Below are positions 1 through 64,000 of a DNA stretch of 64,000 bases, piece by piece. The DNA comes from Clostridia bacterium. Lineage in GTDB: Bacteria > Bacillota > Clostridia > Oscillospirales > CAG-272. Positions within the stretch are counted from its first letter, which is position 1. The number at the start of each line of letters is the position of its first letter. The stretch is from the NCBI GenBank assembly GCA_017503285.1, contig JAFVTH010000022.1, positions 4,749 to 68,748 of the forward strand, given 5' to 3'. The position numbers and the translations under genes are program-made. The notes under the pieces were generated by a model, which was not told where the DNA came from, ran no database searches, and saw only the letters and a list, made by a program, of their open reading frames with translations.

Positions 1-731
1 TCAAACTCCGGTCCGTCAACGCACGCAAATACAGTTTTGCCACCAACGCTAAGACGACAGCCACCGCACATACCTGTACCGTCAATCATAATCGGGTTCA
101 TTGATGCAACGGTTTTTATGCCGTACTCCTTTGTAAGCAGGCACACAAACTTCATCATTGGCAAAGGTCCGATGGTAATAACCTCATCAAACTTATGCCC
201 TGCCTCAATAAGCTCCTTAAGTGCATTTGTAACAAGCCCCTGCTTGCCTGCTGTGCCGTCATCTGTCATAAGCACAAAATTGCTTGACGCTTTCTTGAAC
301 TCGTCCTCTAAAATAACAAGGTCCTTGCTTCTGAAGCCACAAATTGCGTGAACCTCACAGCCCAAGCCGTGGAGCTTTTTGGCAACCGGATATGCAATAG
401 CGCAGCCAACACCACCACCAACAACGGCAACCTTTTTAAGCCCATCTGTATGGGTAGCCTTGCCAAGCGGACCAACAAAGTCACAAAGCGCCTCGCCCTT
501 TTCCATATGGGCAAGCCTTTCGGTTGTTGCGCCAACTACTTGGAAAATGATTGTAACGCTACCGCGCTTTCTGTCAAAGTCTGCTATTGTGAGAGGAATC
601 CTCTCACCGTCCTCGTGAGTACGAAGAATTATAAACTGCCCCGGCTCTGCCTTTTTGGCAACCAAGGGAGCTTCTATATCCATAAGCACAACCGTTGGGT
701 TGAGAACCTTTTTCTTAAGTATCTTGTACAT
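1..731 (-). CDS. FAD/NAD(P)-binding oxidoreductase subunit of the sulfide/dihydroorotate dehydrogenase-like (NfnA / ferredoxin-NADP+ reductase alpha) family; 3' end runs off the window
   Basis: Absent from the ORF track because it is open at the window edge. Minus-strand translation from ATG 731..729 (GGAG 5 nt upstream) reads MYKILKKKVLNPTVVLMDIEAPLVAKKAEPGQFIILR...VAVVGGGVGCAIAYP...MIDGTGMCGGCRLSVGGKTVFACVDGPEF with no stop. It has a GGGxG fold and a C-terminal Cys cluster. Plus-strand ORFs 37..746 are shadow frames. Confidence 0.7.
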   Translation of the reverse strand, partial: MYKILKKKVLNPTVVLMDIEAPLVAKKAEPGQFIILRTHEDGERIPLTIADFDRKRGSVTIIFQVVGATTERLAHMEKGEALCDFVGPLGKATHTDGLKKVAVVGGGVGCAIAYPVAKKLHGLGCEVHAICGFRSKDLVILEDEFKKASSNFVLMTDDGTAGKQGLVTNALKELIEAGHKFDEVITIGPLPMMKFVCLLTKEYGIKTVASMNPIMIDGTGMCGGCRLSVGGKTVFACVDGPEF

Positions 732-740
732 ATCTACTCC

Positions 741-1577
741 TTATAGGTCGTAGGTAGCCTTTGAAAGCTTTTTGCTAAGCACCTGATAAAAGCTTCTTTC
801 TGCCACCTTGATAATTTTTGCGCATTTACTATGCTTCCTAATTCTAACCACGTCGCCGTCGTATATATCAATTGCGTTTTCGCCATCAATTTGGAGTGAT
901 GGGTTGCCAACCTTGGTAATGCTGTTTACGCTAACCTTGATTTCAAGAGTGTCGCCACCACCGATAACAATAGATGAACGCGGATAATATTTCGGAGAAA
1001 CAGGTGTTAGAACCATATTGTCCGCAGTCGGGGTCAAAACAGGTCCGCCGGCAGACATATTGTACGAGGTGGAGCCGGTTGGGGTTGCAACAATAAAGCC
1101 GTCACCAACTGCGGTTTGGGTAAGCGCACCGTTTATGTAAATCTCCAAGGAAAATGCCTTGAGCAAGGATGAACGATAAAACGCAGCCTCGTTAAGTGCA
1201 ACGAAGGAGCAAACCACCTTGTCCTCTCTTACAATCTCGCCCTCAATAAGAAGCCTGTTTTCAATGTTATATTTACCTTCAACAACGCTGGATATAGCTT
1301 CAATTGCTGTATCCGGATTACACTCGGTAAGATAGCCAAGGCTACCAAAATTAATGCCAAGCACAGGCGTGTTTACGGTACACATTTTTTTGCAGGCACG
1401 CAAAAGTGTACCGTCTCCACCAAGGACAAGAGCAAAATCTGCGCCCTCCCTTGGCATTTCATGCTCGGTTAGCACGGAAACCTCGTAGCCATTATTTATT
1501 AAAATTTCAGTTGCGATTTTAGAAAAGGAAACGCTTTGTTCTTTTAGGTAATTGGGTACTATAATTGCCTTCTTCAT
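741..1577 (-). CDS. nadK: NAD kinase
   Basis: 278 aa with LVLGGDGTLL and ATPTGSTSYN motifs. The stop lies 10 nt upstream of the next minus-strand gene. Confidence 0.9.
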   Translation of the reverse strand: MKKAIIVPNYLKEQSVSFSKIATEILINNGYEVSVLTEHEMPREGADFALVLGGDGTLLRACKKMCTVNTPVLGINFGSLGYLTECNPDTAIEAISSVVEGKYNIENRLLIEGEIVREDKVVCSFVALNEAAFYRSSLLKAFSLEIYINGALTQTAVGDGFIVATPTGSTSYNMSAGGPVLTPTADNMVLTPVSPKYYPRSSIVIGGGDTLEIKVSVNSITKVGNPSLQIDGENAIDIYDGDVVRIRKHSKCAKIIKVAERSFYQVLSKKLSKATYDL

Positions 1578-1654
1578 AGTAAATCCCCCTTAAACTGATT
1601 AATAAAAACATTTTAGCACGTTATATGCTATTTGTCAATTATAAAATAATATAA

Positions 1655-1678
1655 ATAAAAAAGGCGGTATAAACCGCC
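1655..1678 (-). terminator. Rho-independent terminator closing the cotJ operon
   Basis: Hairpin GGCGGT-ATAA-ACCGCC (1663..1678) followed by a T-run on the minus strand, 5 nt after the cotJC stop (1683..1685). Confidence 0.75.
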
Positions 1679-1682
1679 AATT

Positions 1683-1874
1683 TTATTTGTCAAATGCCGG
1701 GTTGTAGCCGTAGAAGTTCTTTGAATCCATATTGTCCTGTGCTATTCTTAGTGCGTCACAGAAGCGCTGATAGTGAACTACCTCGCGGGCACGAAGGAAC
1801 TTAATTGCGTCGCAAACATCCGGGTCGTCAACAAGCCTTAAAATGTTGTCGTAGGTTGTTCTTGCCTTTTGCTC
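1683..1874 (-). CDS. cotJC: cotJC 3' segment (C-terminal 63 codons of the spore-coat manganese-catalase-family protein CotJC), separated from its 5' segment by the 9.1-kb element
   Basis: Encodes EQKARTTYDNILRLVDDPDVCDAIKFLRAREVVHYQRFCDALRIAQ..., collinear with B. subtilis CotJC EEKARATYQWLIDISDDPDLNDSLRFLREREIVHSMRF. It has no credible start or RBS of its own. The TTG-initiated extension to 1910 in the ORF track lies in element DNA. Confidence 0.85.
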   Translation of the reverse strand, partial: EQKARTTYDNILRLVDDPDVCDAIKFLRAREVVHYQRFCDALRIAQDNMDSKNFYGYNPAFDK

Positions 1875-1900
1875 CGGTGCATTGTTACTAATGCAACCTA
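1875..1900. repeat. Element-side recombination arm (left junction), the inverted partner of 10935..10960
   Basis: cggtgcattgttactaatgcaaccta matches the reverse complement of 10935..10960 at 20 of 26 positions. It starts immediately after the TC dinucleotide at 1873..1874 and overlaps the recombinase stop codon (1898..1900). Confidence 0.7.
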
Positions 1901-3382
1901 AAAATTCCAAAAAATTGTAACGGGGACGATTTTTGTGCCCTTTACCCTTTTTTCAACTACTATTTTCTCAACAAGCATATCCACAAGCTCTCTTGTCAAA
2001 TGTGTCGGGTGTATATAACTATCCAAATTTAGCTCTTTTTCGCCTTTTTGGGTGGTTTTATAGACACGTCTTAGGCTTTTTTGCTCGTTTTCGATTTTTA
2101 TAAGCATTTGCAAAAACAAGTCCTTGCTAATTATTCCGTTTAGCTTATCCTCGTAAATTTGTCTGATTTTGTCCTCGTTTTTCTTAATTTTTTCTTCTGT
2201 GGTTTTGGTATGGCTAAGTGGTTTTATTTTTAACGAAAGCAGCCTTTTTTTGTCTAAATACCGGTCAAATATTTTGTTAAGCTCGGAAAGAACTGTTTTC
2301 TCCAAGCTATCAACCGATATAAACGAGCCTATGCATTCATTTTTAGAAATATAGTGAGTTGGGCATTTTAAGTATGTCTTGCCTTTTGACTTGGAGCTTT
2401 TTAGGGTATAGCCACAATGGGCACAGAAAACCTTTTTTGAAAATACACCTATTTCTCCTGCTTTTTGCGGTCTTGTTTTTTCTGAAAGCATTGCCTGAGC
2501 CTTTTCCCACACTATTTTGTCTATTATAGGTGGGTGGGTGTTTTTTACTATGTACCACCTGTCCCTTGGACGAGGCTTGTTTATCTTGCTTTTGTATGAC
2601 ACGCTGCCATACTTACCCTGCACCATATTTCCTATATACATTTGGTTGTTTAGAATCGATGAAATCGTGGAATACCGCCACAGGGTGCCACTTTTTTCAT
2701 TATTTGTCTTAAATTTTAGTCCCTTTTGTCTTTTGTATGATGAGGGGTTTGGCACACCTTTTTCGTTAAGTGTCTTTGCTATCTTGCTTTTGCCATAACC
2801 ACTGATATAAAGATTAAAAATCAGCCTTACTATCTCTGCTGCCTCCGGGTCGATTTTTAATTTTCCTCTTTCGTTTTCGTCCTTGAGGTAGCCATAAAGT
2901 GCAAAGGAGCCTATGTGTAAGCCGTTTTTCCTTTTAATATCAAACACGCTCTTTATGCTTTCTGACATATCCTCTAAATACCACTCGTTTACAAGCCCGT
3001 TTATTTGTCTTGCCTTTTTGTTGCCCTTTATTTCTGTATCTATGCCATCAACAATGCTCACAAAGCGAATGCCCCACAAGGGAAAAAGGTAGTGTATATA
3101 CCTTTCTACCAGCTCCATCTCCCTTGTGAAGCGTGACTGGGTCTTGCAAAGAATGATTTGAAAAAGTCCTTTCTTGGCATCCTCTATCATTTGATTAAAG
3201 GCAGGGCGATTGCGGTCTGCACCTGTATAGTCGTCATCGCTGTAGATTTTATATATTCCCCAGCCCTTTTTTTCTGCATAATCCCTAAGCATTTGCTTTT
3301 GATTTATAATACTTTCCGAGTCCTTTTCTTCTCTTTTATTCCTGTCCTCCTCGGAGAGTCTACAATAAATTGCGACCTGCAT
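1898..3382 (-). CDS. Large serine recombinase (resolvase/invertase N-domain + recombinase domain + zinc ribbon + coiled coil)
   Basis: 494 aa from ATG 3382 (RBS GAGGAAAG). Contains MQVAIYCRLSEEDRNK...SESIINQ (catalytic Ser motif), a conserved central recombinase region and a zinc ribbon CAHCGYTLKS..KCPTH. The track's TTG start at 3397 is less likely. Confidence 0.9.
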   Translation of the reverse strand: MQVAIYCRLSEEDRNKREEKDSESIINQKQMLRDYAEKKGWGIYKIYSDDDYTGADRNRPAFNQMIEDAKKGLFQIILCKTQSRFTREMELVERYIHYLFPLWGIRFVSIVDGIDTEIKGNKKARQINGLVNEWYLEDMSESIKSVFDIKRKNGLHIGSFALYGYLKDENERGKLKIDPEAAEIVRLIFNLYISGYGKSKIAKTLNEKGVPNPSSYKRQKGLKFKTNNEKSGTLWRYSTISSILNNQMYIGNMVQGKYGSVSYKSKINKPRPRDRWYIVKNTHPPIIDKIVWEKAQAMLSEKTRPQKAGEIGVFSKKVFCAHCGYTLKSSKSKGKTYLKCPTHYISKNECIGSFISVDSLEKTVLSELNKIFDRYLDKKRLLSLKIKPLSHTKTTEEKIKKNEDKIRQIYEDKLNGIISKDLFLQMLIKIENEQKSLRRVYKTTQKGEKELNLDSYIHPTHLTRELVDMLVEKIVVEKRVKGTKIVPVTIFWNF

Positions 3383-3479
3383 TTTTTCTTTCCTCAAGCG
3401 CCTTTATTTGCTCAATATACCATTTTGTAAGCTCCTGCTTTTTTAGCTCATTCTTGAAGATGTTTGTTACTTTTTCCAT
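3360..3479 (-). CDS. Hypothetical 39-aa ORF overlapping the recombinase start (possible directionality-factor candidate, or just 5' UTR)
   Basis: MEKVTNIFKNELKKQELTKWYIEQIKALEERKNAGRNLL. Its 3' end overlaps the recombinase start by 23 nt in another frame. No Shine-Dalgarno sequence is visible. A TAAAAT box ends 5 nt before the ATG, so only a leaderless mRNA would work. Confidence 0.2.
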   Translation of the reverse strand: MEKVTNIFKNELKKQELTKWYIEQIKALEERKNAGRNLL

Positions 3480-3504
3480 GTTACATTTTATGTTAGATAT
3501 GAAA

Positions 3505-3530
3505 GAAAAAAGACAGGAAAACCCTGTCTT
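3505..3530 (-). terminator. Rho-independent terminator of the STAND gene
   Basis: Minus strand GACAGG-gtttt-CCTGTC followed by TTTTTT, starting 6 nt after the stop at 3536. Confidence 0.75.
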
Positions 3531-3535
3531 TTTAA

Positions 3536-6500
3536 TTAATTTAGCTTTTCCTTTATCGTCTCTATAAGCTCTTGGATTTGCTTTTTTTGCTCCTGACAAG
3601 CAAGCTCAAGCACAGCTTCAGCCTCGCTATTAAACAATTGTAGATACTTTTTAGTGCCTTCGCTATCTATTTCATAAATTTGAATAAGCATTTCCCCGCA
3701 AGCGATTACCATATTGTGGCTTTGCGCTTCGTTTATTTGCGCATGCATCTTAGCAAGCATTATGACAGCCTCACAGGACTTGGTTCTTATATCTTCCTTT
3801 ATTAGCAAACCGTATTTATCTGCTGTGCCAACAAGTCTAACAGCATATTTTTCAGCAAGACGCATTTCCTCGCGCTTTAGTGCAAATTCAAGCCCCTCGT
3901 TGTAAGTATTTATAAGCTGTTCTAAGGCTTTATCGCTATTTGTTTTGATAACCAATAGCTCCATTGCCCTTGCTTTGCTTGCTATACAGCTTTGTCTTTT
4001 TTGCTTGTCGTGGAAATATTTACGTTTAGCATAGGCGTTCTTTAGTTTATCAAAGGTTTGTGCAAGTACATTGCAGTAATCCTCCGCCCCTTGCTCATCC
4101 ATAGCGTTTATAGTGCTTTCCACCTGTTCAAGGGCAAGCCTTGCATGCTTCAGAGCGTTAGGATAGTACATTTTTCTGTCATTTTCAGCTATAATTTCGA
4201 CAGTTGTTACAGCAAAATTAAAGGCTTTTTCTAAGTACTCCCACTCTTTTTCCTTATCTCCTGCATTTTTATATCCGTTTGCAATAGATAAAAGAATGTC
4301 GTAGACCTTCAAATCCTCATAGGTGCATTCTTCCCTTGCGTCGATTTCATATAGTTGTCCTATAAGATCAAGAATCTCCTCTTGCATATCTATGCCAAGT
4401 AGAGCTGTTTCCTTGTTTTCAGAGCTTGTGTATGCAGTTGCCATCTCAATCCTTGCATGTAATGGATAAAGAATTTTATCCTGCTCATCGGCAAAATCCA
4501 GGTTGTTTATTATTTCAAATGCCATTTCTGCCTCATCAAGGCGCTTTACATTTGAAGCGGCAGCTATCATTTCTCTGTAAATCTCGCTTTTTGCCTCTGG
4601 AGCAAGTATGCTTTTATCTCCAAGCATGCTAAGCATAGTGTCTGCTACATTTTCTAAAGCTTCCCTCTCGGCAATAATTGATACAGCTTCCTTCATGAGC
4701 TCAAAGCTATAATCGTATTTATCAGTTATTTTACAGAGTCTAATGATTTTTGCAAGCTTATAATTCATAAGTGCTATATCAAGTGGCTCTTCACCATCAA
4801 GTGCTTTAATGATTTCTCTTGCCCTTGATAAATAATCATAGGAATTTATGTAACTTGAAGAGCCATAGTATGTGCATCCAAGACGATAATATGTTATATA
4901 TTGTAGCTTTTTGTAAATATTATCATCAAAATCATTTACAAGCCCGTCTATAACTTGCCTTGCCTCCTTGCCTATCCTTTGGGCACGAAGATAGCCACGC
5001 ATAGTGTCGGTAAATATGCAAGCCTCCATATATCTTGCAAGAAGACAATATTTCGAAAGCCTTGATTCCTTGCTATTTTGACCTTCTAAAATTGCCATTC
5101 TTCTTTTGTAGGCTCTTTCTAACATTTCTCTGCCTTCATTACACTCAGAAATCATAAGAAAGCTGAGATTGCCAAAAATAGCGTTTTCATAATCGCAGTT
5201 TTGATAATCCTTTTCAAAGTTCTTTTCCTTGTCAAGACCAAAAACCGACCATTCAGTAGCTTCATTTTGACTATATTCAAATAGAGGTGACATGGCATCC
5301 ATCATCGCCTGGTCCCTATTCATAGCTCCACTTAAGTCGCCAAAATACATAAGTCCGATGACATTTATGCCTGCAAGAGCCTGCTTGCTTTTAGAGGTTT
5401 GGGTTTCGTCGCTTATTTTTTTATAAAGGCTTTTTGCCTTTTTATAGGCTTTTTTTGCATCATTATCCTTTATAGCGCCACCAAGCATTTTCGTAATTGA
5501 CGAAAAGATTGAAGCTTGGGAATCGTTTTCCTCGAACATACCCATACCGCACCTTGCAACCGCAGTGTTTACTATATCCTGATAAAGTGAGGCAAGCACA
5601 TCTTGTACCTCGTAGCTTACCACAGGCTTTGTGTCCATATACGCCTCAATTTCTTTGATTAGCTGGCTGGAAAAATCTACTTCAAGCGCGCTACTATACT
5701 GCTTTTCCTTTGACAAAATCGCACGCTCGGCAAGGGTCAATCTTCTATATATTTCCGCTTTTTTGATTAGATAACTTTCTTTTTCCAGATTTTTTTCATC
5801 AAGCAAAGCCACTGCCTTTAAAAAGTAATCCTTTGCGTTTTGACCTGCTTTTTGCTCACCCATACCGATGTAAGCCTCAAGCAAGGTATCCTTATCGTCG
5901 CTGTCTTCTAAAAGCTCAATTGCCTTTTGATAATATTCCGTTGCACACAAGCAATACTCTGTACCACTAAAGGTGTTATAGCCCTTTGCCACCCCAGTAT
6001 ATGCCCTTGCCAAGGCAGTTTTATTTTCCAGCCTCTGTGCATAGCTAACAGCTGTTTCATAGCTTATGCACATATCCTCCATTGAAAAGCCAAGGCTGAT
6101 TTCTGCACTTACATTTCCAAGTAAAATATAGGCATTTATCAAAAGCTCAAGCATTTTGTCATCCTGCGGCAATGATTCTATTAGCTTGATGCTTGCATAC
6201 AAGCTTCTCGCTCTTGCCTCAAGCTGGCTTTTTGTTTGTCCGAAATATGATGGTAATGTATTAACTAAGAATTCTAACACCTCATAGCTTGGATTTTCTT
6301 TGATGTAAGAGCAAAGCTCGTCAAGCCATACGCCCTCATCCTCCAAGCATTTTTCTGCTAAGGCAGATGCAACATATGAAAGCGATTCCTTGGTGGCTGA
6401 CACAATTTGCTCCACAAAGGATAATTTGTTATCAGCACAAATTGCGTGATAAGCACATTCTTGAGCCTTTAGTAAATCATCGTTTTCTAAGCTTGATATA

Positions 6501-8239
6501 TATTTCAAAAGCTGGGCGTGGATTTTACTCTTTTCCTCTGCGAGGGTATGGCACAAGCCCTGTCTAAAGCTACGGTGGACAAAGTCAACCCTACCATCTG
6601 CACGAATAAATAGTGAGTCTCTTAAATAGTGAATAAATGAAGAAAAATCAAGTCCGTTCCATTGGTCCTTAAGGAGAGCCTTTAGATCGCCTTGCCTCAA
6701 GCCATAGCGAGAAAAAGCAAGATATCTAGCACATTTTCCTATAAGCTCAGGGTTGATTCTTTCAGCTGAATCAAGAAACAGGCAAACGCTCATTTCCTCA
6801 AGGGTGTGTGGTACATTTTCAAGCAAGGATAATTGATGCTCCGTTATGGCTGACATACCATCACCAGCCTCACGAATACGCAAAAAGTCCTCCTCGTTCA
6901 TCATAACGAGGCGTTGCATTAACAAGTCAAGATAAAGTGGGTTTTTTGCCCCTGCTTTTCTCATAACGGCATTTTTTACCTCTTTGGAAAGCTCTCTGCG
7001 TCTTGCCTTTTCAATGCCTACTATTATTTCACCTATTTCTTCGTCGCTTGCGCATTTCCAAGTATATTTGGATAGGTGTGTGCTTGTCTTAAAATCGCTT
7101 GTGGCGGTTGAAACGAATTTTACATATTTTGATGTTTTGGTTGGAACAAAAATAAGCTGGTCACGGTTTTCGTCTGCTGAAAGCTGGTCAAGGCTATCTA
7201 CCAAAATAGCAACCATTTGCTTTTTAACTTGGCATTGGTTTGTTAAGAGGTATAGTCTATTTTTTAATTCCTCTATTGTGTTAATTTTTAGCTCTCTTGT
7301 AAGTCCAAGCTGTAATTCCAATGCTTCTACAATAACCTCTAAAACACCATATGCATTACTTGTTTTGGTGGTAAGAGACGAAAAAACAGGTATAGTTTTA
7401 TATCCCTTTTTCTCAAAAGCATCGTTATAATATGCCATTAGTGTGCTTTTACCACTTCCACTTTCGCCAAGAATTAAAGCGCCTGCATCATTTGCGTTTA
7501 TGTTTGAAAATAGCTTATCGGCTTCTTTCCTTTTTGCGTAAAAATGAGTTAGCTTGTCCTTGGCATATAGCCTATGCACCCTTAGTTCCTTTTCAATAGG
7601 AGTCAGGCTGGCTGTTGCCTGCCAGTCTGATTTTAGGATTGACAAAACATCCTCTGCCACCATTTTGGCAAAGGAATCTATTTGTGTAAGCTCATTATTT
7701 TCCCATTTTACCCTGTAGGTTTTTACAGAGCCACCACTAATTTTCATTATCCTTTGCTTAAGCTCCTTAAGCTTTTGATAATGATAGTCGTCCTCTTGCT
7801 TGTAAATATCAGGGATATCACCCTCGATTTCTCTAAAATAGAAAAGAGTTCGTCCGTTTTTTCTCTTTTCATTAAGAGCGCCATATTCTATTTCCAATGT
7901 GGTAACGCTCTTTTCCAAATCGTCAAGCTTGATACCATATCTTTTGGCAGCAGAGCCAACGATTTTTTCATCTGGAATCCAACCGTAGCGATATCCTAAA
8001 ATAACAACCATAGGTGGCTGACAATGGTCGATTTCGTCAAGGCAAACATTTAAAACCTTTGTTGAGCCTGCGTCACTTTCCATATCCTCGGTATTTACGC
8101 CCCAACGAAGGTCGCATATTTCCACGCTTTCCCCCCATTTTTTTGCTTCCTCATATAGAATAGGGAGAGTGATTTTTTGCAGAGCATCGCGCTCCTTATG
8201 CATATCCTTAAAGGTGCTTGATACAAATATTGTTTTCAT
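3536..8239 (-). CDS. NLR-like STAND NTPase: DUF4062-type N-terminal domain + NACHT-like P-loop NTPase + long TPR-like repeat region (1567 aa)
   Basis: The start is moved to ATG 8239 (GGAGG 8 nt upstream); the 25-codon extension in the track has no RBS. The N-terminus MKTIFVSSTFKDMHKERDAL...ICDLRWGV...CLDEIDHC..VVILGYRYGWIP matches the DUF4062 pattern seen at the N-terminus of NWD1-type NACHT proteins. Walker A is GESGSGKST (7442..7468) and Walker B is MVAILVDSLDQL (7181..7216, like the NACHT DGxDE motif). The C-terminal ~1100 aa are helical TPR-like repeats (for example ARAYTGVAKGYNTFSG..YYQKAIELLE). Confidence 0.75.
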   Translation of the reverse strand: MKTIFVSSTFKDMHKERDALQKITLPILYEEAKKWGESVEICDLRWGVNTEDMESDAGSTKVLNVCLDEIDHCQPPMVVILGYRYGWIPDEKIVGSAAKRYGIKLDDLEKSVTTLEIEYGALNEKRKNGRTLFYFREIEGDIPDIYKQEDDYHYQKLKELKQRIMKISGGSVKTYRVKWENNELTQIDSFAKMVAEDVLSILKSDWQATASLTPIEKELRVHRLYAKDKLTHFYAKRKEADKLFSNINANDAGALILGESGSGKSTLMAYYNDAFEKKGYKTIPVFSSLTTKTSNAYGVLEVIVEALELQLGLTRELKINTIEELKNRLYLLTNQCQVKKQMVAILVDSLDQLSADENRDQLIFVPTKTSKYVKFVSTATSDFKTSTHLSKYTWKCASDEEIGEIIVGIEKARRRELSKEVKNAVMRKAGAKNPLYLDLLMQRLVMMNEEDFLRIREAGDGMSAITEHQLSLLENVPHTLEEMSVCLFLDSAERINPELIGKCARYLAFSRYGLRQGDLKALLKDQWNGLDFSSFIHYLRDSLFIRADGRVDFVHRSFRQGLCHTLAEEKSKIHAQLLKYISSLENDDLLKAQECAYHAICADNKLSFVEQIVSATKESLSYVASALAEKCLEDEGVWLDELCSYIKENPSYEVLEFLVNTLPSYFGQTKSQLEARARSLYASIKLIESLPQDDKMLELLINAYILLGNVSAEISLGFSMEDMCISYETAVSYAQRLENKTALARAYTGVAKGYNTFSGTEYCLCATEYYQKAIELLEDSDDKDTLLEAYIGMGEQKAGQNAKDYFLKAVALLDEKNLEKESYLIKKAEIYRRLTLAERAILSKEKQYSSALEVDFSSQLIKEIEAYMDTKPVVSYEVQDVLASLYQDIVNTAVARCGMGMFEENDSQASIFSSITKMLGGAIKDNDAKKAYKKAKSLYKKISDETQTSKSKQALAGINVIGLMYFGDLSGAMNRDQAMMDAMSPLFEYSQNEATEWSVFGLDKEKNFEKDYQNCDYENAIFGNLSFLMISECNEGREMLERAYKRRMAILEGQNSKESRLSKYCLLARYMEACIFTDTMRGYLRAQRIGKEARQVIDGLVNDFDDNIYKKLQYITYYRLGCTYYGSSSYINSYDYLSRAREIIKALDGEEPLDIALMNYKLAKIIRLCKITDKYDYSFELMKEAVSIIAEREALENVADTMLSMLGDKSILAPEAKSEIYREMIAAASNVKRLDEAEMAFEIINNLDFADEQDKILYPLHARIEMATAYTSSENKETALLGIDMQEEILDLIGQLYEIDAREECTYEDLKVYDILLSIANGYKNAGDKEKEWEYLEKAFNFAVTTVEIIAENDRKMYYPNALKHARLALEQVESTINAMDEQGAEDYCNVLAQTFDKLKNAYAKRKYFHDKQKRQSCIASKARAMELLVIKTNSDKALEQLINTYNEGLEFALKREEMRLAEKYAVRLVGTADKYGLLIKEDIRTKSCEAVIMLAKMHAQINEAQSHNMVIACGEMLIQIYEIDSEGTKKYLQLFNSEAEAVLELACQEQKKQIQELIETIKEKLN

Positions 8240-8270
8240 ACAGATTCCTCCAAATGATGTCCTTATCTTA

Positions 8271-8299
8271 ATTATACAGGTTTTTTTCACATATTGCAA
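8271..8299 (-). promoter_or_regulatory. SigmaA-type promoter of the STAND gene
   Basis: Minus strand TTGCAA-17 nt-TATAAT, about 30 nt upstream of the RBS. Confidence 0.6.
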
Positions 8300-8300
8300 G

Positions 8301-8327
8301 AAAAAAAGCGACACGGGGGTCGCTTTT
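8301..8327 (-). terminator. Terminator of asnA
   Basis: GCGAC-CCCCGT-GTCGC hairpin with a T-run on the minus strand, directly after the asnA stop (8328..8330). Confidence 0.7.
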
Positions 8328-9335
8328 TTATAGTAGAACTATGTTGTTTTCCTTGCACACCTTATATGTTTCCTCGTCCCAAATGGAAACCTGCACCTCG
8401 CCAATATGCGCCTTGCCGAGAAGAAGCATGGAAAGACGAGATTGACCGATACCGCCACCCATTGTAAGCGGAAGCTCGCCATTTAAGAGCATTTTGTGGA
8501 ATGGAAGGCTTCTCCTTTCATCCTTGCCGGATGCGCTAAGCTGGTAGTCAAGTGATTTTTCATCAACTCTAATACCCATTGAGGAAATTTCAAAGGCGTG
8601 GCCGAGCAGCTCATTATAGAAAAGAATGTCGCCGTTTAGCTCCCAGTCATCATAGTCGGGGGCACGGTTGTCATGAGGCATACCGGACTTAAGCTTGCCA
8701 CCGATTTTCATAATGAAGGCTGTGCCAACCTCCTTTAGGTAAAGGTCCTCCCTTTCCTTAGAGGTTTTGCCGGGGTACATATCCTCAAGCTCCTGTGAGG
8801 TGATAAATGAAACCTCACGATTGAGATTTACATTAATTTGTGGGTAGGAGCATTTTAGAACATCAAGTGTTTCGCAAATTGCGCCAACGATGCATTTTAC
8901 CACCGTTTTCATATATTCTATGGTGCGTGTTTCGGTTGTTATAATCTTTTCCCAGTCCCATTGGTCGGTGTAGATGGAGTGGATATTATCCATTTCCTCA
9001 TCACGGCGAATAGCGTTCATATCTGTATAGATGCCCTCGCCTGCTGAAAAGCCGTATTCCTTAAGTGCCATACGCTTCCATTTCGCAAGAGAGTGAACGA
9101 TAACCGCGCTTTTACCGGTTTCCTTAATTTCAAAGTCAACTGCACGCTCAACACCGCTCAAATCGTCGTTAATACCCATATTTGGGTCAACGAACAATGG
9201 CGCAGATACACGCCTTAGGTTGAGGGCAAGGCAAAGCTTATCCTCGAAGGTCCTTTTAAGAGTGCCGATGGCTCTTTGTGTTTCATACATTGTAAGGGCA
9301 GATTTGTAGCCCTTGGGAATAATAATCTTGCTCAT
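8328..9335 (-). CDS. asnA: Aspartate-ammonia ligase (asparagine synthetase A)
   Basis: 335 aa from ATG 9335 (MSKIIIPKGYKS). Collinear with E. coli AsnA, including HSLAKWKR, DQWDWEK, APDYDDW, GGGIGQSRL and HIGEVQ. Confidence 0.9.
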   Translation of the reverse strand: MSKIIIPKGYKSALTMYETQRAIGTLKRTFEDKLCLALNLRRVSAPLFVDPNMGINDDLSGVERAVDFEIKETGKSAVIVHSLAKWKRMALKEYGFSAGEGIYTDMNAIRRDEEMDNIHSIYTDQWDWEKIITTETRTIEYMKTVVKCIVGAICETLDVLKCSYPQINVNLNREVSFITSQELEDMYPGKTSKEREDLYLKEVGTAFIMKIGGKLKSGMPHDNRAPDYDDWELNGDILFYNELLGHAFEISSMGIRVDEKSLDYQLSASGKDERRSLPFHKMLLNGELPLTMGGGIGQSRLSMLLLGKAHIGEVQVSIWDEETYKVCKENNIVLL

Positions 9336-9431
9336 AATATGTCCTTTATGCCTTACGGGAGTGAAACGAATCAGTTTTGGAACGGACAAAAAACCCGTCT
9401 TTGGCGTTAAAATTTTTTGAAATATTTTTAT

Positions 9432-9456
9432 AAAAGGGGCTTTGAAGCCCCCTTTG
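9432..9456 (-). terminator. Terminator of asnS
   Basis: GGGGC/GCCCC hairpin followed by TTTT on the minus strand, about 10 nt after the asnS stop. Confidence 0.6.
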
Positions 9457-9465
9457 TTTCTTGAA

Positions 9466-10842
9466 TTAGAGGCTACCTACTGTTCTTGGGAACAAAAGTG
9501 TATCTCTTATGTTTTGTACGCCTGTTAGATACATCATGGCTCTGTCAAAGCCAAGACCGAAACCACTATGTGGAACGCTGCCAAACTTTCTTGTATCAAG
9601 GTATTCCTTGTACATTTCAAGCGGCATGCCACGCTGTAGCATTGCACTTTCAAGCTTCTTGTAGTCCCATTCTCTTTCACTGCAGCCGATGATTTCGCGA
9701 ATGCCAGGAACTAAAAGGTCAGTTGCGGCAACGGTTTTTCCGTCGTCATTTTGCTTCATATAGAACGCCTTAATATCCTTTGGATAATCAACAACGAATA
9801 CAGGCTTCTTAAAGTATTCATCAGTTAGGTACTTCTCGTGCTCTGTCTGAAGGTCACAGCCCCACTCAACAGGATACTTAAAGTCCTTGCCACTCTTTTT
9901 GAGAACCTCAACAGCCTCGGTATAGGTAATTCTACCAAAGTCGCTATTTACAACGTTATTTAGCTTGTCAATAAGACCGGGCTCAACCCATTGATTAAAG
10001 AACTGAAGCTCCTCCGAGCAAACGTCCATAACATAGCGGATGATGTACTTAATAAAGTCCTCGGCGATTTCGATAATATCATCAATTTCAGCAAAGCAAA
10101 CCTCAGGCTCAATCTGCCAGAACTCTGCTGCGTGACGAGTTGTATTACTATGCTCTGCGCGGAAGGTTGGACCAAAGGTGTAAATCCTACCAAGACCCAT
10201 AGCAGCCATTTCGCCCTCTAGCTGAGCAGAAACGGTAAGACCTGCCTTTTGACCGAAGAAGTCGTTTTGATAATACTCCTCCTCGCTCTTAAAATCGGTT
10301 GTCCAAGGCTGAGTTGTTACACGGAACATCTCGCCTGCGCCCTCACAGTCACTACCTGTGATGATTGGTGCGTGAACATATTTATAATCGTTTTCGTTAA
10401 AGTACTTGTGTACAGCAAAGGAAAGCTGGTTACGAACTGCAAAAACAGCCTCGAAGTATCTTGCCCTTGGACGAAGATGTGGGATTGTACGAAGGAACTC
10501 AAGAGTATGTCTCTTCTTCTGGAGAGGATAATCCTGTGGACACTCGCCCAAAACCTTAATATCAGTAACGGTGATTTCATATCCGTTCTTTTCAGATACG
10601 ATAAACTTGCCCTCAACACGGAGTGAGGCACCAACCACCATTGCATTTTTCATATCATCAAGCTGGAGATTTTCCTTTTCCAAAATGAGCTGAATATTCT
10701 TAAGGCAGGTGCCATCATTAAGCTCAATAAAGGAAATAGTTTTAGAATCTCTTGCTGTTCTAACCCAACCACAAATAACTACGCTTTGGTCAATATAATC
10801 CTGTGGGTTTTGGAAAAGCTTTTTTATGTCTGTATGCTTCAT
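9466..10842 (-). CDS. asnS: Asparaginyl-tRNA synthetase (class IIb)
   Basis: 458 aa from ATG 10842 (MKHTDIKKLF). An N-terminal OB-fold anticodon-binding region is followed by a class II core (FRAE..TTRHAAEFWQIEPE, GFGLGFDR). ATG 10860 is an alternative start. Confidence 0.9.
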   Translation of the reverse strand: MKHTDIKKLFQNPQDYIDQSVVICGWVRTARDSKTISFIELNDGTCLKNIQLILEKENLQLDDMKNAMVVGASLRVEGKFIVSEKNGYEITVTDIKVLGECPQDYPLQKKRHTLEFLRTIPHLRPRARYFEAVFAVRNQLSFAVHKYFNENDYKYVHAPIITGSDCEGAGEMFRVTTQPWTTDFKSEEEYYQNDFFGQKAGLTVSAQLEGEMAAMGLGRIYTFGPTFRAEHSNTTRHAAEFWQIEPEVCFAEIDDIIEIAEDFIKYIIRYVMDVCSEELQFFNQWVEPGLIDKLNNVVNSDFGRITYTEAVEVLKKSGKDFKYPVEWGCDLQTEHEKYLTDEYFKKPVFVVDYPKDIKAFYMKQNDDGKTVAATDLLVPGIREIIGCSEREWDYKKLESAMLQRGMPLEMYKEYLDTRKFGSVPHSGFGLGFDRAMMYLTGVQNIRDTLLFPRTVGSL

Positions 10843-10883
10843 TTTGAACATAGCCCCCATAAATATTTATAATTAATATGATT

Positions 10884-10912
10884 ATTATACAACTTTTATA
10901 TTTACAAGTCAA
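10884..10912 (-). promoter_or_regulatory. SigmaA-type promoter of asnS, inside the element
   Basis: Minus strand TTGACT-17 nt-TATAAT. It sits between the right junction and asnS. Confidence 0.65.
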
Positions 10913-10934
10913 CAACTTTTTTTATTTTTTGCAT

Positions 10935-10960
10935 AAGCTTGCATTTGTAGCTATGCACCA
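10935..10960. repeat. Element-side recombination arm (right junction), the inverted partner of 1875..1900
   Basis: aagcttgcatttgtagctatgcacca. Its reverse complement, tggtgcatagctacaaatgcaagctt, matches 1875..1900 at 20 of 26 positions. It ends immediately before the TC at 10961..10962. Confidence 0.7.
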
Positions 10961-11367
10961 TCTGCTGCTAAGTCCTCGTTTAAGTCTGTTATAACATCGC
11001 CCTTGGACTGGAATTGAGCTGCGCTGTATGGGAAGCCACTGGCTGCAACCGGGTATATGCCTGTTGTGTGGTCTACAAAGTAGGTGTCAAAGCCACTCTT
11101 TACTATTTCGTCAGGGGTTAGGTTTCTTGTAAGCTGATAGAGGATTGCGGATATCATCTCAAAGTGCGCAAGCTCCTCCGTGCCAACATCCGTTAGGATT
11201 CCAACCACCTTGGAGTATGGCATTGCTATTCTTTGAGTAAGGTAGCGAAGCGATGCTCCGATTTCTCCATCAGGTCCACCTAATTGGCTGACTATAATTT
11301 GAGCATATTTTGGGTTTGGATTTTTAATGTTTACAGGGTATTGAAGCTTTTTCTCGTATTGCCACAT
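10961..11367 (-). CDS. cotJC: cotJC 5' segment (N-terminal 135 codons plus the first 2 nt of the split Glu codon); as integrated, the frame runs 3 codons into element DNA to a TAG at 10951
   Basis: MWQYEKKLQYPVNIKNPNPKYAQIIVSQLGGPDGEIGASLRYLTQR...LTDVGTEELAHFEMI...SKGDVITDLNEDLAA is collinear with B. subtilis CotJC MWVYEKKLQYPVKV...LTDIGTEEFAHLEMI...AKGDPIADLYEDIAA. RBS GGAGG. Confidence 0.9.
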
Positions 11368-11370
11368 ATA

Positions 11371-11637
11371 TTATTTCCTCCCCTCGTCGTTTTGCCATGG
11401 CCATGGTCCCTCTGTCCATTGCCAGCTTGTTGCATCCTCCGGCATTGTAATAGGTCCATATTTTTGCTCATATTCTGCCCTTGCCCTTGCCTCAAGCTTT
11501 TTGTACTTGTTGTAAAAGTCCAAGGCAGCCTTGGAGTCCGGGTAGGCATCAAGATACAAAAGCGCCTCGTATACAGCAAAGGAATAGCTTTGAAGCTCTC
11601 TTAGGCATCTTTGTCTGGTTCTGTCATTTTTCATCAT
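11371..11637 (-). CDS. cotJB: Spore coat protein CotJB
   Basis: 88 aa with LQSYSFAVYEALLYLDAYPDSKAAL and the C-terminal WQWTEGPWPWQ signature. Strong RBS GGGGAGGGG. Confidence 0.85.
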   Translation of the reverse strand: MMKNDRTRQRCLRELQSYSFAVYEALLYLDAYPDSKAALDFYNKYKKLEARARAEYEQKYGPITMPEDATSWQWTEGPWPWQNDEGRK

Positions 11638-11928
11638 TTACAGACACCCCTCCCCACCATTTTGTCTTTTGTTGCCACAGCCACTGCGCATAAAGGGCTT
11701 GTGAAGCTGGGAAAAGATTGTGCCATTGACTAATGCAATTTCAGGGTCGTAAAGACTACAAAAATCCTGTCTTACAGGGTAAACCATAGCAAGATGGGGC
11801 GACCCTGTGTTTGAATTTGTATGATTTTCGCACTTTGACTCTGCTTTAGCAATAAATGCAGAAAAGGCATTAAAATCTGCTTCTCTTTGTCTTCTTGACA
11901 TAGAATCAAGTCTCATATTGTTCTCCAT
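11638..11928 (-). CDS. cotJA: Spore coat-associated protein CotJA
   Basis: LAMVYPVRQDFCSLYDPEIALVNGTIFSQLHKPF matches the CotJA signature. The start is ATG 11928, or more likely ATG 11916 (GGAG 6 nt upstream). The 176-aa form in the track, reaching 12168, crosses the divergent promoter region and is rejected. Confidence 0.8.
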   Translation of the reverse strand: MENNMRLDSMSRRQREADFNAFSAFIAKAESKCENHTNSNTGSPHLAMVYPVRQDFCSLYDPEIALVNGTIFSQLHKPFMRSGCGNKRQNGGEGCL

Positions 11929-11952
11929 TCTGAGCCTTTTCGGCTCTTTAAT

Positions 11953-11979
11953 AGCATATGACAAAATAAGACAATATTC
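11953..11979 (-). promoter_or_regulatory. Candidate sigmaE-type (mother-cell) promoter of cotJABC
   Basis: Minus strand GAATATT-12 nt-CATATGCT, compared with the B. subtilis sigmaE consensus kmATATT / CATACAmT. cotJ is sigmaE-dependent in B. subtilis. The spacer may be a little short. Confidence 0.35.
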
Positions 11980-12091
11980 TACTTTCTTTTTATTTATACC
12001 GGTAAAATTGTTGTAATTTTTTTCTTTTCTCTTCCTTTTTTTGTTTTTTGGTGCTATAATGACCTTATATATTCTAAAAAGGAGCTTACTT

Positions 12092-13447
12092 ATGAATATA
12101 GTTATTATCGGCCTTGGCACCATTGGCGAAACAGTCCTTAAAAGCCTTTCCGGCGAGGGACACACCATAACAATTATTGACGGAAACGAAAATAAGGTTG
12201 AGTCCCTAATTGAAAAGTATGATATTTTCGGCGTGGTTGGTAACGGCGCTTGTATGGATATTCAAAGGGAGGCCGGTGTTGAAAACGCTGACCTTGCTAT
12301 TGTTCTTACCAACAGTGATGAGCTTAATGTTTTTGCTTGTCTTGTTGCAAAAAGGCTTGGTGTGCAAAACACAATTGCTCGTGTAAGAAACCCAGACTAT
12401 CAGCAGCAAATTATAGATATGAAGGACACCCTTGGCCTTTCTATGATTGTAAATCCTGAGATGGAAACAGCACAGGAAATTTTTAATCTTATAAGCCTAC
12501 CCTCCATTGAGCAGGTTGAGCGTTTTGCTAAGGGCAAGGCACTTTTGGTTGAAATTTATCTTGAAAAGGGCTGCTCTCTTATCGGCGAAAGCCTTATTAC
12601 CATGTCAAAAAAGGTAAATACAAGGGTGCTTATCTGTGCTGTACAGCGCGGTGACCAGGTTGTTATACCTTCCGGTAACTTTGTGTTTGAAGAGGGTGAC
12701 TGCGTACACTTTACCTCTGATGCAAGCTCTCTTGACGACTTTTTAAGAGAGGTTAACATTGTTAGCTCCCCTCTTAAGAGAATTATGATTATTGGTGGTG
12801 GCAGAATCGGCTTTTATCTTGCCGAAATGCTTTCCTCTAAAAAATACGAAATCAAGCTTATGGCAAGCAATCTTGAGGAGGCTGAGGAGCTGGCGGAAAC
12901 TCTGCCTAAGGTTACTGTTATCCATGGTAATGGCACTCAGCACGACTTATTGATTGAAGAGGGCATTGAGGCTATGGACGCCTTTGTTGCTCTTACAAAA
13001 ATCGATGAGGAGAATATGATTGCCTCAATGTTTGCAAATAAGATGAAGGTAAAAAAGACTATCTCTCAAATTAAGAACGATAGCCTTTACGATATGCTTA
13101 GCGAGCTTGATATCGACAACAACGTTTCTCCTAAGAACATTGTTGCAAACAAAATTATAAGCTATGTGCGCGCCCTTGCAAACAAGCGTGGCAGTAACAT
13201 ACTTACACTTTATCGTCTTGTTAACAACCGGGTTGAGGCCCTTGAATTTCTTGCTAAAAAAGAGGAGAAGTTCTTTAACAAGCCTCTTAGAACTATTAAA
13301 ACAAAGGATAACTGCCTTGTTGCCTGCATTATCAGAGATGGCAAGGTTATTATCCCTGACGGTAATTCTTCAATTCAGCTTGGAGATAATGTTATCGTCG
13401 TTACCACACACAAAAGCTTTGATGACTTAAATGATATTCTTGATTAA
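12092..13447 (+). CDS. trkA: Trk system K+ uptake protein TrkA (double RCK)
   Basis: 451 aa from ATG 12092 (AAGGAG RBS). Two NAD-binding motifs, IIGLGTIG and IIGGGRIG, each followed by an RCK_C region. Confidence 0.85.
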   Translation: MNIVIIGLGTIGETVLKSLSGEGHTITIIDGNENKVESLIEKYDIFGVVGNGACMDIQREAGVENADLAIVLTNSDELNVFACLVAKRLGVQNTIARVRNPDYQQQIIDMKDTLGLSMIVNPEMETAQEIFNLISLPSIEQVERFAKGKALLVEIYLEKGCSLIGESLITMSKKVNTRVLICAVQRGDQVVIPSGNFVFEEGDCVHFTSDASSLDDFLREVNIVSSPLKRIMIIGGGRIGFYLAEMLSSKKYEIKLMASNLEEAEELAETLPKVTVIHGNGTQHDLLIEEGIEAMDAFVALTKIDEENMIASMFANKMKVKKTISQIKNDSLYDMLSELDIDNNVSPKNIVANKIISYVRALANKRGSNILTLYRLVNNRVEALEFLAKKEEKFFNKPLRTIKTKDNCLVACIIRDGKVIIPDGNSSIQLGDNVIVVTTHKSFDDLNDILD

Positions 13448-13458
13448 GGTGGCTATTT

Positions 13459-14988
13459 ATGAATTATAAGGCACTGGGCAGAATACTTGGAAAAATCATG
13501 ATACTTGAGGGTGGGCTTATGCTTGCGCCACTTATAGTAGGCTTGATTTACAAAGAGCCGATTATGAACATCGTCGGCTTTATTATTCCTATTGTTGCCC
13601 TTGTTGGTATTGGATTTCTTTTGCAAATCCCCAAGCCAAAAAGGACCTCTCTTTACCAAAAGGAGGGCTTTGCACTTGTTGCTATGGTTTGGATTGTTAT
13701 GGCGCTGTTTGGCGCGCTCCCCTTTGTTATAAGCAACGATATTGAGGGCTTTACCTATGTTGATGCTTGCTTTGAGATAATGTCCGGCTTTACAACGACC
13801 GGTGCCAGTGTTATTGCTGACATTACACAGGTTTCCCACTCTCTTCTCTTTTGGCGTAGCTTCTCCCACTGGATTGGCGGTATGGGTATACTTGTTTTTG
13901 TGCTTATTTTCATTCCGGAAAGCAACGACGGCTCATCCATGCACCTTTTGAGGGCAGAAAGCCCGGGACCTCAGGTTGGTAAGATTGCTTCTAAAATGAA
14001 GGTTACTGCACGAATACTTTATCTCATTTATTTGTGTCTTACTGTTCTTGAGGTTATTGTCCTTGTTTGCGGTCCGTTAATTGACTATGAAATGGCAGCC
14101 GCTGCCGGTCATATTGTTAGCGAAAACGACAAGTTCTTCCATGCCCTTCTTACCGCCTTCGGCTCTGCCGGAACAGGTGGATTTGGTTTCATTCCAAACA
14201 GCATGGAATATTTTACGCCTTTTGCACAATATACCATTTCAATTTTCCTGCTTATTTTTGGATGCAACTTTGCTCTCTACTATTTGATTTTGCTCGGAAA
14301 AATCAAGGAGGTTTTCAAAAGCGAGGAGTTTAGATGCTATCTAATTGTCATTGTTACTGCTGTAGCTATAGTATTTATCAGCCTTATGACGCAGTATCAG
14401 CAGTATGGAGCCGCGGAAGCATTTAGGCACACCCTTTTCCAGGTTTCGTCTATTATGACCACAACCGGCTATACAACCGCTAACTTTGATTTATGGCCTC
14501 AGTTGGCTAAAACCGTGCTTATACTTCTTATGTTTGGCGGCGCTATGGCAGGTTCCACCGCCGGCGGCATTAAGCTTTCAAGAATAGTTATTGCAATGAA
14601 GGGTACTATGGTCAATATAAGAAAGCTAATCAACCCAAGATATGTTCCAAAAACCAAATTTGAAGGCAAGAGCCTTGCAGAGAAAACAACTAATGATGTT
14701 TTTGCCTTTATCACCCTTTATCTTTTCATAATTCTTGGCTCTGTGCTTCTTTTATCCTTTGACCCTGTAAACGCAAACGAGGGTCATGGATTTTTCTCAA
14801 ACTTCTCCGCTTCGCTAGCCTGCATTTCAAATATTGGTCCCGGCTTTGAGGCTGTTGGCCCGTATCTGAGTTATGCGAGCTATAATCCGTTTTCAAAGAT
14901 TATTTTAACCTTTGTAATGCTTATGGGCAGACTTGAAATTCTTCCCGTTTTAATTCTTTTCACTCCAAAAACATGGAAAAAGGTATAA
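13459..14988 (+). CDS. trkH: TrkH-family K+ transporter membrane subunit
   Basis: 509 aa and polytopic, with repeated pore-loop MSGFTTTGAS / TTTGYT / AGSTAGGIK motifs. Confidence 0.85.
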   Translation: MNYKALGRILGKIMILEGGLMLAPLIVGLIYKEPIMNIVGFIIPIVALVGIGFLLQIPKPKRTSLYQKEGFALVAMVWIVMALFGALPFVISNDIEGFTYVDACFEIMSGFTTTGASVIADITQVSHSLLFWRSFSHWIGGMGILVFVLIFIPESNDGSSMHLLRAESPGPQVGKIASKMKVTARILYLIYLCLTVLEVIVLVCGPLIDYEMAAAAGHIVSENDKFFHALLTAFGSAGTGGFGFIPNSMEYFTPFAQYTISIFLLIFGCNFALYYLILLGKIKEVFKSEEFRCYLIVIVTAVAIVFISLMTQYQQYGAAEAFRHTLFQVSSIMTTTGYTTANFDLWPQLAKTVLILLMFGGAMAGSTAGGIKLSRIVIAMKGTMVNIRKLINPRYVPKTKFEGKSLAEKTTNDVFAFITLYLFIILGSVLLLSFDPVNANEGHGFFSNFSASLACISNIGPGFEAVGPYLSYASYNPFSKIILTFVMLMGRLEILPVLILFTPKTWKKV

Positions 14989-14999
14989 AATTTCATAAG

Positions 15000-15027
15000 G
15001 GAACGGCAAAAAGCCGTTCCTTTTTTT
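15000..15027 (+). terminator. Terminator after trkH
   Basis: GGAACGGC-aaaaa-GCCGTTCC plus T7. Confidence 0.8.
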
Positions 15028-15123
15028 GTTTTTTTGTTTACTTTTTTTGATTTTTGTGCTACACTTAACTTGTCTAAATAAACATTGCTTGTTTTTCAAG
15101 CTTACTTATAATAAGGAATTTTA

Positions 15124-16452
15124 ATGAAACGAAAAATCAACATATCTCCGCCTCAGGTTTTGGCGCTTGGCTTTTTTGGCATCATTTTGTTGGGCACCTT
15201 GCTTTTATGCCTTCCCATTTCCTCGGCAGACGGATATACTCATTTTGCGGACGCGCTGTTTACTGCCACAAGCGCAACCTGCGTAACAGGTCTTGTTACT
15301 CTTACCACAGCCACCCATTGGACTCTTTTTGGGAAAATTGTTATTTTGATACTGATTCAAACGGGCGGCCTCGGCTTTATGACCTTTATATCCCTTAGCG
15401 CCTTTATTGCAAAGAAAAAATTAAATCTAAAGGACAGACAGCTTATAATGCAGTCCTCCGGATCTCTTGAGATTAACGAGCTTTCAAGATTTCTTAAAAA
15501 AATCGTTATCGGAACGGTAATCGTTGAGAGTATAGGTGCGATTTTGCTTTCTATTCGTTTTTGGACTTACGGTCATAACTTTATAAACGGTCTTTGGTAT
15601 GGCATATTCCACTCAATTTCTGCCTTTTGTAATGCAGGCTTTGATGTTTTTGGAGATAGCTCCGTTGAGCAATTTTATAACGACCCATACATCCTTCTGG
15701 TGCTTTCGATATTGATTATTGTAGGTGGCATCGGGTTCCTCGTTTGGGACGACATTACCAAGCACGGATTAAGAATAAAGCGATATTCTCTCCACAGCAA
15801 GCTTGCACTGTCAATTACCTGTATGCTTCTTCTTGTCGGCACGCTTGTTCTCTACGGAACCGAGTATAACTATGCCTTTTCAGGTCTTAACCAGTGGCAA
15901 AAATGGTTAAATGCCTTTTTTGAATCCGTTACTCTAAGAACTGCCGGTTTTGCCGCTGTAAATCAAGGCTCCTTAAGCCCTGCGGGTACTATATTTTCTT
16001 GTGCGCTTATGCTAATAGGCGGTTCCCCGGGTTCAACCGCAGGTGGCATTAAAACCGTTACCTTTTTCGTAGTCATAATAAATGCTGTGGCTCTTGCAAA
16101 AAGCAAAAACAGCCTAACTATTTTCAAAAAAAGAATTCACGATTCAGTAATCAAGCAAGCAACGGCTATTATAAGCCTTTATATTGCGCTTGCGATAACA
16201 GTAATTATTGTCCTTCTCATTTTAGAACCGAATATGGCTACCGAGGACATTATTTTCGAAGTATTTTCTGCTATTGCCACGGTTGGCTTAACAAGAGGCA
16301 TTACACCAAGTCTTTGTATCGCCTCAAAAATCATAATTGCCTTTACTATGTATTTTGGTCGTTTAGGTGGTCTTACACTTCTTCTCGCACTAACCAATAC
16401 ACGTCCAAGACCAACAGCAGACAGACCTTACGGAAAAATTTTAATAGGCTAA
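15124..16452 (+). CDS. ktrB: KtrB/TrkG-type K+ transporter membrane subunit
   Basis: 442 aa with selectivity-filter-like TCVTGL, QTGGLGF, FCNAGF and GSPGSTAGGIK motifs. Confidence 0.8.
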   Translation: MKRKINISPPQVLALGFFGIILLGTLLLCLPISSADGYTHFADALFTATSATCVTGLVTLTTATHWTLFGKIVILILIQTGGLGFMTFISLSAFIAKKKLNLKDRQLIMQSSGSLEINELSRFLKKIVIGTVIVESIGAILLSIRFWTYGHNFINGLWYGIFHSISAFCNAGFDVFGDSSVEQFYNDPYILLVLSILIIVGGIGFLVWDDITKHGLRIKRYSLHSKLALSITCMLLLVGTLVLYGTEYNYAFSGLNQWQKWLNAFFESVTLRTAGFAAVNQGSLSPAGTIFSCALMLIGGSPGSTAGGIKTVTFFVVIINAVALAKSKNSLTIFKKRIHDSVIKQATAIISLYIALAITVIIVLLILEPNMATEDIIFEVFSAIATVGLTRGITPSLCIASKIIIAFTMYFGRLGGLTLLLALTNTRPRPTADRPYGKILIG

Positions 16453-16461
16453 GGAGATAAT

Positions 16462-17118
16462 ATGAAAACTAAATCCTTTTTGATAATCGGCTTAGGCCGC
16501 TTTGGTAAGCATCTTGCACACCGTTTAATTGATATGGGGCATGATGTTATGATCGTTGACAAGGACCCGGCTATTGTTGATACATTAATTGATATTTGTC
16601 CCGACGCAAGCATTGGAGATTGCACCAATGAAAGCGTTTTGAAAAGTCTTGACGTTGGCGCATTTGATGTTTGCTTCGTTACCATCGGCGAGGACTTTGA
16701 ATCATCGCTAATTATTACAACATATCTGAAAAAGTACGGTGCTAAATGCGTTGTTGCAAAGGCAAATCAAACTATACAGGCAGATTTGCTTAAGCGAATA
16801 GGTGCAGACGAAATTCTTTTCCCGGAAAAAGAAATGGCTGATAAAATTGCCGTAAGATACGATTCCGGAAATATCTTTGACTATATTCCTCTTACCGGAG
16901 AATATTCAATTTACGAATTGGCTATTTTGAAGGATTGGATCGGCAAAACTATTATTGAGGTTAATGTAAGAAAAAATTATCAACTAAATATAATAGCAAT
17001 AAAGACAGGCACTTCTCTAAATCCTGTGCCCGGCGCTGATTATGTTTTCACAAAGGACGACCACATAGTTGTAATAGGAAAGCTTGCGGATGTAGCAAAA
17101 ATCACTTCAAAGCAGTAA
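16462..17118 (+). CDS. ktrA: KtrA/TrkA-type RCK regulatory subunit
   Basis: 218 aa; IIGLGRFGKHLA Rossmann motif plus an RCK_C region. Confidence 0.85.
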   Translation: MKTKSFLIIGLGRFGKHLAHRLIDMGHDVMIVDKDPAIVDTLIDICPDASIGDCTNESVLKSLDVGAFDVCFVTIGEDFESSLIITTYLKKYGAKCVVAKANQTIQADLLKRIGADEILFPEKEMADKIAVRYDSGNIFDYIPLTGEYSIYELAILKDWIGKTIIEVNVRKNYQLNIIAIKTGTSLNPVPGADYVFTKDDHIVVIGKLADVAKITSKQ

Positions 17119-17122
17119 AAAA

Positions 17123-17149
17123 AGAGGCTTCAAAATGAAGCCTCTTTTT
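17123..17149. terminator. Bidirectional terminator between ktrA and gap
   Basis: AGAGGCTTC-aaaat-GAAGCCTCT flanked by an A-run and a T-run. Confidence 0.8.
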
Positions 17150-17159
17150 GTTTGTTTAA

Positions 17160-18173
17160 TTAGATCTCAGCGAAGTACTTAATTGTACGAACCATCTGGC
17201 TTGTGTAGCTGTTCTCGTTATCGTACCAAGAAACAACCTGTACCTGATATGTGTCGTCATCAATCTTAGCTACCATTGTCTGTGTAGCATCGAAGAGTGA
17301 ACCATAGCTCATACCGATGATATCAGAAGAAACGATTTCATCTGTGTTGTAACCGTAGGAAGCAGAAGCTGCTGCCTTCATAGCTGCGTTGATGGAATCC
17401 TTTGTTACATCTGTACCCTTAACAACTGCAACGAGAAGTGTTGTAGAACCTGTGCAGGTTGGAACTCTCTGTGCAGAGCCGATAAGCTTACCGTTAAGCT
17501 CAGGAATTACAAGACCGATAGCCTTTGCAGCGCCTGTGGAGTTAGGAACGATGTTCTGAGCGCCTGCTCTTGCTCTTCTAAGGTCACCCTTTCTGTGAGG
17601 ACCGTCAAGGATCATTTGGTCGCCTGTGTAAGCATGAACAGTTGTCATGATACCGCTCTGGATTGGGTATGTGTCGTTAAGAGCCTTAGCCATTGGTGCA
17701 AGGCAGTTTGTTGTGCAGGATGCAGCAGAGATAATCTGGTCATCTGCAGTAAGTGTATTTTCGTTAACGCCGAATACGATTGTCTTAAGGTCATTACCAG
17801 CCGGAGCAGAGATAACTACCTTCTTTGCGCCTGCGTTGATGTGAGCCATTGACTTTTCCTTGGAGCAGTAGAAGCCTGTGCACTCGAGAACTACGTCAAC
17901 ACCAAGCTCACCCCATGGGCAGTTTGCAGCGTCCTTTTCTGCATAAATCTTAATTGTCTTACCGTCTACTGTGATGCTGTCCTCTGTGTTGGAAACAGTA
18001 TCAGCAAGAGCGTACTTACCCTGTGCTGTGTCATACTTAAGAAGATGAGCAAGCATCTTTGGGCTGGTAAGATCGTTGATAGCTACGATTTCGTAACCTT
18101 CTGCGCCGAACATCTGTCTGAATGCAAGACGTCCGATACGGCCAAAGCCGTTAATTGCAACTTTAACTGACAT
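17160..18173 (-). CDS. gap: Glyceraldehyde-3-phosphate dehydrogenase, type I
   Basis: 337 aa with INGFGRIGR and SCTTNCLAP active-site motifs. RBS GGAGG. Confidence 0.95.
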
Positions 18174-18346
18174 TTTGAAATTCCTCCGAATTTTTATAAT
18201 TGTGTAGCTTATACTACCATTTACATATTTTATACTATTTTTTGGAAATATACAAGTACTTTTTTAAATTTTGTAACTTTTTTGCTTTTCTTTAGAAAAA
18301 ATTTCCGGTTTTTATGCAATTTTCATAAAATTACTTTTATTTAGGT

Positions 18347-18375
18347 TTGACATCTTGAATTTTCTTTGTTATACT
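18347..18375 (+). promoter_or_regulatory. SigmaA-type promoter of holB
   Basis: TTGACA-17 nt-TATACT. Confidence 0.6.
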
Positions 18376-18414
18376 ATATTGTGGTATTAAATTTTTGAAA
18401 GGTGTGTGTGCTTA

Positions 18415-19386
18415 ATGGAGCTTTTTAAGGGTCTTATCGGCAATGAGGATATTAAAAATACCCTTGGCGTGGCTATTAAAAATCGCGAATTTCTGCATGC
18501 ATACATTATCGAGGGTCCCTTTGGCACGGGCAAGCATACTATTGCAAGGCTTGCTGCTGCATCTATTATGTGTAAGGGCATTGGCGATGTGCCCTGCGGC
18601 AAATGCAACAGCTGTGAAAAAATATTAAACGACAACTGTGCTGATGTTAGATTTTTTGATGCGTTTAAGGTTGACGAGGTTAGGAAAATCAAGGAAACGC
18701 TATACGAAAGCGCTACTGAGTGTGAGTACAAGGTTTACATTTTGAACGATGCCCACAAGATGGGTATCAAGGCGCAAAATGCTCTCCTTATTTCACTTGA
18801 GGAGCCACCTAAGAATGTTGTTTTCTTTCTCCTTTGCGAAAGTGCCTCTTCACTGCTTGAAACCATACGCTCAAGGGCGCAAATTCTAAGGACCAAGCCA
18901 CTTGATGACGATACAATTTTTCAGTACATAAAGGAAAACTGCAAAACCTCTCTTTCTGATGAAAGGCTTAAGGAAATTATTGTTTCCTCCGGTGGGTCTT
19001 TAGGCTATGCTCTTAACATGCTTGATGAAAAAAGCGCAGAGCTGCTTATCAAGGAGCGTGAAAGGGCAAGGGAGCTTTGTGTTTCTCTCCTAAAGGCTGA
19101 CTCTGATTCTCTTTCCTTCATTACCTCTCTTTTCTCTATGAACAGGGAAAAGCTAAAGGAGCTGCTTAGCACCTGTCTTACCGTACTACGCGACCTTGCT
19201 GTCTTGAAAAGACAGAAGGATGTACCACTTTGCTTTTTCTCCTCAAGAGATGAGGCGTTACAGCTAAGCACCGGCTTCCATCTGAAAAAGCTACTTGAGC
19301 TTTATGATTCTATTTCAAGGGCGATAGATGACCTTAACACAAATGCGTCTGTTTCTAACACCCTAATTTCTATTTTGACAAAATGA
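18415..19386 (+). CDS. holB: DNA polymerase III delta' subunit
   Basis: GPFGTGKHT P-loop-like motif and CGKCNSC zinc module, with synteny to yaaT. GTG 18406 is an alternative start. Confidence 0.8.
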   Translation: MELFKGLIGNEDIKNTLGVAIKNREFLHAYIIEGPFGTGKHTIARLAAASIMCKGIGDVPCGKCNSCEKILNDNCADVRFFDAFKVDEVRKIKETLYESATECEYKVYILNDAHKMGIKAQNALLISLEEPPKNVVFFLLCESASSLLETIRSRAQILRTKPLDDDTIFQYIKENCKTSLSDERLKEIIVSSGGSLGYALNMLDEKSAELLIKERERARELCVSLLKADSDSLSFITSLFSMNREKLKELLSTCLTVLRDLAVLKRQKDVPLCFFSSRDEALQLSTGFHLKKLLELYDSISRAIDDLNTNASVSNTLISILTK

Positions 19387-19399
19387 AAGGCAGTTTAAT

Positions 19400-20275
19400 A
19401 TGGCTGATATAACAAATAATGAAAATAAGCAGGTAGAGGTTATTGGCATCCGTTTCAAGGATGGCGGAAAAACCTACTACTTTACTCCAAATAACAATGT
19501 GGCTAAGGCAAGTGACTACTGCGTTGTTGAAACTGCAAGAGGTCTTGAGTTTGGCAAGGTTGCCTGCCCTAACAAGATGGTTGATGAAAGCGAGATTGTG
19601 CCTCCTCTCCGTCCTGTTGTCAGAGTTGCAACACCTAAGGATATAAAAACTAACGAGGAAAACAAGAAAAAGGAAGCTGAGGCTTTACGAGTTTGTCAGG
19701 GTAAGATTGCAGCACACGGGCTTGAGATGAAGCTTATCGAGGCTGAATATACCTTTGATGCGTCCAAGCTGACCTTTTACTTTACTGCTGATGGCAGAAT
19801 TGACTTCCGTGAGCTTGTAAAGGACCTTGCCTCCACCTTTAAGACAAGAATTGAGCTTAGACAAATTGGTATTCGTGATGAGGCAAAGTTTATGGGTGGT
19901 CTTGGTATTTGCGGCCGTCCCTTCTGCTGCAGCACGTTTCTCCCGGACTTTTGTCAGGTTTCTATCAAGATGGCTAAGGAGCAAAGCCTTTCTCTTAACT
20001 CATCTAAAATTTCCGGTGCTTGCGGTAGGCTTATGTGCTGTCTGCGCTTCGAGCACGATACATATGTACAGGAAATTAAGAACACCCCACCTGTTGATGC
20101 TACTGTAAGAACTGCTGACGGTGTTGGCGAGGTTACCGAGATTAATCCTTTGCAGGGTACAATCAAGGTAAAGATTAATGAAAGCATACGCACCTATAAG
20201 CGTGAGGATGTAAAAATCCTTTCTATGCCAAAGAAGAAATCAAGTGACGACAAGGATGACGGAGGTGAGGAATAA
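19400..20275 (+). CDS. ricT: PSP1-domain protein YaaT/RicT
   Basis: 291 aa; conserved CGRPFCCSTFL and CGRLMCCLRFE Fe-S cysteine motifs; lies next to holB as in Bacillus. Confidence 0.85.
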   Translation: MADITNNENKQVEVIGIRFKDGGKTYYFTPNNNVAKASDYCVVETARGLEFGKVACPNKMVDESEIVPPLRPVVRVATPKDIKTNEENKKKEAEALRVCQGKIAAHGLEMKLIEAEYTFDASKLTFYFTADGRIDFRELVKDLASTFKTRIELRQIGIRDEAKFMGGLGICGRPFCCSTFLPDFCQVSIKMAKEQSLSLNSSKISGACGRLMCCLRFEHDTYVQEIKNTPPVDATVRTADGVGEVTEINPLQGTIKVKINESIRTYKREDVKILSMPKKKSSDDKDDGGEE

Positions 20276-20276
20276 G

Positions 20277-20447
20277 ATGTTTAAGGTTATCGAAGAGAGC
20301 TGTATCGGCTGCGGCGCTTGCTTTAGCAGCTGTCCTGTTGGGGCTATTAAAATTGATGACAAGGCTATAATTGACAAGGATAGTTGCATAGGCTGTGCCT
20401 CGTGTGCTGTTAACTGTCCTGTTGATGCGATTGTTATGGAGCATTAA
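20277..20447 (+). CDS. 2x[4Fe-4S] ferredoxin (56 aa)
   Basis: MFKVIEESCIGCGACFSSCPVGAI...CIGCASCAVNCPVDAI, two CxxCxxCxxxCP motifs. ATG 20277 follows GGAGGTGAGG. Confidence 0.85.
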   Translation: MFKVIEESCIGCGACFSSCPVGAIKIDDKAIIDKDSCIGCASCAVNCPVDAIVMEH

Positions 20448-20530
20448 TTATCACTTTTTTGTGGTATTTACTTGACAAATATATTTTTTGTGATAAAATT
20501 AAGTTATACTAAATATACGGAGGTATCATC

Positions 20531-20701
20531 ATGGCTTATAAGATTACTGACGATTGCATTTCTTGTGGCGCTTGTGCTGACGCATGTCCTTGCGGCTGCA
20601 TCACAGAGGGTGACGGCAAGTATGTTATCAATGCTGACGAATGCATTTCTTGTGGCGCATGTGCAGGCTCTTGCCCTGTTTCTGCTCCTGTTGAGGAATA
20701 A
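20531..20701 (+). CDS. Clostridial-type 2x[4Fe-4S] ferredoxin (56 aa); not in the ORF track
   Basis: My translation: MAYKITDDCISCGACADACPCGCITEGDGKYVINADECISCGACAGSCPVSAPVEE. RBS ACGGAGG. It replaces the out-of-frame 86-aa track ORF 20472..20732. Confidence 0.85.
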   Translation: MAYKITDDCISCGACADACPCGCITEGDGKYVINADECISCGACAGSCPVSAPVEE

Positions 20702-20807
20702 TTCAGAGATACTTAAAAAGACTGTTATCTAAATAGGTTGGAAAGCTACTTAGATATTACATAATACATATTATGGAAAGCCTTGAAAGAAGAGTATAAA
20801 ATAGGTT

Positions 20808-20846
20808 GAGACTTCTGCTTTTTTGAGCAAAAGTCTCTTCTTTTTT
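20808..20846 (+). terminator. Terminator after the ferredoxin genes
   Basis: Imperfect hairpin GAGACTT..AAGTCTC followed by a T-rich run. Confidence 0.6.
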
Positions 20847-20859
20847 CTAAGGAGATGCT

Positions 20860-21597
20860 ATGATTAAGGAAAATGAAAGAATAAACGAGATAAACGAAAA
20901 TCTTAAGCTCATTGAGAACAAGGACAGCCTTACCTTTGGCACAGATGCATATCTCCTTTCTGCTTATCTGCCAAAAAGAAGCCGTGCAAGAGGCGCAGAG
21001 CTTGGTGCAGGCAGCGGAGTTATATCTTTGCTTGCTTTAAGCAAGAAAAAGTGCCGACACGTGTACGGAATTGAGGTGCAGGAGGCTATTTCAGATATTG
21101 CTTATCGCAACGGAGTGCTTAATGGTCTTGATAAGGAATTTACAGTTATAGGTAAGGACCTACGTGAGGTTAGCACCATTGACACAGAGGGCGAGGTTGA
21201 TTTTGTTTTTTCAAATCCACCTTATATGAAGGACGACAGCGGCAAGCTAAACGAAAATCAATGCAAGCGCATTTCAAGACACGAAATGCTTGGTGATATT
21301 GGCGACTTTTGTGCTTGTGCAAAAAGACTGCTTAAGCAGGGTGGCGACTTTTATGTAGTATATAGACCCGACAGGCTTTCCGACTTGATTTTTGCATTAA
21401 AAAACAATAAATTTGAGCCAAAAAGGCTCACCTTTATACATTCAAGCACAGACACTCCCCCCTCGCTTTTATTAATTCAAGCCAAGCTAGGCGCAAAAAG
21501 CGGAATGGTGATAGACAAGCCTGTTTACATTTACAAGAATGGCACACAGGAATACACGAAAGAGTTTGAAAACATATACAGAAGCTGTAGTTTTTAG
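20860..21597 (+). CDS. tRNA1(Val) (adenine37-N6)-methyltransferase-like SAM methyltransferase (YabB/TrmN6 family)
   Basis: 245 aa with ELGAGSG SAM motif and FSNPPYM catalytic motif. It occupies the yabB position of the conserved Firmicute cluster. Confidence 0.75.
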   Translation: MIKENERINEINENLKLIENKDSLTFGTDAYLLSAYLPKRSRARGAELGAGSGVISLLALSKKKCRHVYGIEVQEAISDIAYRNGVLNGLDKEFTVIGKDLREVSTIDTEGEVDFVFSNPPYMKDDSGKLNENQCKRISRHEMLGDIGDFCACAKRLLKQGGDFYVVYRPDRLSDLIFALKNNKFEPKRLTFIHSSTDTPPSLLLIQAKLGAKSGMVIDKPVYIYKNGTQEYTKEFENIYRSCSF

Positions 21598-21634
21598 CAA
21601 CAAAATATTCCAACTGAATTGCTAGGAGAATAAT

Positions 21635-22516
21635 ATGCGTAGCTCAGGAAACAGAAACGCCTCACACGAGGATAAAAATCAAATAATCGGCGGCACCCTA
21701 TATTTAGTTGCCACACCCATTGGAAATCTGTCCGATATTTCGGAAAGAGCCCTTAAGGTGCTTTCAGAGGTGGACTTTGTTGCCGCAGAGGACACAAGAA
21801 ACTCCGGAAAGCTGCTTAGCTACTTTGGTATTTCCAAGCCTATGGTTAGCTACTTTGAGCATAACAAGAGAGAGCGTGGGCTTGTTATTTTAGAAAGGCT
21901 TAAGGCGGGAGAGAGCTGTGCCTTGGTAACTGATGCGGGCACTCCTGCCATTTCCGACCCGGGCGAGGATTTGGTAGTTTTATGTAGTGAAAACGGTGTG
22001 CCGGTAACCTCAATCCCAGGCTGCTCAGCCGTTGTAAATGCTCTTGCGTTATCAGCACTACCGACGGGTAGATTTTGCTTTGAGGGCTTTTTAAGCACCA
22101 ACAAAAACGAGCGTTATGAAAGGCTTAACGAAATTAAGAACGACACACGCACAACCATCTTTTATGAAGCACCACACAAGCTAATTAAGACCCTTGAGGA
22201 CCTACTAAGTGTCTTTGGCGACAGAAAAATTACTCTTTGCAGGGAGCTTACCAAGCTAAACGAGGAGATTTTAAGAACCACCATTTCCGGCGCACTAAGG
22301 CACTACGAGGAAATAAGCCCACGCGGTGAGTATGTTTTGGTTGTTGAGGGCTGCACGACGCCAGCCGGGGAAAACGCATTTTGGAGCGACATGTCCATTG
22401 ACGACCATGTGGAATACTATATTTCCCGGGGAATAAAAAAGATGGACGCAATTAAGGCTGTTGCCAAGGACAGAGGCGTTTCAAAAAGTGAAATTTATAA
22501 AATAATTAATACTTAA
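21635..22516 (+). CDS. rsmI: 16S rRNA (cytidine1402-2'-O)-methyltransferase
   Basis: GTLYLVATPIGNLSDISERAL..VAAEDTR and TDAGTPAISDPG motifs. Confidence 0.9.
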   Translation: MRSSGNRNASHEDKNQIIGGTLYLVATPIGNLSDISERALKVLSEVDFVAAEDTRNSGKLLSYFGISKPMVSYFEHNKRERGLVILERLKAGESCALVTDAGTPAISDPGEDLVVLCSENGVPVTSIPGCSAVVNALALSALPTGRFCFEGFLSTNKNERYERLNEIKNDTRTTIFYEAPHKLIKTLEDLLSVFGDRKITLCRELTKLNEEILRTTISGALRHYEEISPRGEYVLVVEGCTTPAGENAFWSDMSIDDHVEYYISRGIKKMDAIKAVAKDRGVSKSEIYKIINT

Positions 22517-22519
22517 AAG

Positions 22520-22541
22520 GCGAGCTCTGGCTCGCTTTTTT
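22520..22541 (+). terminator. Terminator after rsmI
   Basis: GCGAGC-tctg-GCTCGC plus T6. Confidence 0.8.
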
Positions 22542-22667
22542 ATTCTCCTCTCTGCTCTTTTACAAAATTTGTCGAATTTTTGTTTGGGAAAATACCCCAA
22601 ATTACTTGATATATTTATTTTTTTTGTTATAATATATTTTGAGATATTTTAATAAGGAGGCGCTATA

Positions 22668-23834
22668 ATGAAGCATCGTGTAGCATTTGTTGACGGCTTG
22701 GTTTTTGATTCAACCACCGAAAGCTTTCAAAAAGTAAATATTTTTTGTGAGGACGGCTATATTGTTGATATGTGTCAGGACACAACAAGGGATGGATATA
22801 CTGTAATTTCTCTTGATGGCAAGCACATAATCCCCGGTCTTGTTGATGTGCATACCCACGGCATTTGTGGAAACGACTTTAACCTTGCAAATGAACAGCA
22901 GGTTGAAGAAATGTGCAAATCCTATGCAAGGCACGGCACAACCTCTGTTATGGCAACCCTTGCCTCTGCCGGCTTTTCCAAGCTTATGAATTCAATTTTT
23001 GCAATTAATCCTAACAGGCTTTCAAGCAAGGCAGGATATGCAAACCTTATCGGTATTCATATGGAAGGCAGATACTTAAATCCCACAAAAAAGGGTGCTC
23101 ACAATCCGGAATATTTGGCTCTGCCTAATCTTGAGGAGCTTGACACCCTTGCGCAGGCTATGATGCCCGCTCCGTTACACTTCTCTATAGCTCCCGAGCT
23201 TGAGGGTGGCGAGGCATTTATAAAAAAGGCTAAGGAATATGGCGCAACCATTGGCGTTGCACATACAAACGCAACCTATGAGGAAGCTATGATGGCGCTT
23301 TCCTGGGGTGCTACTGCTTTTACACACACCTTTAACGCTATGACATCAATACACCATCGAATGCCGGGTGCGACCACCTGTGCTTTAACTACTGATTCTG
23401 CTTATGCAGAGGTTATTTGCGACGGCTTGCACTTACATCCTGCCATCGTAAGATTAATTTACAAGGCAAAGCCTACTGACAAGCTTGTGCTTATTACCGA
23501 TTCCTTGGCTGCTGCCGGTGCCAAAGATGGCGAATACGATCTTGCCGGCACAGGTGTTATTGTTAAAAACGGCTGTGCAATGGATAAAAACGGTACGCTT
23601 GCCGGCAGTACATTAACAATGTTTAAGGCTCTTAAGAACTTTATGAGCTTTTGCGGCTTGCCACTTAACAAGGCTATTCGCTTTGCTACAATAAATCCTG
23701 CAAGCATGGTTGGTGCTTTGTTTGTAGGTAAGCTTGAAAAATGCTATCGCGCTGACTTTATTGTGCTTACTGATGTAAGCAACCCGGAAATTGATGAGGT
23801 TTATGTCGGCGGAAGGAAGGTTGAAAATGAATAA
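22668..23834 (+). CDS. nagA: N-acetylglucosamine-6-phosphate deacetylase
   Basis: 388 aa with DVHTHG, HMEGRYLNP and THTFNAM motifs. Confidence 0.85.
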   Translation: MKHRVAFVDGLVFDSTTESFQKVNIFCEDGYIVDMCQDTTRDGYTVISLDGKHIIPGLVDVHTHGICGNDFNLANEQQVEEMCKSYARHGTTSVMATLASAGFSKLMNSIFAINPNRLSSKAGYANLIGIHMEGRYLNPTKKGAHNPEYLALPNLEELDTLAQAMMPAPLHFSIAPELEGGEAFIKKAKEYGATIGVAHTNATYEEAMMALSWGATAFTHTFNAMTSIHHRMPGATTCALTTDSAYAEVICDGLHLHPAIVRLIYKAKPTDKLVLITDSLAAAGAKDGEYDLAGTGVIVKNGCAMDKNGTLAGSTLTMFKALKNFMSFCGLPLNKAIRFATINPASMVGALFVGKLEKCYRADFIVLTDVSNPEIDEVYVGGRKVENE

Positions 23835-25764
23835 GGAAAAATTTTATATAACTACTGCTATTGCATATGCATCAGGCAAGCCACACTTTGGTAATACCTA
23901 TGAGGCTATTGCTACCGATGCTATTGCAAGATACAAAAGACAAAGAGGCTTTGATGTACGCTTTATGACCGGTACTGACGAGCATGGACAAAAGATTCAA
24001 GACAAGGCAAAGGCAGCCGGTGTTACACCACAGGAGTTTGTTGACGGTGTTGCCGGCGAGATTAAGGACCTTTGGAATCTTATGGACACCTCTTATGACT
24101 ATTTCATAAGAACTACTGACTCTTATCATAAAACCGCTGTTGAGCATATCTTCAAAAAGCTTTATGACCAGGGCGATATTTATAAGGGCTACTATGAGGG
24201 TCTTTACTGCACTCCTTGCGAGTCCTTCTTTACAGAGACACAGCTTGTTGACGGCAAATGCCCGGACTGTGGCCGTGAGGTAACAAAGACTAAGGAGGAG
24301 GCTTACTTCTTCAAGATGAGCAAATATGCTGACAGGCTTATGGAGCATATTGAGTCCCATCCGGAGTTTATCCAGCCAGAGTCAAGAAAAAAGGAAATGA
24401 TAAACAATTTCCTAAAGCCGGGTCTTCAGGACCTTTGCGTTTCTCGTACCTCCTTTAACTGGGGTGTGCCTGTTTCCTTTGACCCTAAGCACGTTACCTA
24501 CGTTTGGATTGACGCTCTTTCTAACTACATTACAGGTCTTGGCTACGACCCGGACAATGAGGTACAGCCGGAGCTTTTCCAAAAATACTGGCCCTGTGAT
24601 GTACATGTTATTGGTAAGGATATTGTCCGCTTCCATACTATTTACTGGCCAATTATGCTAATGGCACTTGGTGTGGAGCTTCCTAAGAAGGTGTTTGGTC
24701 ACCCTTGGTTCAACTTTGGTATGGACAAGATGTCAAAATCTAAGGGTAATGTGGTTTATGCTGACGAGCTTGCAAAGCGCTTTGGCGTTGACGGTGTAAG
24801 ATACTACGCACTTTCCGAAATGCCTTACGCAAACGATGGCAGTATTACCTATGAGGCTGTTATTAATCGCTTTAATACTGACCTTGCAAACAATCTTGGC
24901 AACCTTGTTAGCCGTTCAATTGCAATGACTAAGAAGTATTTTGACGGTATTGTTCCTGTACCACAGGGTGATGAGGGCGTAGATAGCGAACTTAAGGCAA
25001 CCTGTAAAAAGGCAAAGGAAGACTTCTGCCAGCTTATGGACACATACCATATCAGCGAGGCTTGTGAGGCTGTATTTACAATGCTTAGCCGCGCAAACAA
25101 ATATATTGATGAAACTACACCTTGGGTGCTTGCTAAGGACGAGGCTAATAAGCCAAGGCTTGGCACTGTGCTTTACAATCTTTTAGAGACAATAAGAATC
25201 AGCGCTGTGCTTCTTAGCCCTATTATGCCTAAGACCTGCGAGGAAATCTTTAGACAGCTTAACACGGAATTTGCTTGCTACAAGTCCATTGAGGAATTTG
25301 GCAAGCTTGAGAGTGGCAAATCTCTTGGAGAGAGCAAGATTCTCTTTGCAAGAATTGACGAGCAAAAGATGCTTAGCGAGGTTGAGGCTGAAAGACAGGC
25401 AAAGCTTGAGGCTGAGAAGGCAAAGGAAAAGCCACAGGGCTGTGCTATTATTGGCATTGATAAGTTTATGGAGGTTGAGCTAAGAACAGCCGAGATAATA
25501 GAGTGCGAAAGAGTGCCAAAGGCAAAGAAGCTTCTTAAGCTTAAGGTTGACCTTGGATACGAAAAGCGCCAAATCGTTTCAGGCATTGCTAAGTTCTATG
25601 AGCCGGAGGCTCTTGTGGGAAAGAAGGTTGTTGTAGTTGCAAACCTTGCACCTGCTAAGCTTTGTGGCATTGAGAGCGAGGGCATGCTCCTTGCATCGGG
25701 CGAGGAAACTGTAAGGGTTATTTTCCTTGACAAGGACACTCCAAACGGCGAAAGAGTACACTGA
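23827..25764 (+). CDS. metG: Methionyl-tRNA synthetase with C-terminal tRNA-binding (Trbp111-like) domain
   Basis: 645 aa from ATG 23827. HIGH variant (KPHFGN), KMSKS and a CPDCG zinc knuckle. Overlaps the nagA stop by 8 nt. Confidence 0.95.
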   Translation: MNKEKFYITTAIAYASGKPHFGNTYEAIATDAIARYKRQRGFDVRFMTGTDEHGQKIQDKAKAAGVTPQEFVDGVAGEIKDLWNLMDTSYDYFIRTTDSYHKTAVEHIFKKLYDQGDIYKGYYEGLYCTPCESFFTETQLVDGKCPDCGREVTKTKEEAYFFKMSKYADRLMEHIESHPEFIQPESRKKEMINNFLKPGLQDLCVSRTSFNWGVPVSFDPKHVTYVWIDALSNYITGLGYDPDNEVQPELFQKYWPCDVHVIGKDIVRFHTIYWPIMLMALGVELPKKVFGHPWFNFGMDKMSKSKGNVVYADELAKRFGVDGVRYYALSEMPYANDGSITYEAVINRFNTDLANNLGNLVSRSIAMTKKYFDGIVPVPQGDEGVDSELKATCKKAKEDFCQLMDTYHISEACEAVFTMLSRANKYIDETTPWVLAKDEANKPRLGTVLYNLLETIRISAVLLSPIMPKTCEEIFRQLNTEFACYKSIEEFGKLESGKSLGESKILFARIDEQKMLSEVEAERQAKLEAEKAKEKPQGCAIIGIDKFMEVELRTAEIIECERVPKAKKLLKLKVDLGYEKRQIVSGIAKFYEPEALVGKKVVVVANLAPAKLCGIESEGMLLASGEETVRVIFLDKDTPNGERVH

Positions 25765-25766
25765 TA

Positions 25767-25796
25767 AATATGGGGACGCTTGCTCCCCATATTTTT
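25767..25796 (+). terminator. Terminator after metG
   Basis: AATATGGGGA-cgcttgc-TCCCCATATT plus a T-run. Confidence 0.8.
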
Positions 25797-25842
25797 GAAA
25801 ATCGACACAGGGTCGCATTTTTAGACCCAAAAGGAACATTAA

Positions 25843-26622
25843 ATGAAATTTTTTGACACACATGCCCATTGTGATGACAGTCGCTTTGAAAACGAGTATG
25901 AGGGTGGTACACACCAGCTGATTAAGGACTGCTTTGCAAGCAATATTGAGCATATTATAAACATAGGCACTAATCTTGAAAACTCAAAAAAATCCGTTGA
26001 GCTGGCAAATATGTATGAGGGGCTTTATGCCTCCTGTGGCATACATCCATCAGATGTATTTTACGAGGATGCGGATAAGGCTGTTTCCGTTATTGAGGAG
26101 CTTTTGAAAAACGAAAAGGCTGTTGCCCTTGGAGAAATAGGACTTGATTATCACTACGAGGACATACCGAGGGATTTGCAAATGCTCTACTTCAGAAAGC
26201 AAATGGAGCTGGCAAAAAGGCTTGACATTCCTGTTATTATACATGACAGAGATGCCCACGGCGATTGCCTTAATGTAATAAAGGAGTTTCCAGAGGTTAA
26301 GGGTGTTTTTCACAGCTTCTCCGGTAGTGCCGAGATGGCACAGGAGCTTGTTAAGCTTGGCTGGTATATTTCCTTTTCCGGCACTGTAACCTTCAAAAAC
26401 GCAAGAGTACCAAAGGAAGCATGCCGTGTTGTGCCCATTGACAGGCTGCTTATAGAAACCGACGCGCCATATCTTGCACCAACACCGCACAGAGGTCAGT
26501 TGAACAACTCAATGTACGTGGAGCTGACGGCTGCTGAAATTGCAAATCAGCGTGGGGTAACGCTTGAGGAAATAAGAAATGCCACAAGCGAAAACGCAAA
26601 GCGCCTTTTTCATATAAAATAG
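25843..26622 (+). CDS. tatD: TatD-family metal-dependent DNase/hydrolase
   Basis: 259 aa; FDTHAH, GEIGLDY and ETDAPYL motifs; follows metG as yabD does in Bacillus. Confidence 0.9.
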   Translation: MKFFDTHAHCDDSRFENEYEGGTHQLIKDCFASNIEHIINIGTNLENSKKSVELANMYEGLYASCGIHPSDVFYEDADKAVSVIEELLKNEKAVALGEIGLDYHYEDIPRDLQMLYFRKQMELAKRLDIPVIIHDRDAHGDCLNVIKEFPEVKGVFHSFSGSAEMAQELVKLGWYISFSGTVTFKNARVPKEACRVVPIDRLLIETDAPYLAPTPHRGQLNNSMYVELTAAEIANQRGVTLEEIRNATSENAKRLFHIK

Positions 26623-26668
26623 AATAAACAGGGTTTTTCCTACATAAGTTTTTATCGAGGTGATAAAA

Positions 26669-27409
26669 ATGAACAAGGAAGGACCCTTTTTATATTCTCT
26701 TAGATTTTTTCTTTTAGCCGTTATTACAATTGGCTCAATTGCTATAATGGGGCTTGCTATAACAAGCCACTTGAATAGCAGAAAAACAGACACTTCCCTG
26801 CCTGTTTTCGGCGAAAACGACGAATACATGATTGTTATCGACCCGGGGCACGGCGGAGAGGATGCAGGGGCTATTGCCTCTGACGGAACACTTGAAAAGG
26901 ACTTGAATTTGGAAATTTCAAATCTTCTTTACGCCCTTTGTCAGTTAAACTGCACAGATGCAAAAATGACAAGAACAGAGGACACTCTGCTTTATGATTA
27001 CTATAACGACCTTTCGGACTACACAGGGCAAAAAAAGGTTTACGACCTAAAAAACAGATTAAAGATAACCGAGAGCGAGGAAAATCCCGTTTATGTAGGG
27101 ATACATATGAACAAGTTTTCCCAAAGCAAATATAGTGGGGCGCAAATATACTATTCATCAAATAACGACAAAAGCAAGGAGCTTGCCGGCGACCTTAGGT
27201 CACTTATCAAGACACATTTGCAGCGGGATAACAACAGAAATATAAAAAAGGCAGACTCCTCTATTTATATTCTTAATAATATAAATGCACCTGCCATTTT
27301 GGTTGAGTGTGGCTTTCTTTCAAATGAAAAGGAGCTAAGCCAGCTAAAGGACGAGAGCTATCGCTCCGGTCTGGCGCTTACTATTTTTGCATCAATTTGC
27401 GACCTTTGA
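26669..27409 (+). CDS. cwlD: N-acetylmuramoyl-L-alanine amidase, CwlD-like (spore cortex muramic-lactam formation)
   Basis: N-terminal membrane anchor. IDPGHGGEDAGA, IHMNKFSQSKYSGAQIYY and ECGFLSN are collinear with B. subtilis CwlD. Confidence 0.7.
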   Translation: MNKEGPFLYSLRFFLLAVITIGSIAIMGLAITSHLNSRKTDTSLPVFGENDEYMIVIDPGHGGEDAGAIASDGTLEKDLNLEISNLLYALCQLNCTDAKMTRTEDTLLYDYYNDLSDYTGQKKVYDLKNRLKITESEENPVYVGIHMNKFSQSKYSGAQIYYSSNNDKSKELAGDLRSLIKTHLQRDNNRNIKKADSSIYILNNINAPAILVECGFLSNEKELSQLKDESYRSGLALTIFASICDL

Positions 27410-27492
27410 GTCAAAATTGGGACAGGTAAAGGTTGACGAAAATATTATATTATGGTAAAATAATTATGATATTTAGTCGAAAGGACACTAAA

Positions 27493-28872
27493 ATGAAGGA
27501 AAAGAAGGTTTATGTTTGCACAGAGTGTGACCACCAAGCGCCAAAATGGACCGGTCAATGCCCTGCCTGCAAAAAATGGAATACATTAGTTGAGGAAACT
27601 TATCAGCCACAGCCACAGGCTACTGTAAAAAATCAGCGCACATCTATCCTTTCCGACCTTTCCGAGCCTGTGCTCTTTAAGGATATGGAAATGCCCGAAT
27701 ACATACGCACAAACACAGGCATTGGCGAGCTTGACAGGGTTTTAGGCGGTGGAATTGTTTCCGGTAGCGTTATTTTGCTTGCAGGCGAGCCCGGCATTGG
27801 CAAGTCTACTCTACTTATGCAAATTTGCTCGCAAATCGGCTCTCGTGTGCTTTATGTTTCCGGAGAGGAATCTAAGGGTCAGCTAAAGCTAAGAGGTCAG
27901 CGTCTTGAGATTGACGGAGAAAGCACATATTTTCTTACCGAAACAAATGTGGACTCTGTGCTTGAATACTCCGACAAGCTAAGCCCGGAGGTAATTATAA
28001 TTGACTCTATACAGACTATGTTTGACCCTGCCTGCACATCTATCCCCGGTAGTATAAATCAGGTTAAGGAATGTGCTGTAAAGCTTATTGCTAAGGCTAA
28101 GATGAAGGGCATCTCCATTGTCCTTGTAGGACACGTAAACAAGGAAGGCACAATAGCAGGCCCTAAAATTCTTGAGCATATGGTGGATGCTGTGCTTTAC
28201 TTTGAGGGCGAAAGAATACAGTCGTATAGAATTATACGCGCCATAAAGAACCGTTTTGGCTCTACAAACGAAATTGGCGTTTTTGAAATGACGGACAGAG
28301 GGCTTACCGAGGTGCCAAGCCCATCGGAGATGCTGCTTTCCGGAAGACCTATTGGGGTTAGCGGCAGCTGTGCCCTTTGCGTTATGGAGGGAACACGCCC
28401 TATTATTGCAGAGGTACAGGCTCTTGTTACGCCAACCACATTTCCTGCGCCACGCAGAACCTCAAACGGTGTTGACTATAATCGACTTTGTCTGCTTTTG
28501 GCGGTTTTGGAAAAAAGGCTTGGGCTTAAGTTTTCGCAATGCGACATATATGTAAATGTTGTTAGTGGCTTAAGGCTTGATGAGCCATCTATTGACCTTG
28601 CGGTTGCTCTTGCCCTTATTTCAAGCATAAAGGATATTCCTATTCCACAAAGCGTGCTTGCTATGGGCGAAATCGGTCTTGCCGGAGAGGTAAGAGCCAT
28701 CAACCATATTGAAAAAAGGCTAAACGAGTCATATAGACTTGGCTTTGACACTATTGCAATACCACACAAGTCTATGAACGAAAAGATAAAAATCCCCAAG
28801 GGAGTGTCTATAATTCCTATTGAGAGCGTTTACGATGCGCTATCACTTTTCAAAAAAAAGGACAATGAATAA
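27493..28872 (+). CDS. radA: DNA repair protein RadA/Sms
   Basis: 459 aa; CTECDHQAPKWTGQCPAC zinc finger, GEPGIGKST Walker A, KNRFG motif and a Lon-like C-terminus. Confidence 0.95.
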   Translation: MKEKKVYVCTECDHQAPKWTGQCPACKKWNTLVEETYQPQPQATVKNQRTSILSDLSEPVLFKDMEMPEYIRTNTGIGELDRVLGGGIVSGSVILLAGEPGIGKSTLLMQICSQIGSRVLYVSGEESKGQLKLRGQRLEIDGESTYFLTETNVDSVLEYSDKLSPEVIIIDSIQTMFDPACTSIPGSINQVKECAVKLIAKAKMKGISIVLVGHVNKEGTIAGPKILEHMVDAVLYFEGERIQSYRIIRAIKNRFGSTNEIGVFEMTDRGLTEVPSPSEMLLSGRPIGVSGSCALCVMEGTRPIIAEVQALVTPTTFPAPRRTSNGVDYNRLCLLLAVLEKRLGLKFSQCDIYVNVVSGLRLDEPSIDLAVALALISSIKDIPIPQSVLAMGEIGLAGEVRAINHIEKRLNESYRLGFDTIAIPHKSMNEKIKIPKGVSIIPIESVYDALSLFKKKDNE

Positions 28873-28965
28873 TACAAAAGGGTGAGCAGTTTTTCTGCCC
28901 ACCCTTTTGTATTATTTTTCCATAGGCTGCATATACTAAAAAGAGATTTACTCTTGGAGGTTTAT

Positions 28966-30780
28966 ATGTGCTCTATTTGTGGAGAAATTAATTTTTGGGT
29001 GCCAAATAACAGGCAAGAAATTGTTAAGAAAATGAGCCAGACAATGAAGCACCGTGGTCCTGATGAAAGTGACATTTTTAATGATGGCTACGCTACCCTT
29101 GCCCACAACAGGCTAAGCGTTGTGGACATTGAAAACGGCAAGCAGCCTATGAGCGTTATATACGGAAACAAAAAATATACTATCGTTTATAATGGCGAGA
29201 TTTACAACTGCGACGAGCTGCGCAGGGAGATAAGAAAGCAAGGGATATTTTTAAGAACAAATTGCGACACCGAGGTGGTGCTATACTCATATATCCTTTT
29301 TGGGCAGGACGCGCCAAAGCATCTTAATGGTATTTTTGCATTTTGTGTATATGATGGAGAGCGTGCGTTTTTTGCAAGGGATAGGTTTGGTGTAAAGCCC
29401 TTATACTATTCCTTTAAGGAAAACTCTTTGATTTTTGCATCGGAAATCAAGGCTATGCTTGCCCATCCTAAAATCAGCCATAATATTACAAAAGAGGCTC
29501 TTTGGGAAATTTTGTACTTAAGCCCGAATTTTGTAGGTGGCAGAAGTGCTTTTAAGGATATTTTAGAGCTTTTGCCGGGGGAGTGTATGATTTTTGACAA
29601 AAATCATACCACAAAAAGCAAATATTGGCAGATTGAAGCAAAGCCATTTTTTAAGGACAGAGACTATGCTATTGAGAAAACAAGGTACTTAGTTTGCGAT
29701 GCTGTAAAAAGGCAGCTTGGCGCTGATGTGCCTCTTTGCGTTTTGCTTTCCGGCGGACTTGACTCCAGCGTAGTAACTGCAATAGCAAATGAGGAATATA
29801 AAAAAGATAAAAGGGTGCTTTCTACCTATTCCTTCGAATACGAGGGGAACAAGGAAAGCTTTAGAAATAGCCTTTTCCAGCCCGAAAAGGACGATGATTT
29901 TGCTGTTTATTTGGCAGATTATTTGGGTACAGACCACACCGTGCTAACCTGTCCGACCTCTACCCTTGCACAAAATCTTATACCATCTACTGATTTTAGG
30001 GATTTGCCGGGGCAGGCAGATATTGACTCCTCTCTCTTGTATTTCTGCAAAGAAATTAAAAAGCGCCACACCGTTGGGCTAAGTGGAGAATGCTCTGATG
30101 AAATTTTTGGCGGATATCCTTGGTTTTACAGACCCGAAATGCTTTACTCCGACTTTTTCCCCTGGATACACTCCCCACGACTGCGACCATCGCTTTTCAA
30201 GGACGATATTTCAAACAGTAAAGAGGGCTTTGATTACGTCAAGGGTATTTACAGCGACACACTAAAGGGCTGTCCCACCCTATCCTACGACTCAGCAGAG
30301 ATGAAAACCTCAAGGCTTGCCTCCCATCTTAGTGTTAATTTCTTTATGACATCTCTTCTGCAAAGAAAGGACAGAATGAGCATGGCAAGCGGTGTTGAGA
30401 TAAGAGTTCCCTTTGCCGACCATAGAATTTATGAATTTTTGTTTAATGTTCCTTGGGAAATTAAGTTTGAGGGTAAGGTGGAAAAGGCACTTTTGCGAAA
30501 CAGCATGGTTGGGTATTTGCCCGAGAAGATTTTATTCAGAAAAAAGAGCCCCTATCCAAAGACACACAACCCAAAATATATGGACGCTGTTCTTAAAATG
30601 CTTGATGAGCGTCTTTTGAGCGGTGGATATCTTAAAAACACACTTGATAAGACTAAGCTTGATAGTGTTATTGCCTCGGGTGGAACGTGGTTTGGTCAGC
30701 TGATGGACACACCGCAGCTTGTAGCTTGGCTTATTCAGCTTGACTATTGGTTTGAGAAAAACAATATAAATATTGTTTAG
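28966..30780 (+). CDS. asnB: Asparagine synthase (glutamine-hydrolysing)
   Basis: 604 aa from ATG 28966 (GGAGG RBS). The N-terminus MCSICG supplies the Cys nucleophile of an Ntn amidotransferase. SGGLDSS PP-loop. Confidence 0.85.
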   Translation: MCSICGEINFWVPNNRQEIVKKMSQTMKHRGPDESDIFNDGYATLAHNRLSVVDIENGKQPMSVIYGNKKYTIVYNGEIYNCDELRREIRKQGIFLRTNCDTEVVLYSYILFGQDAPKHLNGIFAFCVYDGERAFFARDRFGVKPLYYSFKENSLIFASEIKAMLAHPKISHNITKEALWEILYLSPNFVGGRSAFKDILELLPGECMIFDKNHTTKSKYWQIEAKPFFKDRDYAIEKTRYLVCDAVKRQLGADVPLCVLLSGGLDSSVVTAIANEEYKKDKRVLSTYSFEYEGNKESFRNSLFQPEKDDDFAVYLADYLGTDHTVLTCPTSTLAQNLIPSTDFRDLPGQADIDSSLLYFCKEIKKRHTVGLSGECSDEIFGGYPWFYRPEMLYSDFFPWIHSPRLRPSLFKDDISNSKEGFDYVKGIYSDTLKGCPTLSYDSAEMKTSRLASHLSVNFFMTSLLQRKDRMSMASGVEIRVPFADHRIYEFLFNVPWEIKFEGKVEKALLRNSMVGYLPEKILFRKKSPYPKTHNPKYMDAVLKMLDERLLSGGYLKNTLDKTKLDSVIASGGTWFGQLMDTPQLVAWLIQLDYWFEKNNINIV

Positions 30781-30783
30781 TTA

Positions 30784-30812
30784 TTGACTTTCCTATTTTG
30801 CTGTGCTAAAAT
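30784..30812 (+). promoter_or_regulatory. SigmaA-type promoter preceding a ~190-nt untranslated leader
   Basis: TTGACT-17 nt-TAAAAT. The next start codon with coding potential is at 31005. Confidence 0.55.
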
Positions 30813-31004
30813 TACGGAAGTAACTTATTTAGTAGCAAAAAATTTCGAACCGAATTGGTTTGAAGCGGTAGAATAAATCGGTAGAGAGTTTTTTCCAGCT
30901 TTGCTATTGTAAGTTAAAAAATTTCAATACAAAAGTCGGACATAGGCTCAACGATTTTCGCTCCGAGACAGCCCAGCCCGAATCTTTTGCTAGGACGGCG
31001 CAAA

Positions 31005-32200
31005 ATGAACATTAAAGCTAACTACAAGGCAACGGTTTTTACCTGTTGCCTTGGATATATAACACAGGCAATTATGCTAAACTTTCCACCTTTGCTTTAT
31101 CTTTTCTTTCAAGAGAAAATGGGGCTTTCGCTGGGTCAGGTTTCCGTGCTTATTTCGGCAAACATTATAACCGAACTTGTGGTGGATGTTATAGTTTCAA
31201 AATTGCAAACAAAATCGGTCAAAGAAGGCTTTTGATTTTTGCAACAGCAATGGCAATTGTGGGTCTTTGCTCCATGGTAATATTGCCGGATTTGCTTTCT
31301 AACACCTTTATTGCTCTTCTTATTTCCATGGCTGTTTGCGGTATGGGCGGAGGCATTATGGAGGTGCTTATCAGCCCTATTGTCGAGGCTTGCCCAACTG
31401 ATAGCAAGGGCGGCTCTATGAGCTTTCTGCACTCCTTCTACTGCTGGGGTCAGGCAGGTGTTGTTATAATCTCCACCCTGTTCTTCCTTTTATTTGGAAT
31501 TGACAACTGGATTATAATCGCGCTCCTTTGGACAATTATCCCATTTGCTTGTATGATTCTATTTACAATGGTGCCTATTTACGAGCTGGGAGACGAGGAA
31601 AGGCAAGCAGGCTTTTTGGAGCTTTTCAAATCCGGTCTTTTCTGGATTTTGGTAGTTATGATGATTTGTGCAGGCGCTTCCGAGCTGGCAATGGCACAAT
31701 GGGCATCAGCCTTTGCCGAAACTGCAATAAATAATAGCTCCCTTAAGTGGCTGACAGATATTTTAGGTCCAGGTCTTTTCGCAATTTGCATGGCGGTTAC
31801 CCGTATGCTGCACGGCAAATTTGCCGACAAGCTTCCGCTTGAGCATTCGCTCATTGTGTCCTCTGTAATTTGCATAGTGTCTTATCTTATAACAATTTTA
31901 GCACCTGTTCCCGCTGTGGCATTAATTGGATGTAGCCTTTGCGGTGTTGGTGTTGCTATTATGTGGCCTGCAACCTTTAGTATGTCAGCCGCAAGAATGC
32001 CAAACGGTGGCGTTTTGCTCTTTGGTCTTCTTGCCCTTGCCGGTGACTTTGGTTGTCTTGCCGGTCCATTTATGGCTGGACAGATTTCCACATTTTTCGG
32101 AGATGATTTGCGTGCCGGCTTTGTCTTTGCCCTTATCTTCCCAATTACACTTGCTATTATGTCAGCAATTTTACTGATAAGAAAAAAGAAGAATAAATAA
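31005..32200 (+). pseudogene. MFS transporter interrupted by a 1-nt frameshift in an A-run
   Basis: Frame A (31005..31235) encodes TM1-2 and stops at 31233. Frame B continues as KIANKIGQRRLLIFATAM... through 10 more TM segments. The frames reconnect if the A4 run at 31199..31202 is read as A5 (VSKIANKIG). Confidence 0.7.
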
Positions 32201-32202
32201 AA

Positions 32203-32225
32203 ACGAGGCATTTGCCTCGTTTTTT
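32203..32225. terminator. Bidirectional terminator between the MFS gene and the GH78-like gene
   Basis: ACGAGGCA-tt-TGCCTCGT flanked by an A-run and a T-run. Confidence 0.8.
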
Positions 32226-34299
32226 ATTTTACTATTTTTATTTCCTTTGGAGCTTTTATAGACACACCCTCGCCCTTTTTCTGACAAATTTCGATTTTGC
32301 CGTAAGGTGTCGAAATTTCTGTTTTTGCAAGCTCCAAGCCAAAAAGCTGAGGTCTTAGCCTAACCCTTTTATAGCCGGGCTCTAAAATTTCAAGCCCGGA
32401 AAGAGCTTTTTTAAGGATATAAGCAGGGGTTGCGCCCCAAGCGTGTGAAAAGTCACAATCCATATTTTCCCAAGCCTCGGAAAGACCCTTATTGCACCTG
32501 TCAATCAGCACCTTGTAGCGACTAATCAGCTCAAGCCCGTGCCTTTCGAAAAGGTCTGCCTTATAAAGCGCTTCCAAAAGGAAGTGGTAAAAATATGGCT
32601 GAAGCTCATATTTGTTTAGGTCCTTAATCACATATTCAAGGATTTCTTGATGCTTTTCCTTAGGTGCAATATCGTAAAGCACGGCAAGAATGTTTGCTTG
32701 CTTTAGATAGTAAACCGTTTGGTTGTTTTTAGGTAGCCAAGCATTTTCCTCTACTCGGTTTTCTGTATTTAATCCACCGATATAAAGTCCCCTTTCCTTA
32801 TCAAAAAGATGGGTGTTTATGCTTTCCTTTATTTTGTGCGCTTTGTCCCCACATGCCTTGGCAGCATTTTCGTCCCCAAGCAGGGAAAGGATTTTACTAA
32901 GGTATAAAAGCGACTGATAGTAAAACATACAAAGCACGCTTTGACCAAGGGATTTTGGCGGGTGATGAAGACTAAAGCCCTCCATTTTCCCGTGGGACAT
33001 CATTTTGCCGCCGTCAAGAAAGGCTGGCTCATTGCTTGATGCCACAACCCAGTCAACAAACATATAGTCCGGTGCGTATTCCAAAAGCCCATTGTCCTTA
33101 GCAACATAGCCCTCAAAGCGCTTTATGAGCATCCTTAGGGATTTTTCGCATTTTTGGACAAGGGAAATATCCCCCGTGTGCATATAATAGTCGTATATCC
33201 ACATTGGATAAATAAGGCTATATGTGGTGTGAAAGAGCCTACCGTCCTGACACTCTAAAATCTTGCTTGTGCGATAGATGTCAAAGGCGGTTAGGGTTGG
33301 GTCATACATATTCAAATATTCAATTAATGCTTGGATATAGTAGTCTCCTGTGCATGCAAGATGCTCCTTGTGAGTTGGGGAGTCAAGATGAATATCCTGC
33401 CTGCAGATCTTTAAGGTGTGAATACACAAATCGTATATGTCGTTAAGAAGCTTATTTGAGGTTTTCAGTCCTGCCTCGTTGGACACGGGATAGTGAGTAT
33501 ATATAAGGTAAAAGTCGTCTATTATAACAGGGGCGTTTCCCTGGTTTGTAACCTCAACCCTCGCCTCACCTACGCTTGTTAAAATATATGAGGTGTGGAT
33601 AACATCCTTGTTAGTTACAATAGCTTCGTCCTTCCAGCCTGTGCTTCCTTGCTCGGTGGTAATAAGCTTTACGGTGGCTCTATCCTTTGCCTTTATTGAA
33701 ATAACACAATATGCAGAGTAAATTTTGTCAAATTCCAGACACAGGGTGCCTTTTTCCTGTGGATTAACCACAAATGGCTTAAAGCTAACCGGGCAGATTT
33801 TTTCCTCTACTAAATGCTTAATTTGGCTTGGCTCCATTTTAGGTGGATTTTGGATAAGCACCGGATTTTGAAAGGTGCCGTTTGCCTTGGTATAGTCAGT
33901 AAGGCGAGGCTCTACCCTTTCATTAAGCTCTCTTATTTCTAAGTCCTCTGCGCTAAAAATGCACTTGCTATTTTCAAAAGCCTCCAGGTATAAGCCGGGG
34001 TTGTTAAAGGTGGTTTGGCAAAGTGCAGTTGGCAGGGCTTGTATCTCTATGCAAAGCGATATTTTACCAATATCTTTAATTTCATAGGTATCAAAATATG
34101 TATTTTCAACTACGCCGTTAAGGAAATCCGACCCTGCACTAACAGGACCCTTTCCTATTTTTTTGCCGTTTACATAAAGAATATAGCGACAATCGGCGCA
34201 AATTCTGATTTCTGTGAGGCTATTTGAATGGTACTCTCCCCTTGCCTCGGCGGCAAAGGCGTTTATACCGTTATTTAGCCATACCCATTTTTTATTCAT
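32224..34299 (-). CDS. GH78-like alpha-L-rhamnosidase family glycoside hydrolase (six-hairpin)
   Basis: 691 aa. N-terminal CRYILYVNGKKIGKGP pattern and C-terminal FSHAWGATPAYIL..GLEILEPGYKRVRLRPQ pattern typical of bacterial rhamnosidases. The family call is by motif only. Confidence 0.55.
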   Translation of the reverse strand: MNKKWVWLNNGINAFAAEARGEYHSNSLTEIRICADCRYILYVNGKKIGKGPVSAGSDFLNGVVENTYFDTYEIKDIGKISLCIEIQALPTALCQTTFNNPGLYLEAFENSKCIFSAEDLEIRELNERVEPRLTDYTKANGTFQNPVLIQNPPKMEPSQIKHLVEEKICPVSFKPFVVNPQEKGTLCLEFDKIYSAYCVISIKAKDRATVKLITTEQGSTGWKDEAIVTNKDVIHTSYILTSVGEARVEVTNQGNAPVIIDDFYLIYTHYPVSNEAGLKTSNKLLNDIYDLCIHTLKICRQDIHLDSPTHKEHLACTGDYYIQALIEYLNMYDPTLTAFDIYRTSKILECQDGRLFHTTYSLIYPMWIYDYYMHTGDISLVQKCEKSLRMLIKRFEGYVAKDNGLLEYAPDYMFVDWVVASSNEPAFLDGGKMMSHGKMEGFSLHHPPKSLGQSVLCMFYYQSLLYLSKILSLLGDENAAKACGDKAHKIKESINTHLFDKERGLYIGGLNTENRVEENAWLPKNNQTVYYLKQANILAVLYDIAPKEKHQEILEYVIKDLNKYELQPYFYHFLLEALYKADLFERHGLELISRYKVLIDRCNKGLSEAWENMDCDFSHAWGATPAYILKKALSGLEILEPGYKRVRLRPQLFGLELAKTEISTPYGKIEICQKKGEGVSIKAPKEIKIVK

Positions 34300-35527
34300 T
34301 GTTTTCCTCTTTTTTTACCTCAACAGGTACAAGCTCATCAGTTTCCTCTGTCTCAACCGGGGCGGGGGCTGACTTTTTCTTAAGGCTGAAGCCACGATAG
34401 CCCTCCAGGTGTAGGTCGTTTTCCTTTATCCAGCCAAGCTTTTTGAAAAGCAAGCCAACCAGCACGGAAATTGCTGCCGGCAAAACGATGCAAAGGAGTA
34501 TAAGTCCTGTCCACATAAGAGCAGGGTTTTGATTTGGCTCAGCTATAACACCGATAGGTCCAACAAGACCGCAGGTGCCCATACCTGCGCTAACGCCTTG
34601 ACATTTAAGCTTAAACAGCATTGTGGAAAGTGGACCGCATATTGCACCTGCAAGCGTTGGCGGTATCCAAATAACAGGGTTTTTGCAAATATTGCCCATT
34701 TGGAGCATACTGGTGCCTATGCCCTGTGATACAAGGCCGCCCCAACCGTTTTCCTTAAAGGACATGGCAGCAAAGCCAACCATTTGGGCACAGCAGCCAA
34801 CAACGGCAGCGCCACCGGCAAGCAAGAAGCCCTCCTCTGTACCATTGGCAACTGCAACCTCAAGAGCTGAGGTTGAAAAGATCATAGCGCAAATTGCTGC
34901 GCTGGAGATTGGAAGCGTTAAAATCATACCAACAACCACGGCAACCACAACACCCATTATAAATGGCTGGAAGGTTGTAGCTGTTGAGATAAATATACCA
35001 AGATAGTACATTACATATGCTACAAGTGGGCAGAATACAAAGGATGCGCCAAAGCCCACAAGAATTGTTGTAACAGGGGTAACAAGGATATCAACCCTTG
35101 TTTTCTTGGAAACAAGCTTGCCTATTTCGCAAGCGATAATAACTGCAAAGAATGCGCCTGCCGGGCCTGCTGAATAGAAAACGCCCTCGGCGTCCCCCTT
35201 GGCACTAACTGCCCAAGCAGAGATTAAGCCGTTGTTTATTACAGCGCCTATGGCATTACCCATTGCACCAACAACCGCAGCTGAAAGCACAACCAAAAGA
35301 TCTGACTTTAAGGAAATTGCGATTGCAACACCTATTGCCATACCTGTTGCAGATGAAGCAAAGCCAGCAACGTCAACTAAAAACGAAAGAAATGGAACAT
35401 ACTGACCTATTGTTTTAAGAATTGTACCGATGAGCAAGGTGGCAAAAAGACCTTGAGCCATAGCGCCCATGGCAGTAACGAAATACTTATGTGAGTATTC
35501 CTTGAGAATTGTTTTTACCCTTGACAT
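34292..35527 (-). CDS. PTS EIIC-type membrane permease (PTS_EIIC_2-like), with no cognate EIIA/EIIB in the window
   Basis: 411 aa from ATG 35527 (GAGGAG RBS). Polytopic, glycine-rich, with GAMAQGLFATLLIGTILKTIG at the N-terminus. Overlaps the GH78-like start by 8 nt. Confidence 0.5.
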   Translation of the reverse strand: MSRVKTILKEYSHKYFVTAMGAMAQGLFATLLIGTILKTIGQYVPFLSFLVDVAGFASSATGMAIGVAIAISLKSDLLVVLSAAVVGAMGNAIGAVINNGLISAWAVSAKGDAEGVFYSAGPAGAFFAVIIACEIGKLVSKKTRVDILVTPVTTILVGFGASFVFCPLVAYVMYYLGIFISTATTFQPFIMGVVVAVVVGMILTLPISSAAICAMIFSTSALEVAVANGTEEGFLLAGGAAVVGCCAQMVGFAAMSFKENGWGGLVSQGIGTSMLQMGNICKNPVIWIPPTLAGAICGPLSTMLFKLKCQGVSAGMGTCGLVGPIGVIAEPNQNPALMWTGLILLCIVLPAAISVLVGLLFKKLGWIKENDLHLEGYRGFSLKKKSAPAPVETEETDELVPVEVKKEENNE

Positions 35528-35665
35528 AATTTCTCTCCTCTTAATTTTATTAAAAATTAAAGATATTTTAGCACCACTTAACACCATTGTCAATATTTCG
35601 TTGATTTTTTTCTTTTTTTGTGGTATATTTACTTTGTCGAATAATTTACAAAAAGGAGATTTTTC

Positions 35666-36607
35666 GTGGATTTTTTATGGTTTCTTTCAAATATCAGGTG
35701 CGAATTTTTAGATAAGCTTTTCCTTATCATTACCGCCCTTGGAGAAAAGGAAGCCTTTTTGGCTGTTGCCATTATTGTGCTTTGGTGCTTTTCCAAGCGT
35801 GATGGCTACTATATTATGTCAGTTGGCTTTATCGGTACAATTGCAAACCAGTTTTTGAAGTTTATTTTTAGGATTGAGCGCCCTTGGGTTTTGGATAAGA
35901 ATTTCAAGGCTGTTGAGGAAGCTATCCCAGAGGCAACGGGCTACTCCTTCCCCAGTGGGCACACACAAAACTCCGTTGGCACATTCGGCGCTATGGCTTA
36001 CTTACACAAAAAGCCGTATTTAAGAATTCCCTTTATCGCTCTTTGCGTGCTTATACCGTTTTCGCGTATGTATCTTGGGGTGCATACACCTAAGGATGTT
36101 TTGGTTTCTGTGGCTATTGCCCTTTGCCTTGTTTTCCTTTTGCGCCCTGTTGTTTATTGGGCAACCGACAGGCTAAGAAATATGATGATTTTCCTTGGGG
36201 TTATGGTAAGCCTTTGTGTGGCTTTTATATTTTTTATGTATTTTGCTCCACTTGATTTTGTAAAGGAGTACCACGAAAGTGGGCTTGAAAACGGCTTTAC
36301 CCTGCTGGGCGCGCTCTTAGGCATGCTTGTTGCCTACCCTATTGAAAGCAAATTTATAGGCTTTAAGGTCCAGGGTAAATGGTATACACAGATTTTCAAA
36401 ATAATTGTGGGTTTGCCGCTTTGCCTTGCTCTTATGGAGCTTCTAAAGCTGCCCCTTGACAATCTTATACCTGTTATGTATCTTGGCAGAGTTATAAGAT
36501 ATTCTCTTGTGGTTATGTTTGCCGTGGTTGTTTACCCACTGACCTTTAAGCTTTGGGCAAGGCTTGAGAATATTATTGAATCAAAAAGAAACAAAAAAGG
36601 CTGCTAG
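35666..36607 (+). CDS. PAP2-family membrane phosphatase
   Basis: 313 aa, GTG start after AAGGAG. Acid-phosphatase motifs KFIFRIERP, PSGH and SRMYLGVHTPKD. Confidence 0.8.
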   Translation: MDFLWFLSNIRCEFLDKLFLIITALGEKEAFLAVAIIVLWCFSKRDGYYIMSVGFIGTIANQFLKFIFRIERPWVLDKNFKAVEEAIPEATGYSFPSGHTQNSVGTFGAMAYLHKKPYLRIPFIALCVLIPFSRMYLGVHTPKDVLVSVAIALCLVFLLRPVVYWATDRLRNMMIFLGVMVSLCVAFIFFMYFAPLDFVKEYHESGLENGFTLLGALLGMLVAYPIESKFIGFKVQGKWYTQIFKIIVGLPLCLALMELLKLPLDNLIPVMYLGRVIRYSLVVMFAVVVYPLTFKLWARLENIIESKRNKKGC

Positions 36608-36621
36608 AGGCAGCCTTTTTA

Positions 36622-37215
36622 TTATTTTTTCTTTTTCTCCGGGAAGATGCATCTTTGCCCTGCTATGCCGGAAATATAAGAAAGTGTTGCAACAAGTGCG
36701 CCCGGTAGCATAATAATCCAGTACATAACAAACGGTGGAATACCATCAATTAAGAAAAGGTTAAGATATATACCGTTTGCAAATCTTAAAATAATATCAA
36801 CAACGCCGGAGCCGTTTGTCCATACAAAGTAAAATATTGTGCTAAGAACAGTCAAAAGAATTAAGGGGCTATTGGCAAAAAGCCAAACCTTAATGCCGTG
36901 GGCATTATCTCTTTTAAGCCTGCCACCGTCCATTTTGATTTTATCAGCAGCACCAGCCTCCCACATATTAACATAAATGAGTGCAAGGTACAAAAGCGCG
37001 CCGATTGTGCCACCAACGTGTGTTATCCAGCCATAGCCCTCTCCCAGCTTGGTAGCCAAGCCGGCACAGGCGATAACAACTATAAGACCGAAAACGCAGA
37101 TTGCAACATGGCACAAAATCAGATTTACAATTTGCTTTTGGTTATTTCTAAAAAACCTGAGGATGGGGTTTTTAACCTCTGTCTCCTCGTGGTCGAACTT
37201 CATATTTTCTTCCAA
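36622..37215 (-). CDS. Hypothetical integral membrane protein
   Basis: 197 aa with about 5 predicted TM helices. No motif recognised. Confidence 0.5.
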   Translation of the reverse strand: MEENMKFDHEETEVKNPILRFFRNNQKQIVNLILCHVAICVFGLIVVIACAGLATKLGEGYGWITHVGGTIGALLYLALIYVNMWEAGAADKIKMDGGRLKRDNAHGIKVWLFANSPLILLTVLSTIFYFVWTNGSGVVDIILRFANGIYLNLFLIDGIPPFVMYWIIMLPGALVATLSYISGIAGQRCIFPEKKKK

Positions 37216-37368
37216 GATAGTTACCTCTTTTTAAGCATTCTTACAACTAATTATATATTATAAAAAAAATAAATGCAATATTTTTTAGAAAATTAATAAA
37301 TTTGATACAAATCATATAAAAAGTATGCTACAATATTATTATACAAAATAATTTTAGAAGGAGACACC

Positions 37369-38382
37369 ATGGCACAAAGATTTCCCATTGAGACAATGCC
37401 TACCTTGGTACGTGATTTTGCAGCATATAAGCTAACTATCCAGGGCTGCTCTCAAAAGACGGTTGACGAGTATCTTTCCGACCTTAGGCTATTTTTCAAA
37501 TTTATCTATGCTAAGCGAAACGGTGTAAAAATCCCATCTGATTTTTTTGAGGGGCTTGACATTTCAAGGCTTGATACAGATTTTATTACAGCCACAACTC
37601 CTGAGGAAATATATGATTTCTTTATATATGTTTCAAACGAAAGGAGTAACGGTCCCTCTGCAAAATCAAGAAAGCTATCGGCTATTAAGGCGTTTTTTAA
37701 GTTCATTTGTCAAAAGCGCAGGATTATGGAAAAAAACCCTGCCATTGATATTGAAGCGCCTAAGAAAAAGCAATCTCTACCTAAGTTTTTGTCAATGGAG
37801 GAAAGTGTTTTGCTTTTAGAGGCTGTTGAAAATGACAGCGAGTCCAAAACCAAAGAAAGGGACTATGCAATTATCACTCTTTTCTTAAACTGCGGTATGC
37901 GTCTTTCGGAGCTTTGCGGAATCAACCTTAACGACCTTGACAGGGAGCTGCGCTCCTTGCGTGTTATCGGTAAGGGAAACAAGGAAAGAATTGTTTATCT
38001 TAACGATGCATGCCGTGACGCTCTTTCTACATATCTTATTATAAGAAAAAGCGAAAGGTATTATAAGATTAACACCAATGCTCTTTTCATAAGCAAGCAA
38101 AACAAGCGCATCAGCAATAAAACCGTGCAATGGCTTGTTTACAAATATTTGACTCTTGCAGGACTTGACTATAAGCACTACTCTACCCATAAGCTAAGGC
38201 ATACAGCTGCAACACTTATGTATCAAACGGGCAAGGTAGATGTGCGTGTGCTTAAGGAAATATTAGGGCACGAGCAGTTAAACACCACACAAATTTACAC
38301 CCATGTGTCTAACAAGGGCATGCAGGACGCAATCGACAACAATCCTCTTGCTAACATAAAAAGGCAAAAAAAGGGCGACTAA
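37369..38382 (+). CDS. Tyrosine recombinase, XerC/XerD family
   Basis: 337 aa; N-terminal SAM-like core-binding domain and C-terminal R..HxxR..Y pattern (HKLRHTAATLMY, LGHEQLNTTQIYTHV). Confidence 0.8.
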   Translation: MAQRFPIETMPTLVRDFAAYKLTIQGCSQKTVDEYLSDLRLFFKFIYAKRNGVKIPSDFFEGLDISRLDTDFITATTPEEIYDFFIYVSNERSNGPSAKSRKLSAIKAFFKFICQKRRIMEKNPAIDIEAPKKKQSLPKFLSMEESVLLLEAVENDSESKTKERDYAIITLFLNCGMRLSELCGINLNDLDRELRSLRVIGKGNKERIVYLNDACRDALSTYLIIRKSERYYKINTNALFISKQNKRISNKTVQWLVYKYLTLAGLDYKHYSTHKLRHTAATLMYQTGKVDVRVLKEILGHEQLNTTQIYTHVSNKGMQDAIDNNPLANIKRQKKGD

Positions 38383-38451
38383 ATCAACATTTTCTGTCAT
38401 AAATTTACAACTTTTGACAAAAGGCGACCTTAATTTTGTGCAATATGACTA

Positions 38452-38480
38452 TTGACATATTCAAAAAAAGCCTGTATAAT
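38452..38480 (+). promoter_or_regulatory. Consensus sigmaA promoter of the ACP gene
   Basis: TTGACA-17 nt-TATAAT. Confidence 0.7.
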
Positions 38481-38504
38481 TATCAAGGTTAGTCATTCAC
38501 ACTT

Positions 38505-38520
38505 TACGGCACGTGCCGTA
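38505..38520. promoter_or_regulatory. Perfect 16-nt palindrome in the ACP leader (operator or RNA hairpin)
   Basis: TACGGCACGTGCCGTA, about 20-25 nt downstream of the predicted transcription start and 30 nt upstream of the start codon. Confidence 0.4.
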
Positions 38521-38549
38521 CACAAGTACCCCTATGGGTAAAAAAATAT

Positions 38550-38789
38550 TTGGAGGATTTTTCAATGTTTGAAAGATTAAAGAAAATTTTGGTAGAGGAG
38601 CTTGCTCTCAACGCTGAGGATATCACACCTTCTGCTGAGCTTGCAAACGATTTAGGAGTTAACTCTCTTGAGCTTGCTGACCTTGTTCTTACCTGCGAGG
38701 AGGAATTTGGTGTAGAATTCAATGAGGACGATATGCACAAGTTTATCACTGTTGGCGACGTTGTTGAATTTTTAGAGGCTAACGCATAA
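38550..38789 (+). CDS. acpP: Acyl carrier protein (stand-alone)
   Basis: 79 aa, acidic. LGVNSLELADLV carries the phosphopantetheine Ser in a four-helix ACP pattern. No fab genes are adjacent. Confidence 0.7.
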   Translation: MEDFSMFERLKKILVEELALNAEDITPSAELANDLGVNSLELADLVLTCEEEFGVEFNEDDMHKFITVGDVVEFLEANA

Positions 38790-38812
38790 TTAAACAGAAT
38801 TATAATAAAAAA

Positions 38813-38836
38813 AGAGGCTTTTTAGCCTCTTTTTTT
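38813..38836. terminator. Bidirectional terminator between acpP and the cytidylate-kinase-like gene
   Basis: AGAGGCT-tttt-AGCCTCT flanked by an A-run and a T-run. Confidence 0.75.
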
Positions 38837-39457
38837 CATTTGATTTATGTACTCGCAAATAATCTTAACAGCACCCTCTGTGCCCACCTTGCCGGTGTCT
38901 ATCATAAGATTGTAGTTGTCGCTTTTGCCCCACTTTAGCGAGGTGTAGTAGTTATAATAGTTCGCCCTTTTCTTATCGGTTTTGTAAATAAGCACACGGG
39001 CATCCTGCTCCGAAACGCCAACTATTCTTGAAACGCGCTCCACACGGGAATCCATACCGCCATAAATATAGACCTTTACAATATTTGGGTGGTCATTAAG
39101 AATGTAGTCAGCGCAGCGACCGACAAAAACCGAACTGCCCTTTTTTGCCTCTTCTCTGATTATATCCGCTTGCAAATTGAAGAGCCTATCATTAATTGGC
39201 ATATCATATGGGGACATATTAATCGAAAGCGGGTACATATCATAGTTGCCCATTGCTATTGAGTAAAGAAAGCTTGATGTTGCCTTTTCATCCACGCTTT
39301 TTAGCACCTCAAGGCTAATGCCTGACTTTTCTGCCGCCTTTTCAATGAGGCTCTTATCGTGAAAGGCATAACCAAGGGCATCGGCAAGACGTCTGCCCAC
39401 CTCGTGTCCACCACTGCCATATTGACGGGCGATTGTGATTATAATATTGTCATTCAT
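38822..39457 (-). CDS. Cytidylate kinase-like family protein
   Basis: 211 aa; IITIARQYGSGGHEVG P-loop variant typical of this Clostridia-wide family. Confidence 0.7.
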   Translation of the reverse strand: MNDNIIITIARQYGSGGHEVGRRLADALGYAFHDKSLIEKAAEKSGISLEVLKSVDEKATSSFLYSIAMGNYDMYPLSINMSPYDMPINDRLFNLQADIIREEAKKGSSVFVGRCADYILNDHPNIVKVYIYGGMDSRVERVSRIVGVSEQDARVLIYKTDKKRANYYNYYTSLKWGKSDNYNLMIDTGKVGTEGAVKIICEYINQMKKRG

Positions 39458-39565
39458 AACACATACTCCTTTCGTCTTATTCTAACTATATTTTAACCTT
39501 TTTTAGGATAAATTGCAATATATACACGCAAAATATGTGAATATGCACAAAAATTCAAAAACATA

Positions 39566-39594
39566 TTGATTTTGCAAACATTTTGTAGTAAAAT
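39566..39594 (+). promoter_or_regulatory. SigmaA-type promoter of fba
   Basis: TTGATT-17 nt-TAAAAT. Confidence 0.6.
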
Positions 39595-39633
39595 ATTAAG
39601 GATAAAATTTTGATATTCAAGGAGAAATTAAAA

Positions 39634-40497
39634 ATGTTAGTTTCAGCAAAAGAAATGCTTGAAAAAGCAAAAGCAGGCAAATATGCAGTTGGTCAGTTCA
39701 ATATCAACAATATGGAATGGACCAAGGCTATCCTTCTTACAGCACAGGAGCTTAACTCCCCTGTTATTCTTGGTGTTTCCGAGGGTGCAGGAAAGTATAT
39801 GTGTGGCTATGATACAGTAGTTGGTATGGTAAAGGGCATGATCAAGTGCCTTAACATTACTGTTCCGGTTGCTCTTCATCTGGACCACGGCTCATACGAG
39901 GGCGCAAAGGCTTGTATCAATGCAGGCTTCTCCTCTGTTATGTTCGACGGCTCACACTACCCAATTGAGGAAAACATTGCAAAGACAACCGAGCTTGTAA
40001 ATGCTTGTAATGTTCTTGGCATCTCTCTTGAGGCTGAGGTTGGCTCAATCGGCGGCGAAGAGGACGGTGTTATCGGTGCCGGCGAATGTGCAGACCCTAA
40101 CGAGTGCAAGATGGTTGCAGACCTTGGCGTAACAATGCTCGCTGCAGGTATCGGTAATATCCATGGTAAGTATCCGGCTAACTGGGCAGGTCTTAACTTC
40201 GATGTTCTCGGCGCTATTTCTGAAAAGGTTGGCAATATGCCTCTCGTTCTTCACGGCGGTACAGGTATCCCTGAGGATATGATTAAGAAGGCTATTTCAC
40301 TTGGCGTTTCTAAGATCAACGTTAATACTGAATGTCAGCTTGCTTTCGCTGCTGCTACAAGAAAGTATGTTGAGGACGGCAAGGATCTTAGCGGTAAGGG
40401 CTTTGACCCAAGAAAGCTTCTTGCTCCCGGCTTTGAGGCTATTAAGGCTACTGTTAAGGAAAAGATGGAGCTTTTCGGTTCTGTAAACAAGGCTTAA
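39634..40497 (+). CDS. fba: Fructose-1,6-bisphosphate aldolase, class II
   Basis: 287 aa from ATG 39634 (AAGGAG RBS). Has HLDHG, GSIGGEEDG and VLHGGTG motifs. Confidence 0.9.
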   Translation: MLVSAKEMLEKAKAGKYAVGQFNINNMEWTKAILLTAQELNSPVILGVSEGAGKYMCGYDTVVGMVKGMIKCLNITVPVALHLDHGSYEGAKACINAGFSSVMFDGSHYPIEENIAKTTELVNACNVLGISLEAEVGSIGGEEDGVIGAGECADPNECKMVADLGVTMLAAGIGNIHGKYPANWAGLNFDVLGAISEKVGNMPLVLHGGTGIPEDMIKKAISLGVSKINVNTECQLAFAAATRKYVEDGKDLSGKGFDPRKLLAPGFEAIKATVKEKMELFGSVNKA

Positions 40498-40541
40498 TTT
40501 CTTATAGATATATTAAAAAGGCACCCAAAAGGTGCCTTTTT

Positions 40542-40904
40542 TTATTCTGCTTGTGAGGCTTCATTACCTTCAACAGGCGCTTCGGTAGCTTCGGGGGGCT
40601 GGTCCATTGGTGGCTCCCCGTTCATTTCCCTTAGCTTTTCAAAGATTGCTATATTTTCCTTTTCAAGCCTGTCAATTCTTGCATTTAGATATTCCTCAAG
40701 AATAAGCTGATTTTCCTGTATGTTTGCAAGAGCAAAGAACATACAAGTGGCAACAACGGTGGCAAATGCACCTAAAAGAATTGCAAGCAAGCCAAGTGCC
40801 GGGTTCATCTTAAAGCCTAAGACGGCAAAAACAACGGTTGCTATAATGCCTATTATGCCAAAGGCAACGCCAACTGCCCTTATAGTTACGTGGTTACTTT
40901 TCAT
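40542..40904 (-). CDS. Small membrane protein with C-terminal coiled coil
   Basis: 120 aa with two TM helices. Its start overlaps the stop of the DUF1292 gene (ATGA). Confidence 0.5.
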   Translation of the reverse strand: MKSNHVTIRAVGVAFGIIGIIATVVFAVLGFKMNPALGLLAILLGAFATVVATCMFFALANIQENQLILEEYLNARIDRLEKENIAIFEKLREMNGEPPMDQPPEATEAPVEGNEASQAE

Positions 40905-41227
40905 TCTTCCTCGTCACCTTGGCTTTCTATGTTATCAAGTAAACGATTGTATTCCTTGAAAACTGCGTCTATAATTTCGTCGTCAAGCTCAATTTCAAAC
41001 TTGTCCTCTCCATTTTCGGTTCTCGAAACCTTGAAAACAAGCGCCTCATCATCAGCCATACCCTCTAAAAGCTCAACCGGCTGTAAAATTGCATAAAAGC
41101 TACCCTTGTGGGCAATACCGGCAATTTCAATAAAATCAATCTCCTCGCCATCTGCACTAAGCAGGGTCACTATATCGTCTTCATCCTGCATAAGCTCATC
41201 ATCTTGGATTTCGTTTATATCTGCCAT
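40901..41227 (-). CDS. DUF1292-family acidic protein
   Basis: 108 aa; DGEEIDFIEIAGIAHKGSFYAILQPVE pattern. Confidence 0.7.
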   Translation of the reverse strand: MADINEIQDDELMQDEDDIVTLLSADGEEIDFIEIAGIAHKGSFYAILQPVELLEGMADDEALVFKVSRTENGEDKFEIELDDEIIDAVFKEYNRLLDNIESQGDEEE

Positions 41228-41237
41228 AATTATCTCC

Positions 41238-41753
41238 TTAAACTATATTAATTTGACACATTTTCATTGCCTCAAGGGCATTTTTGTGGCTACTTGGAGT
41301 AACTCCTGCACAGGCTGATGCATCAACCACTATTTCTGTGTCCAAAAGTGCAGCCTTCAAAAGCATTGCGTTTGAAATAACGCAAATATCGGTACAAAGA
41401 CCAACAAGGGTTATTTCGCTTATAGGATTTATTTGGTTCTCCTCAAGCATCCTTGCAACAAGCTCATAGGAGCCGAAGGTGGGCTTTTCTATAACGTCGG
41501 TTGCGTAGGGCAAAAGTCTATCGTTTATTTCCCAGCCCTTAGTGCCCCTTATACAATGCTCAACAGGTAGCTTTTTGCCCTCCTGTGTCTGTAAATAGCC
41601 CTTTTCGTGGGTGTCCTTGGTAAAAATCACCTTGCCGGAAAAGCTCTTTACAAGCCTTTCCACATTTGGCACTATTGATACAGCCTCGGCTGTGCCGAGT
41701 GCCATATCAATAAAATCATTTTGCATATCAACTACAACTAAAATTTCCTGCAT
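41238..41753 (-). CDS. pncA: Isochorismatase-family cysteine hydrolase (nicotinamidase-like)
   Basis: 171 aa with VVDMQNDF, a lysine region and the GLCTDICV catalytic Cys. Confidence 0.7.
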   Translation of the reverse strand: MQEILVVVDMQNDFIDMALGTAEAVSIVPNVERLVKSFSGKVIFTKDTHEKGYLQTQEGKKLPVEHCIRGTKGWEINDRLLPYATDVIEKPTFGSYELVARMLEENQINPISEITLVGLCTDICVISNAMLLKAALLDTEIVVDASACAGVTPSSHKNALEAMKMCQINIV

Positions 41754-41762
41754 AATAGCTCC

Positions 41763-44468
41763 TTACATAAGGAATTTAACAGAAAGGAGCTTAACATCTG
41801 CCTCAGAGCTAAAGGTAAGCTTGTGCTTTCCACCCATTACAGAAATCGGTGCCCTTACTATTCCCCTTTTGCCATCTGTTCCCTTTGCTACAAGTGTAAC
41901 AGCCTCGGTTCTGTCAAGAAGCAACGGAATTTTGATTTGGGCAAGGGCTGAAAGTGTTGTTGTAAACTCAACCTCAAGAATAAACTTTCCTGCCTTATTA
42001 AGCTCTATCTCTGTTGCTACGCCAAGCTCAACATTTTCTATTTGAGCCTCTTTATTCATATTAGAGGTATCAAGGTCGCCAATGTCGTACTTAAAGCCAT
42101 TTGCCTTAAAGCGCTCGTATGCGTGGGTGTACATTGCAAACTCACAAATTCTCTTTGCGCAGGTCTGAAGCTCTGCTATTGTAAGATAGCCGTTATCAAG
42201 AGACGGCTCAAGGTTATCTGTGTTGGTTTTTGCGTTTTCCATAACCATGTAAATGTCGTTTTGCGCCTTTACCATGGAAGCAAAGTCACTGGTGCTTGTT
42301 GTGCCGTCAAGGTTGGTAATGTGTGCCCACCAGTCGGTCATAACAAAGCCCTCATATCCCCAGTCGTCACGAAGAAGTGTTTTTGTAAGGTCATAGTTTG
42401 AAGCAGCGTGATAGCCGTTTACTGCGTTATATGCAGTCATAATTGACTTAACGCCACCCTCTTTAACTGCAATTTCAAATGGGCGCGCATAGATTTCACG
42501 CAGCGCTCTTTCAGAAAGCACAGAGTCGTTTGTATGTCTATACCACTCCTGGCTGTTTGCCATAAAGTGCTTGATTGTTGCATAAACGCCAACCCTGTTA
42601 AGACCCTTGGAAATGGCTGTTGCCATTTTACCTGTCAGATATGGGTCCTCAGAGAAATATTCAAAGTTTCTGCCATTTAGCGGGCTTCTGTGAATATTAA
42701 TACCCGGGCCAAGGATAACGTCAATTTCATATGCGGTCATCTCAACGCCCTCAAGGGAATAAAGGTCCATAACAAGCTGATCATTAAAGGTACATGCAAG
42801 GCAGGTGCCGTTTGGCATGCTTGTTGCCAAAAGACCACAGTCCATTCTAATACCGGAAGGACCATCTGTGCCACAAATAACAGGCACGCCGTAAGCAATA
42901 AGCTCGTTTGTAACGCCACCGAAGGCGCAGCCTGTACCGGGGGTAACCTTAGGGCTGTTCATACCCTCGCCGCGAACAAGACAGCAAAGCTCACTTCTTG
43001 TTAGCTGAGCAATAAACTCATCCATCGTGCTTTTGCCCTGTCTTACATCCTCAAGGGTAATGCCCTTGTTTCCTGTAAATGGAATTTCCTTTGGCAGATT
43101 TTCGTTTATTCTATCCTTAATGTCATATTTTGCTGTTGGAACAGGCTCTGTTGTGATTTTGCCGTTTTCGTTCTTAATTCTTTCAAAATCCATTCTTGGA
43201 GCAAGAGTCTGCACGCATTTTCTTACTACCCTTGTTTCGTCCTCAAGGTATGCAAACACAGGCTCACTGTCTCTTACAGAATTACCAACATAAATTATGT
43301 ACTGTCCTGCCTCTAAAACATAAGAAAATTCGTTTCCTGTCACGCCGGAATCGTCATAGCAAGCCATGTCATCAATGTTAAAAGATAGACACAGGGTCTC
43401 TTTTTCGTTAGGCTCAAGCAATTTTGTTTTGGCATAAGCAATAAGCTCACGGCTTGCCTTGCCAAGCTTGCCGTTTGGTGCGCCAAAGTATACCTGCACA
43501 ACCTCTTTTCCTGCTTTTTTGCCAACGTTTGTTACTGTCGCTTCAACTACAATTTTGTCGTTTTCCACCCTTGCCTGTGAGCTTATTTCAAAGCTTGTGT
43601 AGGAAAGGCCAAAGCCGAACGGATAAAGAGCCTTTTCCTTATCGAAGGTTTCAAAATAACGGTATCCGACATAAATATCCTCTTTATAAAGGTTTCTTTC
43701 CTTGCCACCGAAATTAGGGCTTGATGGATAGTCCTCAATATCATAGGCAATGGTGTCAGCAAGCTTACCAGAAGGAGAATCACCCATAAGCACCTGAGCA
43801 CACGCCTTGCCACCGCACATACCTCCCTGCCATACGTAAAGCACAGAGGAAATGTTATACTTGTCTACCCACTTCATATCTATAATTGCGCCAACGTTAA
43901 GCACAACTATAATCTTGTCAAAAATTTGGCTAACCTTGTTAAGCAGCTCCTCCTCGCCACGGCTAAGAAGATAGCTGCCCTCGCTTTTTGAGTTATCCTT
44001 ATCCTCGCCTGCGGTTCTGCCGATTACTACAATCGCCTTTTCGCCAAACTCCCTTGCCTTTTTGACAAGCTCTATATCAATATCCATTTCCTTTTGGCAC
44101 CAAGGCTCTTGACCCCAGCCCTGACCCTTGTCAAAGGGATTTTCCTTTTTCCATTCCTCATAAACGGAAAGAAGCTCCTTATTTACTTCAATATCATCAT
44201 AAGCCATAAGCTCATCAACGATATTTGTTACATATTTTACATTAACAAGACCACCGGAGCCTGTGCCACTCTTGTAATACTCTCTCTGAATTCTGCCAAA
44301 AACAGACACTCTGTCCCCTTTTTTTAGTGGAAGAGTCTCTTTTTCGTTTTTGAGCATTACAATTCCCTCTTTTGCGCTTTCGAGGGATAAAAGCTCCAGC
44401 TCCTTAACAGAATCCTTTGGCAAGCTGCCAAGGTCATAGCCCTTATAGTAGTTATTTTCGTATTTCAT
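41763..44468 (-). CDS. Glycoside hydrolase family 3 beta-glucosidase/xylosidase-like enzyme
   Basis: 901 aa; KHFMANSQEWYR and GFVMTDWW (nucleophile Asp) motifs plus a GH3 C-terminal sandwich domain. Confidence 0.85.
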   Translation of the reverse strand: MKYENNYYKGYDLGSLPKDSVKELELLSLESAKEGIVMLKNEKETLPLKKGDRVSVFGRIQREYYKSGTGSGGLVNVKYVTNIVDELMAYDDIEVNKELLSVYEEWKKENPFDKGQGWGQEPWCQKEMDIDIELVKKAREFGEKAIVVIGRTAGEDKDNSKSEGSYLLSRGEEELLNKVSQIFDKIIVVLNVGAIIDMKWVDKYNISSVLYVWQGGMCGGKACAQVLMGDSPSGKLADTIAYDIEDYPSSPNFGGKERNLYKEDIYVGYRYFETFDKEKALYPFGFGLSYTSFEISSQARVENDKIVVEATVTNVGKKAGKEVVQVYFGAPNGKLGKASRELIAYAKTKLLEPNEKETLCLSFNIDDMACYDDSGVTGNEFSYVLEAGQYIIYVGNSVRDSEPVFAYLEDETRVVRKCVQTLAPRMDFERIKNENGKITTEPVPTAKYDIKDRINENLPKEIPFTGNKGITLEDVRQGKSTMDEFIAQLTRSELCCLVRGEGMNSPKVTPGTGCAFGGVTNELIAYGVPVICGTDGPSGIRMDCGLLATSMPNGTCLACTFNDQLVMDLYSLEGVEMTAYEIDVILGPGINIHRSPLNGRNFEYFSEDPYLTGKMATAISKGLNRVGVYATIKHFMANSQEWYRHTNDSVLSERALREIYARPFEIAVKEGGVKSIMTAYNAVNGYHAASNYDLTKTLLRDDWGYEGFVMTDWWAHITNLDGTTSTSDFASMVKAQNDIYMVMENAKTNTDNLEPSLDNGYLTIAELQTCAKRICEFAMYTHAYERFKANGFKYDIGDLDTSNMNKEAQIENVELGVATEIELNKAGKFILEVEFTTTLSALAQIKIPLLLDRTEAVTLVAKGTDGKRGIVRAPISVMGGKHKLTFSSEADVKLLSVKFLM

Positions 44469-44539
44469 TTTGTTCTCCTTTGATTATAGGTCATTAAATT
44501 TAGTTTACCATTTTGTGTTACAAAAATCAATATATATAA

Positions 44540-44568
44540 GAAAAAACGCACATTTATTTATGTGCGTT
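44540..44568 (-). terminator. Terminator of tyrS
   Basis: ACGCACAT-ttattt-ATGTGCGT with a T-run on the minus strand. Confidence 0.75.
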
Positions 44569-44577
44569 TCTTCTTTA

Positions 44578-45795
44578 TTATAATGTAACCTTTTTGAATG
44601 CTTTTTTACCGCGGCGAACAACAATACCGTTTGCGAGCATATCTTTTGTATAAGTAGCTCTAATATCAGCAACCTTATTGCCATCAACTGTAACTCCGCC
44701 CTGCTCAACAGCGCGCCTTGCCTCACTTCTTGAAGGAACAAGCTCTGCCTTTACAAGGATTGAAAGAATGTCGATTGCACCATCACGAAGATCAGCCTCG
44801 TCAAGCTTACACTCCGGCATATTCTCGCTGCCACCTGCGGAGAAGATTGATTTAGCAGCGGTCTGCGCCTTTTCTGCCTCCTCCTCACCGTGAACAAGCT
44901 TTGTAAGCTCATATGCGAGAATTTCCTTTGCTGTATTAAGCTGGCTACCCTCCCAGGAGTCCATCTTATTAATTTCCTCAAGTGGCAAGAATGTAAGCAT
45001 TCTTATGCACTTAAGAACATCTGCGTCGTTAACATTTCTCCAATACTGGTAAAAGTCGTATGGTGGGGTTTTAACAGGGTCAAGCCATACAGCGCCGGAC
45101 TGTGTTTTGCCCATCTTTTTGCCCTCGGAGTTAAGGAGCAGGTTGATTGTCATTGCATGGGCATCCTTACCAAGCTTTTTTCTTATAAGCTCTGTACCGC
45201 CAAGCATGTTGGACCATTGGTCATCTCCGCCGAATTGCATATTACAGCCGTAGCGATTATAAAGCTCTAAAAAGTCGTAGGACTGCATAAGCATATAGTT
45301 AAACTCTAGGAAGGAAAGACCCTTCTCAAGCCTTTGCTCATAACACTTTGCTCTTAGCATATTATTTACAGAAAAGCAGGAGCCAACCTCACGGATAAAC
45401 TCAATATAGTTAAGGTCAAGAAGCCAGTCGGCATTGTTAACCATCATAGCCTTGCCCTCTCCAAACTCGATAAAGCGGGACATCTGCTTCTTAAAGCACT
45501 CACAGTTATGGTCAATAGTTTCCTTAGTCATCATTGAACGCATATCTGTTCTACCGGATGGGTCGCCGATATGTGCTGTACCACCACCGATAAGCGCAAT
45601 TGGCTTATTGCCTGCCATTTGAAGCCTTTTCATAAGGCAAAGCGCCATAAAGTGGCCAACATGAAGGCTGTCCGCAGTTGGGTCAAAGCCGATATAGAAA
45701 ACCGCCTTGCCGTTATCCACCATTTCTCTTATTTCTTCCTCGTTAGTTACCTGCGCGATAAGTCCGCGGGCAAGCAGCTCGTCATAAATCTTCAT
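44578..45795 (-). CDS. tyrS: Tyrosyl-tRNA synthetase
   Basis: 405 aa; HVGH (HIGH), KMGKT (KMSKS) and a C-terminal S4 domain. Confidence 0.95.
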
Positions 45796-45852
45796 AATAT
45801 TACCTCTAAAGTTATATAATATATGTTATTTTAGCAAATAGATGCATATTTG

Positions 45853-46302
45853 TCAAGGCTTGAAGGCTAAAACCTTGTTTCTATACTCCTTATTTTTGCT
45901 TATATCCTCGCCAAACCAGGTGGGAGCAATAAACGCCTCTGCATCCTCTATGGTTTCAAACTCGACCTCAACCACGATAAGCCCCTTTAATCTGCCCTCG
46001 TAAATATCAAGCTCTGCTTTGTGCTTTCCTATATCTATAATGTATCTTGTTTTTTCAACAAGATAGCTCCTTACCTGTGAAAAAAGATTTTCGCCCTCCA
46101 TTGGGTCAAGCTCTCTTTCCTCCTCGGTACGAATTATATCTCCCTCGCCCTTTATTGTAAGATAGTATTTTTCATCTCTTTTTCGTACACGTGTCTCAGG
46201 ATTTAAGGAAATATAGCCCTGCACAATATGGCTGACAGGTGCGTTTTTCAGGCTTGGTAATTCCTTTACCAAAAACTTTCTTTCAATCTCCAAAATAATC
46301 AC
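45853..46302 (-). CDS. CYTH-domain protein (triphosphatase / class IV adenylate cyclase fold)
   Basis: 149 aa beginning EIERKFLV, the CYTH signature. Confidence 0.8.
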   Translation of the reverse strand: MIILEIERKFLVKELPSLKNAPVSHIVQGYISLNPETRVRKRDEKYYLTIKGEGDIIRTEEERELDPMEGENLFSQVRSYLVEKTRYIIDIGKHKAELDIYEGRLKGLIVVEVEFETIEDAEAFIAPTWFGEDISKNKEYRNKVLAFKP

Positions 46303-46384
46303 CTCTTTATTATTTTAACACAAAGTATTGGAAAATCCAAGAATTAATGATAAAATAGAAATATATTGTTTTTGCGAGGTTTTT

Positions 46385-47365
46385 ATGGTTACACTAAATC
46401 AAATTTTTGCATCAAATATGATTATGCAGGCAAACAAGCCTGTCCGTCTTTTTGGTTTCGGCAAGGGTCAGGTAAAAATCACCTTCAACGATGTGACAAA
46501 GGAAGTATACTCCGACGGTGCTTGGCTTTTAGAATTTGAGCCTGTGGGATATGGCGGCCCTTACCAATTTTCAGTAGAGCTTGATGGCATTTTCTCTCTT
46601 ATTAAAAATGTATATTTCGGAGATGTTTATTTGCTTGGCGGTCAGTCTAATATGCAGTTTAAGCTATGGGAGTCAAATGAGCCGAAAAGCAAGTACAGGG
46701 AGAACAAAAATGCCTGCATTTATACCGTTGATAGGATGGAAGACGGAGAGTATTTTGCAGAAAGGGACGGATGGGTGCCGCTTACACTAGAAAATGTCCC
46801 CAATATCAGCGCTATTGGCTATTTTGTAGCCGATGAGCTGGCAAAGGCGGACAAAAAAGTCGGACTTATTGCTTGCTATCAGGGTGCTTCTGTTATTCAA
46901 AGCTGGCTGCCGAAAGAGGTTGCTTTGCAGCCCAAATTTAATATTGAAAATCGTTTTTGCGACCACGAATGGTATCCGATTTGGAACGACGACGGTGTGC
47001 TTTTTGAAAATATGATAGAAAAAATACTGCCATTTTCTATGGCAGGTGTCTTATGGTACCAAGGCGAAAGCAACGCAAGCAACAATGAGGCTGATCTTTA
47101 TCTTGAATTTTTAAGAGCACTTACCTGCTCTTGGAGAGAACGCTTTAGGGATAGCTCTCTTCCTTTCTATATTGTTCAGCTTGCGGACCATGACCCAAGG
47201 GCAGGCTATGCTTGGTCTAAAATCCAAGAAATGCAGGCGCTGGCGGAAGGTGAGCTAAAATTTGTTAAGACTATTGTGTGCAAAGATGTGTGCGAAAGGG
47301 ACGATATACACCCAAAAAGCAAGAAAATTTTATCAGAGCGTTTGGCTAAGGCGATTTTGGGCTAA
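46385..47365 (+). CDS. Sialate O-acetylesterase-like SGNH carbohydrate esterase
   Basis: 326 aa from ATG 46385; GGQSNM catalytic Ser block, WYQGESN block and a DDIHP block. Confidence 0.7.
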   Translation: MVTLNQIFASNMIMQANKPVRLFGFGKGQVKITFNDVTKEVYSDGAWLLEFEPVGYGGPYQFSVELDGIFSLIKNVYFGDVYLLGGQSNMQFKLWESNEPKSKYRENKNACIYTVDRMEDGEYFAERDGWVPLTLENVPNISAIGYFVADELAKADKKVGLIACYQGASVIQSWLPKEVALQPKFNIENRFCDHEWYPIWNDDGVLFENMIEKILPFSMAGVLWYQGESNASNNEADLYLEFLRALTCSWRERFRDSSLPFYIVQLADHDPRAGYAWSKIQEMQALAEGELKFVKTIVCKDVCERDDIHPKSKKILSERLAKAILG

Positions 47366-47393
47366 AATTTTCTAAAATATTAATATTTTACTA

Positions 47394-47422
47394 TTGCAAA
47401 AGCTACTGTATTTTGTTATAAT
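47394..47422 (+). promoter_or_regulatory. SigmaA-type promoter of the PEPCK gene
   Basis: TTGCAA-17 nt-TATAAT. Confidence 0.6.
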
Positions 47423-47482
47423 TAAAATGGTTAAAATTGGGTTTTAACTAAGGTTGTAATTCTAAGAAAGAGGTATAGATCT

Positions 47483-49288
47483 ATGATCAAATTTGAAAAC
47501 AAGGCATTGACTGACTCAAAGCTTATCCTTGACTGGATCGAGGAAATGGCTGAGCTTGTTAACCCAGACAAGATTGTTTGGATTGACGGTAGCGAGGAGC
47601 AAACAGAGGCTCTTCGTGCGGAGGCTTGCTCTACCGGCGAGCTTATTAAGCTTAATGAGGAAATTTTGCCTAACTGCTATCTCCACAGAACTGCTATTAA
47701 TGACGTTGCTCGTGTAGAGGGCAGAACCTTCATTTGTACAAGAACAAAGGAAGATGCTGGTAACATCAACAACTGGATGGACCCTAAGGAATGCTACGAA
47801 AAGCTTGGTAAGCTTTACAAGAACTCCTACAAGGGAAGAACAATGTATGTTATTCCTTACGCTATGGGACAGGTTGGCTCTGATTTTGCTAAGTATGGCA
47901 TTGAGCTTACCGACTCTATCTACGTTGTACTAAATATGCTTATTATGACAAGAGCCGGCGCACACGTTGCAAAGGCTATGGGTAATGGCGAGGGCTTTAT
48001 TAAGGGTCTGCATGCAAGAAAGGATATTGACGAGGAAAACCGTTATATCTGCCACTTCCCAGAGGATAACACAATTTGGTCTGTAAACTCCGGTTACGGC
48101 GGAAACGTTCTTCTTGGTAAGAAGTGCTTTGCTCTTCGTATCGCTTCCTACCTTGGTAGAAAAGAGGGCTGGATGGCTGAGCATATGCTTATTCTTGGCG
48201 TTGAGTATCCAAATGGCGAGACAAAGTACATCTCTGCTGCTTTCCCATCTGCTTGTGGTAAGACTAACCTTGCAATGCTTATTCCACCTAAGGCTTACAC
48301 AGAAAAGGGCTATAAGGTTTGGTGCGTAGGCGATGATATTGCTTGGCTCCGTGTTGGTAAGGACGGCAGACTTTGGGCTATCAACCCGGAAAACGGCTTC
48401 TTTGGTGTTGCTCCGGGTACAAACGACAAGTCCAATCCAAACGCTCTTGCTACTACAATGAGAGATACTATCTTTACAAACGTTGGTCACGTTCTTGATA
48501 ACAATACAGTTTGGTGGGAGGGTCTTAACGACAACGCTCCTGACAACTGCATTAACTGGAAGGGCGAAAAGTGGGATAAGGCTAAGTATGACAAGAAGGA
48601 TAAGGTTAACACCTCCGCTGCTCATCCTAACTCCAGATTTACTGCTCTTGCAAAGAACTGCCCTTGCATTTCTAAGGAATTTGATAATCCTGCCGGCGTT
48701 CCTATCTCTGCTATCGTATTTGGTGGCCGTCGCGCAAAGACTGCTCCGCTTGTATATCAATCATTTAACTGGCAGCACGGCTCATTTGTTGGTTCTATCA
48801 TGGCATCTGAGACAACTGCAGCTGCTGCAGGCGCAGTTGGTGTTGTTCGCCGTGACCCAATGGCTATGGGACCATTCGTTGGCTACAACATGGGTGACTA
48901 CTTCCAGCATTGGCTTGATATGGGACACAAGATTCCAAACGCACCAAAGATCTTCCACGTTAACTGGTTCAGAACAGACGACGAGGGTCACTTCATTTGG
49001 CCGGGCTTTGGTGACAACATGAGAGTTCTTGACTGGATCCTACAAAGATGCGAGGATAAGGTTGAGGCAAGAGAAACAGCTATCGGTTATGTTCCTTATG
49101 CTAAGGATATCAACATTGACGGTCTTGATATTGGCGTTGATACAATTGAGGATCTTCTTTCCGTTGACAAGGCTTCTTGGCTTGAGGACGTTGAAAACAT
49201 TAAAGCATTCTACGCACAGGTTGGCGATAGAGTTCCTGCTATTATGTACGACGAGCTTAAGGCTCTTGAGGAAAGACTCAGCAAGTAA
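47483..49288 (+). CDS. pckG: Phosphoenolpyruvate carboxykinase (GTP)
   Basis: 601 aa; FPSACGKTN kinase-1a motif, collinear with GTP-type PEPCK. Confidence 0.95.
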   Translation: MIKFENKALTDSKLILDWIEEMAELVNPDKIVWIDGSEEQTEALRAEACSTGELIKLNEEILPNCYLHRTAINDVARVEGRTFICTRTKEDAGNINNWMDPKECYEKLGKLYKNSYKGRTMYVIPYAMGQVGSDFAKYGIELTDSIYVVLNMLIMTRAGAHVAKAMGNGEGFIKGLHARKDIDEENRYICHFPEDNTIWSVNSGYGGNVLLGKKCFALRIASYLGRKEGWMAEHMLILGVEYPNGETKYISAAFPSACGKTNLAMLIPPKAYTEKGYKVWCVGDDIAWLRVGKDGRLWAINPENGFFGVAPGTNDKSNPNALATTMRDTIFTNVGHVLDNNTVWWEGLNDNAPDNCINWKGEKWDKAKYDKKDKVNTSAAHPNSRFTALAKNCPCISKEFDNPAGVPISAIVFGGRRAKTAPLVYQSFNWQHGSFVGSIMASETTAAAAGAVGVVRRDPMAMGPFVGYNMGDYFQHWLDMGHKIPNAPKIFHVNWFRTDDEGHFIWPGFGDNMRVLDWILQRCEDKVEARETAIGYVPYAKDINIDGLDIGVDTIEDLLSVDKASWLEDVENIKAFYAQVGDRVPAIMYDELKALEERLSK

Positions 49289-49301
49289 TTATAAAATTAA
49301 A

Positions 49302-49326
49302 AGCTCCGACAAAATCGGAGCTTTTT
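49302..49326 (+). terminator. Terminator after the PEPCK gene
   Basis: AGCTCCGA-caaaa-TCGGAGCT plus a T-run. Confidence 0.8.
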
Positions 49327-49563
49327 CTTTAGTTTATATATTCATTATATGTTCACTTGTGCATATATTAATATATAATTAACGGATAATACTTCTCTTT
49401 ACTTTTTGCCCTTGGTGGGGGAAGAATGTAGATTTTTAATGATTTTTGGCGCTTTTTGAAAATAGCTCTGCTTATATTATAATAATATATAGCGTTAGTA
49501 TTGATTTTTTGTCCTTGTGGTGGTAAAATACTATTGTATTTTCTAAGGAAGGAGAAAAAGGGC

Positions 49564-50355
49564 TTGGACATTGGAAATTTACTGCTATCCTTTTTGATGC
49601 AGCTTCTTTTTACAATTGGTATACTTTGGCTTTTTGGCTTTTTGATTTCCCTTTGCAGTAAGGCCTTTTACTCTAACTTTGGAGATTGGGGCTTTATCGC
49701 CTGCTTTGTAACCGGTGCGGTTGGCACTCCGGTGCATGAGCTTTCCCACGCTTTATTCTGTCTTATCTTTGGGCACAGAATAGAGGAAATCAAGCTTTTT
49801 CAGTTTGATGAAGAAAGTGGCTCACTTGGTTACGTGCTACACAGCTATAACAGAAAAAACCCTTACCACCTTATTGGTTGCTTCTTTATAGGTATTGCGC
49901 CTATACTAATTATAACCGCACTTCTTTATTTAATTGCTTGGCCTCTTGTGCCTGATATGTTTTTTGGCATTATCTCACAGGTTAGCTCAATTGACGTGCA
50001 TTCGGGATTTTATGGCGTGTTTGCGTCATTTTGGGAGATAATCAAGCTAATTTTCTCCTTTGCAGGTAACTATCGCTGGTGGATACTTATGTTTATCGGT
50101 GTTTTCCTTTGCTTGCATATGAACCTTTCCCTTGAGGATATAAAATCTGCCCTTTCCGGTGCCGGTATTTTGGTTGGGCTTTTGTTTATTGCTGACCTTG
50201 TGCTTGCCATAATCGGAAAGGACACCCTTGCTGTATTTACAAACGCAGTTTTATCAGTAGGCACCTATCTTGCTGCCTTTTTAATTCTTGCCTTAATAAT
50301 CGCCCTTGTTGCAGTTATATTTTCCTTAATTATAAGGCTTGTTTTCAGAAAATAA
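49564..50355 (+). CDS. Polytopic membrane protein with an HExxH motif (putative membrane zinc metalloprotease, DUF3267-like)
   Basis: VHELSHALFC in a loop after TM2, and about 6 TM helices. A TTG start at 49564 sits 9 nt after AAGGAAGGAG; the track start at 49501 lies inside the predicted promoter (TTGATT-17-TAAAAT at 49501..49529). Confidence 0.45.
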   Translation: MDIGNLLLSFLMQLLFTIGILWLFGFLISLCSKAFYSNFGDWGFIACFVTGAVGTPVHELSHALFCLIFGHRIEEIKLFQFDEESGSLGYVLHSYNRKNPYHLIGCFFIGIAPILIITALLYLIAWPLVPDMFFGIISQVSSIDVHSGFYGVFASFWEIIKLIFSFAGNYRWWILMFIGVFLCLHMNLSLEDIKSALSGAGILVGLLFIADLVLAIIGKDTLAVFTNAVLSVGTYLAAFLILALIIALVAVIFSLIIRLVFRK

Positions 50356-50381
50356 AAAAGCACCCGTTTGGGTGCTTTTTG

Positions 50382-51878
50382 TTATTCAAGAGTATACGTT
50401 TTTACAACCTTATATTTATCACATTCTGTGCAATAGACCTTGGTATATCCCATCTTATCAAGAGTTGTTTCGCAAACCTCTTCAATCTCTCCGGCAAAAT
50501 TGCAACCTGCAGAGGTGTATAGGGTTTTATATGTATGCTCACATCTTGTGCATATTTTTTCTGTATAGCCACATGTGTCATGTGTTGGTTCAACAACCTC
50601 GTTAATGACATAGGTATGTGTGCCACAACCGTTTCTGAACTGTTTATTACCACCGATATAAACCTTAACATCTGCATCCTTTACGGGAACATCAAGAACT
50701 GTAACGTATGGCGCACCACCGCGCTCAAAATCCTTAGTGATGACAAGCGCCTGATACTGACCGTTTACAGTTGCATAAGCAGAGTCAACGAAGTTTGGCA
50801 AATAAACCCTTATTGACATTGGAATGTTGTAGATTGTTTCATCAAGGGGGCTATCTATTGTAAATGACATAGACTCCCTGTCGCAGGCTGTATATTTAAC
50901 CTTAGCATTTTGATATTGCATCAGATAAATCGAAACATCCTCGAAGGAGCCAAACCACATATCGTCTCTGTGGTTGCTGTATAGATAATACACGTGGTTT
51001 CTGAAGGTTGCCTCATCAATGTCAACTCCATTTGCAGTAGGTTTAACACCGTGAAAAAGCTCAACCATCCAGTTGCCATTTGTTATAGCCTCGTTAATTT
51101 TACTTTTTATAGTTTCATTTGACGTGCGTACATTATAGGAAACAGCCGTGATATGATAGTTGCTAAATTTATCGCTTGCAATATCATTGGTGCCGTTGCC
51201 CTCTAAGCGATTAGTTATTACAAGGTCATCGAGATATTCCTTATAGTTATCATCAATGCGAGCAAGTGGAGTCGCATATGTAAGAACCCTTTGAGATGGG
51301 AACTTTTCTCTGAGCCACTCGATGGCATCCTTGATTTCATGCTCATATTCGTTTGATGGAAGTCCAACAGGCTCCGTGTGGCTCCAGCTGTGACAGCCGG
51401 CGTCCATATAGCCTCTTGCAAAAACACTATTCCATTTATTTATGGCGTTTTCATTATTGATGCAAGAAACCCAAAGCATAGCCGTACCACGGAAAATACC
51501 GTACTTTTCAAATTCCTCTGTTACTATGTCGCCGGTTGTAAGCTCATAACCGTCATCAAAGGTCATGGAAAGGGCTGCCTTGTATCCGTGATAATATTTA
51601 GTTAGCTCCGGAGCAAAGAAATTATAGTTGTTTGTGTAGTAAATTCTTTCACCATCGGGTGATGTTTTTGCCTCATATTTTATCATATCAGGAAAATATG
51701 TAGGGGTGACAACCGGTGGTGTTTGAGTTGTGCCTGTGCCACCCGTACCAGTTGTAGGAGTTGAGCCAGTTGTTGCACCTGTTCCGCCTGTGCCGTTATC
51801 TGCCGGTGGTAGCGCACAGGAAGCTAAGGAAAACAGCATAATGAGCACCAGCAAAATTGAAATAATCTTGTTTTTCAT
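50382..51878 (-). CDS. Lipoprotein: polysaccharide deacetylase (NodB/CE4) domain plus C-terminal Cys-rich CxxC modules
   Basis: Signal peptide and lipobox LASC, then a Gly/Thr-rich linker. NodB motifs MTFDDGY and HSWSH. The C-terminus reads HTYVINEVVEPTHDTCGYTEKICTRCEH...CETTLDKMGYTKVYCTECD. Confidence 0.75.
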   Translation of the reverse strand: MKNKIISILLVLIMLFSLASCALPPADNGTGGTGATTGSTPTTGTGGTGTTQTPPVVTPTYFPDMIKYEAKTSPDGERIYYTNNYNFFAPELTKYYHGYKAALSMTFDDGYELTTGDIVTEEFEKYGIFRGTAMLWVSCINNENAINKWNSVFARGYMDAGCHSWSHTEPVGLPSNEYEHEIKDAIEWLREKFPSQRVLTYATPLARIDDNYKEYLDDLVITNRLEGNGTNDIASDKFSNYHITAVSYNVRTSNETIKSKINEAITNGNWMVELFHGVKPTANGVDIDEATFRNHVYYLYSNHRDDMWFGSFEDVSIYLMQYQNAKVKYTACDRESMSFTIDSPLDETIYNIPMSIRVYLPNFVDSAYATVNGQYQALVITKDFERGGAPYVTVLDVPVKDADVKVYIGGNKQFRNGCGTHTYVINEVVEPTHDTCGYTEKICTRCEHTYKTLYTSAGCNFAGEIEEVCETTLDKMGYTKVYCTECDKYKVVKTYTLE

Positions 51879-51888
51879 TTTGTCTCCT

Positions 51889-52800
51889 TTAATCGGCTAT
51901 ACCGTTATTTTTCAGCCACAAAAGCTGTTCCATTGTCTTTTCGGAAATATGTCCTTCTTGGTAGGGTGCAACGTTATACGCAAACACTCCCCCGCCTTTT
52001 TTTACCTTTTTTACATATTCAAGCACCTTTTCATTTGAGTGAACAGGCACAGGGTCCCCCTCTGTTTCGTGAACCCAATATTTGTCCATCCAGCACAGGG
52101 CAAACCATTGTAGCCCACCCTCGCCGGAAAATCTGCCGTTTGGATAAAATGTAAGGTCGTTTTCCTCGCCAGCCTGGTAGTCAGCAATACCACTTCCCCA
52201 TGTGCTACCCCAAGGCTCAACACCTCTGAAGTTAAAGGCAACTATTGAGTTAGGGTTTCCTGCGCGCATAGCATCTGCATACCTTTTGTAGTCGTATCTT
52301 GTGCCTCTGCCACCGCAAATGCCCGGCTCATAGCAGCAATCAACCCACCAGCCGGAAATTTTATCTCCATATTTTTTGGAAATTGCCTCGGCAATTTTGT
52401 AGCAATACTCTGCGTGGACCTTGGGATCCTCATTGAATTTGGTCACATTTTGCCAAGATGCGCCAGCGGAGTCCTCACCGTTAAAATACACCATAAGCTT
52501 AATGCCGTGCGGGCTTAGCCTTTCATATATTTCAAGAAGCAAATCACGCTTTGAGGTGTATCCCTCTACTATATCATCAAGCTCCTTTAGCGGAAACGGA
52601 ACCTTCATTTCGGAATGGGTTATCGTAAAGCACAAAAAGCGCGCCCCTGTGTCGATAATTTGCTGCGTAAAGGTATCAACATCGAAATCAAGAACTGCCC
52701 TTTCGTGGGTTTTTTTCTCCCCGTTTTTAGGAAGAGTTTTTGTGGTCCAATGGCAAAAAATGCCATAGCCTGCCTCATAAAACCATTTTGTCCTATCCAT
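51889..52800 (-). CDS. Alpha-L-fucosidase (GH29)-like protein, short form
   Basis: 303 aa. WFYEAGYGIFCHWT resembles the GH29 N-terminal WF..FGIFIHWG block. No signal peptide. Weak call. Confidence 0.4.
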   Translation of the reverse strand: MDRTKWFYEAGYGIFCHWTTKTLPKNGEKKTHERAVLDFDVDTFTQQIIDTGARFLCFTITHSEMKVPFPLKELDDIVEGYTSKRDLLLEIYERLSPHGIKLMVYFNGEDSAGASWQNVTKFNEDPKVHAEYCYKIAEAISKKYGDKISGWWVDCCYEPGICGGRGTRYDYKRYADAMRAGNPNSIVAFNFRGVEPWGSTWGSGIADYQAGEENDLTFYPNGRFSGEGGLQWFALCWMDKYWVHETEGDPVPVHSNEKVLEYVKKVKKGGGVFAYNVAPYQEGHISEKTMEQLLWLKNNGIAD

Positions 52801-52977
52801 TTTTCCCTCGTTTAGGTAAAGTTTATTCTATAATATATAATAACATATAATATTTTGAATATCAAGAAATATAATCCTTTTATGTGTTTTTTTGATGAAT
52901 TTTTTAGACTTTTTATTGACTTGGGTAATATTTGTTATATAATTATATTATCTTTTTATTTTGAAAGGGGTATTCAC

Positions 52978-55821
52978 ATGCTACAGCTTAAGAATATAAC
53001 TAAGCAGTATGTAACAGGCGACACTACGGTGCATGCCCTACGTGGGGTTTCTCTGGAGTTTCGTAAAAGCGAATTCGTGTCCATCCTGGGTCAGAGTGGA
53101 TGCGGTAAGACAACCCTGCTTAACATCATTGGTGGTCTTGACCAATATACAAGTGGTGACCTTATCATAAGGGGTAAATCCACAAAGGAATTTAAGGATA
53201 GAGATTGGGATACATACAGAAATCACTCTGTTGGATTTATTTTCCAAAGCTACAACCTTATTCCTCATCAAACTGTTTTGCAAAACGTTGAGCTTGCGCT
53301 CACTATTTCCGGTGTTTCCTCCAAGGAAAGGAAAAAGCGCGCTATTGAGGCGCTTGAAACTGTTGGTCTTGGGGATCAAATCAACAAAAAGCCTAACCAA
53401 ATGTCCGGTGGACAAATGCAGAGAGTTGCTATTGCCCGCGCACTTGTTAACGACCCTGATATTCTTTTGGCTGACGAGCCAACAGGCGCACTTGACTCTG
53501 AAACAAGCGTACAGGTTATGGATTTGCTCCAGGAGATTGCAAGAGATAAGCTTGTTGTTATGGTAACACACAACCCTGACCTTGCAAAGGAATATTCTAC
53601 AAGAATTATTAATTTGCTTGATGGTAATGTTATAAGTGACTCGAACCCATACTGCTCTGAGACTGAGGGCAGAAAGCAGACCTATGTTGACCCTGTTATA
53701 GTAAAGGACGGCAAGGAAATAAGAAGCCCTAAAAAGGCCTCTAAGACTAAGAAAAAGAAGGCGTCCATGTCCTTCCTTACTGCGCTTTTGCTTTCTCTTA
53801 ATAACCTGCTTACAAAGAAGGGACGCACATTTTTAACATCCTTTGCAGGCTCTATCGGCATTATAGGCATTGCCCTTATTCTTTCTGTTTCTACCGGTGT
53901 AAACGCTTATATAAACAGCGTTGAGGAAAGCACAATGTCATCCTACCCTGTGCAGATAAACGAAAGCTCTATGGATACAATGACTCTTCTCGGCTCATTT
54001 ATGGGTGGCGAAGAAAGAGATGAGGTAGACAAGGACACTATTTACTCCAGCGATATTATGATTAAGGTCATGAACGCCTTTTCGGCAGGACTAACAAAGA
54101 ATAACCTTGAAAAGCTTAAGAGCTATATTGAGGGACTTGAAAAGGACGAAAATGGCAACATTATCGACACGGATACGACTATTGAGCTAAACTCCACGGA
54201 TATTAAGTACACATATGATGCCAAGCTAAATGCCTTTACCATTATCAAAAACGAGACCGGAGAGGTTGTTGGTAGCTTTGAAAATCTTGAGGGTCTTGGG
54301 GACCTTATGAACGAGCTTGACCTTGGAGAAATGTTCGGCGGCTCTGCCTCCTCTATGGATATGATTGGCGGAAACGCTTGGAGCGAGCTTGTTGGTGACC
54401 TTGACTATATCAAGGGACAATATGAGCTTATTGCAGGCGACTTCCCAAGTCAAGAGGGTCAAGCAAACGAGGTTGTGCTTATTGTAGATAAGAACAACCA
54501 GGTTTCCGACTTTGTCCTTTATATTCTTGGCATAAGAAACATTCAAGAGCTACACTCTTGGGTGGCTGACCAGAAAAACCCTGATATCCCAGCTGATGAA
54601 AAATACAAAATTCCAGAGGCTTCTTACTCTACGGAAACACTTTTAGGCTACGAGTTTATGGTGCTTCCGGAAAGTGAAAAATATATGCTTGACGAAAATG
54701 ACCACATTGTACCAAGAGAGGATCTTACCGACTTTGTTGTTTCCGAGGACTCAACTGCTATGAAGGTAAAGATTGTCGGTATCGTTAAGCCAAATGACGA
54801 TTCTGCTGTTATCGGCTCTATCGGCTACACCTCTGCTCTTATGAACAAGGTTTTGGATCTTTCAAATAACAGCGAGGTTATAAAGGCTCAAGAGGAAAAC
54901 AAGACAAACAGCCTTATTTCCGGCTTGCCATTTGAAAAGGCAGAGCCAGATATGACTTATATTGACGCTATGCTTTCTGCTAACCCACAGGTTGCACCTT
55001 ATGTTAGCCAAATGACAACTGCGCAAAAGATTAACATTATAAAGGCTTCCCTTGGAGATGCCTTTGGCGCTATCCTTGATAATGCTCCATATGGTGGCTT
55101 TTCCGAGGCGCAGCTACCTATGCTAAAGATGTTTACAAGCGCAATTTTCCCTTATGAAAGCGATGAAAACCTACTTAAGATAATGAACTATATGCTTGAT
55201 AGCCAAACATATAGCGAGGTTATGACCGACCTTGGCTACATTGACCTTAATAAGCCTAAGGCTATCCTTATTTATCCTAAGGATTTTGATGCTAAAGAGG
55301 TTGTAAACAACGAGATTACAAAATACAACGATGCGCAGACGGACAAGGCTGACAAAATCACCTATTCTGACACAGTTGCTGCTCTTATGTCCTCTGTGAC
55401 AACAATAGTTGACGCTATTACCTATGTGCTTGTTGCATTTGTATCAATTTCCCTTATTGTTTCATCAATTATGATTGGTATTATAACCTATATTTCAGTT
55501 CTTGAAAGGACAAAGGAAATTGGTATTCTCCGTGCTATCGGTGCATCAAAGCGAGATATTTCCCGTGTATTCAATGCAGAAACACTTATTGTGGGCTTTG
55601 TTGCCGGTATGATTGGTATTGGCGCAACGCTACTGCTTAACGTTCTTATTAATATTATTCTATACTCACTAACAGGAATTGCTGCTCTAAAGGCTGCCCT
55701 TGACCCTGTATCTGCTGTTGTGCTTGTGCTTATCAGCATGGGACTTACACTTATTGCAGGTCTTGTTCCATCAAGCATGGCATCTAAAAAGGACCCTGTT
55801 ATCGCACTTAGAAGCGAGTAA
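52978..55821 (+). CDS. Fused ABC transporter ATPase + FtsX/MacB-type permease with a very large extracytoplasmic domain
   Basis: 947 aa from ATG 52978. GQSGCGKTT Walker A, MSGGQMQR signature and ILLADEPTGALD Walker B. One TM, a roughly 500-aa external domain, then a C-terminal FtsX four-helix bundle. Confidence 0.85.
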   Translation: MLQLKNITKQYVTGDTTVHALRGVSLEFRKSEFVSILGQSGCGKTTLLNIIGGLDQYTSGDLIIRGKSTKEFKDRDWDTYRNHSVGFIFQSYNLIPHQTVLQNVELALTISGVSSKERKKRAIEALETVGLGDQINKKPNQMSGGQMQRVAIARALVNDPDILLADEPTGALDSETSVQVMDLLQEIARDKLVVMVTHNPDLAKEYSTRIINLLDGNVISDSNPYCSETEGRKQTYVDPVIVKDGKEIRSPKKASKTKKKKASMSFLTALLLSLNNLLTKKGRTFLTSFAGSIGIIGIALILSVSTGVNAYINSVEESTMSSYPVQINESSMDTMTLLGSFMGGEERDEVDKDTIYSSDIMIKVMNAFSAGLTKNNLEKLKSYIEGLEKDENGNIIDTDTTIELNSTDIKYTYDAKLNAFTIIKNETGEVVGSFENLEGLGDLMNELDLGEMFGGSASSMDMIGGNAWSELVGDLDYIKGQYELIAGDFPSQEGQANEVVLIVDKNNQVSDFVLYILGIRNIQELHSWVADQKNPDIPADEKYKIPEASYSTETLLGYEFMVLPESEKYMLDENDHIVPREDLTDFVVSEDSTAMKVKIVGIVKPNDDSAVIGSIGYTSALMNKVLDLSNNSEVIKAQEENKTNSLISGLPFEKAEPDMTYIDAMLSANPQVAPYVSQMTTAQKINIIKASLGDAFGAILDNAPYGGFSEAQLPMLKMFTSAIFPYESDENLLKIMNYMLDSQTYSEVMTDLGYIDLNKPKAILIYPKDFDAKEVVNNEITKYNDAQTDKADKITYSDTVAALMSSVTTIVDAITYVLVAFVSISLIVSSIMIGIITYISVLERTKEIGILRAIGASKRDISRVFNAETLIVGFVAGMIGIGATLLLNVLINIILYSLTGIAALKAALDPVSAVVLVLISMGLTLIAGLVPSSMASKKDPVIALRSE

Positions 55822-55830
55822 TTATAAAAA

Positions 55831-55857
55831 GGCTACCCATTTGGGATAGCCTTTTTT
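55831..55857 (+). terminator. Terminator after the ABC gene
   Basis: GGCTACCCA-tt-TGGGATAGCC plus T6. Confidence 0.8.
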
Positions 55858-55870
55858 CTTTGTGTGAAAT

Positions 55871-55904
55871 AAAAAAGCAACCGAAAAAAATCGGTTGCTT
55901 TTTT
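55871..55904. terminator. Second, bidirectional terminator (serves the minus-strand lipoprotein gene)
   Basis: GCAACCGA-aaaaaa-TCGGTTGC flanked by A6 and T6. Confidence 0.8.
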
Positions 55905-55912
55905 GTTATAAA

Positions 55913-58726
55913 TTATTGAGCCTTTTCAACTGCTATGATTTCAAATACAGCACCCTCTGCTTGAGTATAGTTTGTATAAACTGTTACAGAAATTTTTGCA
56001 ACAGCTGTGCTATATGTGCTCATATCAATGGTAATTTCTGTCTTATCCTTGGAGCTTGCAGATGTGTTTGTTATTTCGCTACCATTTGCATCAAATACCT
56101 TTACATCAATTGTAGCACCATAGTTTGTATCAGTTACATCTCCAAAATGTCCAAGATTACCTGTTCCGTTACAAACAACTATTACCTCGCTAAGATTTAC
56201 AGCCTCTTCCCATGTTAGGTAGTATGTAACCTCGCGCAATGATCCTACCATTGGCTTTGAACCGGTTGCAAGGTTGCCGTCATTGATTGATGGGATTGTA
56301 TTTGGTCCCCAATTTGTACCATTACCAGCAACCTGCCATGCATCAGTATTTGCTGACGCAGTAGCATTTAGAGCTGCGTTTACAAGCTTAGGAATTTCAG
56401 TTGCTTCAGAAACTGTTTCGCCACAAGCAGTACATGTGGTTGTACCTGTTGAGCCTGCCTCGTCAAGTGTTGGCTCTTTTGCGCCTGTTGTAACAAGCTC
56501 AATGTGATCGCCCGGCTCAACTGTCTGTGTTTCTGTAACGCCACAGTCTGTGTTTTGACAGGTTCTTTCTCTTGTGCCACCGTTTGTGCAGCTAAAGCCT
56601 GTGCTATTTGACCATGCACCCCAGCTGTGAGGTGTTGGCATCGGGATAACCTCTTCTACAAAATAATCACAAAGTGTGCAGTCCTTTCTCTTAAGTCCGT
56701 CAACACCGCATTTTGCAGGCTCTACCTCATCCCAGTCTGACATTTCGTGGTTGCAAACCAACTTATCAGTTACAAGTCCACCTGAGTAAGCTTCAACCTC
56801 CCAAAGGTAGCCGTTAACTGAATAGCTATGACCGTCACGAATAATCTTAATCTTCTTTACATTTGTTGTTTCCGGAAGCTCAACAACAATTTCTGTTTTG
56901 TCAGCTGTCTGGTAGGTTTCAGCTGTATAAACAACCTGATCGTTGCCATCATAAAGGATAAATGTGATCTTATAGTCGTGGTTGGTAAGTGTATCGAATG
57001 TGTTATTTTCGTTTGTTTTACCCTTGCTATTTACAACCAAAACTATTTTGTCAACGCCCTGCTCAGAAGCAAGTGCAATTGTATACATTGTGGATCTGTC
57101 TTTCCAGTTGTTACATACACCTGTTTCTCTGTTGCCGTCAACCATATATGCCAATAAGCCTTCGGCAAATGACCAGTTTGTAGTTGATGGAACCGGAGAT
57201 GTTACGGTTGCACCGGATGTTACGCTAACAAGCTTAGAAATTACGTATGACTTGGAAATTTCTGCTTCACATACTGTGCAGTATGTTCTACCTGTTGCAC
57301 CCTCTTCCTCAGTTGTTGGTGCCTTGTAGCCCTCTGTTACAACATTCATATGTGTGCCAGCCGGAACAGTTTCCCTTTCGTAGCCGTCACAGTTTGGTGT
57401 GGTACAATGTCTTTCTCTTTCGCCACCGCTTTCACAGGTGATTGTGCCTATAATAGCCCAGTCACCCCAAGCGTGTGGTTGTGTTTCCGGAATTTCTCTA
57501 TCCTCTGAAATGCCACAGCTTGTGCAGTCTCTAACCTCAATACCTGGTGTACCGCATCTTGCAGGCTCAAGCACCTCCCAAGTATCCGGGAAGCTATGAG
57601 AAGCCTTTATTACCTCTGTTTCCTTATGTCCGCAAACGGTACATGTCCATTGCTTTAGACCGTCGTGAAGAGCACCATCGTCAGTACCGTCGTCCTCACA
57701 GTACGCCTCTTCAACGATTTCAGCACCACCGTATTGGTGACCCTTTACGTCACATTCTGTTTCAAGAATGGAGCCTTGAACATTAAATTCCCAAATATAT
57801 TCGCTACCGCTATTTGTGCCATCGAAAATCTGAAGCTCAATTCTGCTTGCGAATGTTGGCTCAGTAAATGTGTTAAGACCCTCGCCTGTAAGGGTTGAAA
57901 TCTTAACCTGTGTAAGAGCTGTTGTATCAATTCTACCTGTTTCGTAGTACATCTTGTAAACAGGATTACCATCGCTACCCATTTCGCTAATTGTATAGAT
58001 AACAATGTTGATTGCCTTTGTGTTGTATGCAACTGAGTTTATCTTTGTGCCGTCAGCCATAAGTGAGCCGGAGCCGTTTATGTCAACAATAATGTCAGTT
58101 ACATATGCCGGGTCCTCAAAATCAAATACATAAGAATAATCCTTACCCTTAAGTGCGTGTGTACCAACGTCAAGCTTGCCGTCATAAAGAGCTTCCTTCT
58201 TGAACGCCCAGAAATCTGTTGCATTTTTTGAAGTAACTGTGCTCTTGCCGGTTATATTGGAAAGTCTTGCGTATGTATAGGACTTTTGAAGCTGCTCGTC
58301 GCAAACTTCGCACTTTGTGCCCTTGCTGCAGCCGGTTTCTGTAAGAGTTGGAAGCTTTTCAGCAACCTCAACAACCTCAACGTGGCCCTTTGCAGGGATA
58401 TCAGAGGTTTCCTCCTTGTCACAAGCCAAGCAAACTCTTGTGCCTCTACCACCCTCGGTACAGGTTGGCTCTACATCATAATCCCACTCGTCCCAATCGT
58501 GCTGAGCAGGAACAGCCTCGGACTCTACCTTGTAGCAAATTGAGCAGGTCCTTGATCTATCGCCCGGGGTTGTACAGGTTGGCTCTGGGTTGTACTCCCA
58601 ATCCCACCACTCGTGGTCACAGGTTTCAGGGTCAACAGGGTCGCCACCGCCACCACAAGCAACAAAAGCAACTAAAAGTGACATGCACAAAAGTGCCACT
58701 AATATTGCTAAAATGTGTTTTTTCAT
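55913..58726 (-). CDS. 937-aa lipoprotein built from three ~310-aa super-repeats, each a Cys-rich CxxC triple module plus a beta-sandwich (discoidin/CBM-like) domain
   Basis: Signal peptide and lipobox FVAC. Cys-rich blocks at about aa 36-150, 325-495 and 658-778 share the pattern H.W..W....EP.C...G.R.R.C..C...E...IP. Each is followed by a block of about 150 aa ending in a W/F-E-hydrophobic motif (IWEFNV, LWEVEAY, VFEIIAV). Confidence 0.7.
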   Translation of the reverse strand: MKKHILAILVALLCMSLLVAFVACGGGGDPVDPETCDHEWWDWEYNPEPTCTTPGDRSRTCSICYKVESEAVPAQHDWDEWDYDVEPTCTEGGRGTRVCLACDKEETSDIPAKGHVEVVEVAEKLPTLTETGCSKGTKCEVCDEQLQKSYTYARLSNITGKSTVTSKNATDFWAFKKEALYDGKLDVGTHALKGKDYSYVFDFEDPAYVTDIIVDINGSGSLMADGTKINSVAYNTKAINIVIYTISEMGSDGNPVYKMYYETGRIDTTALTQVKISTLTGEGLNTFTEPTFASRIELQIFDGTNSGSEYIWEFNVQGSILETECDVKGHQYGGAEIVEEAYCEDDGTDDGALHDGLKQWTCTVCGHKETEVIKASHSFPDTWEVLEPARCGTPGIEVRDCTSCGISEDREIPETQPHAWGDWAIIGTITCESGGERERHCTTPNCDGYERETVPAGTHMNVVTEGYKAPTTEEEGATGRTYCTVCEAEISKSYVISKLVSVTSGATVTSPVPSTTNWSFAEGLLAYMVDGNRETGVCNNWKDRSTMYTIALASEQGVDKIVLVVNSKGKTNENNTFDTLTNHDYKITFILYDGNDQVVYTAETYQTADKTEIVVELPETTNVKKIKIIRDGHSYSVNGYLWEVEAYSGGLVTDKLVCNHEMSDWDEVEPAKCGVDGLKRKDCTLCDYFVEEVIPMPTPHSWGAWSNSTGFSCTNGGTRERTCQNTDCGVTETQTVEPGDHIELVTTGAKEPTLDEAGSTGTTTCTACGETVSEATEIPKLVNAALNATASANTDAWQVAGNGTNWGPNTIPSINDGNLATGSKPMVGSLREVTYYLTWEEAVNLSEVIVVCNGTGNLGHFGDVTDTNYGATIDVKVFDANGSEITNTSASSKDKTEITIDMSTYSTAVAKISVTVYTNYTQAEGAVFEIIAVEKAQ

Positions 58727-58772
58727 AACATTCTCCTTATTTTAGTGTGTTCAAACACTTATTTGCACTTAT

Positions 58773-58801
58773 ATTCTATCACTTTATAGATAAATTGTCA
58801 A
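58773..58801 (-). promoter_or_regulatory. SigmaA-type promoter of the 937-aa lipoprotein gene
   Basis: Minus strand TTGACA-17 nt-TAGAAT. Confidence 0.6.
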
Positions 58802-58878
58802 CATATACTTATATAATAAAGGAAGTTTTGTGCAAATGGCACAATAAAAGCTCGACTGATTTTACAGCCGAGCCTTTT

Positions 58879-59316
58879 TTATTCGATTGCTATAAGCTTT
58901 ACATTGGAAACGCCGTCAATTTTAGTTAGCATTTCGTTAACTACGCCTATCTCGCCCTCAACATGGGAAACGTCTATGGAAAGAACAACGTGCGCCCTTT
59001 TGTTTACCGGTAGGTTTTGTGTAATGGTAAGTATGTTCGCACCACTTTTTGAAAGGGTGTTAAGCACCTCGCTAAGAACTCCGGATTTATGATATAGAGT
59101 TAGGGAAATAACTGCCTTTCTGCACTCTGTATCTTCATTTGTTGCAAAAACGTAATCCTTATATTTGTAATATGTACTGCGTGAAATGCCAACCATTTTG
59201 GTTGCCTCGGAAACGTCCTTTGCACGGCCTGCGCTAAGAAGCGCCTTTGCCTCAATAACCTTTTCATAATATGAGGGCAAAATTTCCTTATCAACAAGTA
59301 AATATTTACTAAGCAT
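58879..59316 (-). CDS. ACT-domain protein of the PheB/UPF0735 type (HTH-like N-terminus + ACT)
   Basis: 145 aa with an ACT fold (SLTLYHKSGVLSEVLNTLSKSGANILTI). Its start overlaps the thrB stop. Confidence 0.7.
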   Translation of the reverse strand: MLSKYLLVDKEILPSYYEKVIEAKALLSAGRAKDVSEATKMVGISRSTYYKYKDYVFATNEDTECRKAVISLTLYHKSGVLSEVLNTLSKSGANILTITQNLPVNKRAHVVLSIDVSHVEGEIGVVNEMLTKIDGVSNVKLIAIE

Positions 59317-60209
59317 TATAATACCTCTCTCGTTCCATTTACTGAAATGCGAAGCTCCTTTGCCACCCAGCCATTAGGCAAAGCTGAAATTTTTTCATTC
59401 AGCTCCTTCTCAATGGAGCGCTCTGACAGGCAAAGACAGGTTGAGCCGGCGCCACTTATCATAAAGGAAATAGCGCCACACTCGTAGGCTTGTTTTTTAA
59501 TGTCGTCAATATTCTTAAACAGCTTTTTTCTGTATTTTTGATGAAGTCTATCCCTGGTTACCACCTTGAGAAGGTCGAAATCTCCCTTTTCAAAGGCATA
59601 CGGCAGCAGAGCAATCCTTGACATATTGTAAATTGCGTCATCTCTTTCAATTTCGTGGGGCAAAACGCTCCTTGCGTCGCGTGTTTTAACCTCAAAATTG
59701 GGAATCAGCACGGTGAAGTGGATTTTTGGGCTAACCTCAAACCTTACTGTCCTTGGCTTTCCGTTTGTTATAAGAGATGTACAGAATGAACCAAAGAGTG
59801 CAGGTGCAACATTGTCCGGATGACCCTCTATCTCTGTGCAAATTTCAAAAACCTCATCCCAAGAAAGGGGTTGACCATAGAGACGGTTTGCAGCATAGGC
59901 ACCGGCACAAATAAGAGTTGCAGAGGAGCCAAGCCCTCTTGAAACGGGCACATTTGTCTCTAAAATTGTGATTTTTACAGACACAGGGGCGCCAATTTTC
60001 TTGCAAACGGCTGAATATGCAGCATAGGCAGGATTATCCTTGTTTGCATACTTTTCGTCACAGCCGTCGATAATCAGTCCTTCATCAATCGGCTCAAATT
60101 CGAACACATTATATAAATCGTAGGCAAGGCCTGCGCAGTCAAAGCCGGAGCCAAGATTGGCTGAGGTTGCCGGCACCTGTACCTTGATTTTTTCCATTAT
60201 TGGCTTCAT
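59316..60209 (-). CDS. thrB: Homoserine kinase
   Basis: 297 aa; PATSANLGSGFD and GLGSSA GHMP kinase motifs. Confidence 0.9.
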   Translation of the reverse strand: MKPIMEKIKVQVPATSANLGSGFDCAGLAYDLYNVFEFEPIDEGLIIDGCDEKYANKDNPAYAAYSAVCKKIGAPVSVKITILETNVPVSRGLGSSATLICAGAYAANRLYGQPLSWDEVFEICTEIEGHPDNVAPALFGSFCTSLITNGKPRTVRFEVSPKIHFTVLIPNFEVKTRDARSVLPHEIERDDAIYNMSRIALLPYAFEKGDFDLLKVVTRDRLHQKYRKKLFKNIDDIKKQAYECGAISFMISGAGSTCLCLSERSIEKELNEKISALPNGWVAKELRISVNGTREVL

Positions 60210-61705
60210 TAGTCCATCCAGACCTTCTTATTTACCATTTTGTCAACGAAGTCCTGCATTTCATCCTTCTCTACTGTTACGTTATGAACAATAGCCTTGC
60301 TTTCGATATTAACAAGAGATGAAGGGATTTTTGCCTTTGTGTACTCATAAAGCTTATTTACTGCGTCAAACTCTCCGTCGTACTCCTTGCCAAGAGCATT
60401 CATAACACTTGAGGAGAACTTATATGGAGATGCGGTTGAAAGAACAACTGTTTTGTTTTTATCGCCTGTTTTCTTAAGCCATTTTTCGTAAACATTCCAA
60501 GCAACGGCTGTGTGGGTATCCATAAGATATCCCTCTTTTTCATACACGTCCTTGATTGTTTTTAGAGTTTCTATGTCGTCGCAGAAGCCTGCGTCAAATT
60601 CCTTTCTTATGGTTGCAAGCTCCTTTTCAGTTAGCTTATACTCGCCATTTTCCTTAAGCTGCTTCATATATGATGCGCATCTTTCAGAGCCGCATACAAG
60701 ATAAAGAAGTCTTTCAAGATTTGAGGAAATAAGAATATCCATTGATGGGGATTTTGTAAGATAGAATTCTCTATTCTTGTTGTAAACACCCTCCTCAAAG
60801 AAGTCGGTAAGAACCTTGTTTGTATTTGATGCGCAAACAAGCTGACCAACAGGGAGTCCCATCTTCTTTGCAAAGTAGCCAGCCAAAATGTCGCCAAAGT
60901 TGCCTGTTGGAACAATGAAGTTTACCTTGTCGCCCATTTTGATTTCCCCGTTTGCCATAAGGTCTCTGTATGCCTTGAAGTAGTAGGCAACCTGTGGGGC
61001 AAGTCTACCTATATTTATAGAGTTAGCACTGGAGAGCTGAACGCCCTGTGGCAATTTGAGATTTGCAAAGATGCTTTTAACGCCACTTTGCGCATCGTCA
61101 AAGTTACCGCCAACGGAGCAAACGCAGGTGTTTTTGCCATCAACGGAAACCATTTGTCTTTCTTGAACTGCGCTAACACCGTTTCTTGGGTAGAAAACGA
61201 TAATTTTTACGCCGTCTACATTTGAAAAGCCGGAAAGCGCCGCGCTGCCTGTGTCGCCGCTTGTTGCTGTAAGGATAACAATTTCATCCTTCATACCCGT
61301 TGCCTTCTTTGACGCAGAAACAAGCTGTGGAAGAAGCTGAAGAGCAACGTCCTTAAAGGCGCAGGTCGGACCATGGTAAAGCTCCATAACATAAGCATCT
61401 GCCACCTTGGATAGCGGTGCAAAGTCCTCATTATCAAACTTTCCGTCGTATGCCTTGGATACAAGCTTATATGCTCCCTCAAGCTCACCCTTTTCGTCCT
61501 CAAGCATCTTGTCGCCCTTGAAAAGGAGAGCGATAACCTGTGCAGAGATTTCCTTATTTGTCATTTTTGAAAGCTGATCCATTGGGAAATCAACGCCCTC
61601 AAAGCTTTTTGGCATATATAATCCGCCATCCTTAGCAATGCCCTCAAGCACCGCCTCAGACGGTTTTTTCTCAATTTTGTTATTTCTTGTACTTAAATAC
61701 AACAT
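60209..61705 (-). CDS. thrC: Threonine synthase (long form)
   Basis: 498 aa with the PLP lysine context (PTCAFKD). Stop/start overlap with thrB. Confidence 0.9.
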   Translation of the reverse strand: MLYLSTRNNKIEKKPSEAVLEGIAKDGGLYMPKSFEGVDFPMDQLSKMTNKEISAQVIALLFKGDKMLEDEKGELEGAYKLVSKAYDGKFDNEDFAPLSKVADAYVMELYHGPTCAFKDVALQLLPQLVSASKKATGMKDEIVILTATSGDTGSAALSGFSNVDGVKIIVFYPRNGVSAVQERQMVSVDGKNTCVCSVGGNFDDAQSGVKSIFANLKLPQGVQLSSANSINIGRLAPQVAYYFKAYRDLMANGEIKMGDKVNFIVPTGNFGDILAGYFAKKMGLPVGQLVCASNTNKVLTDFFEEGVYNKNREFYLTKSPSMDILISSNLERLLYLVCGSERCASYMKQLKENGEYKLTEKELATIRKEFDAGFCDDIETLKTIKDVYEKEGYLMDTHTAVAWNVYEKWLKKTGDKNKTVVLSTASPYKFSSSVMNALGKEYDGEFDAVNKLYEYTKAKIPSSLVNIESKAIVHNVTVEKDEMQDFVDKMVNKKVWMD

Positions 61706-61768
61706 TTTTTTAAAATCCCCCTTGATTTTTTATATTTTATATGATACACTATCTCTCATAGAAAAACA

Positions 61769-61791
61769 AGTGTTTTTGAAAGAAAAACACT
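61769..61791. promoter_or_regulatory. Perfect 9-bp inverted repeat in the divergent thrC/hom control region
   Basis: AGTGTTTTT-gaaag-AAAAACACT, ending 20 nt before the hom start codon. There is no T-run after it, so it is not a simple terminator. Confidence 0.35.
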
Positions 61792-61810
61792 CAGAAAGGT
61801 AAAATTTTTT

Positions 61811-62950
61811 ATGAAAATAGCTATTCTCGGCTTTGGTGTCGTGGGTTCGGGCGCTTTTGAGGTGCTTAAAAATCACGGGCTGACGGTTAAGAAGGTTCTT
61901 GACATTCGCTCCCACCCAGAGCTTGGTAATATTCTTACCTCTAATTTTGATGATATATTAAATGATAAGGAAATCGGCGTTGTTGCCGAGGCAATTGGCG
62001 GTCTTGAGCCTGCGCACACCTTTGTTGTTAAGGCGCTTAAGGCAGGTAAGCACGTTGTTTCCTCTAACAAGCATTTGATTTGTCAATACTACGAGGAGCT
62101 ACACACCCTTGCAAGGGAAAACGGTGTTACCATTCGCTTTACCTCTGCTGTTGGTGGTGGTATCCCTTGGCTTTATAACCTTAAAAGGGCTGTAAGGTGC
62201 GACGATGTTTCCAAGGTTATGGGTATTATGAACGGCACAACCAACTTTATCCTTGACAATATGATTTCATATGGTCGCGATTTTGATGAGGTGCTTAAGG
62301 AAGCGCAGGCACTTGGCTATGCCGAGGCTAACCCTTCTGCCGATATTGACGGTCTTGATGTGGCAAGAAAGGCTGCTATTTCCAGCAGTATTGCCTTTAA
62401 TACTATAATAAAGGAAGAAAATGTTTCAATCCTTTCTATGCGCAACGTAACAAAGGCGGACATAGACTTTATTAAGGCTATGGGCAAGACACTTCGCTAT
62501 ATGGGCTTTGGCATAAAGACCAAGGATGCTATTTCCTGCTTTGTTGAGCCTGTTGTTTTGCCGGGTGACGCACTTGAAGCAAATGTAAATAAAAACTTTA
62601 ATCTCATTTCCTTGTTTGGTAAGAGCGTTGGCCGTCTTTCCTTCTACGGGCAGGGCGCTGGCAAATACCCAACCGGTAATGCCTTGGCGCAGGACGTTTG
62701 CGATATTGTAAACGGAGATTACAAGCTTTGCTGTGACTTTAATGAGGCTTTGGTTGACAACTCTCTTGTGGCAAGAAAATACTACATCAGAACAAGCGCA
62801 AGCCTTGATGGCGATTTTGAAAGCGCAATACGCAAGGACGGTATGTCCTTTGTGATTACAAAGCCTATGGCTGTTACAAGGCTACACAGCCTTATTAAAT
62901 CTATTACGGTTAAGGATCCCGCTGTATTCTGCGCGGGAATTGAGGAGTAA
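61811..62950 (+). CDS. hom: Homoserine dehydrogenase
   Basis: 379 aa; GFGVVGSG Rossmann motif and the NGTTNFIL catalytic region. Short form with no obvious C-terminal ACT domain. Confidence 0.9.
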   Translation: MKIAILGFGVVGSGAFEVLKNHGLTVKKVLDIRSHPELGNILTSNFDDILNDKEIGVVAEAIGGLEPAHTFVVKALKAGKHVVSSNKHLICQYYEELHTLARENGVTIRFTSAVGGGIPWLYNLKRAVRCDDVSKVMGIMNGTTNFILDNMISYGRDFDEVLKEAQALGYAEANPSADIDGLDVARKAAISSSIAFNTIIKEENVSILSMRNVTKADIDFIKAMGKTLRYMGFGIKTKDAISCFVEPVVLPGDALEANVNKNFNLISLFGKSVGRLSFYGQGAGKYPTGNALAQDVCDIVNGDYKLCCDFNEALVDNSLVARKYYIRTSASLDGDFESAIRKDGMSFVITKPMAVTRLHSLIKSITVKDPAVFCAGIEE

Positions 62951-62953
62951 ATT

Positions 62954-64000
62954 ATGTTAAAGGTATTAAAATTCGGTGGCTCTTCTCTTGCCTCCGGCGA
63001 AACCTTTGAAAAGGTTAAGAAAATTGTAGAGGCTGACCCATCCCGCGCTATTGTGGTTGTTTCAGCCCCAGGTAAAAGATATAGCGGAGATATGAAGGTT
63101 ACTGACCTTTTGTACCTCTGCCAGGCACACATTAAATATAATGCAAACTTTGATGCTCTCTTTAATGAAATTAAGGACAGATATCGTCAAATCCATAAGC
63201 ATTGTGGTCTTACACAGGACCTTGAGAGTGAGTTTGAGGCTATTAGCGCAAAGCTCAACAAGAAAACAAGCGTTGACTACATCGTTTCCCGTGGTGAGTA
63301 TCTAAACGCAAGGCTTATGGCTGAGTATCTCGGATACACCTTTGTTGACAGCACCGAGTGGCTTTACTTTAACTACAACGGTAAGGTTGATTTTGAAAAG
63401 TCCTACGAGGCACTTTCTGCCATTATTGAAAAGAATGCAAGAGTTGTTATCCCGGGCTTTTATGGTGTAACTCCTGACGGAAATGTTAAAACATTTTCAC
63501 GTGGTGGCTCTGATATTACAGGTGCTATTGCAGCAGCCGCTGTTAATGCTGATATGTACGAAAACTGGACAGACGTGTCCGGAATTATGACCGCTGACCC
63601 AAGAATTGTTGACAATCCAAGACCTATTGAAAACGTTACCTTTGCCGAGCTTAGAGAGCTTTCCTATATGGGCGCTGAGGTGCTTCACGAGGAGACTGTT
63701 TTCCCTGTTAGACAAAAGAATATTCCGCTTTATATTAAGAATACCAACGATATGAACGCACGCGGTACTCTTATTATGGAAGCCTTTGATGACGACCTTG
63801 AAAATAAGAATGCACACTTTATTACCGGTATTTCCGGCAAAAAGAACTTCTCTATTATTACAATTGCTAAAAATAGAATGAATGAGGAAATTGGATATGT
63901 AAGACGTGCCCTTGAGGTGTTTGAGCGCTTTGGTATTCCGATTGAGCATATTCCTTCCAGCATTGACAGCTTCTCTGTTGTGGTTGGCTCCTCACACATC
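62954..64000 (+). CDS. lysC: Aspartate kinase; 3' end runs off the window
   Basis: Not in the ORF track because it is open at the edge. From ATG 62954: MLKVLKFGGSSLASGE...SRGGSDITGA...TDVSGIMTADPR. Minus-strand ORFs 63497..63999 are shadow frames. Confidence 0.85.
   Translation, partial: MLKVLKFGGSSLASGETFEKVKKIVEADPSRAIVVVSAPGKRYSGDMKVTDLLYLCQAHIKYNANFDALFNEIKDRYRQIHKHCGLTQDLESEFEAISAKLNKKTSVDYIVSRGEYLNARLMAEYLGYTFVDSTEWLYFNYNGKVDFEKSYEALSAIIEKNARVVIPGFYGVTPDGNVKTFSRGGSDITGAIAAAAVNADMYENWTDVSGIMTADPRIVDNPRPIENVTFAELRELSYMGAEVLHEETVFPVRQKNIPLYIKNTNDMNARGTLIMEAFDDDLENKNAHFITGISGKKNFSIITIAKNRMNEEIGYVRRALEVFERFGIPIEHIPSSIDSFSVVVGSSHI

What the first reader, a model, noticed from the sequence alone, without database searches (positions are those of the whole stretch)
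8328..10912. Element cargo 2: an asnS-asnA asparagine module sits inside DNA predicted to be excised
Seen in sequence:
- A complete asparaginyl-tRNA synthetase gene has its own TTGACT-17-TATAAT promoter and terminator.
- A complete aspartate-ammonia ligase AsnA lies beside it. Both lie between the two cotJC halves, so by topology they belong to the element.
- A glutamine-dependent asnB lies outside the element at 28966..30780.

Established knowledge:
- AsnA is an evolutionary offshoot of the class IIb synthetase core.
- AsnRS plus AsnA together give the direct route to Asn-tRNA(Asn). Many Firmicutes can instead use a non-discriminating AspRS plus GatCAB.
- Extra aaRS copies on mobile DNA are a known route to resistance against aaRS inhibitors.

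Inference, three alternatives:
- The pair is the only asnS. It would then act as an addiction-like anchor that penalises loss of the element from the germline, while remaining dispensable in the terminal mother cell.
- It is a horizontally moving direct-pathway module.
- It is an inhibitor-resistant second copy.

Any of the three would be unusual cargo for a skin-like element.
Basis: partly seen in the sequence, partly recalled or inferred. Interest (0 to 1): 0.6.

Follow-up and report, generated by a model that had tools for sequence, protein, structure and literature searches.

The report
Asparagine genes inside excisable cotJC element
An uncultured gut Clostridium keeps its own housekeeping genes for charging tRNA with asparagine (asnS) and for making asparagine (asnA) inside a small mobile element that splits a spore-coat gene, which probably makes the element hard to lose, but I could not check whether this is the only asnS in the genome.

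Summary
Complete asnS (9466..10842) and asnA (8328..9335) lie on the minus strand inside a 9,088-bp large-serine-recombinase element (1873..10960). The element splits cotJC at a TC dinucleotide. Joining the flanks in silico gives a 198-aa CotJC that is 94% identical, without gaps, to the intact gene of a sister species.

The pair is not foreign:
- Its AsnRS nests inside the host clade's tree.
- AsnRS and AsnA identities fall in step across relatives, which carry the same tandem at ordinary chromosomal loci.
- Its codon usage resembles the host's.

asnS-asnA-recombinase is the constant backbone of the element in every same-species contig and metagenome examined. Other cargo varies: a STAND NTPase here, a 17-kb block in other strains. 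Synonymous divergence matches the flanking genes, pN/pS is 0.014-0.08, and asnS RNA appears in a bovine metatranscriptome.

None of 80 related recombinase loci carries asnS or asnA, although 73 abut a cotJC fragment.

No AsnRS 84-98% identical exists in 5.8 billion proteins. No second copy at 80% or higher nucleotide identity exists in three source-like metagenomes.

Best reading: the native operon was relocated onto the element and anchors it. The horizontal-transfer and resistance-copy readings are disfavoured.

The parts
9466..10842 (-). asnS, asparaginyl-tRNA synthetase (458 aa)
   Evidence: NF003037 at 611.5 bits against a cut-off of 414, and TIGR00457 at 580 bits. Motifs FRAE and GFGLGFDR are present. 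pN/pS is 0.05-0.08 between strains. A 1,319-nt RNA contig in metatranscriptome X25 covers 9518..10836.
10884..10912 (-). sigma-70-type promoter of asnS (TTGACT-17-TATAAT)
   Evidence: 11 of 12 matches, the best site in the region. It lies 49 nt inside the attL crossover, and its sequence is shared by both structural variants of the element.
9336..9465 (-). asnS-asnA spacer: terminator-like hairpin after asnS, plus one remaining arm (9346..9374) of a palindromic insert found in other strains
   Evidence: Sequence read. Other strains carry a 196-nt or roughly 280-nt longer palindromic insert at window position 9430/9432. The fold z-score is -10.4.
8328..9335 (-). asnA, aspartate-ammonia ligase (335 aa), followed by a terminator at about 8300..8327
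   Evidence: TIGR00669 at 321.8 bits against a cut-off of 292.8, and PF03590 at 338 bits. pN/pS is 0.014. The start codon and terminator are read.
3536..8239 (-). DUF4062-STAND NTPase gene, a strain-variable cargo cassette (window 3493..8323 is absent from other strains)
   Evidence: PF13271 and nSTAND1/AAA hits. The cassette is absent in L085-L091 and L183, where asnA is followed directly by the recombinase gene.
1898..3382 (-). large serine recombinase (494 aa)
   Evidence: Resolvase + Recombinase + Zn_ribbon_recom domains. pN/pS is 0.08-0.10. 73 of 80 relatives at 52-55% identity abut a cotJC fragment.
1873..10960 (-). the whole 9,088-bp intervening element (TC crossover at 1873-1874 and 10961-10962; imperfect inverted arms at 1875..1900 and 10935..10960)
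   Evidence: Sister species have an intact cotJC at the syntenic site.
10961..11367 (-). cotJC 5' part (the ORF runs on to a stop codon at 10951)
   Evidence: PF05067 profile positions 1-150. It has no non-synonymous differences between strains.
1683..1872 (-). cotJC 3' part
   Evidence: PF05067 profile positions 145-198. It is 99.5-100% identical between strains. Joining it to the 5' part restores LAAEQKAR as in the sister species.

Best explanation
The stretch is the lineage's own, vertically inherited asnS-asnA pair: AsnRS plus the ammonia-dependent asparagine synthetase AsnA. In this species it no longer sits at an ordinary chromosomal locus. It lies inside a cotJC-specific large-serine-recombinase intervening element.

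Together with the recombinase gene, it forms the constant backbone of that element. Two flanking slots hold strain-variable cargo:
- Between attL and the asnS promoter, nothing here and a 17-kb block in other strains.
- Between asnA and the recombinase gene, the STAND NTPase here and nothing in other strains.

asnS is transcribed from its own sigma-70-type promoter, whether or not the element is integrated.

Inferred steps:
- As with skin, SPbeta and gin, the element is probably excised only in the terminal mother cell, which rebuilds cotJC.
- The germ line therefore never loses the operon, and the mother cell keeps it on the excised circle, so carrying it costs nothing.
- A vegetative cell that lost the element would lose what is probably its only canonical asnS. 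The pair therefore acts as an anchor that keeps the element, and whatever defence cargo it carries, fixed in the species.

Shown here: gene identity, location inside the excisable segment, clade-native origin, fixation, purifying selection, single copy at 80% or higher nucleotide identity, and transcription. Inferred: mother-cell-specific excision, sole-copy status, and the anchoring effect.
For: Gene identity and topology.

Clade-native origin:
- Relatives with 76-82% AsnRS identity have asnS, usually followed within 10-35 nt by asnA, in ordinary chromosomal contexts with no cotJC or recombinase within 10 kb.
- AsnRS and AsnA identities co-vary: 81/80, 79/79, 76/78 and 62/60.
- The window's AsnRS sits inside a clade supported at 96/94, on a stem of ordinary length.
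- Identity to relatives equals identity among relatives, as for TyrRS and NadK.
- GC, GC3 and codon distance of asnS and asnA lie within the host range, whereas the recombinase and STAND genes have lower GC.

Insertion rather than ancestral neighbourhood: sister species have a syntenic trkA | cotJA-cotJB-intact cotJC | nadK locus with no asnS there.

Fixation and backbone:
- Every same-species contig has the split cotJC (L085-L094, L183-L186).
- Wherever the sequence reaches, the order is asnS-asnA-recombinase.
- Metagenomes X1, X6, X9 and X10 hold the window-type architecture. X6 is about 1.6% diverged.

Long residence and constraint: pS of asnS (0.04-0.05), asnA (0.08-0.09) and the recombinase (0.11) matches the flanking nadK (0.05-0.07) and the dhodB-like gene (0.10-0.11). 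pN/pS is 0.014-0.08 for asnA and asnS.

No recent duplicate:
- No protein between 83% and 99% identity exists among 5.8 billion.
- In X1-X3 no other piece longer than about 240 nt reaches 80% nucleotide identity.
- Depth over the genes equals depth over the flanks.

Expression: an RNA contig in X25 covers 9518..10836 with 9 mismatches.

Family context: 73 of 80 recombinase relatives abut a cotJC fragment and none carries asnS or asnA.
Against: - I could not search the rest of the genome. A divergent second asnS (below about 80% nucleotide identity), gatCAB or a non-discriminating AspRS may exist.
- One near relative (L177, AsnRS 81%) has an AspRS scoring above the cut-off of the aspartate--tRNA(Asn) ligase model (NF003483, 432 bits against 353). 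It also has a further AsnRS-like paralog next to asnS-asnA. An indirect route is therefore plausible in the clade, and loss of asnS might be costly rather than lethal.
- asnB in the window makes asnA dispensable for asparagine supply.
- Excision has not been observed. No empty-site or circle junction was seen in contigs, and no directionality factor was identified.
- How the operon entered the element is unknown.
Confidence: 0.6

Rival explanations
1. Redundant passenger. The genome has another asnS, or a working ND-AspRS plus GatCAB route. The element copy is then an old duplicate or translocated copy that is useful but not essential. It has no stabilising role and simply hitch-hikes in a fixed element.
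For: The own genome could not be searched. Relative L177 has an Asp-tRNA(Asn)-type AspRS and an AsnRS-like paralog beside asnS-asnA. asnB is present in the window.
Against: - pN/pS of 0.014-0.08 is as low as in the flanking core genes.
- The element copy behaves as the clade ortholog.
- No AsnRS at 84-98% identity exists anywhere in the database, although this species is sampled in at least 8 contigs.
- The pair is kept in every structural variant while other cargo turns over.
Confidence: 0.25
2. Dead insertion. The element no longer excises, cotJC is a pseudogene in this species, and asnS-asnA are in effect ordinary chromosomal genes that happen to lie between two gene remnants.
For: No excision product was seen in any contig set. 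No recombination directionality factor was identified. Every strain has the element.
Against: - The recombinase ORF is intact in all strains, with pN/pS of 0.08-0.10.
- Both cotJC halves show zero non-synonymous changes between strains.
- The halves join in frame to a protein 94% identical to the sister species' CotJC.
- The inverted att arms are retained.
- Unitig contigs would not show a rare excised form in any case.
Confidence: 0.12
3. Horizontally moving direct-pathway module. asnS-asnA is cargo that spreads between hosts with cotJC elements.
For: The pair is self-contained, with its own promoter and terminators. Its chromosomal position differs between related species.
Against: - None of 80 related recombinase loci carries it.
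- The AsnRS is nested in the host clade with ordinary branch lengths.
- Its codon usage resembles the host's.
- Its synonymous divergence equals that of the flanks.
- No close relatives occur on plasmids (55% or less).
Confidence: 0.04
4. Inhibitor-resistant second AsnRS, comparable to mobile ileS2/mupA.
For: Only the general precedent of aaRS resistance genes on mobile DNA (from my own knowledge).
Against: - The protein is an ordinary member of its clade and not a divergent type.
- It is linked to asnA and not to a biosynthetic cluster or resistance context.
- It is fixed in all strains.
- No second close copy exists.
Confidence: 0.03

Closest known systems
gin element in gerE of Bacillus cereus ATCC 10987 (PMC5595907), and the skin (sigK) and SPbeta (spsM) rearrangements (PMC4191935, PMC5025042)
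   Same: A sporulation gene expressed in the mother cell is split in frame by an element with a serine recombinase gene at one end. Short inverted arms flank a crossover dinucleotide, and precise excision would rebuild the gene. Like gin, this element is small and has no phage genes.
   Different: The target is cotJC. Excision and a directionality factor have not been shown here. The conserved cargo is a host-derived aaRS plus amino-acid-synthesis pair, which I did not find described for any such element in the library searched.
cotJC as an integration target (Abe et al. 2013, as cited in bioRxiv 10.1101/2021.11.22.469490); the family of cotJC-specific recombinase elements in gut Clostridia
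   Same: The same target gene and recombinase family. 73 of 80 recombinase relatives at 52-55% identity abut a cotJC fragment.
   Different: Those elements carry other cargo, such as Schlafen/AlbA_2, an ECF-type sigma factor plus DUF2461, Nramp plus a flavoprotein, or TrkH/TrkA plus a sensor kinase. None carries asnS or asnA.
Chromosomal asnS-asnA tandem of Clostridia (Acutalibacteraceae, Christensenellales and unnamed Clostridia MAGs)
   Same: The same gene order and sizes (458 and 335 aa), with identities of 76-82% (AsnRS) and 77-80% (AsnA) to the nearest species.
   Different: In those genomes the pair sits in ordinary chromosomal neighbourhoods with a 10-35 nt spacer. Here it is inside a mobile element, with a 130-nt spacer that holds a hairpin and a remnant of a palindromic insert.
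Mobile aaRS resistance genes (e.g. mupA/ileS2) and essential genes that stabilise plasmids or chromids (from my own knowledge, not tested here)
   Same: An aaRS gene on mobile DNA. Carrying an essential gene penalises loss of the replicon or element.
   Different: This copy is the host's own ortholog and not a divergent resistant type. The carrier is an integrated, developmentally excised element and not a replicon.

Membership tests
Asparagine--tRNA ligase (AsnRS, class IIb; TIGR00457 / NF003037) | Score above the curated equivalog cut-off, with the full-length OB-fold anticodon-binding domain and the class II core | tested here: met
   611.5 bits against 414 and 580.1 against 342.6. PF01336 and PF00152 both match.
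Asparagine--tRNA ligase (AsnRS, class IIb; TIGR00457 / NF003037) | Class II motifs 2 and 3 intact | tested here: met
   FRAE at residue 227 and GFGLGFDR at residue 427.
Asparagine--tRNA ligase (AsnRS, class IIb; TIGR00457 / NF003037) | Charges tRNA(Asn) with asparagine | not testable with these tools
   This needs an aminoacylation assay or complementation.
Aspartate--ammonia ligase AsnA (TIGR00669 / PF03590) | Score above the curated equivalog cut-off over the full length | tested here: met
   321.8 bits against 292.8, and PF03590 at 338 bits covering profile positions 1-226 of 228.
Sporulation-gene intervening element (skin / SPbeta / gin type) | Interrupts a sporulation gene, and precise removal restores an intact ORF | tested here: met
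   The joined flanks give a 198-aa CotJC that is 93.9% identical, gap-free, to the intact gene at the syntenic site of a sister species.
Sporulation-gene intervening element (skin / SPbeta / gin type) | Encodes its own large serine recombinase next to one att site, with inverted arms around a 2-bp crossover | tested here: met
   Resolvase + Recombinase + Zn_ribbon_recom domains, with the gene ending 24 nt from the TC crossover. The arms match 20 of 26.
Sporulation-gene intervening element (skin / SPbeta / gin type) | [quoted passage not shown] | not testable with these tools
   Only assembled contigs were available. No attB or attP joint was seen, but unitigs drop rare forms.
Sporulation-gene intervening element (skin / SPbeta / gin type) | Has a recombination directionality factor | not tested
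   Outside this finding. None was annotated by Pfam in the ORFs examined.
Essential-gene anchor (addiction-like stabilisation of a mobile element) | The carried gene is the only functional copy in the genome | tested here: inconclusive
   No copy at 80% or higher nucleotide identity exists in X1-X3, and no protein at 84-98% identity exists in the database.
Essential-gene anchor (addiction-like stabilisation of a mobile element) | No bypass route exists (ND-AspRS plus GatCAB) | tested here: inconclusive
   The own genome was not searchable. A near relative has an Asp-tRNA(Asn)-type AspRS (NF003483, 432 bits against 353).
Mobile inhibitor-resistant aaRS paralog | A second copy, divergent from the host's own enzyme and of foreign origin | tested here: not met
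   The gene is nested in the host clade with ordinary branch length, has host-like codon usage, and has no companion copy detected.

The most novel reading that the evidence does not exclude
The organism's only asparaginyl-tRNA synthetase gene lies on DNA that the mother cell cuts out of its chromosome at every sporulation. The intervening element captured the host's essential asnS-asnA operon. This makes the recombinase backbone impossible to lose in the germ line, and turns it into a permanent docking platform on which defence cargo is swapped: the STAND NTPase in some strains, a 17-kb block in others.
Probability: 0.4. Interest if true: 0.7.

Novelty: new variant of a known kind. Interest (0 to 1): 0.5.

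Why it matters
Sporulation-gene intervening elements are usually seen as decayed prophages or small selfish cassettes. Their persistence is explained by excision being confined to a cell that dies.

Here the conserved core of such an element is a host translation gene plus an amino-acid-synthesis gene, while the accessory or defence cargo around it varies between strains.

If asnS is the only copy, this is a natural case of essential-gene capture stabilising a mobile element. It would explain why the element is fixed across strains that have diverged by about 2%. It would also give a simple, testable model of how defence islands acquire a permanent chromosomal address.

It also warns annotators that 'mobile element cargo' can include core genes that completeness or essentiality analyses would not expect there.

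Tried and rejected
- Exact look-up of the window's AsnRS (464-aa and 458-aa forms): not on record.
- The genome-contig scan with AsnRS did not return the window's own genome. The best hit was 76%, so no second copy could be sought that way.
- Matching NCBI protein accession ranges of AsnRS and TyrRS hits, to pair genes from the same MAG: no ranges coincided. I replaced this with the identity-ratio test.
- At first, TyrRS relatives at 89-94% against AsnRS relatives at 83% or less looked like evidence for a foreign AsnRS. I rejected this after NadK (70% or less) and the within-set identities showed the differences reflect protein-specific rates.
- Looking for the excised forms: no 1873-to-10961 joint among the joints listed, and no attP junction in viral contigs.
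- Rfam search of 1..13000 and of the variant spacer: no T-box or other known RNA.
- My first guess of the crossover (TGCA) was wrong. Alignment with intact sister genes places it at TC.
- The recombinase has no close relative among deposited phages (44% or less over part of its length).
Full report
**Observation**

The minus strand of 1..12200 reads, in gene order:
- cotJA (11638..12168)
- cotJB (11371..11637)
- the first 136 codons of cotJC (from 11367)
- asnS
- asnA
- a 1,567-aa DUF4062-STAND NTPase gene
- a 494-aa large serine recombinase gene
- the last 63 codons of cotJC (to 1683)
- nadK

asnS scores 611.5 bits on NF003037 (cut-off 414). asnA scores 321.8 bits on TIGR00669 (cut-off 292.8). 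asnS most likely starts at ATG 10842 and asnA at ATG 9335. That gives 458 and 335 aa, the sizes found in relatives.

The promoter TTGACT-17-TATAAT lies at 10912..10884 and is the best sigma-70-like site in the region. Hairpins followed by T-runs come after both genes. asnB at 28966..30780 is confirmed.

**Junctions**

I aligned both junctions with the intact cotJC of two sister species. This places the crossover at a TC dinucleotide (plus strand) at 1873-1874 and 10961-10962. The element-side arms match 20 of 26 as inverted repeats.

Joining the flanks gives a 198-aa CotJC that is 93.9% and 89.9% identical, without gaps, to the sister proteins. The excisable segment is 9,088 bp. It includes the asnS promoter, asnS and asnA.

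**The element is an insertion and the operon is not local**

The two nearest species found through NadK are GCA_045536275.1 (70% identity) and GCA_017473085.1 (66%). Both have the syntenic layout holB - gap - K+ transporter genes - trkA | cotJA-cotJB-intact cotJC | nadK - dhodB-like - gltD-like. Neither has a recombinase or asnS there.

**Where relatives keep asnS-asnA**

Relatives with 76-82% AsnRS identity carry asnS in ordinary and differing neighbourhoods. In most, asnA follows 10-35 nt downstream. Examples:
- after rplM-rpsI
- beside rho and a Na+/H+ exchanger
- beside a TetR gene
- followed by a GH127 gene instead of asnA

None has cotJC or a related recombinase within 10 kb. The tandem extends to Acutalibacteraceae and Christensenellales MAGs. 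AsnRS and AsnA identities fall together: 81/80, 79/79, 76/78 and 62/60.

**Native or foreign**

- In a maximum-likelihood tree, the window's AsnRS (with its 99% same-species cluster) sits inside a clade of 50 sequences supported at 96/94. It is one of about ten radiating lineages, and its stem (0.26) is as long as its neighbours'.
- Its median identity to the 25 nearest non-self relatives (80.6%) equals their identity to each other (81.6%). The chromosomal markers behave the same way: TyrRS 90.6 against 90.1, and NadK 67.3 against 68.5.
- An apparent discrepancy (TyrRS relatives at 94%, AsnRS relatives at 83%) is therefore a difference in evolutionary rate between proteins.
- GC, GC3 and codon-usage distance of asnS and asnA lie within the range of 38 non-element genes. 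The recombinase and STAND genes have lower GC, at 0.38-0.39 against 0.428 +/- 0.020.

**Population picture**

Same-species contigs from independent ENA and Logan assemblies (98% nucleotide identity) all carry the split cotJC. Wherever they reach far enough, the order is asnS-asnA-recombinase-3' cotJC.

They reveal a second architecture of about 21.5 kb. In it, a 17-kb block lies between the attL arm and the asnS promoter. That block encodes a transglutaminase-like protein, an AAA_2 ATPase, a radical-SAM/Fer4_12 protein, several large proteins without Pfam hits, and a 1,117-aa surface protein. The STAND cassette (window 3493..8323) is absent from this architecture.

Four metagenomes hold the window-type architecture. 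In one of them it is about 1.6% diverged. asnS-asnA-recombinase is therefore the constant backbone, and the other cargo turns over.

Between the two architectures, synonymous divergence is:
- asnS: 0.04-0.05
- asnA: 0.08-0.09
- recombinase: 0.11
- flanking nadK: 0.05-0.07
- flanking dhodB-like gene: 0.10-0.11

pN/pS is 0.05-0.08 for asnS, 0.014 for asnA and 0.08-0.10 for the recombinase. Both cotJC halves have zero non-synonymous changes. This indicates long vertical co-residence and strong constraint on all parts.

**Copy number**

No protein between 83% and 99% identity to this AsnRS exists among 5.8 billion clustered proteins, although the species itself is sampled on at least 8 contigs. 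In three metagenomes that hold the window sequence, no other piece longer than about 240 nt reaches 80% nucleotide identity to asnS or asnA. The depth of the organism's own contigs over these genes also equals the depth over the flanks.

A recent duplicate is therefore excluded.

**Expression**

A bovine metatranscriptome contains a 1,319-nt contig covering asnS 9518..10836 with 9 mismatches, plus shorter contigs on asnA. Nothing lies on the recombinase gene at that threshold. Contig depth is a poor measure of expression, and DNA carry-over is possible.

**Family context**

Eighty recombinase relatives (52-55% identity) came from the metagenome collection. Of these, 73 abut a cotJC fragment:
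- 41 lie upstream of the 3' part, co-directional with it, as here.
- 32 are convergent with the 5' part.

Complete elements of 3.7-8.2 kb carry varied cargo: Schlafen/AlbA_2, an ECF-type sigma factor plus DUF2461, Nramp plus a fumarate-reductase-like flavoprotein plus MarR, and TrkH/TrkA plus a sensor kinase. None carries asnS or asnA.

cotJC was already named as an integration target by Abe et al. 2013, as cited in bioRxiv 10.1101/2021.11.22.469490. The element class is therefore known, and what is new here is the cargo. I found no paper in the library describing an aaRS gene in a sporulation intervening element.

**Interpretation**

The evidence supports a native operon that was relocated onto the element and has been kept there.

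- The horizontal-module reading does not fit the phylogeny, the composition or the family survey.
- The resistance-copy reading does not fit either, because the gene is an ordinary ortholog without a partner copy.
- The anchor reading fits the fixation and backbone pattern. It rests on two untested points: that this is the only asnS, and that no transamidation bypass exists.

A near relative (L177) has an AspRS above the cut-off of the aspartate--tRNA(Asn) ligase model, and an AsnRS-like paralog, right beside asnS-asnA. A bypass is therefore plausible in the clade. asnB makes asnA itself dispensable for asparagine supply.

Mother-cell-specific excision is inferred from skin, SPbeta and gin (PMC4191935, PMC5595907, PMC5025042), from the conservation of the recombinase and the att arms, and from the conservation of both cotJC halves. 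It was not observed.

Noticed in passing
window 9346..9432; L091:20281-20476; L183:6670-7010: The asnS-asnA spacer is a hot spot for palindromic, MITE-like inserts. Some strains have a 196-nt insert whose end is an inverted copy of window 9346..9374; the spacer then folds into one long hairpin (-127 kcal/mol, z = -10.4). Another strain has a different insert of about 280 nt with its own terminal inverted repeats. The window keeps only one arm. Sequences like 9355..9432 occur at 3-8 times the organism's depth in gut metagenomes. There is no Rfam match.
   Followed up: partly
L091:1860-18770 (same species, other strains): An alternative 17-kb cargo block lies between the attL arm and the asnS promoter. 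It encodes a transglutaminase-like protein, an AAA_2 ATPase, a Fer4_12/radical-SAM protein, five large proteins without Pfam hits, and a 1,117-aa Flg_new surface protein. It may be an undescribed defence or surface system.
   Followed up: partly
L095-L174 (metagenome loci): cotJC-specific recombinases form a large family. 73 of 80 relatives abut a cotJC fragment, in two orientations (41 co-directional with the 3' part, 32 convergent with the 5' part). Cargo in complete elements includes a Mn2+-type Nramp transporter inside a Mn-catalase gene (L135) and a TrkH/TrkA pair with a KdpD-like kinase (L155).
   Followed up: partly
L129:1411-4944 and L141:4091-6222: In two loci the cotJC 5' part lies on the opposite strand from the 3' part next to the recombinase gene. 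This could be a recombinase-mediated inversion, a second cotJ locus or a chimeric contig.
   Followed up: no
L177:4307-9404 (relative, AsnRS 81%): A four-gene class IIb cluster: asnS, asnA, an AspRS above the aspartate--tRNA(Asn) ligase cut-off (NF003483, 432 bits), and a 434-aa AsnRS-like paralog that stays below every cut-off.
   Followed up: partly
window 8271..8299 and 3493..8323: The STAND NTPase cassette has its own TTGCAA-17-TATAAT promoter. It replaces a 27-nt stretch and a different asnA terminator found in strains that lack it. Cassette borders coincide with gene ends and terminators.
   Followed up: partly
L179:8443-9861 (sister species): A 472-aa protein with no Pfam or NCBIfam hit lies between intact cotJC and nadK in one sister species. 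It is absent from the other sister species and from the window.
   Followed up: no
L085:17844-18460 (same species; beyond the window's left end): A Fic/PhdYeFM-type toxin-antitoxin pair lies downstream of the gltD-like gene in all same-species contigs.
   Followed up: no
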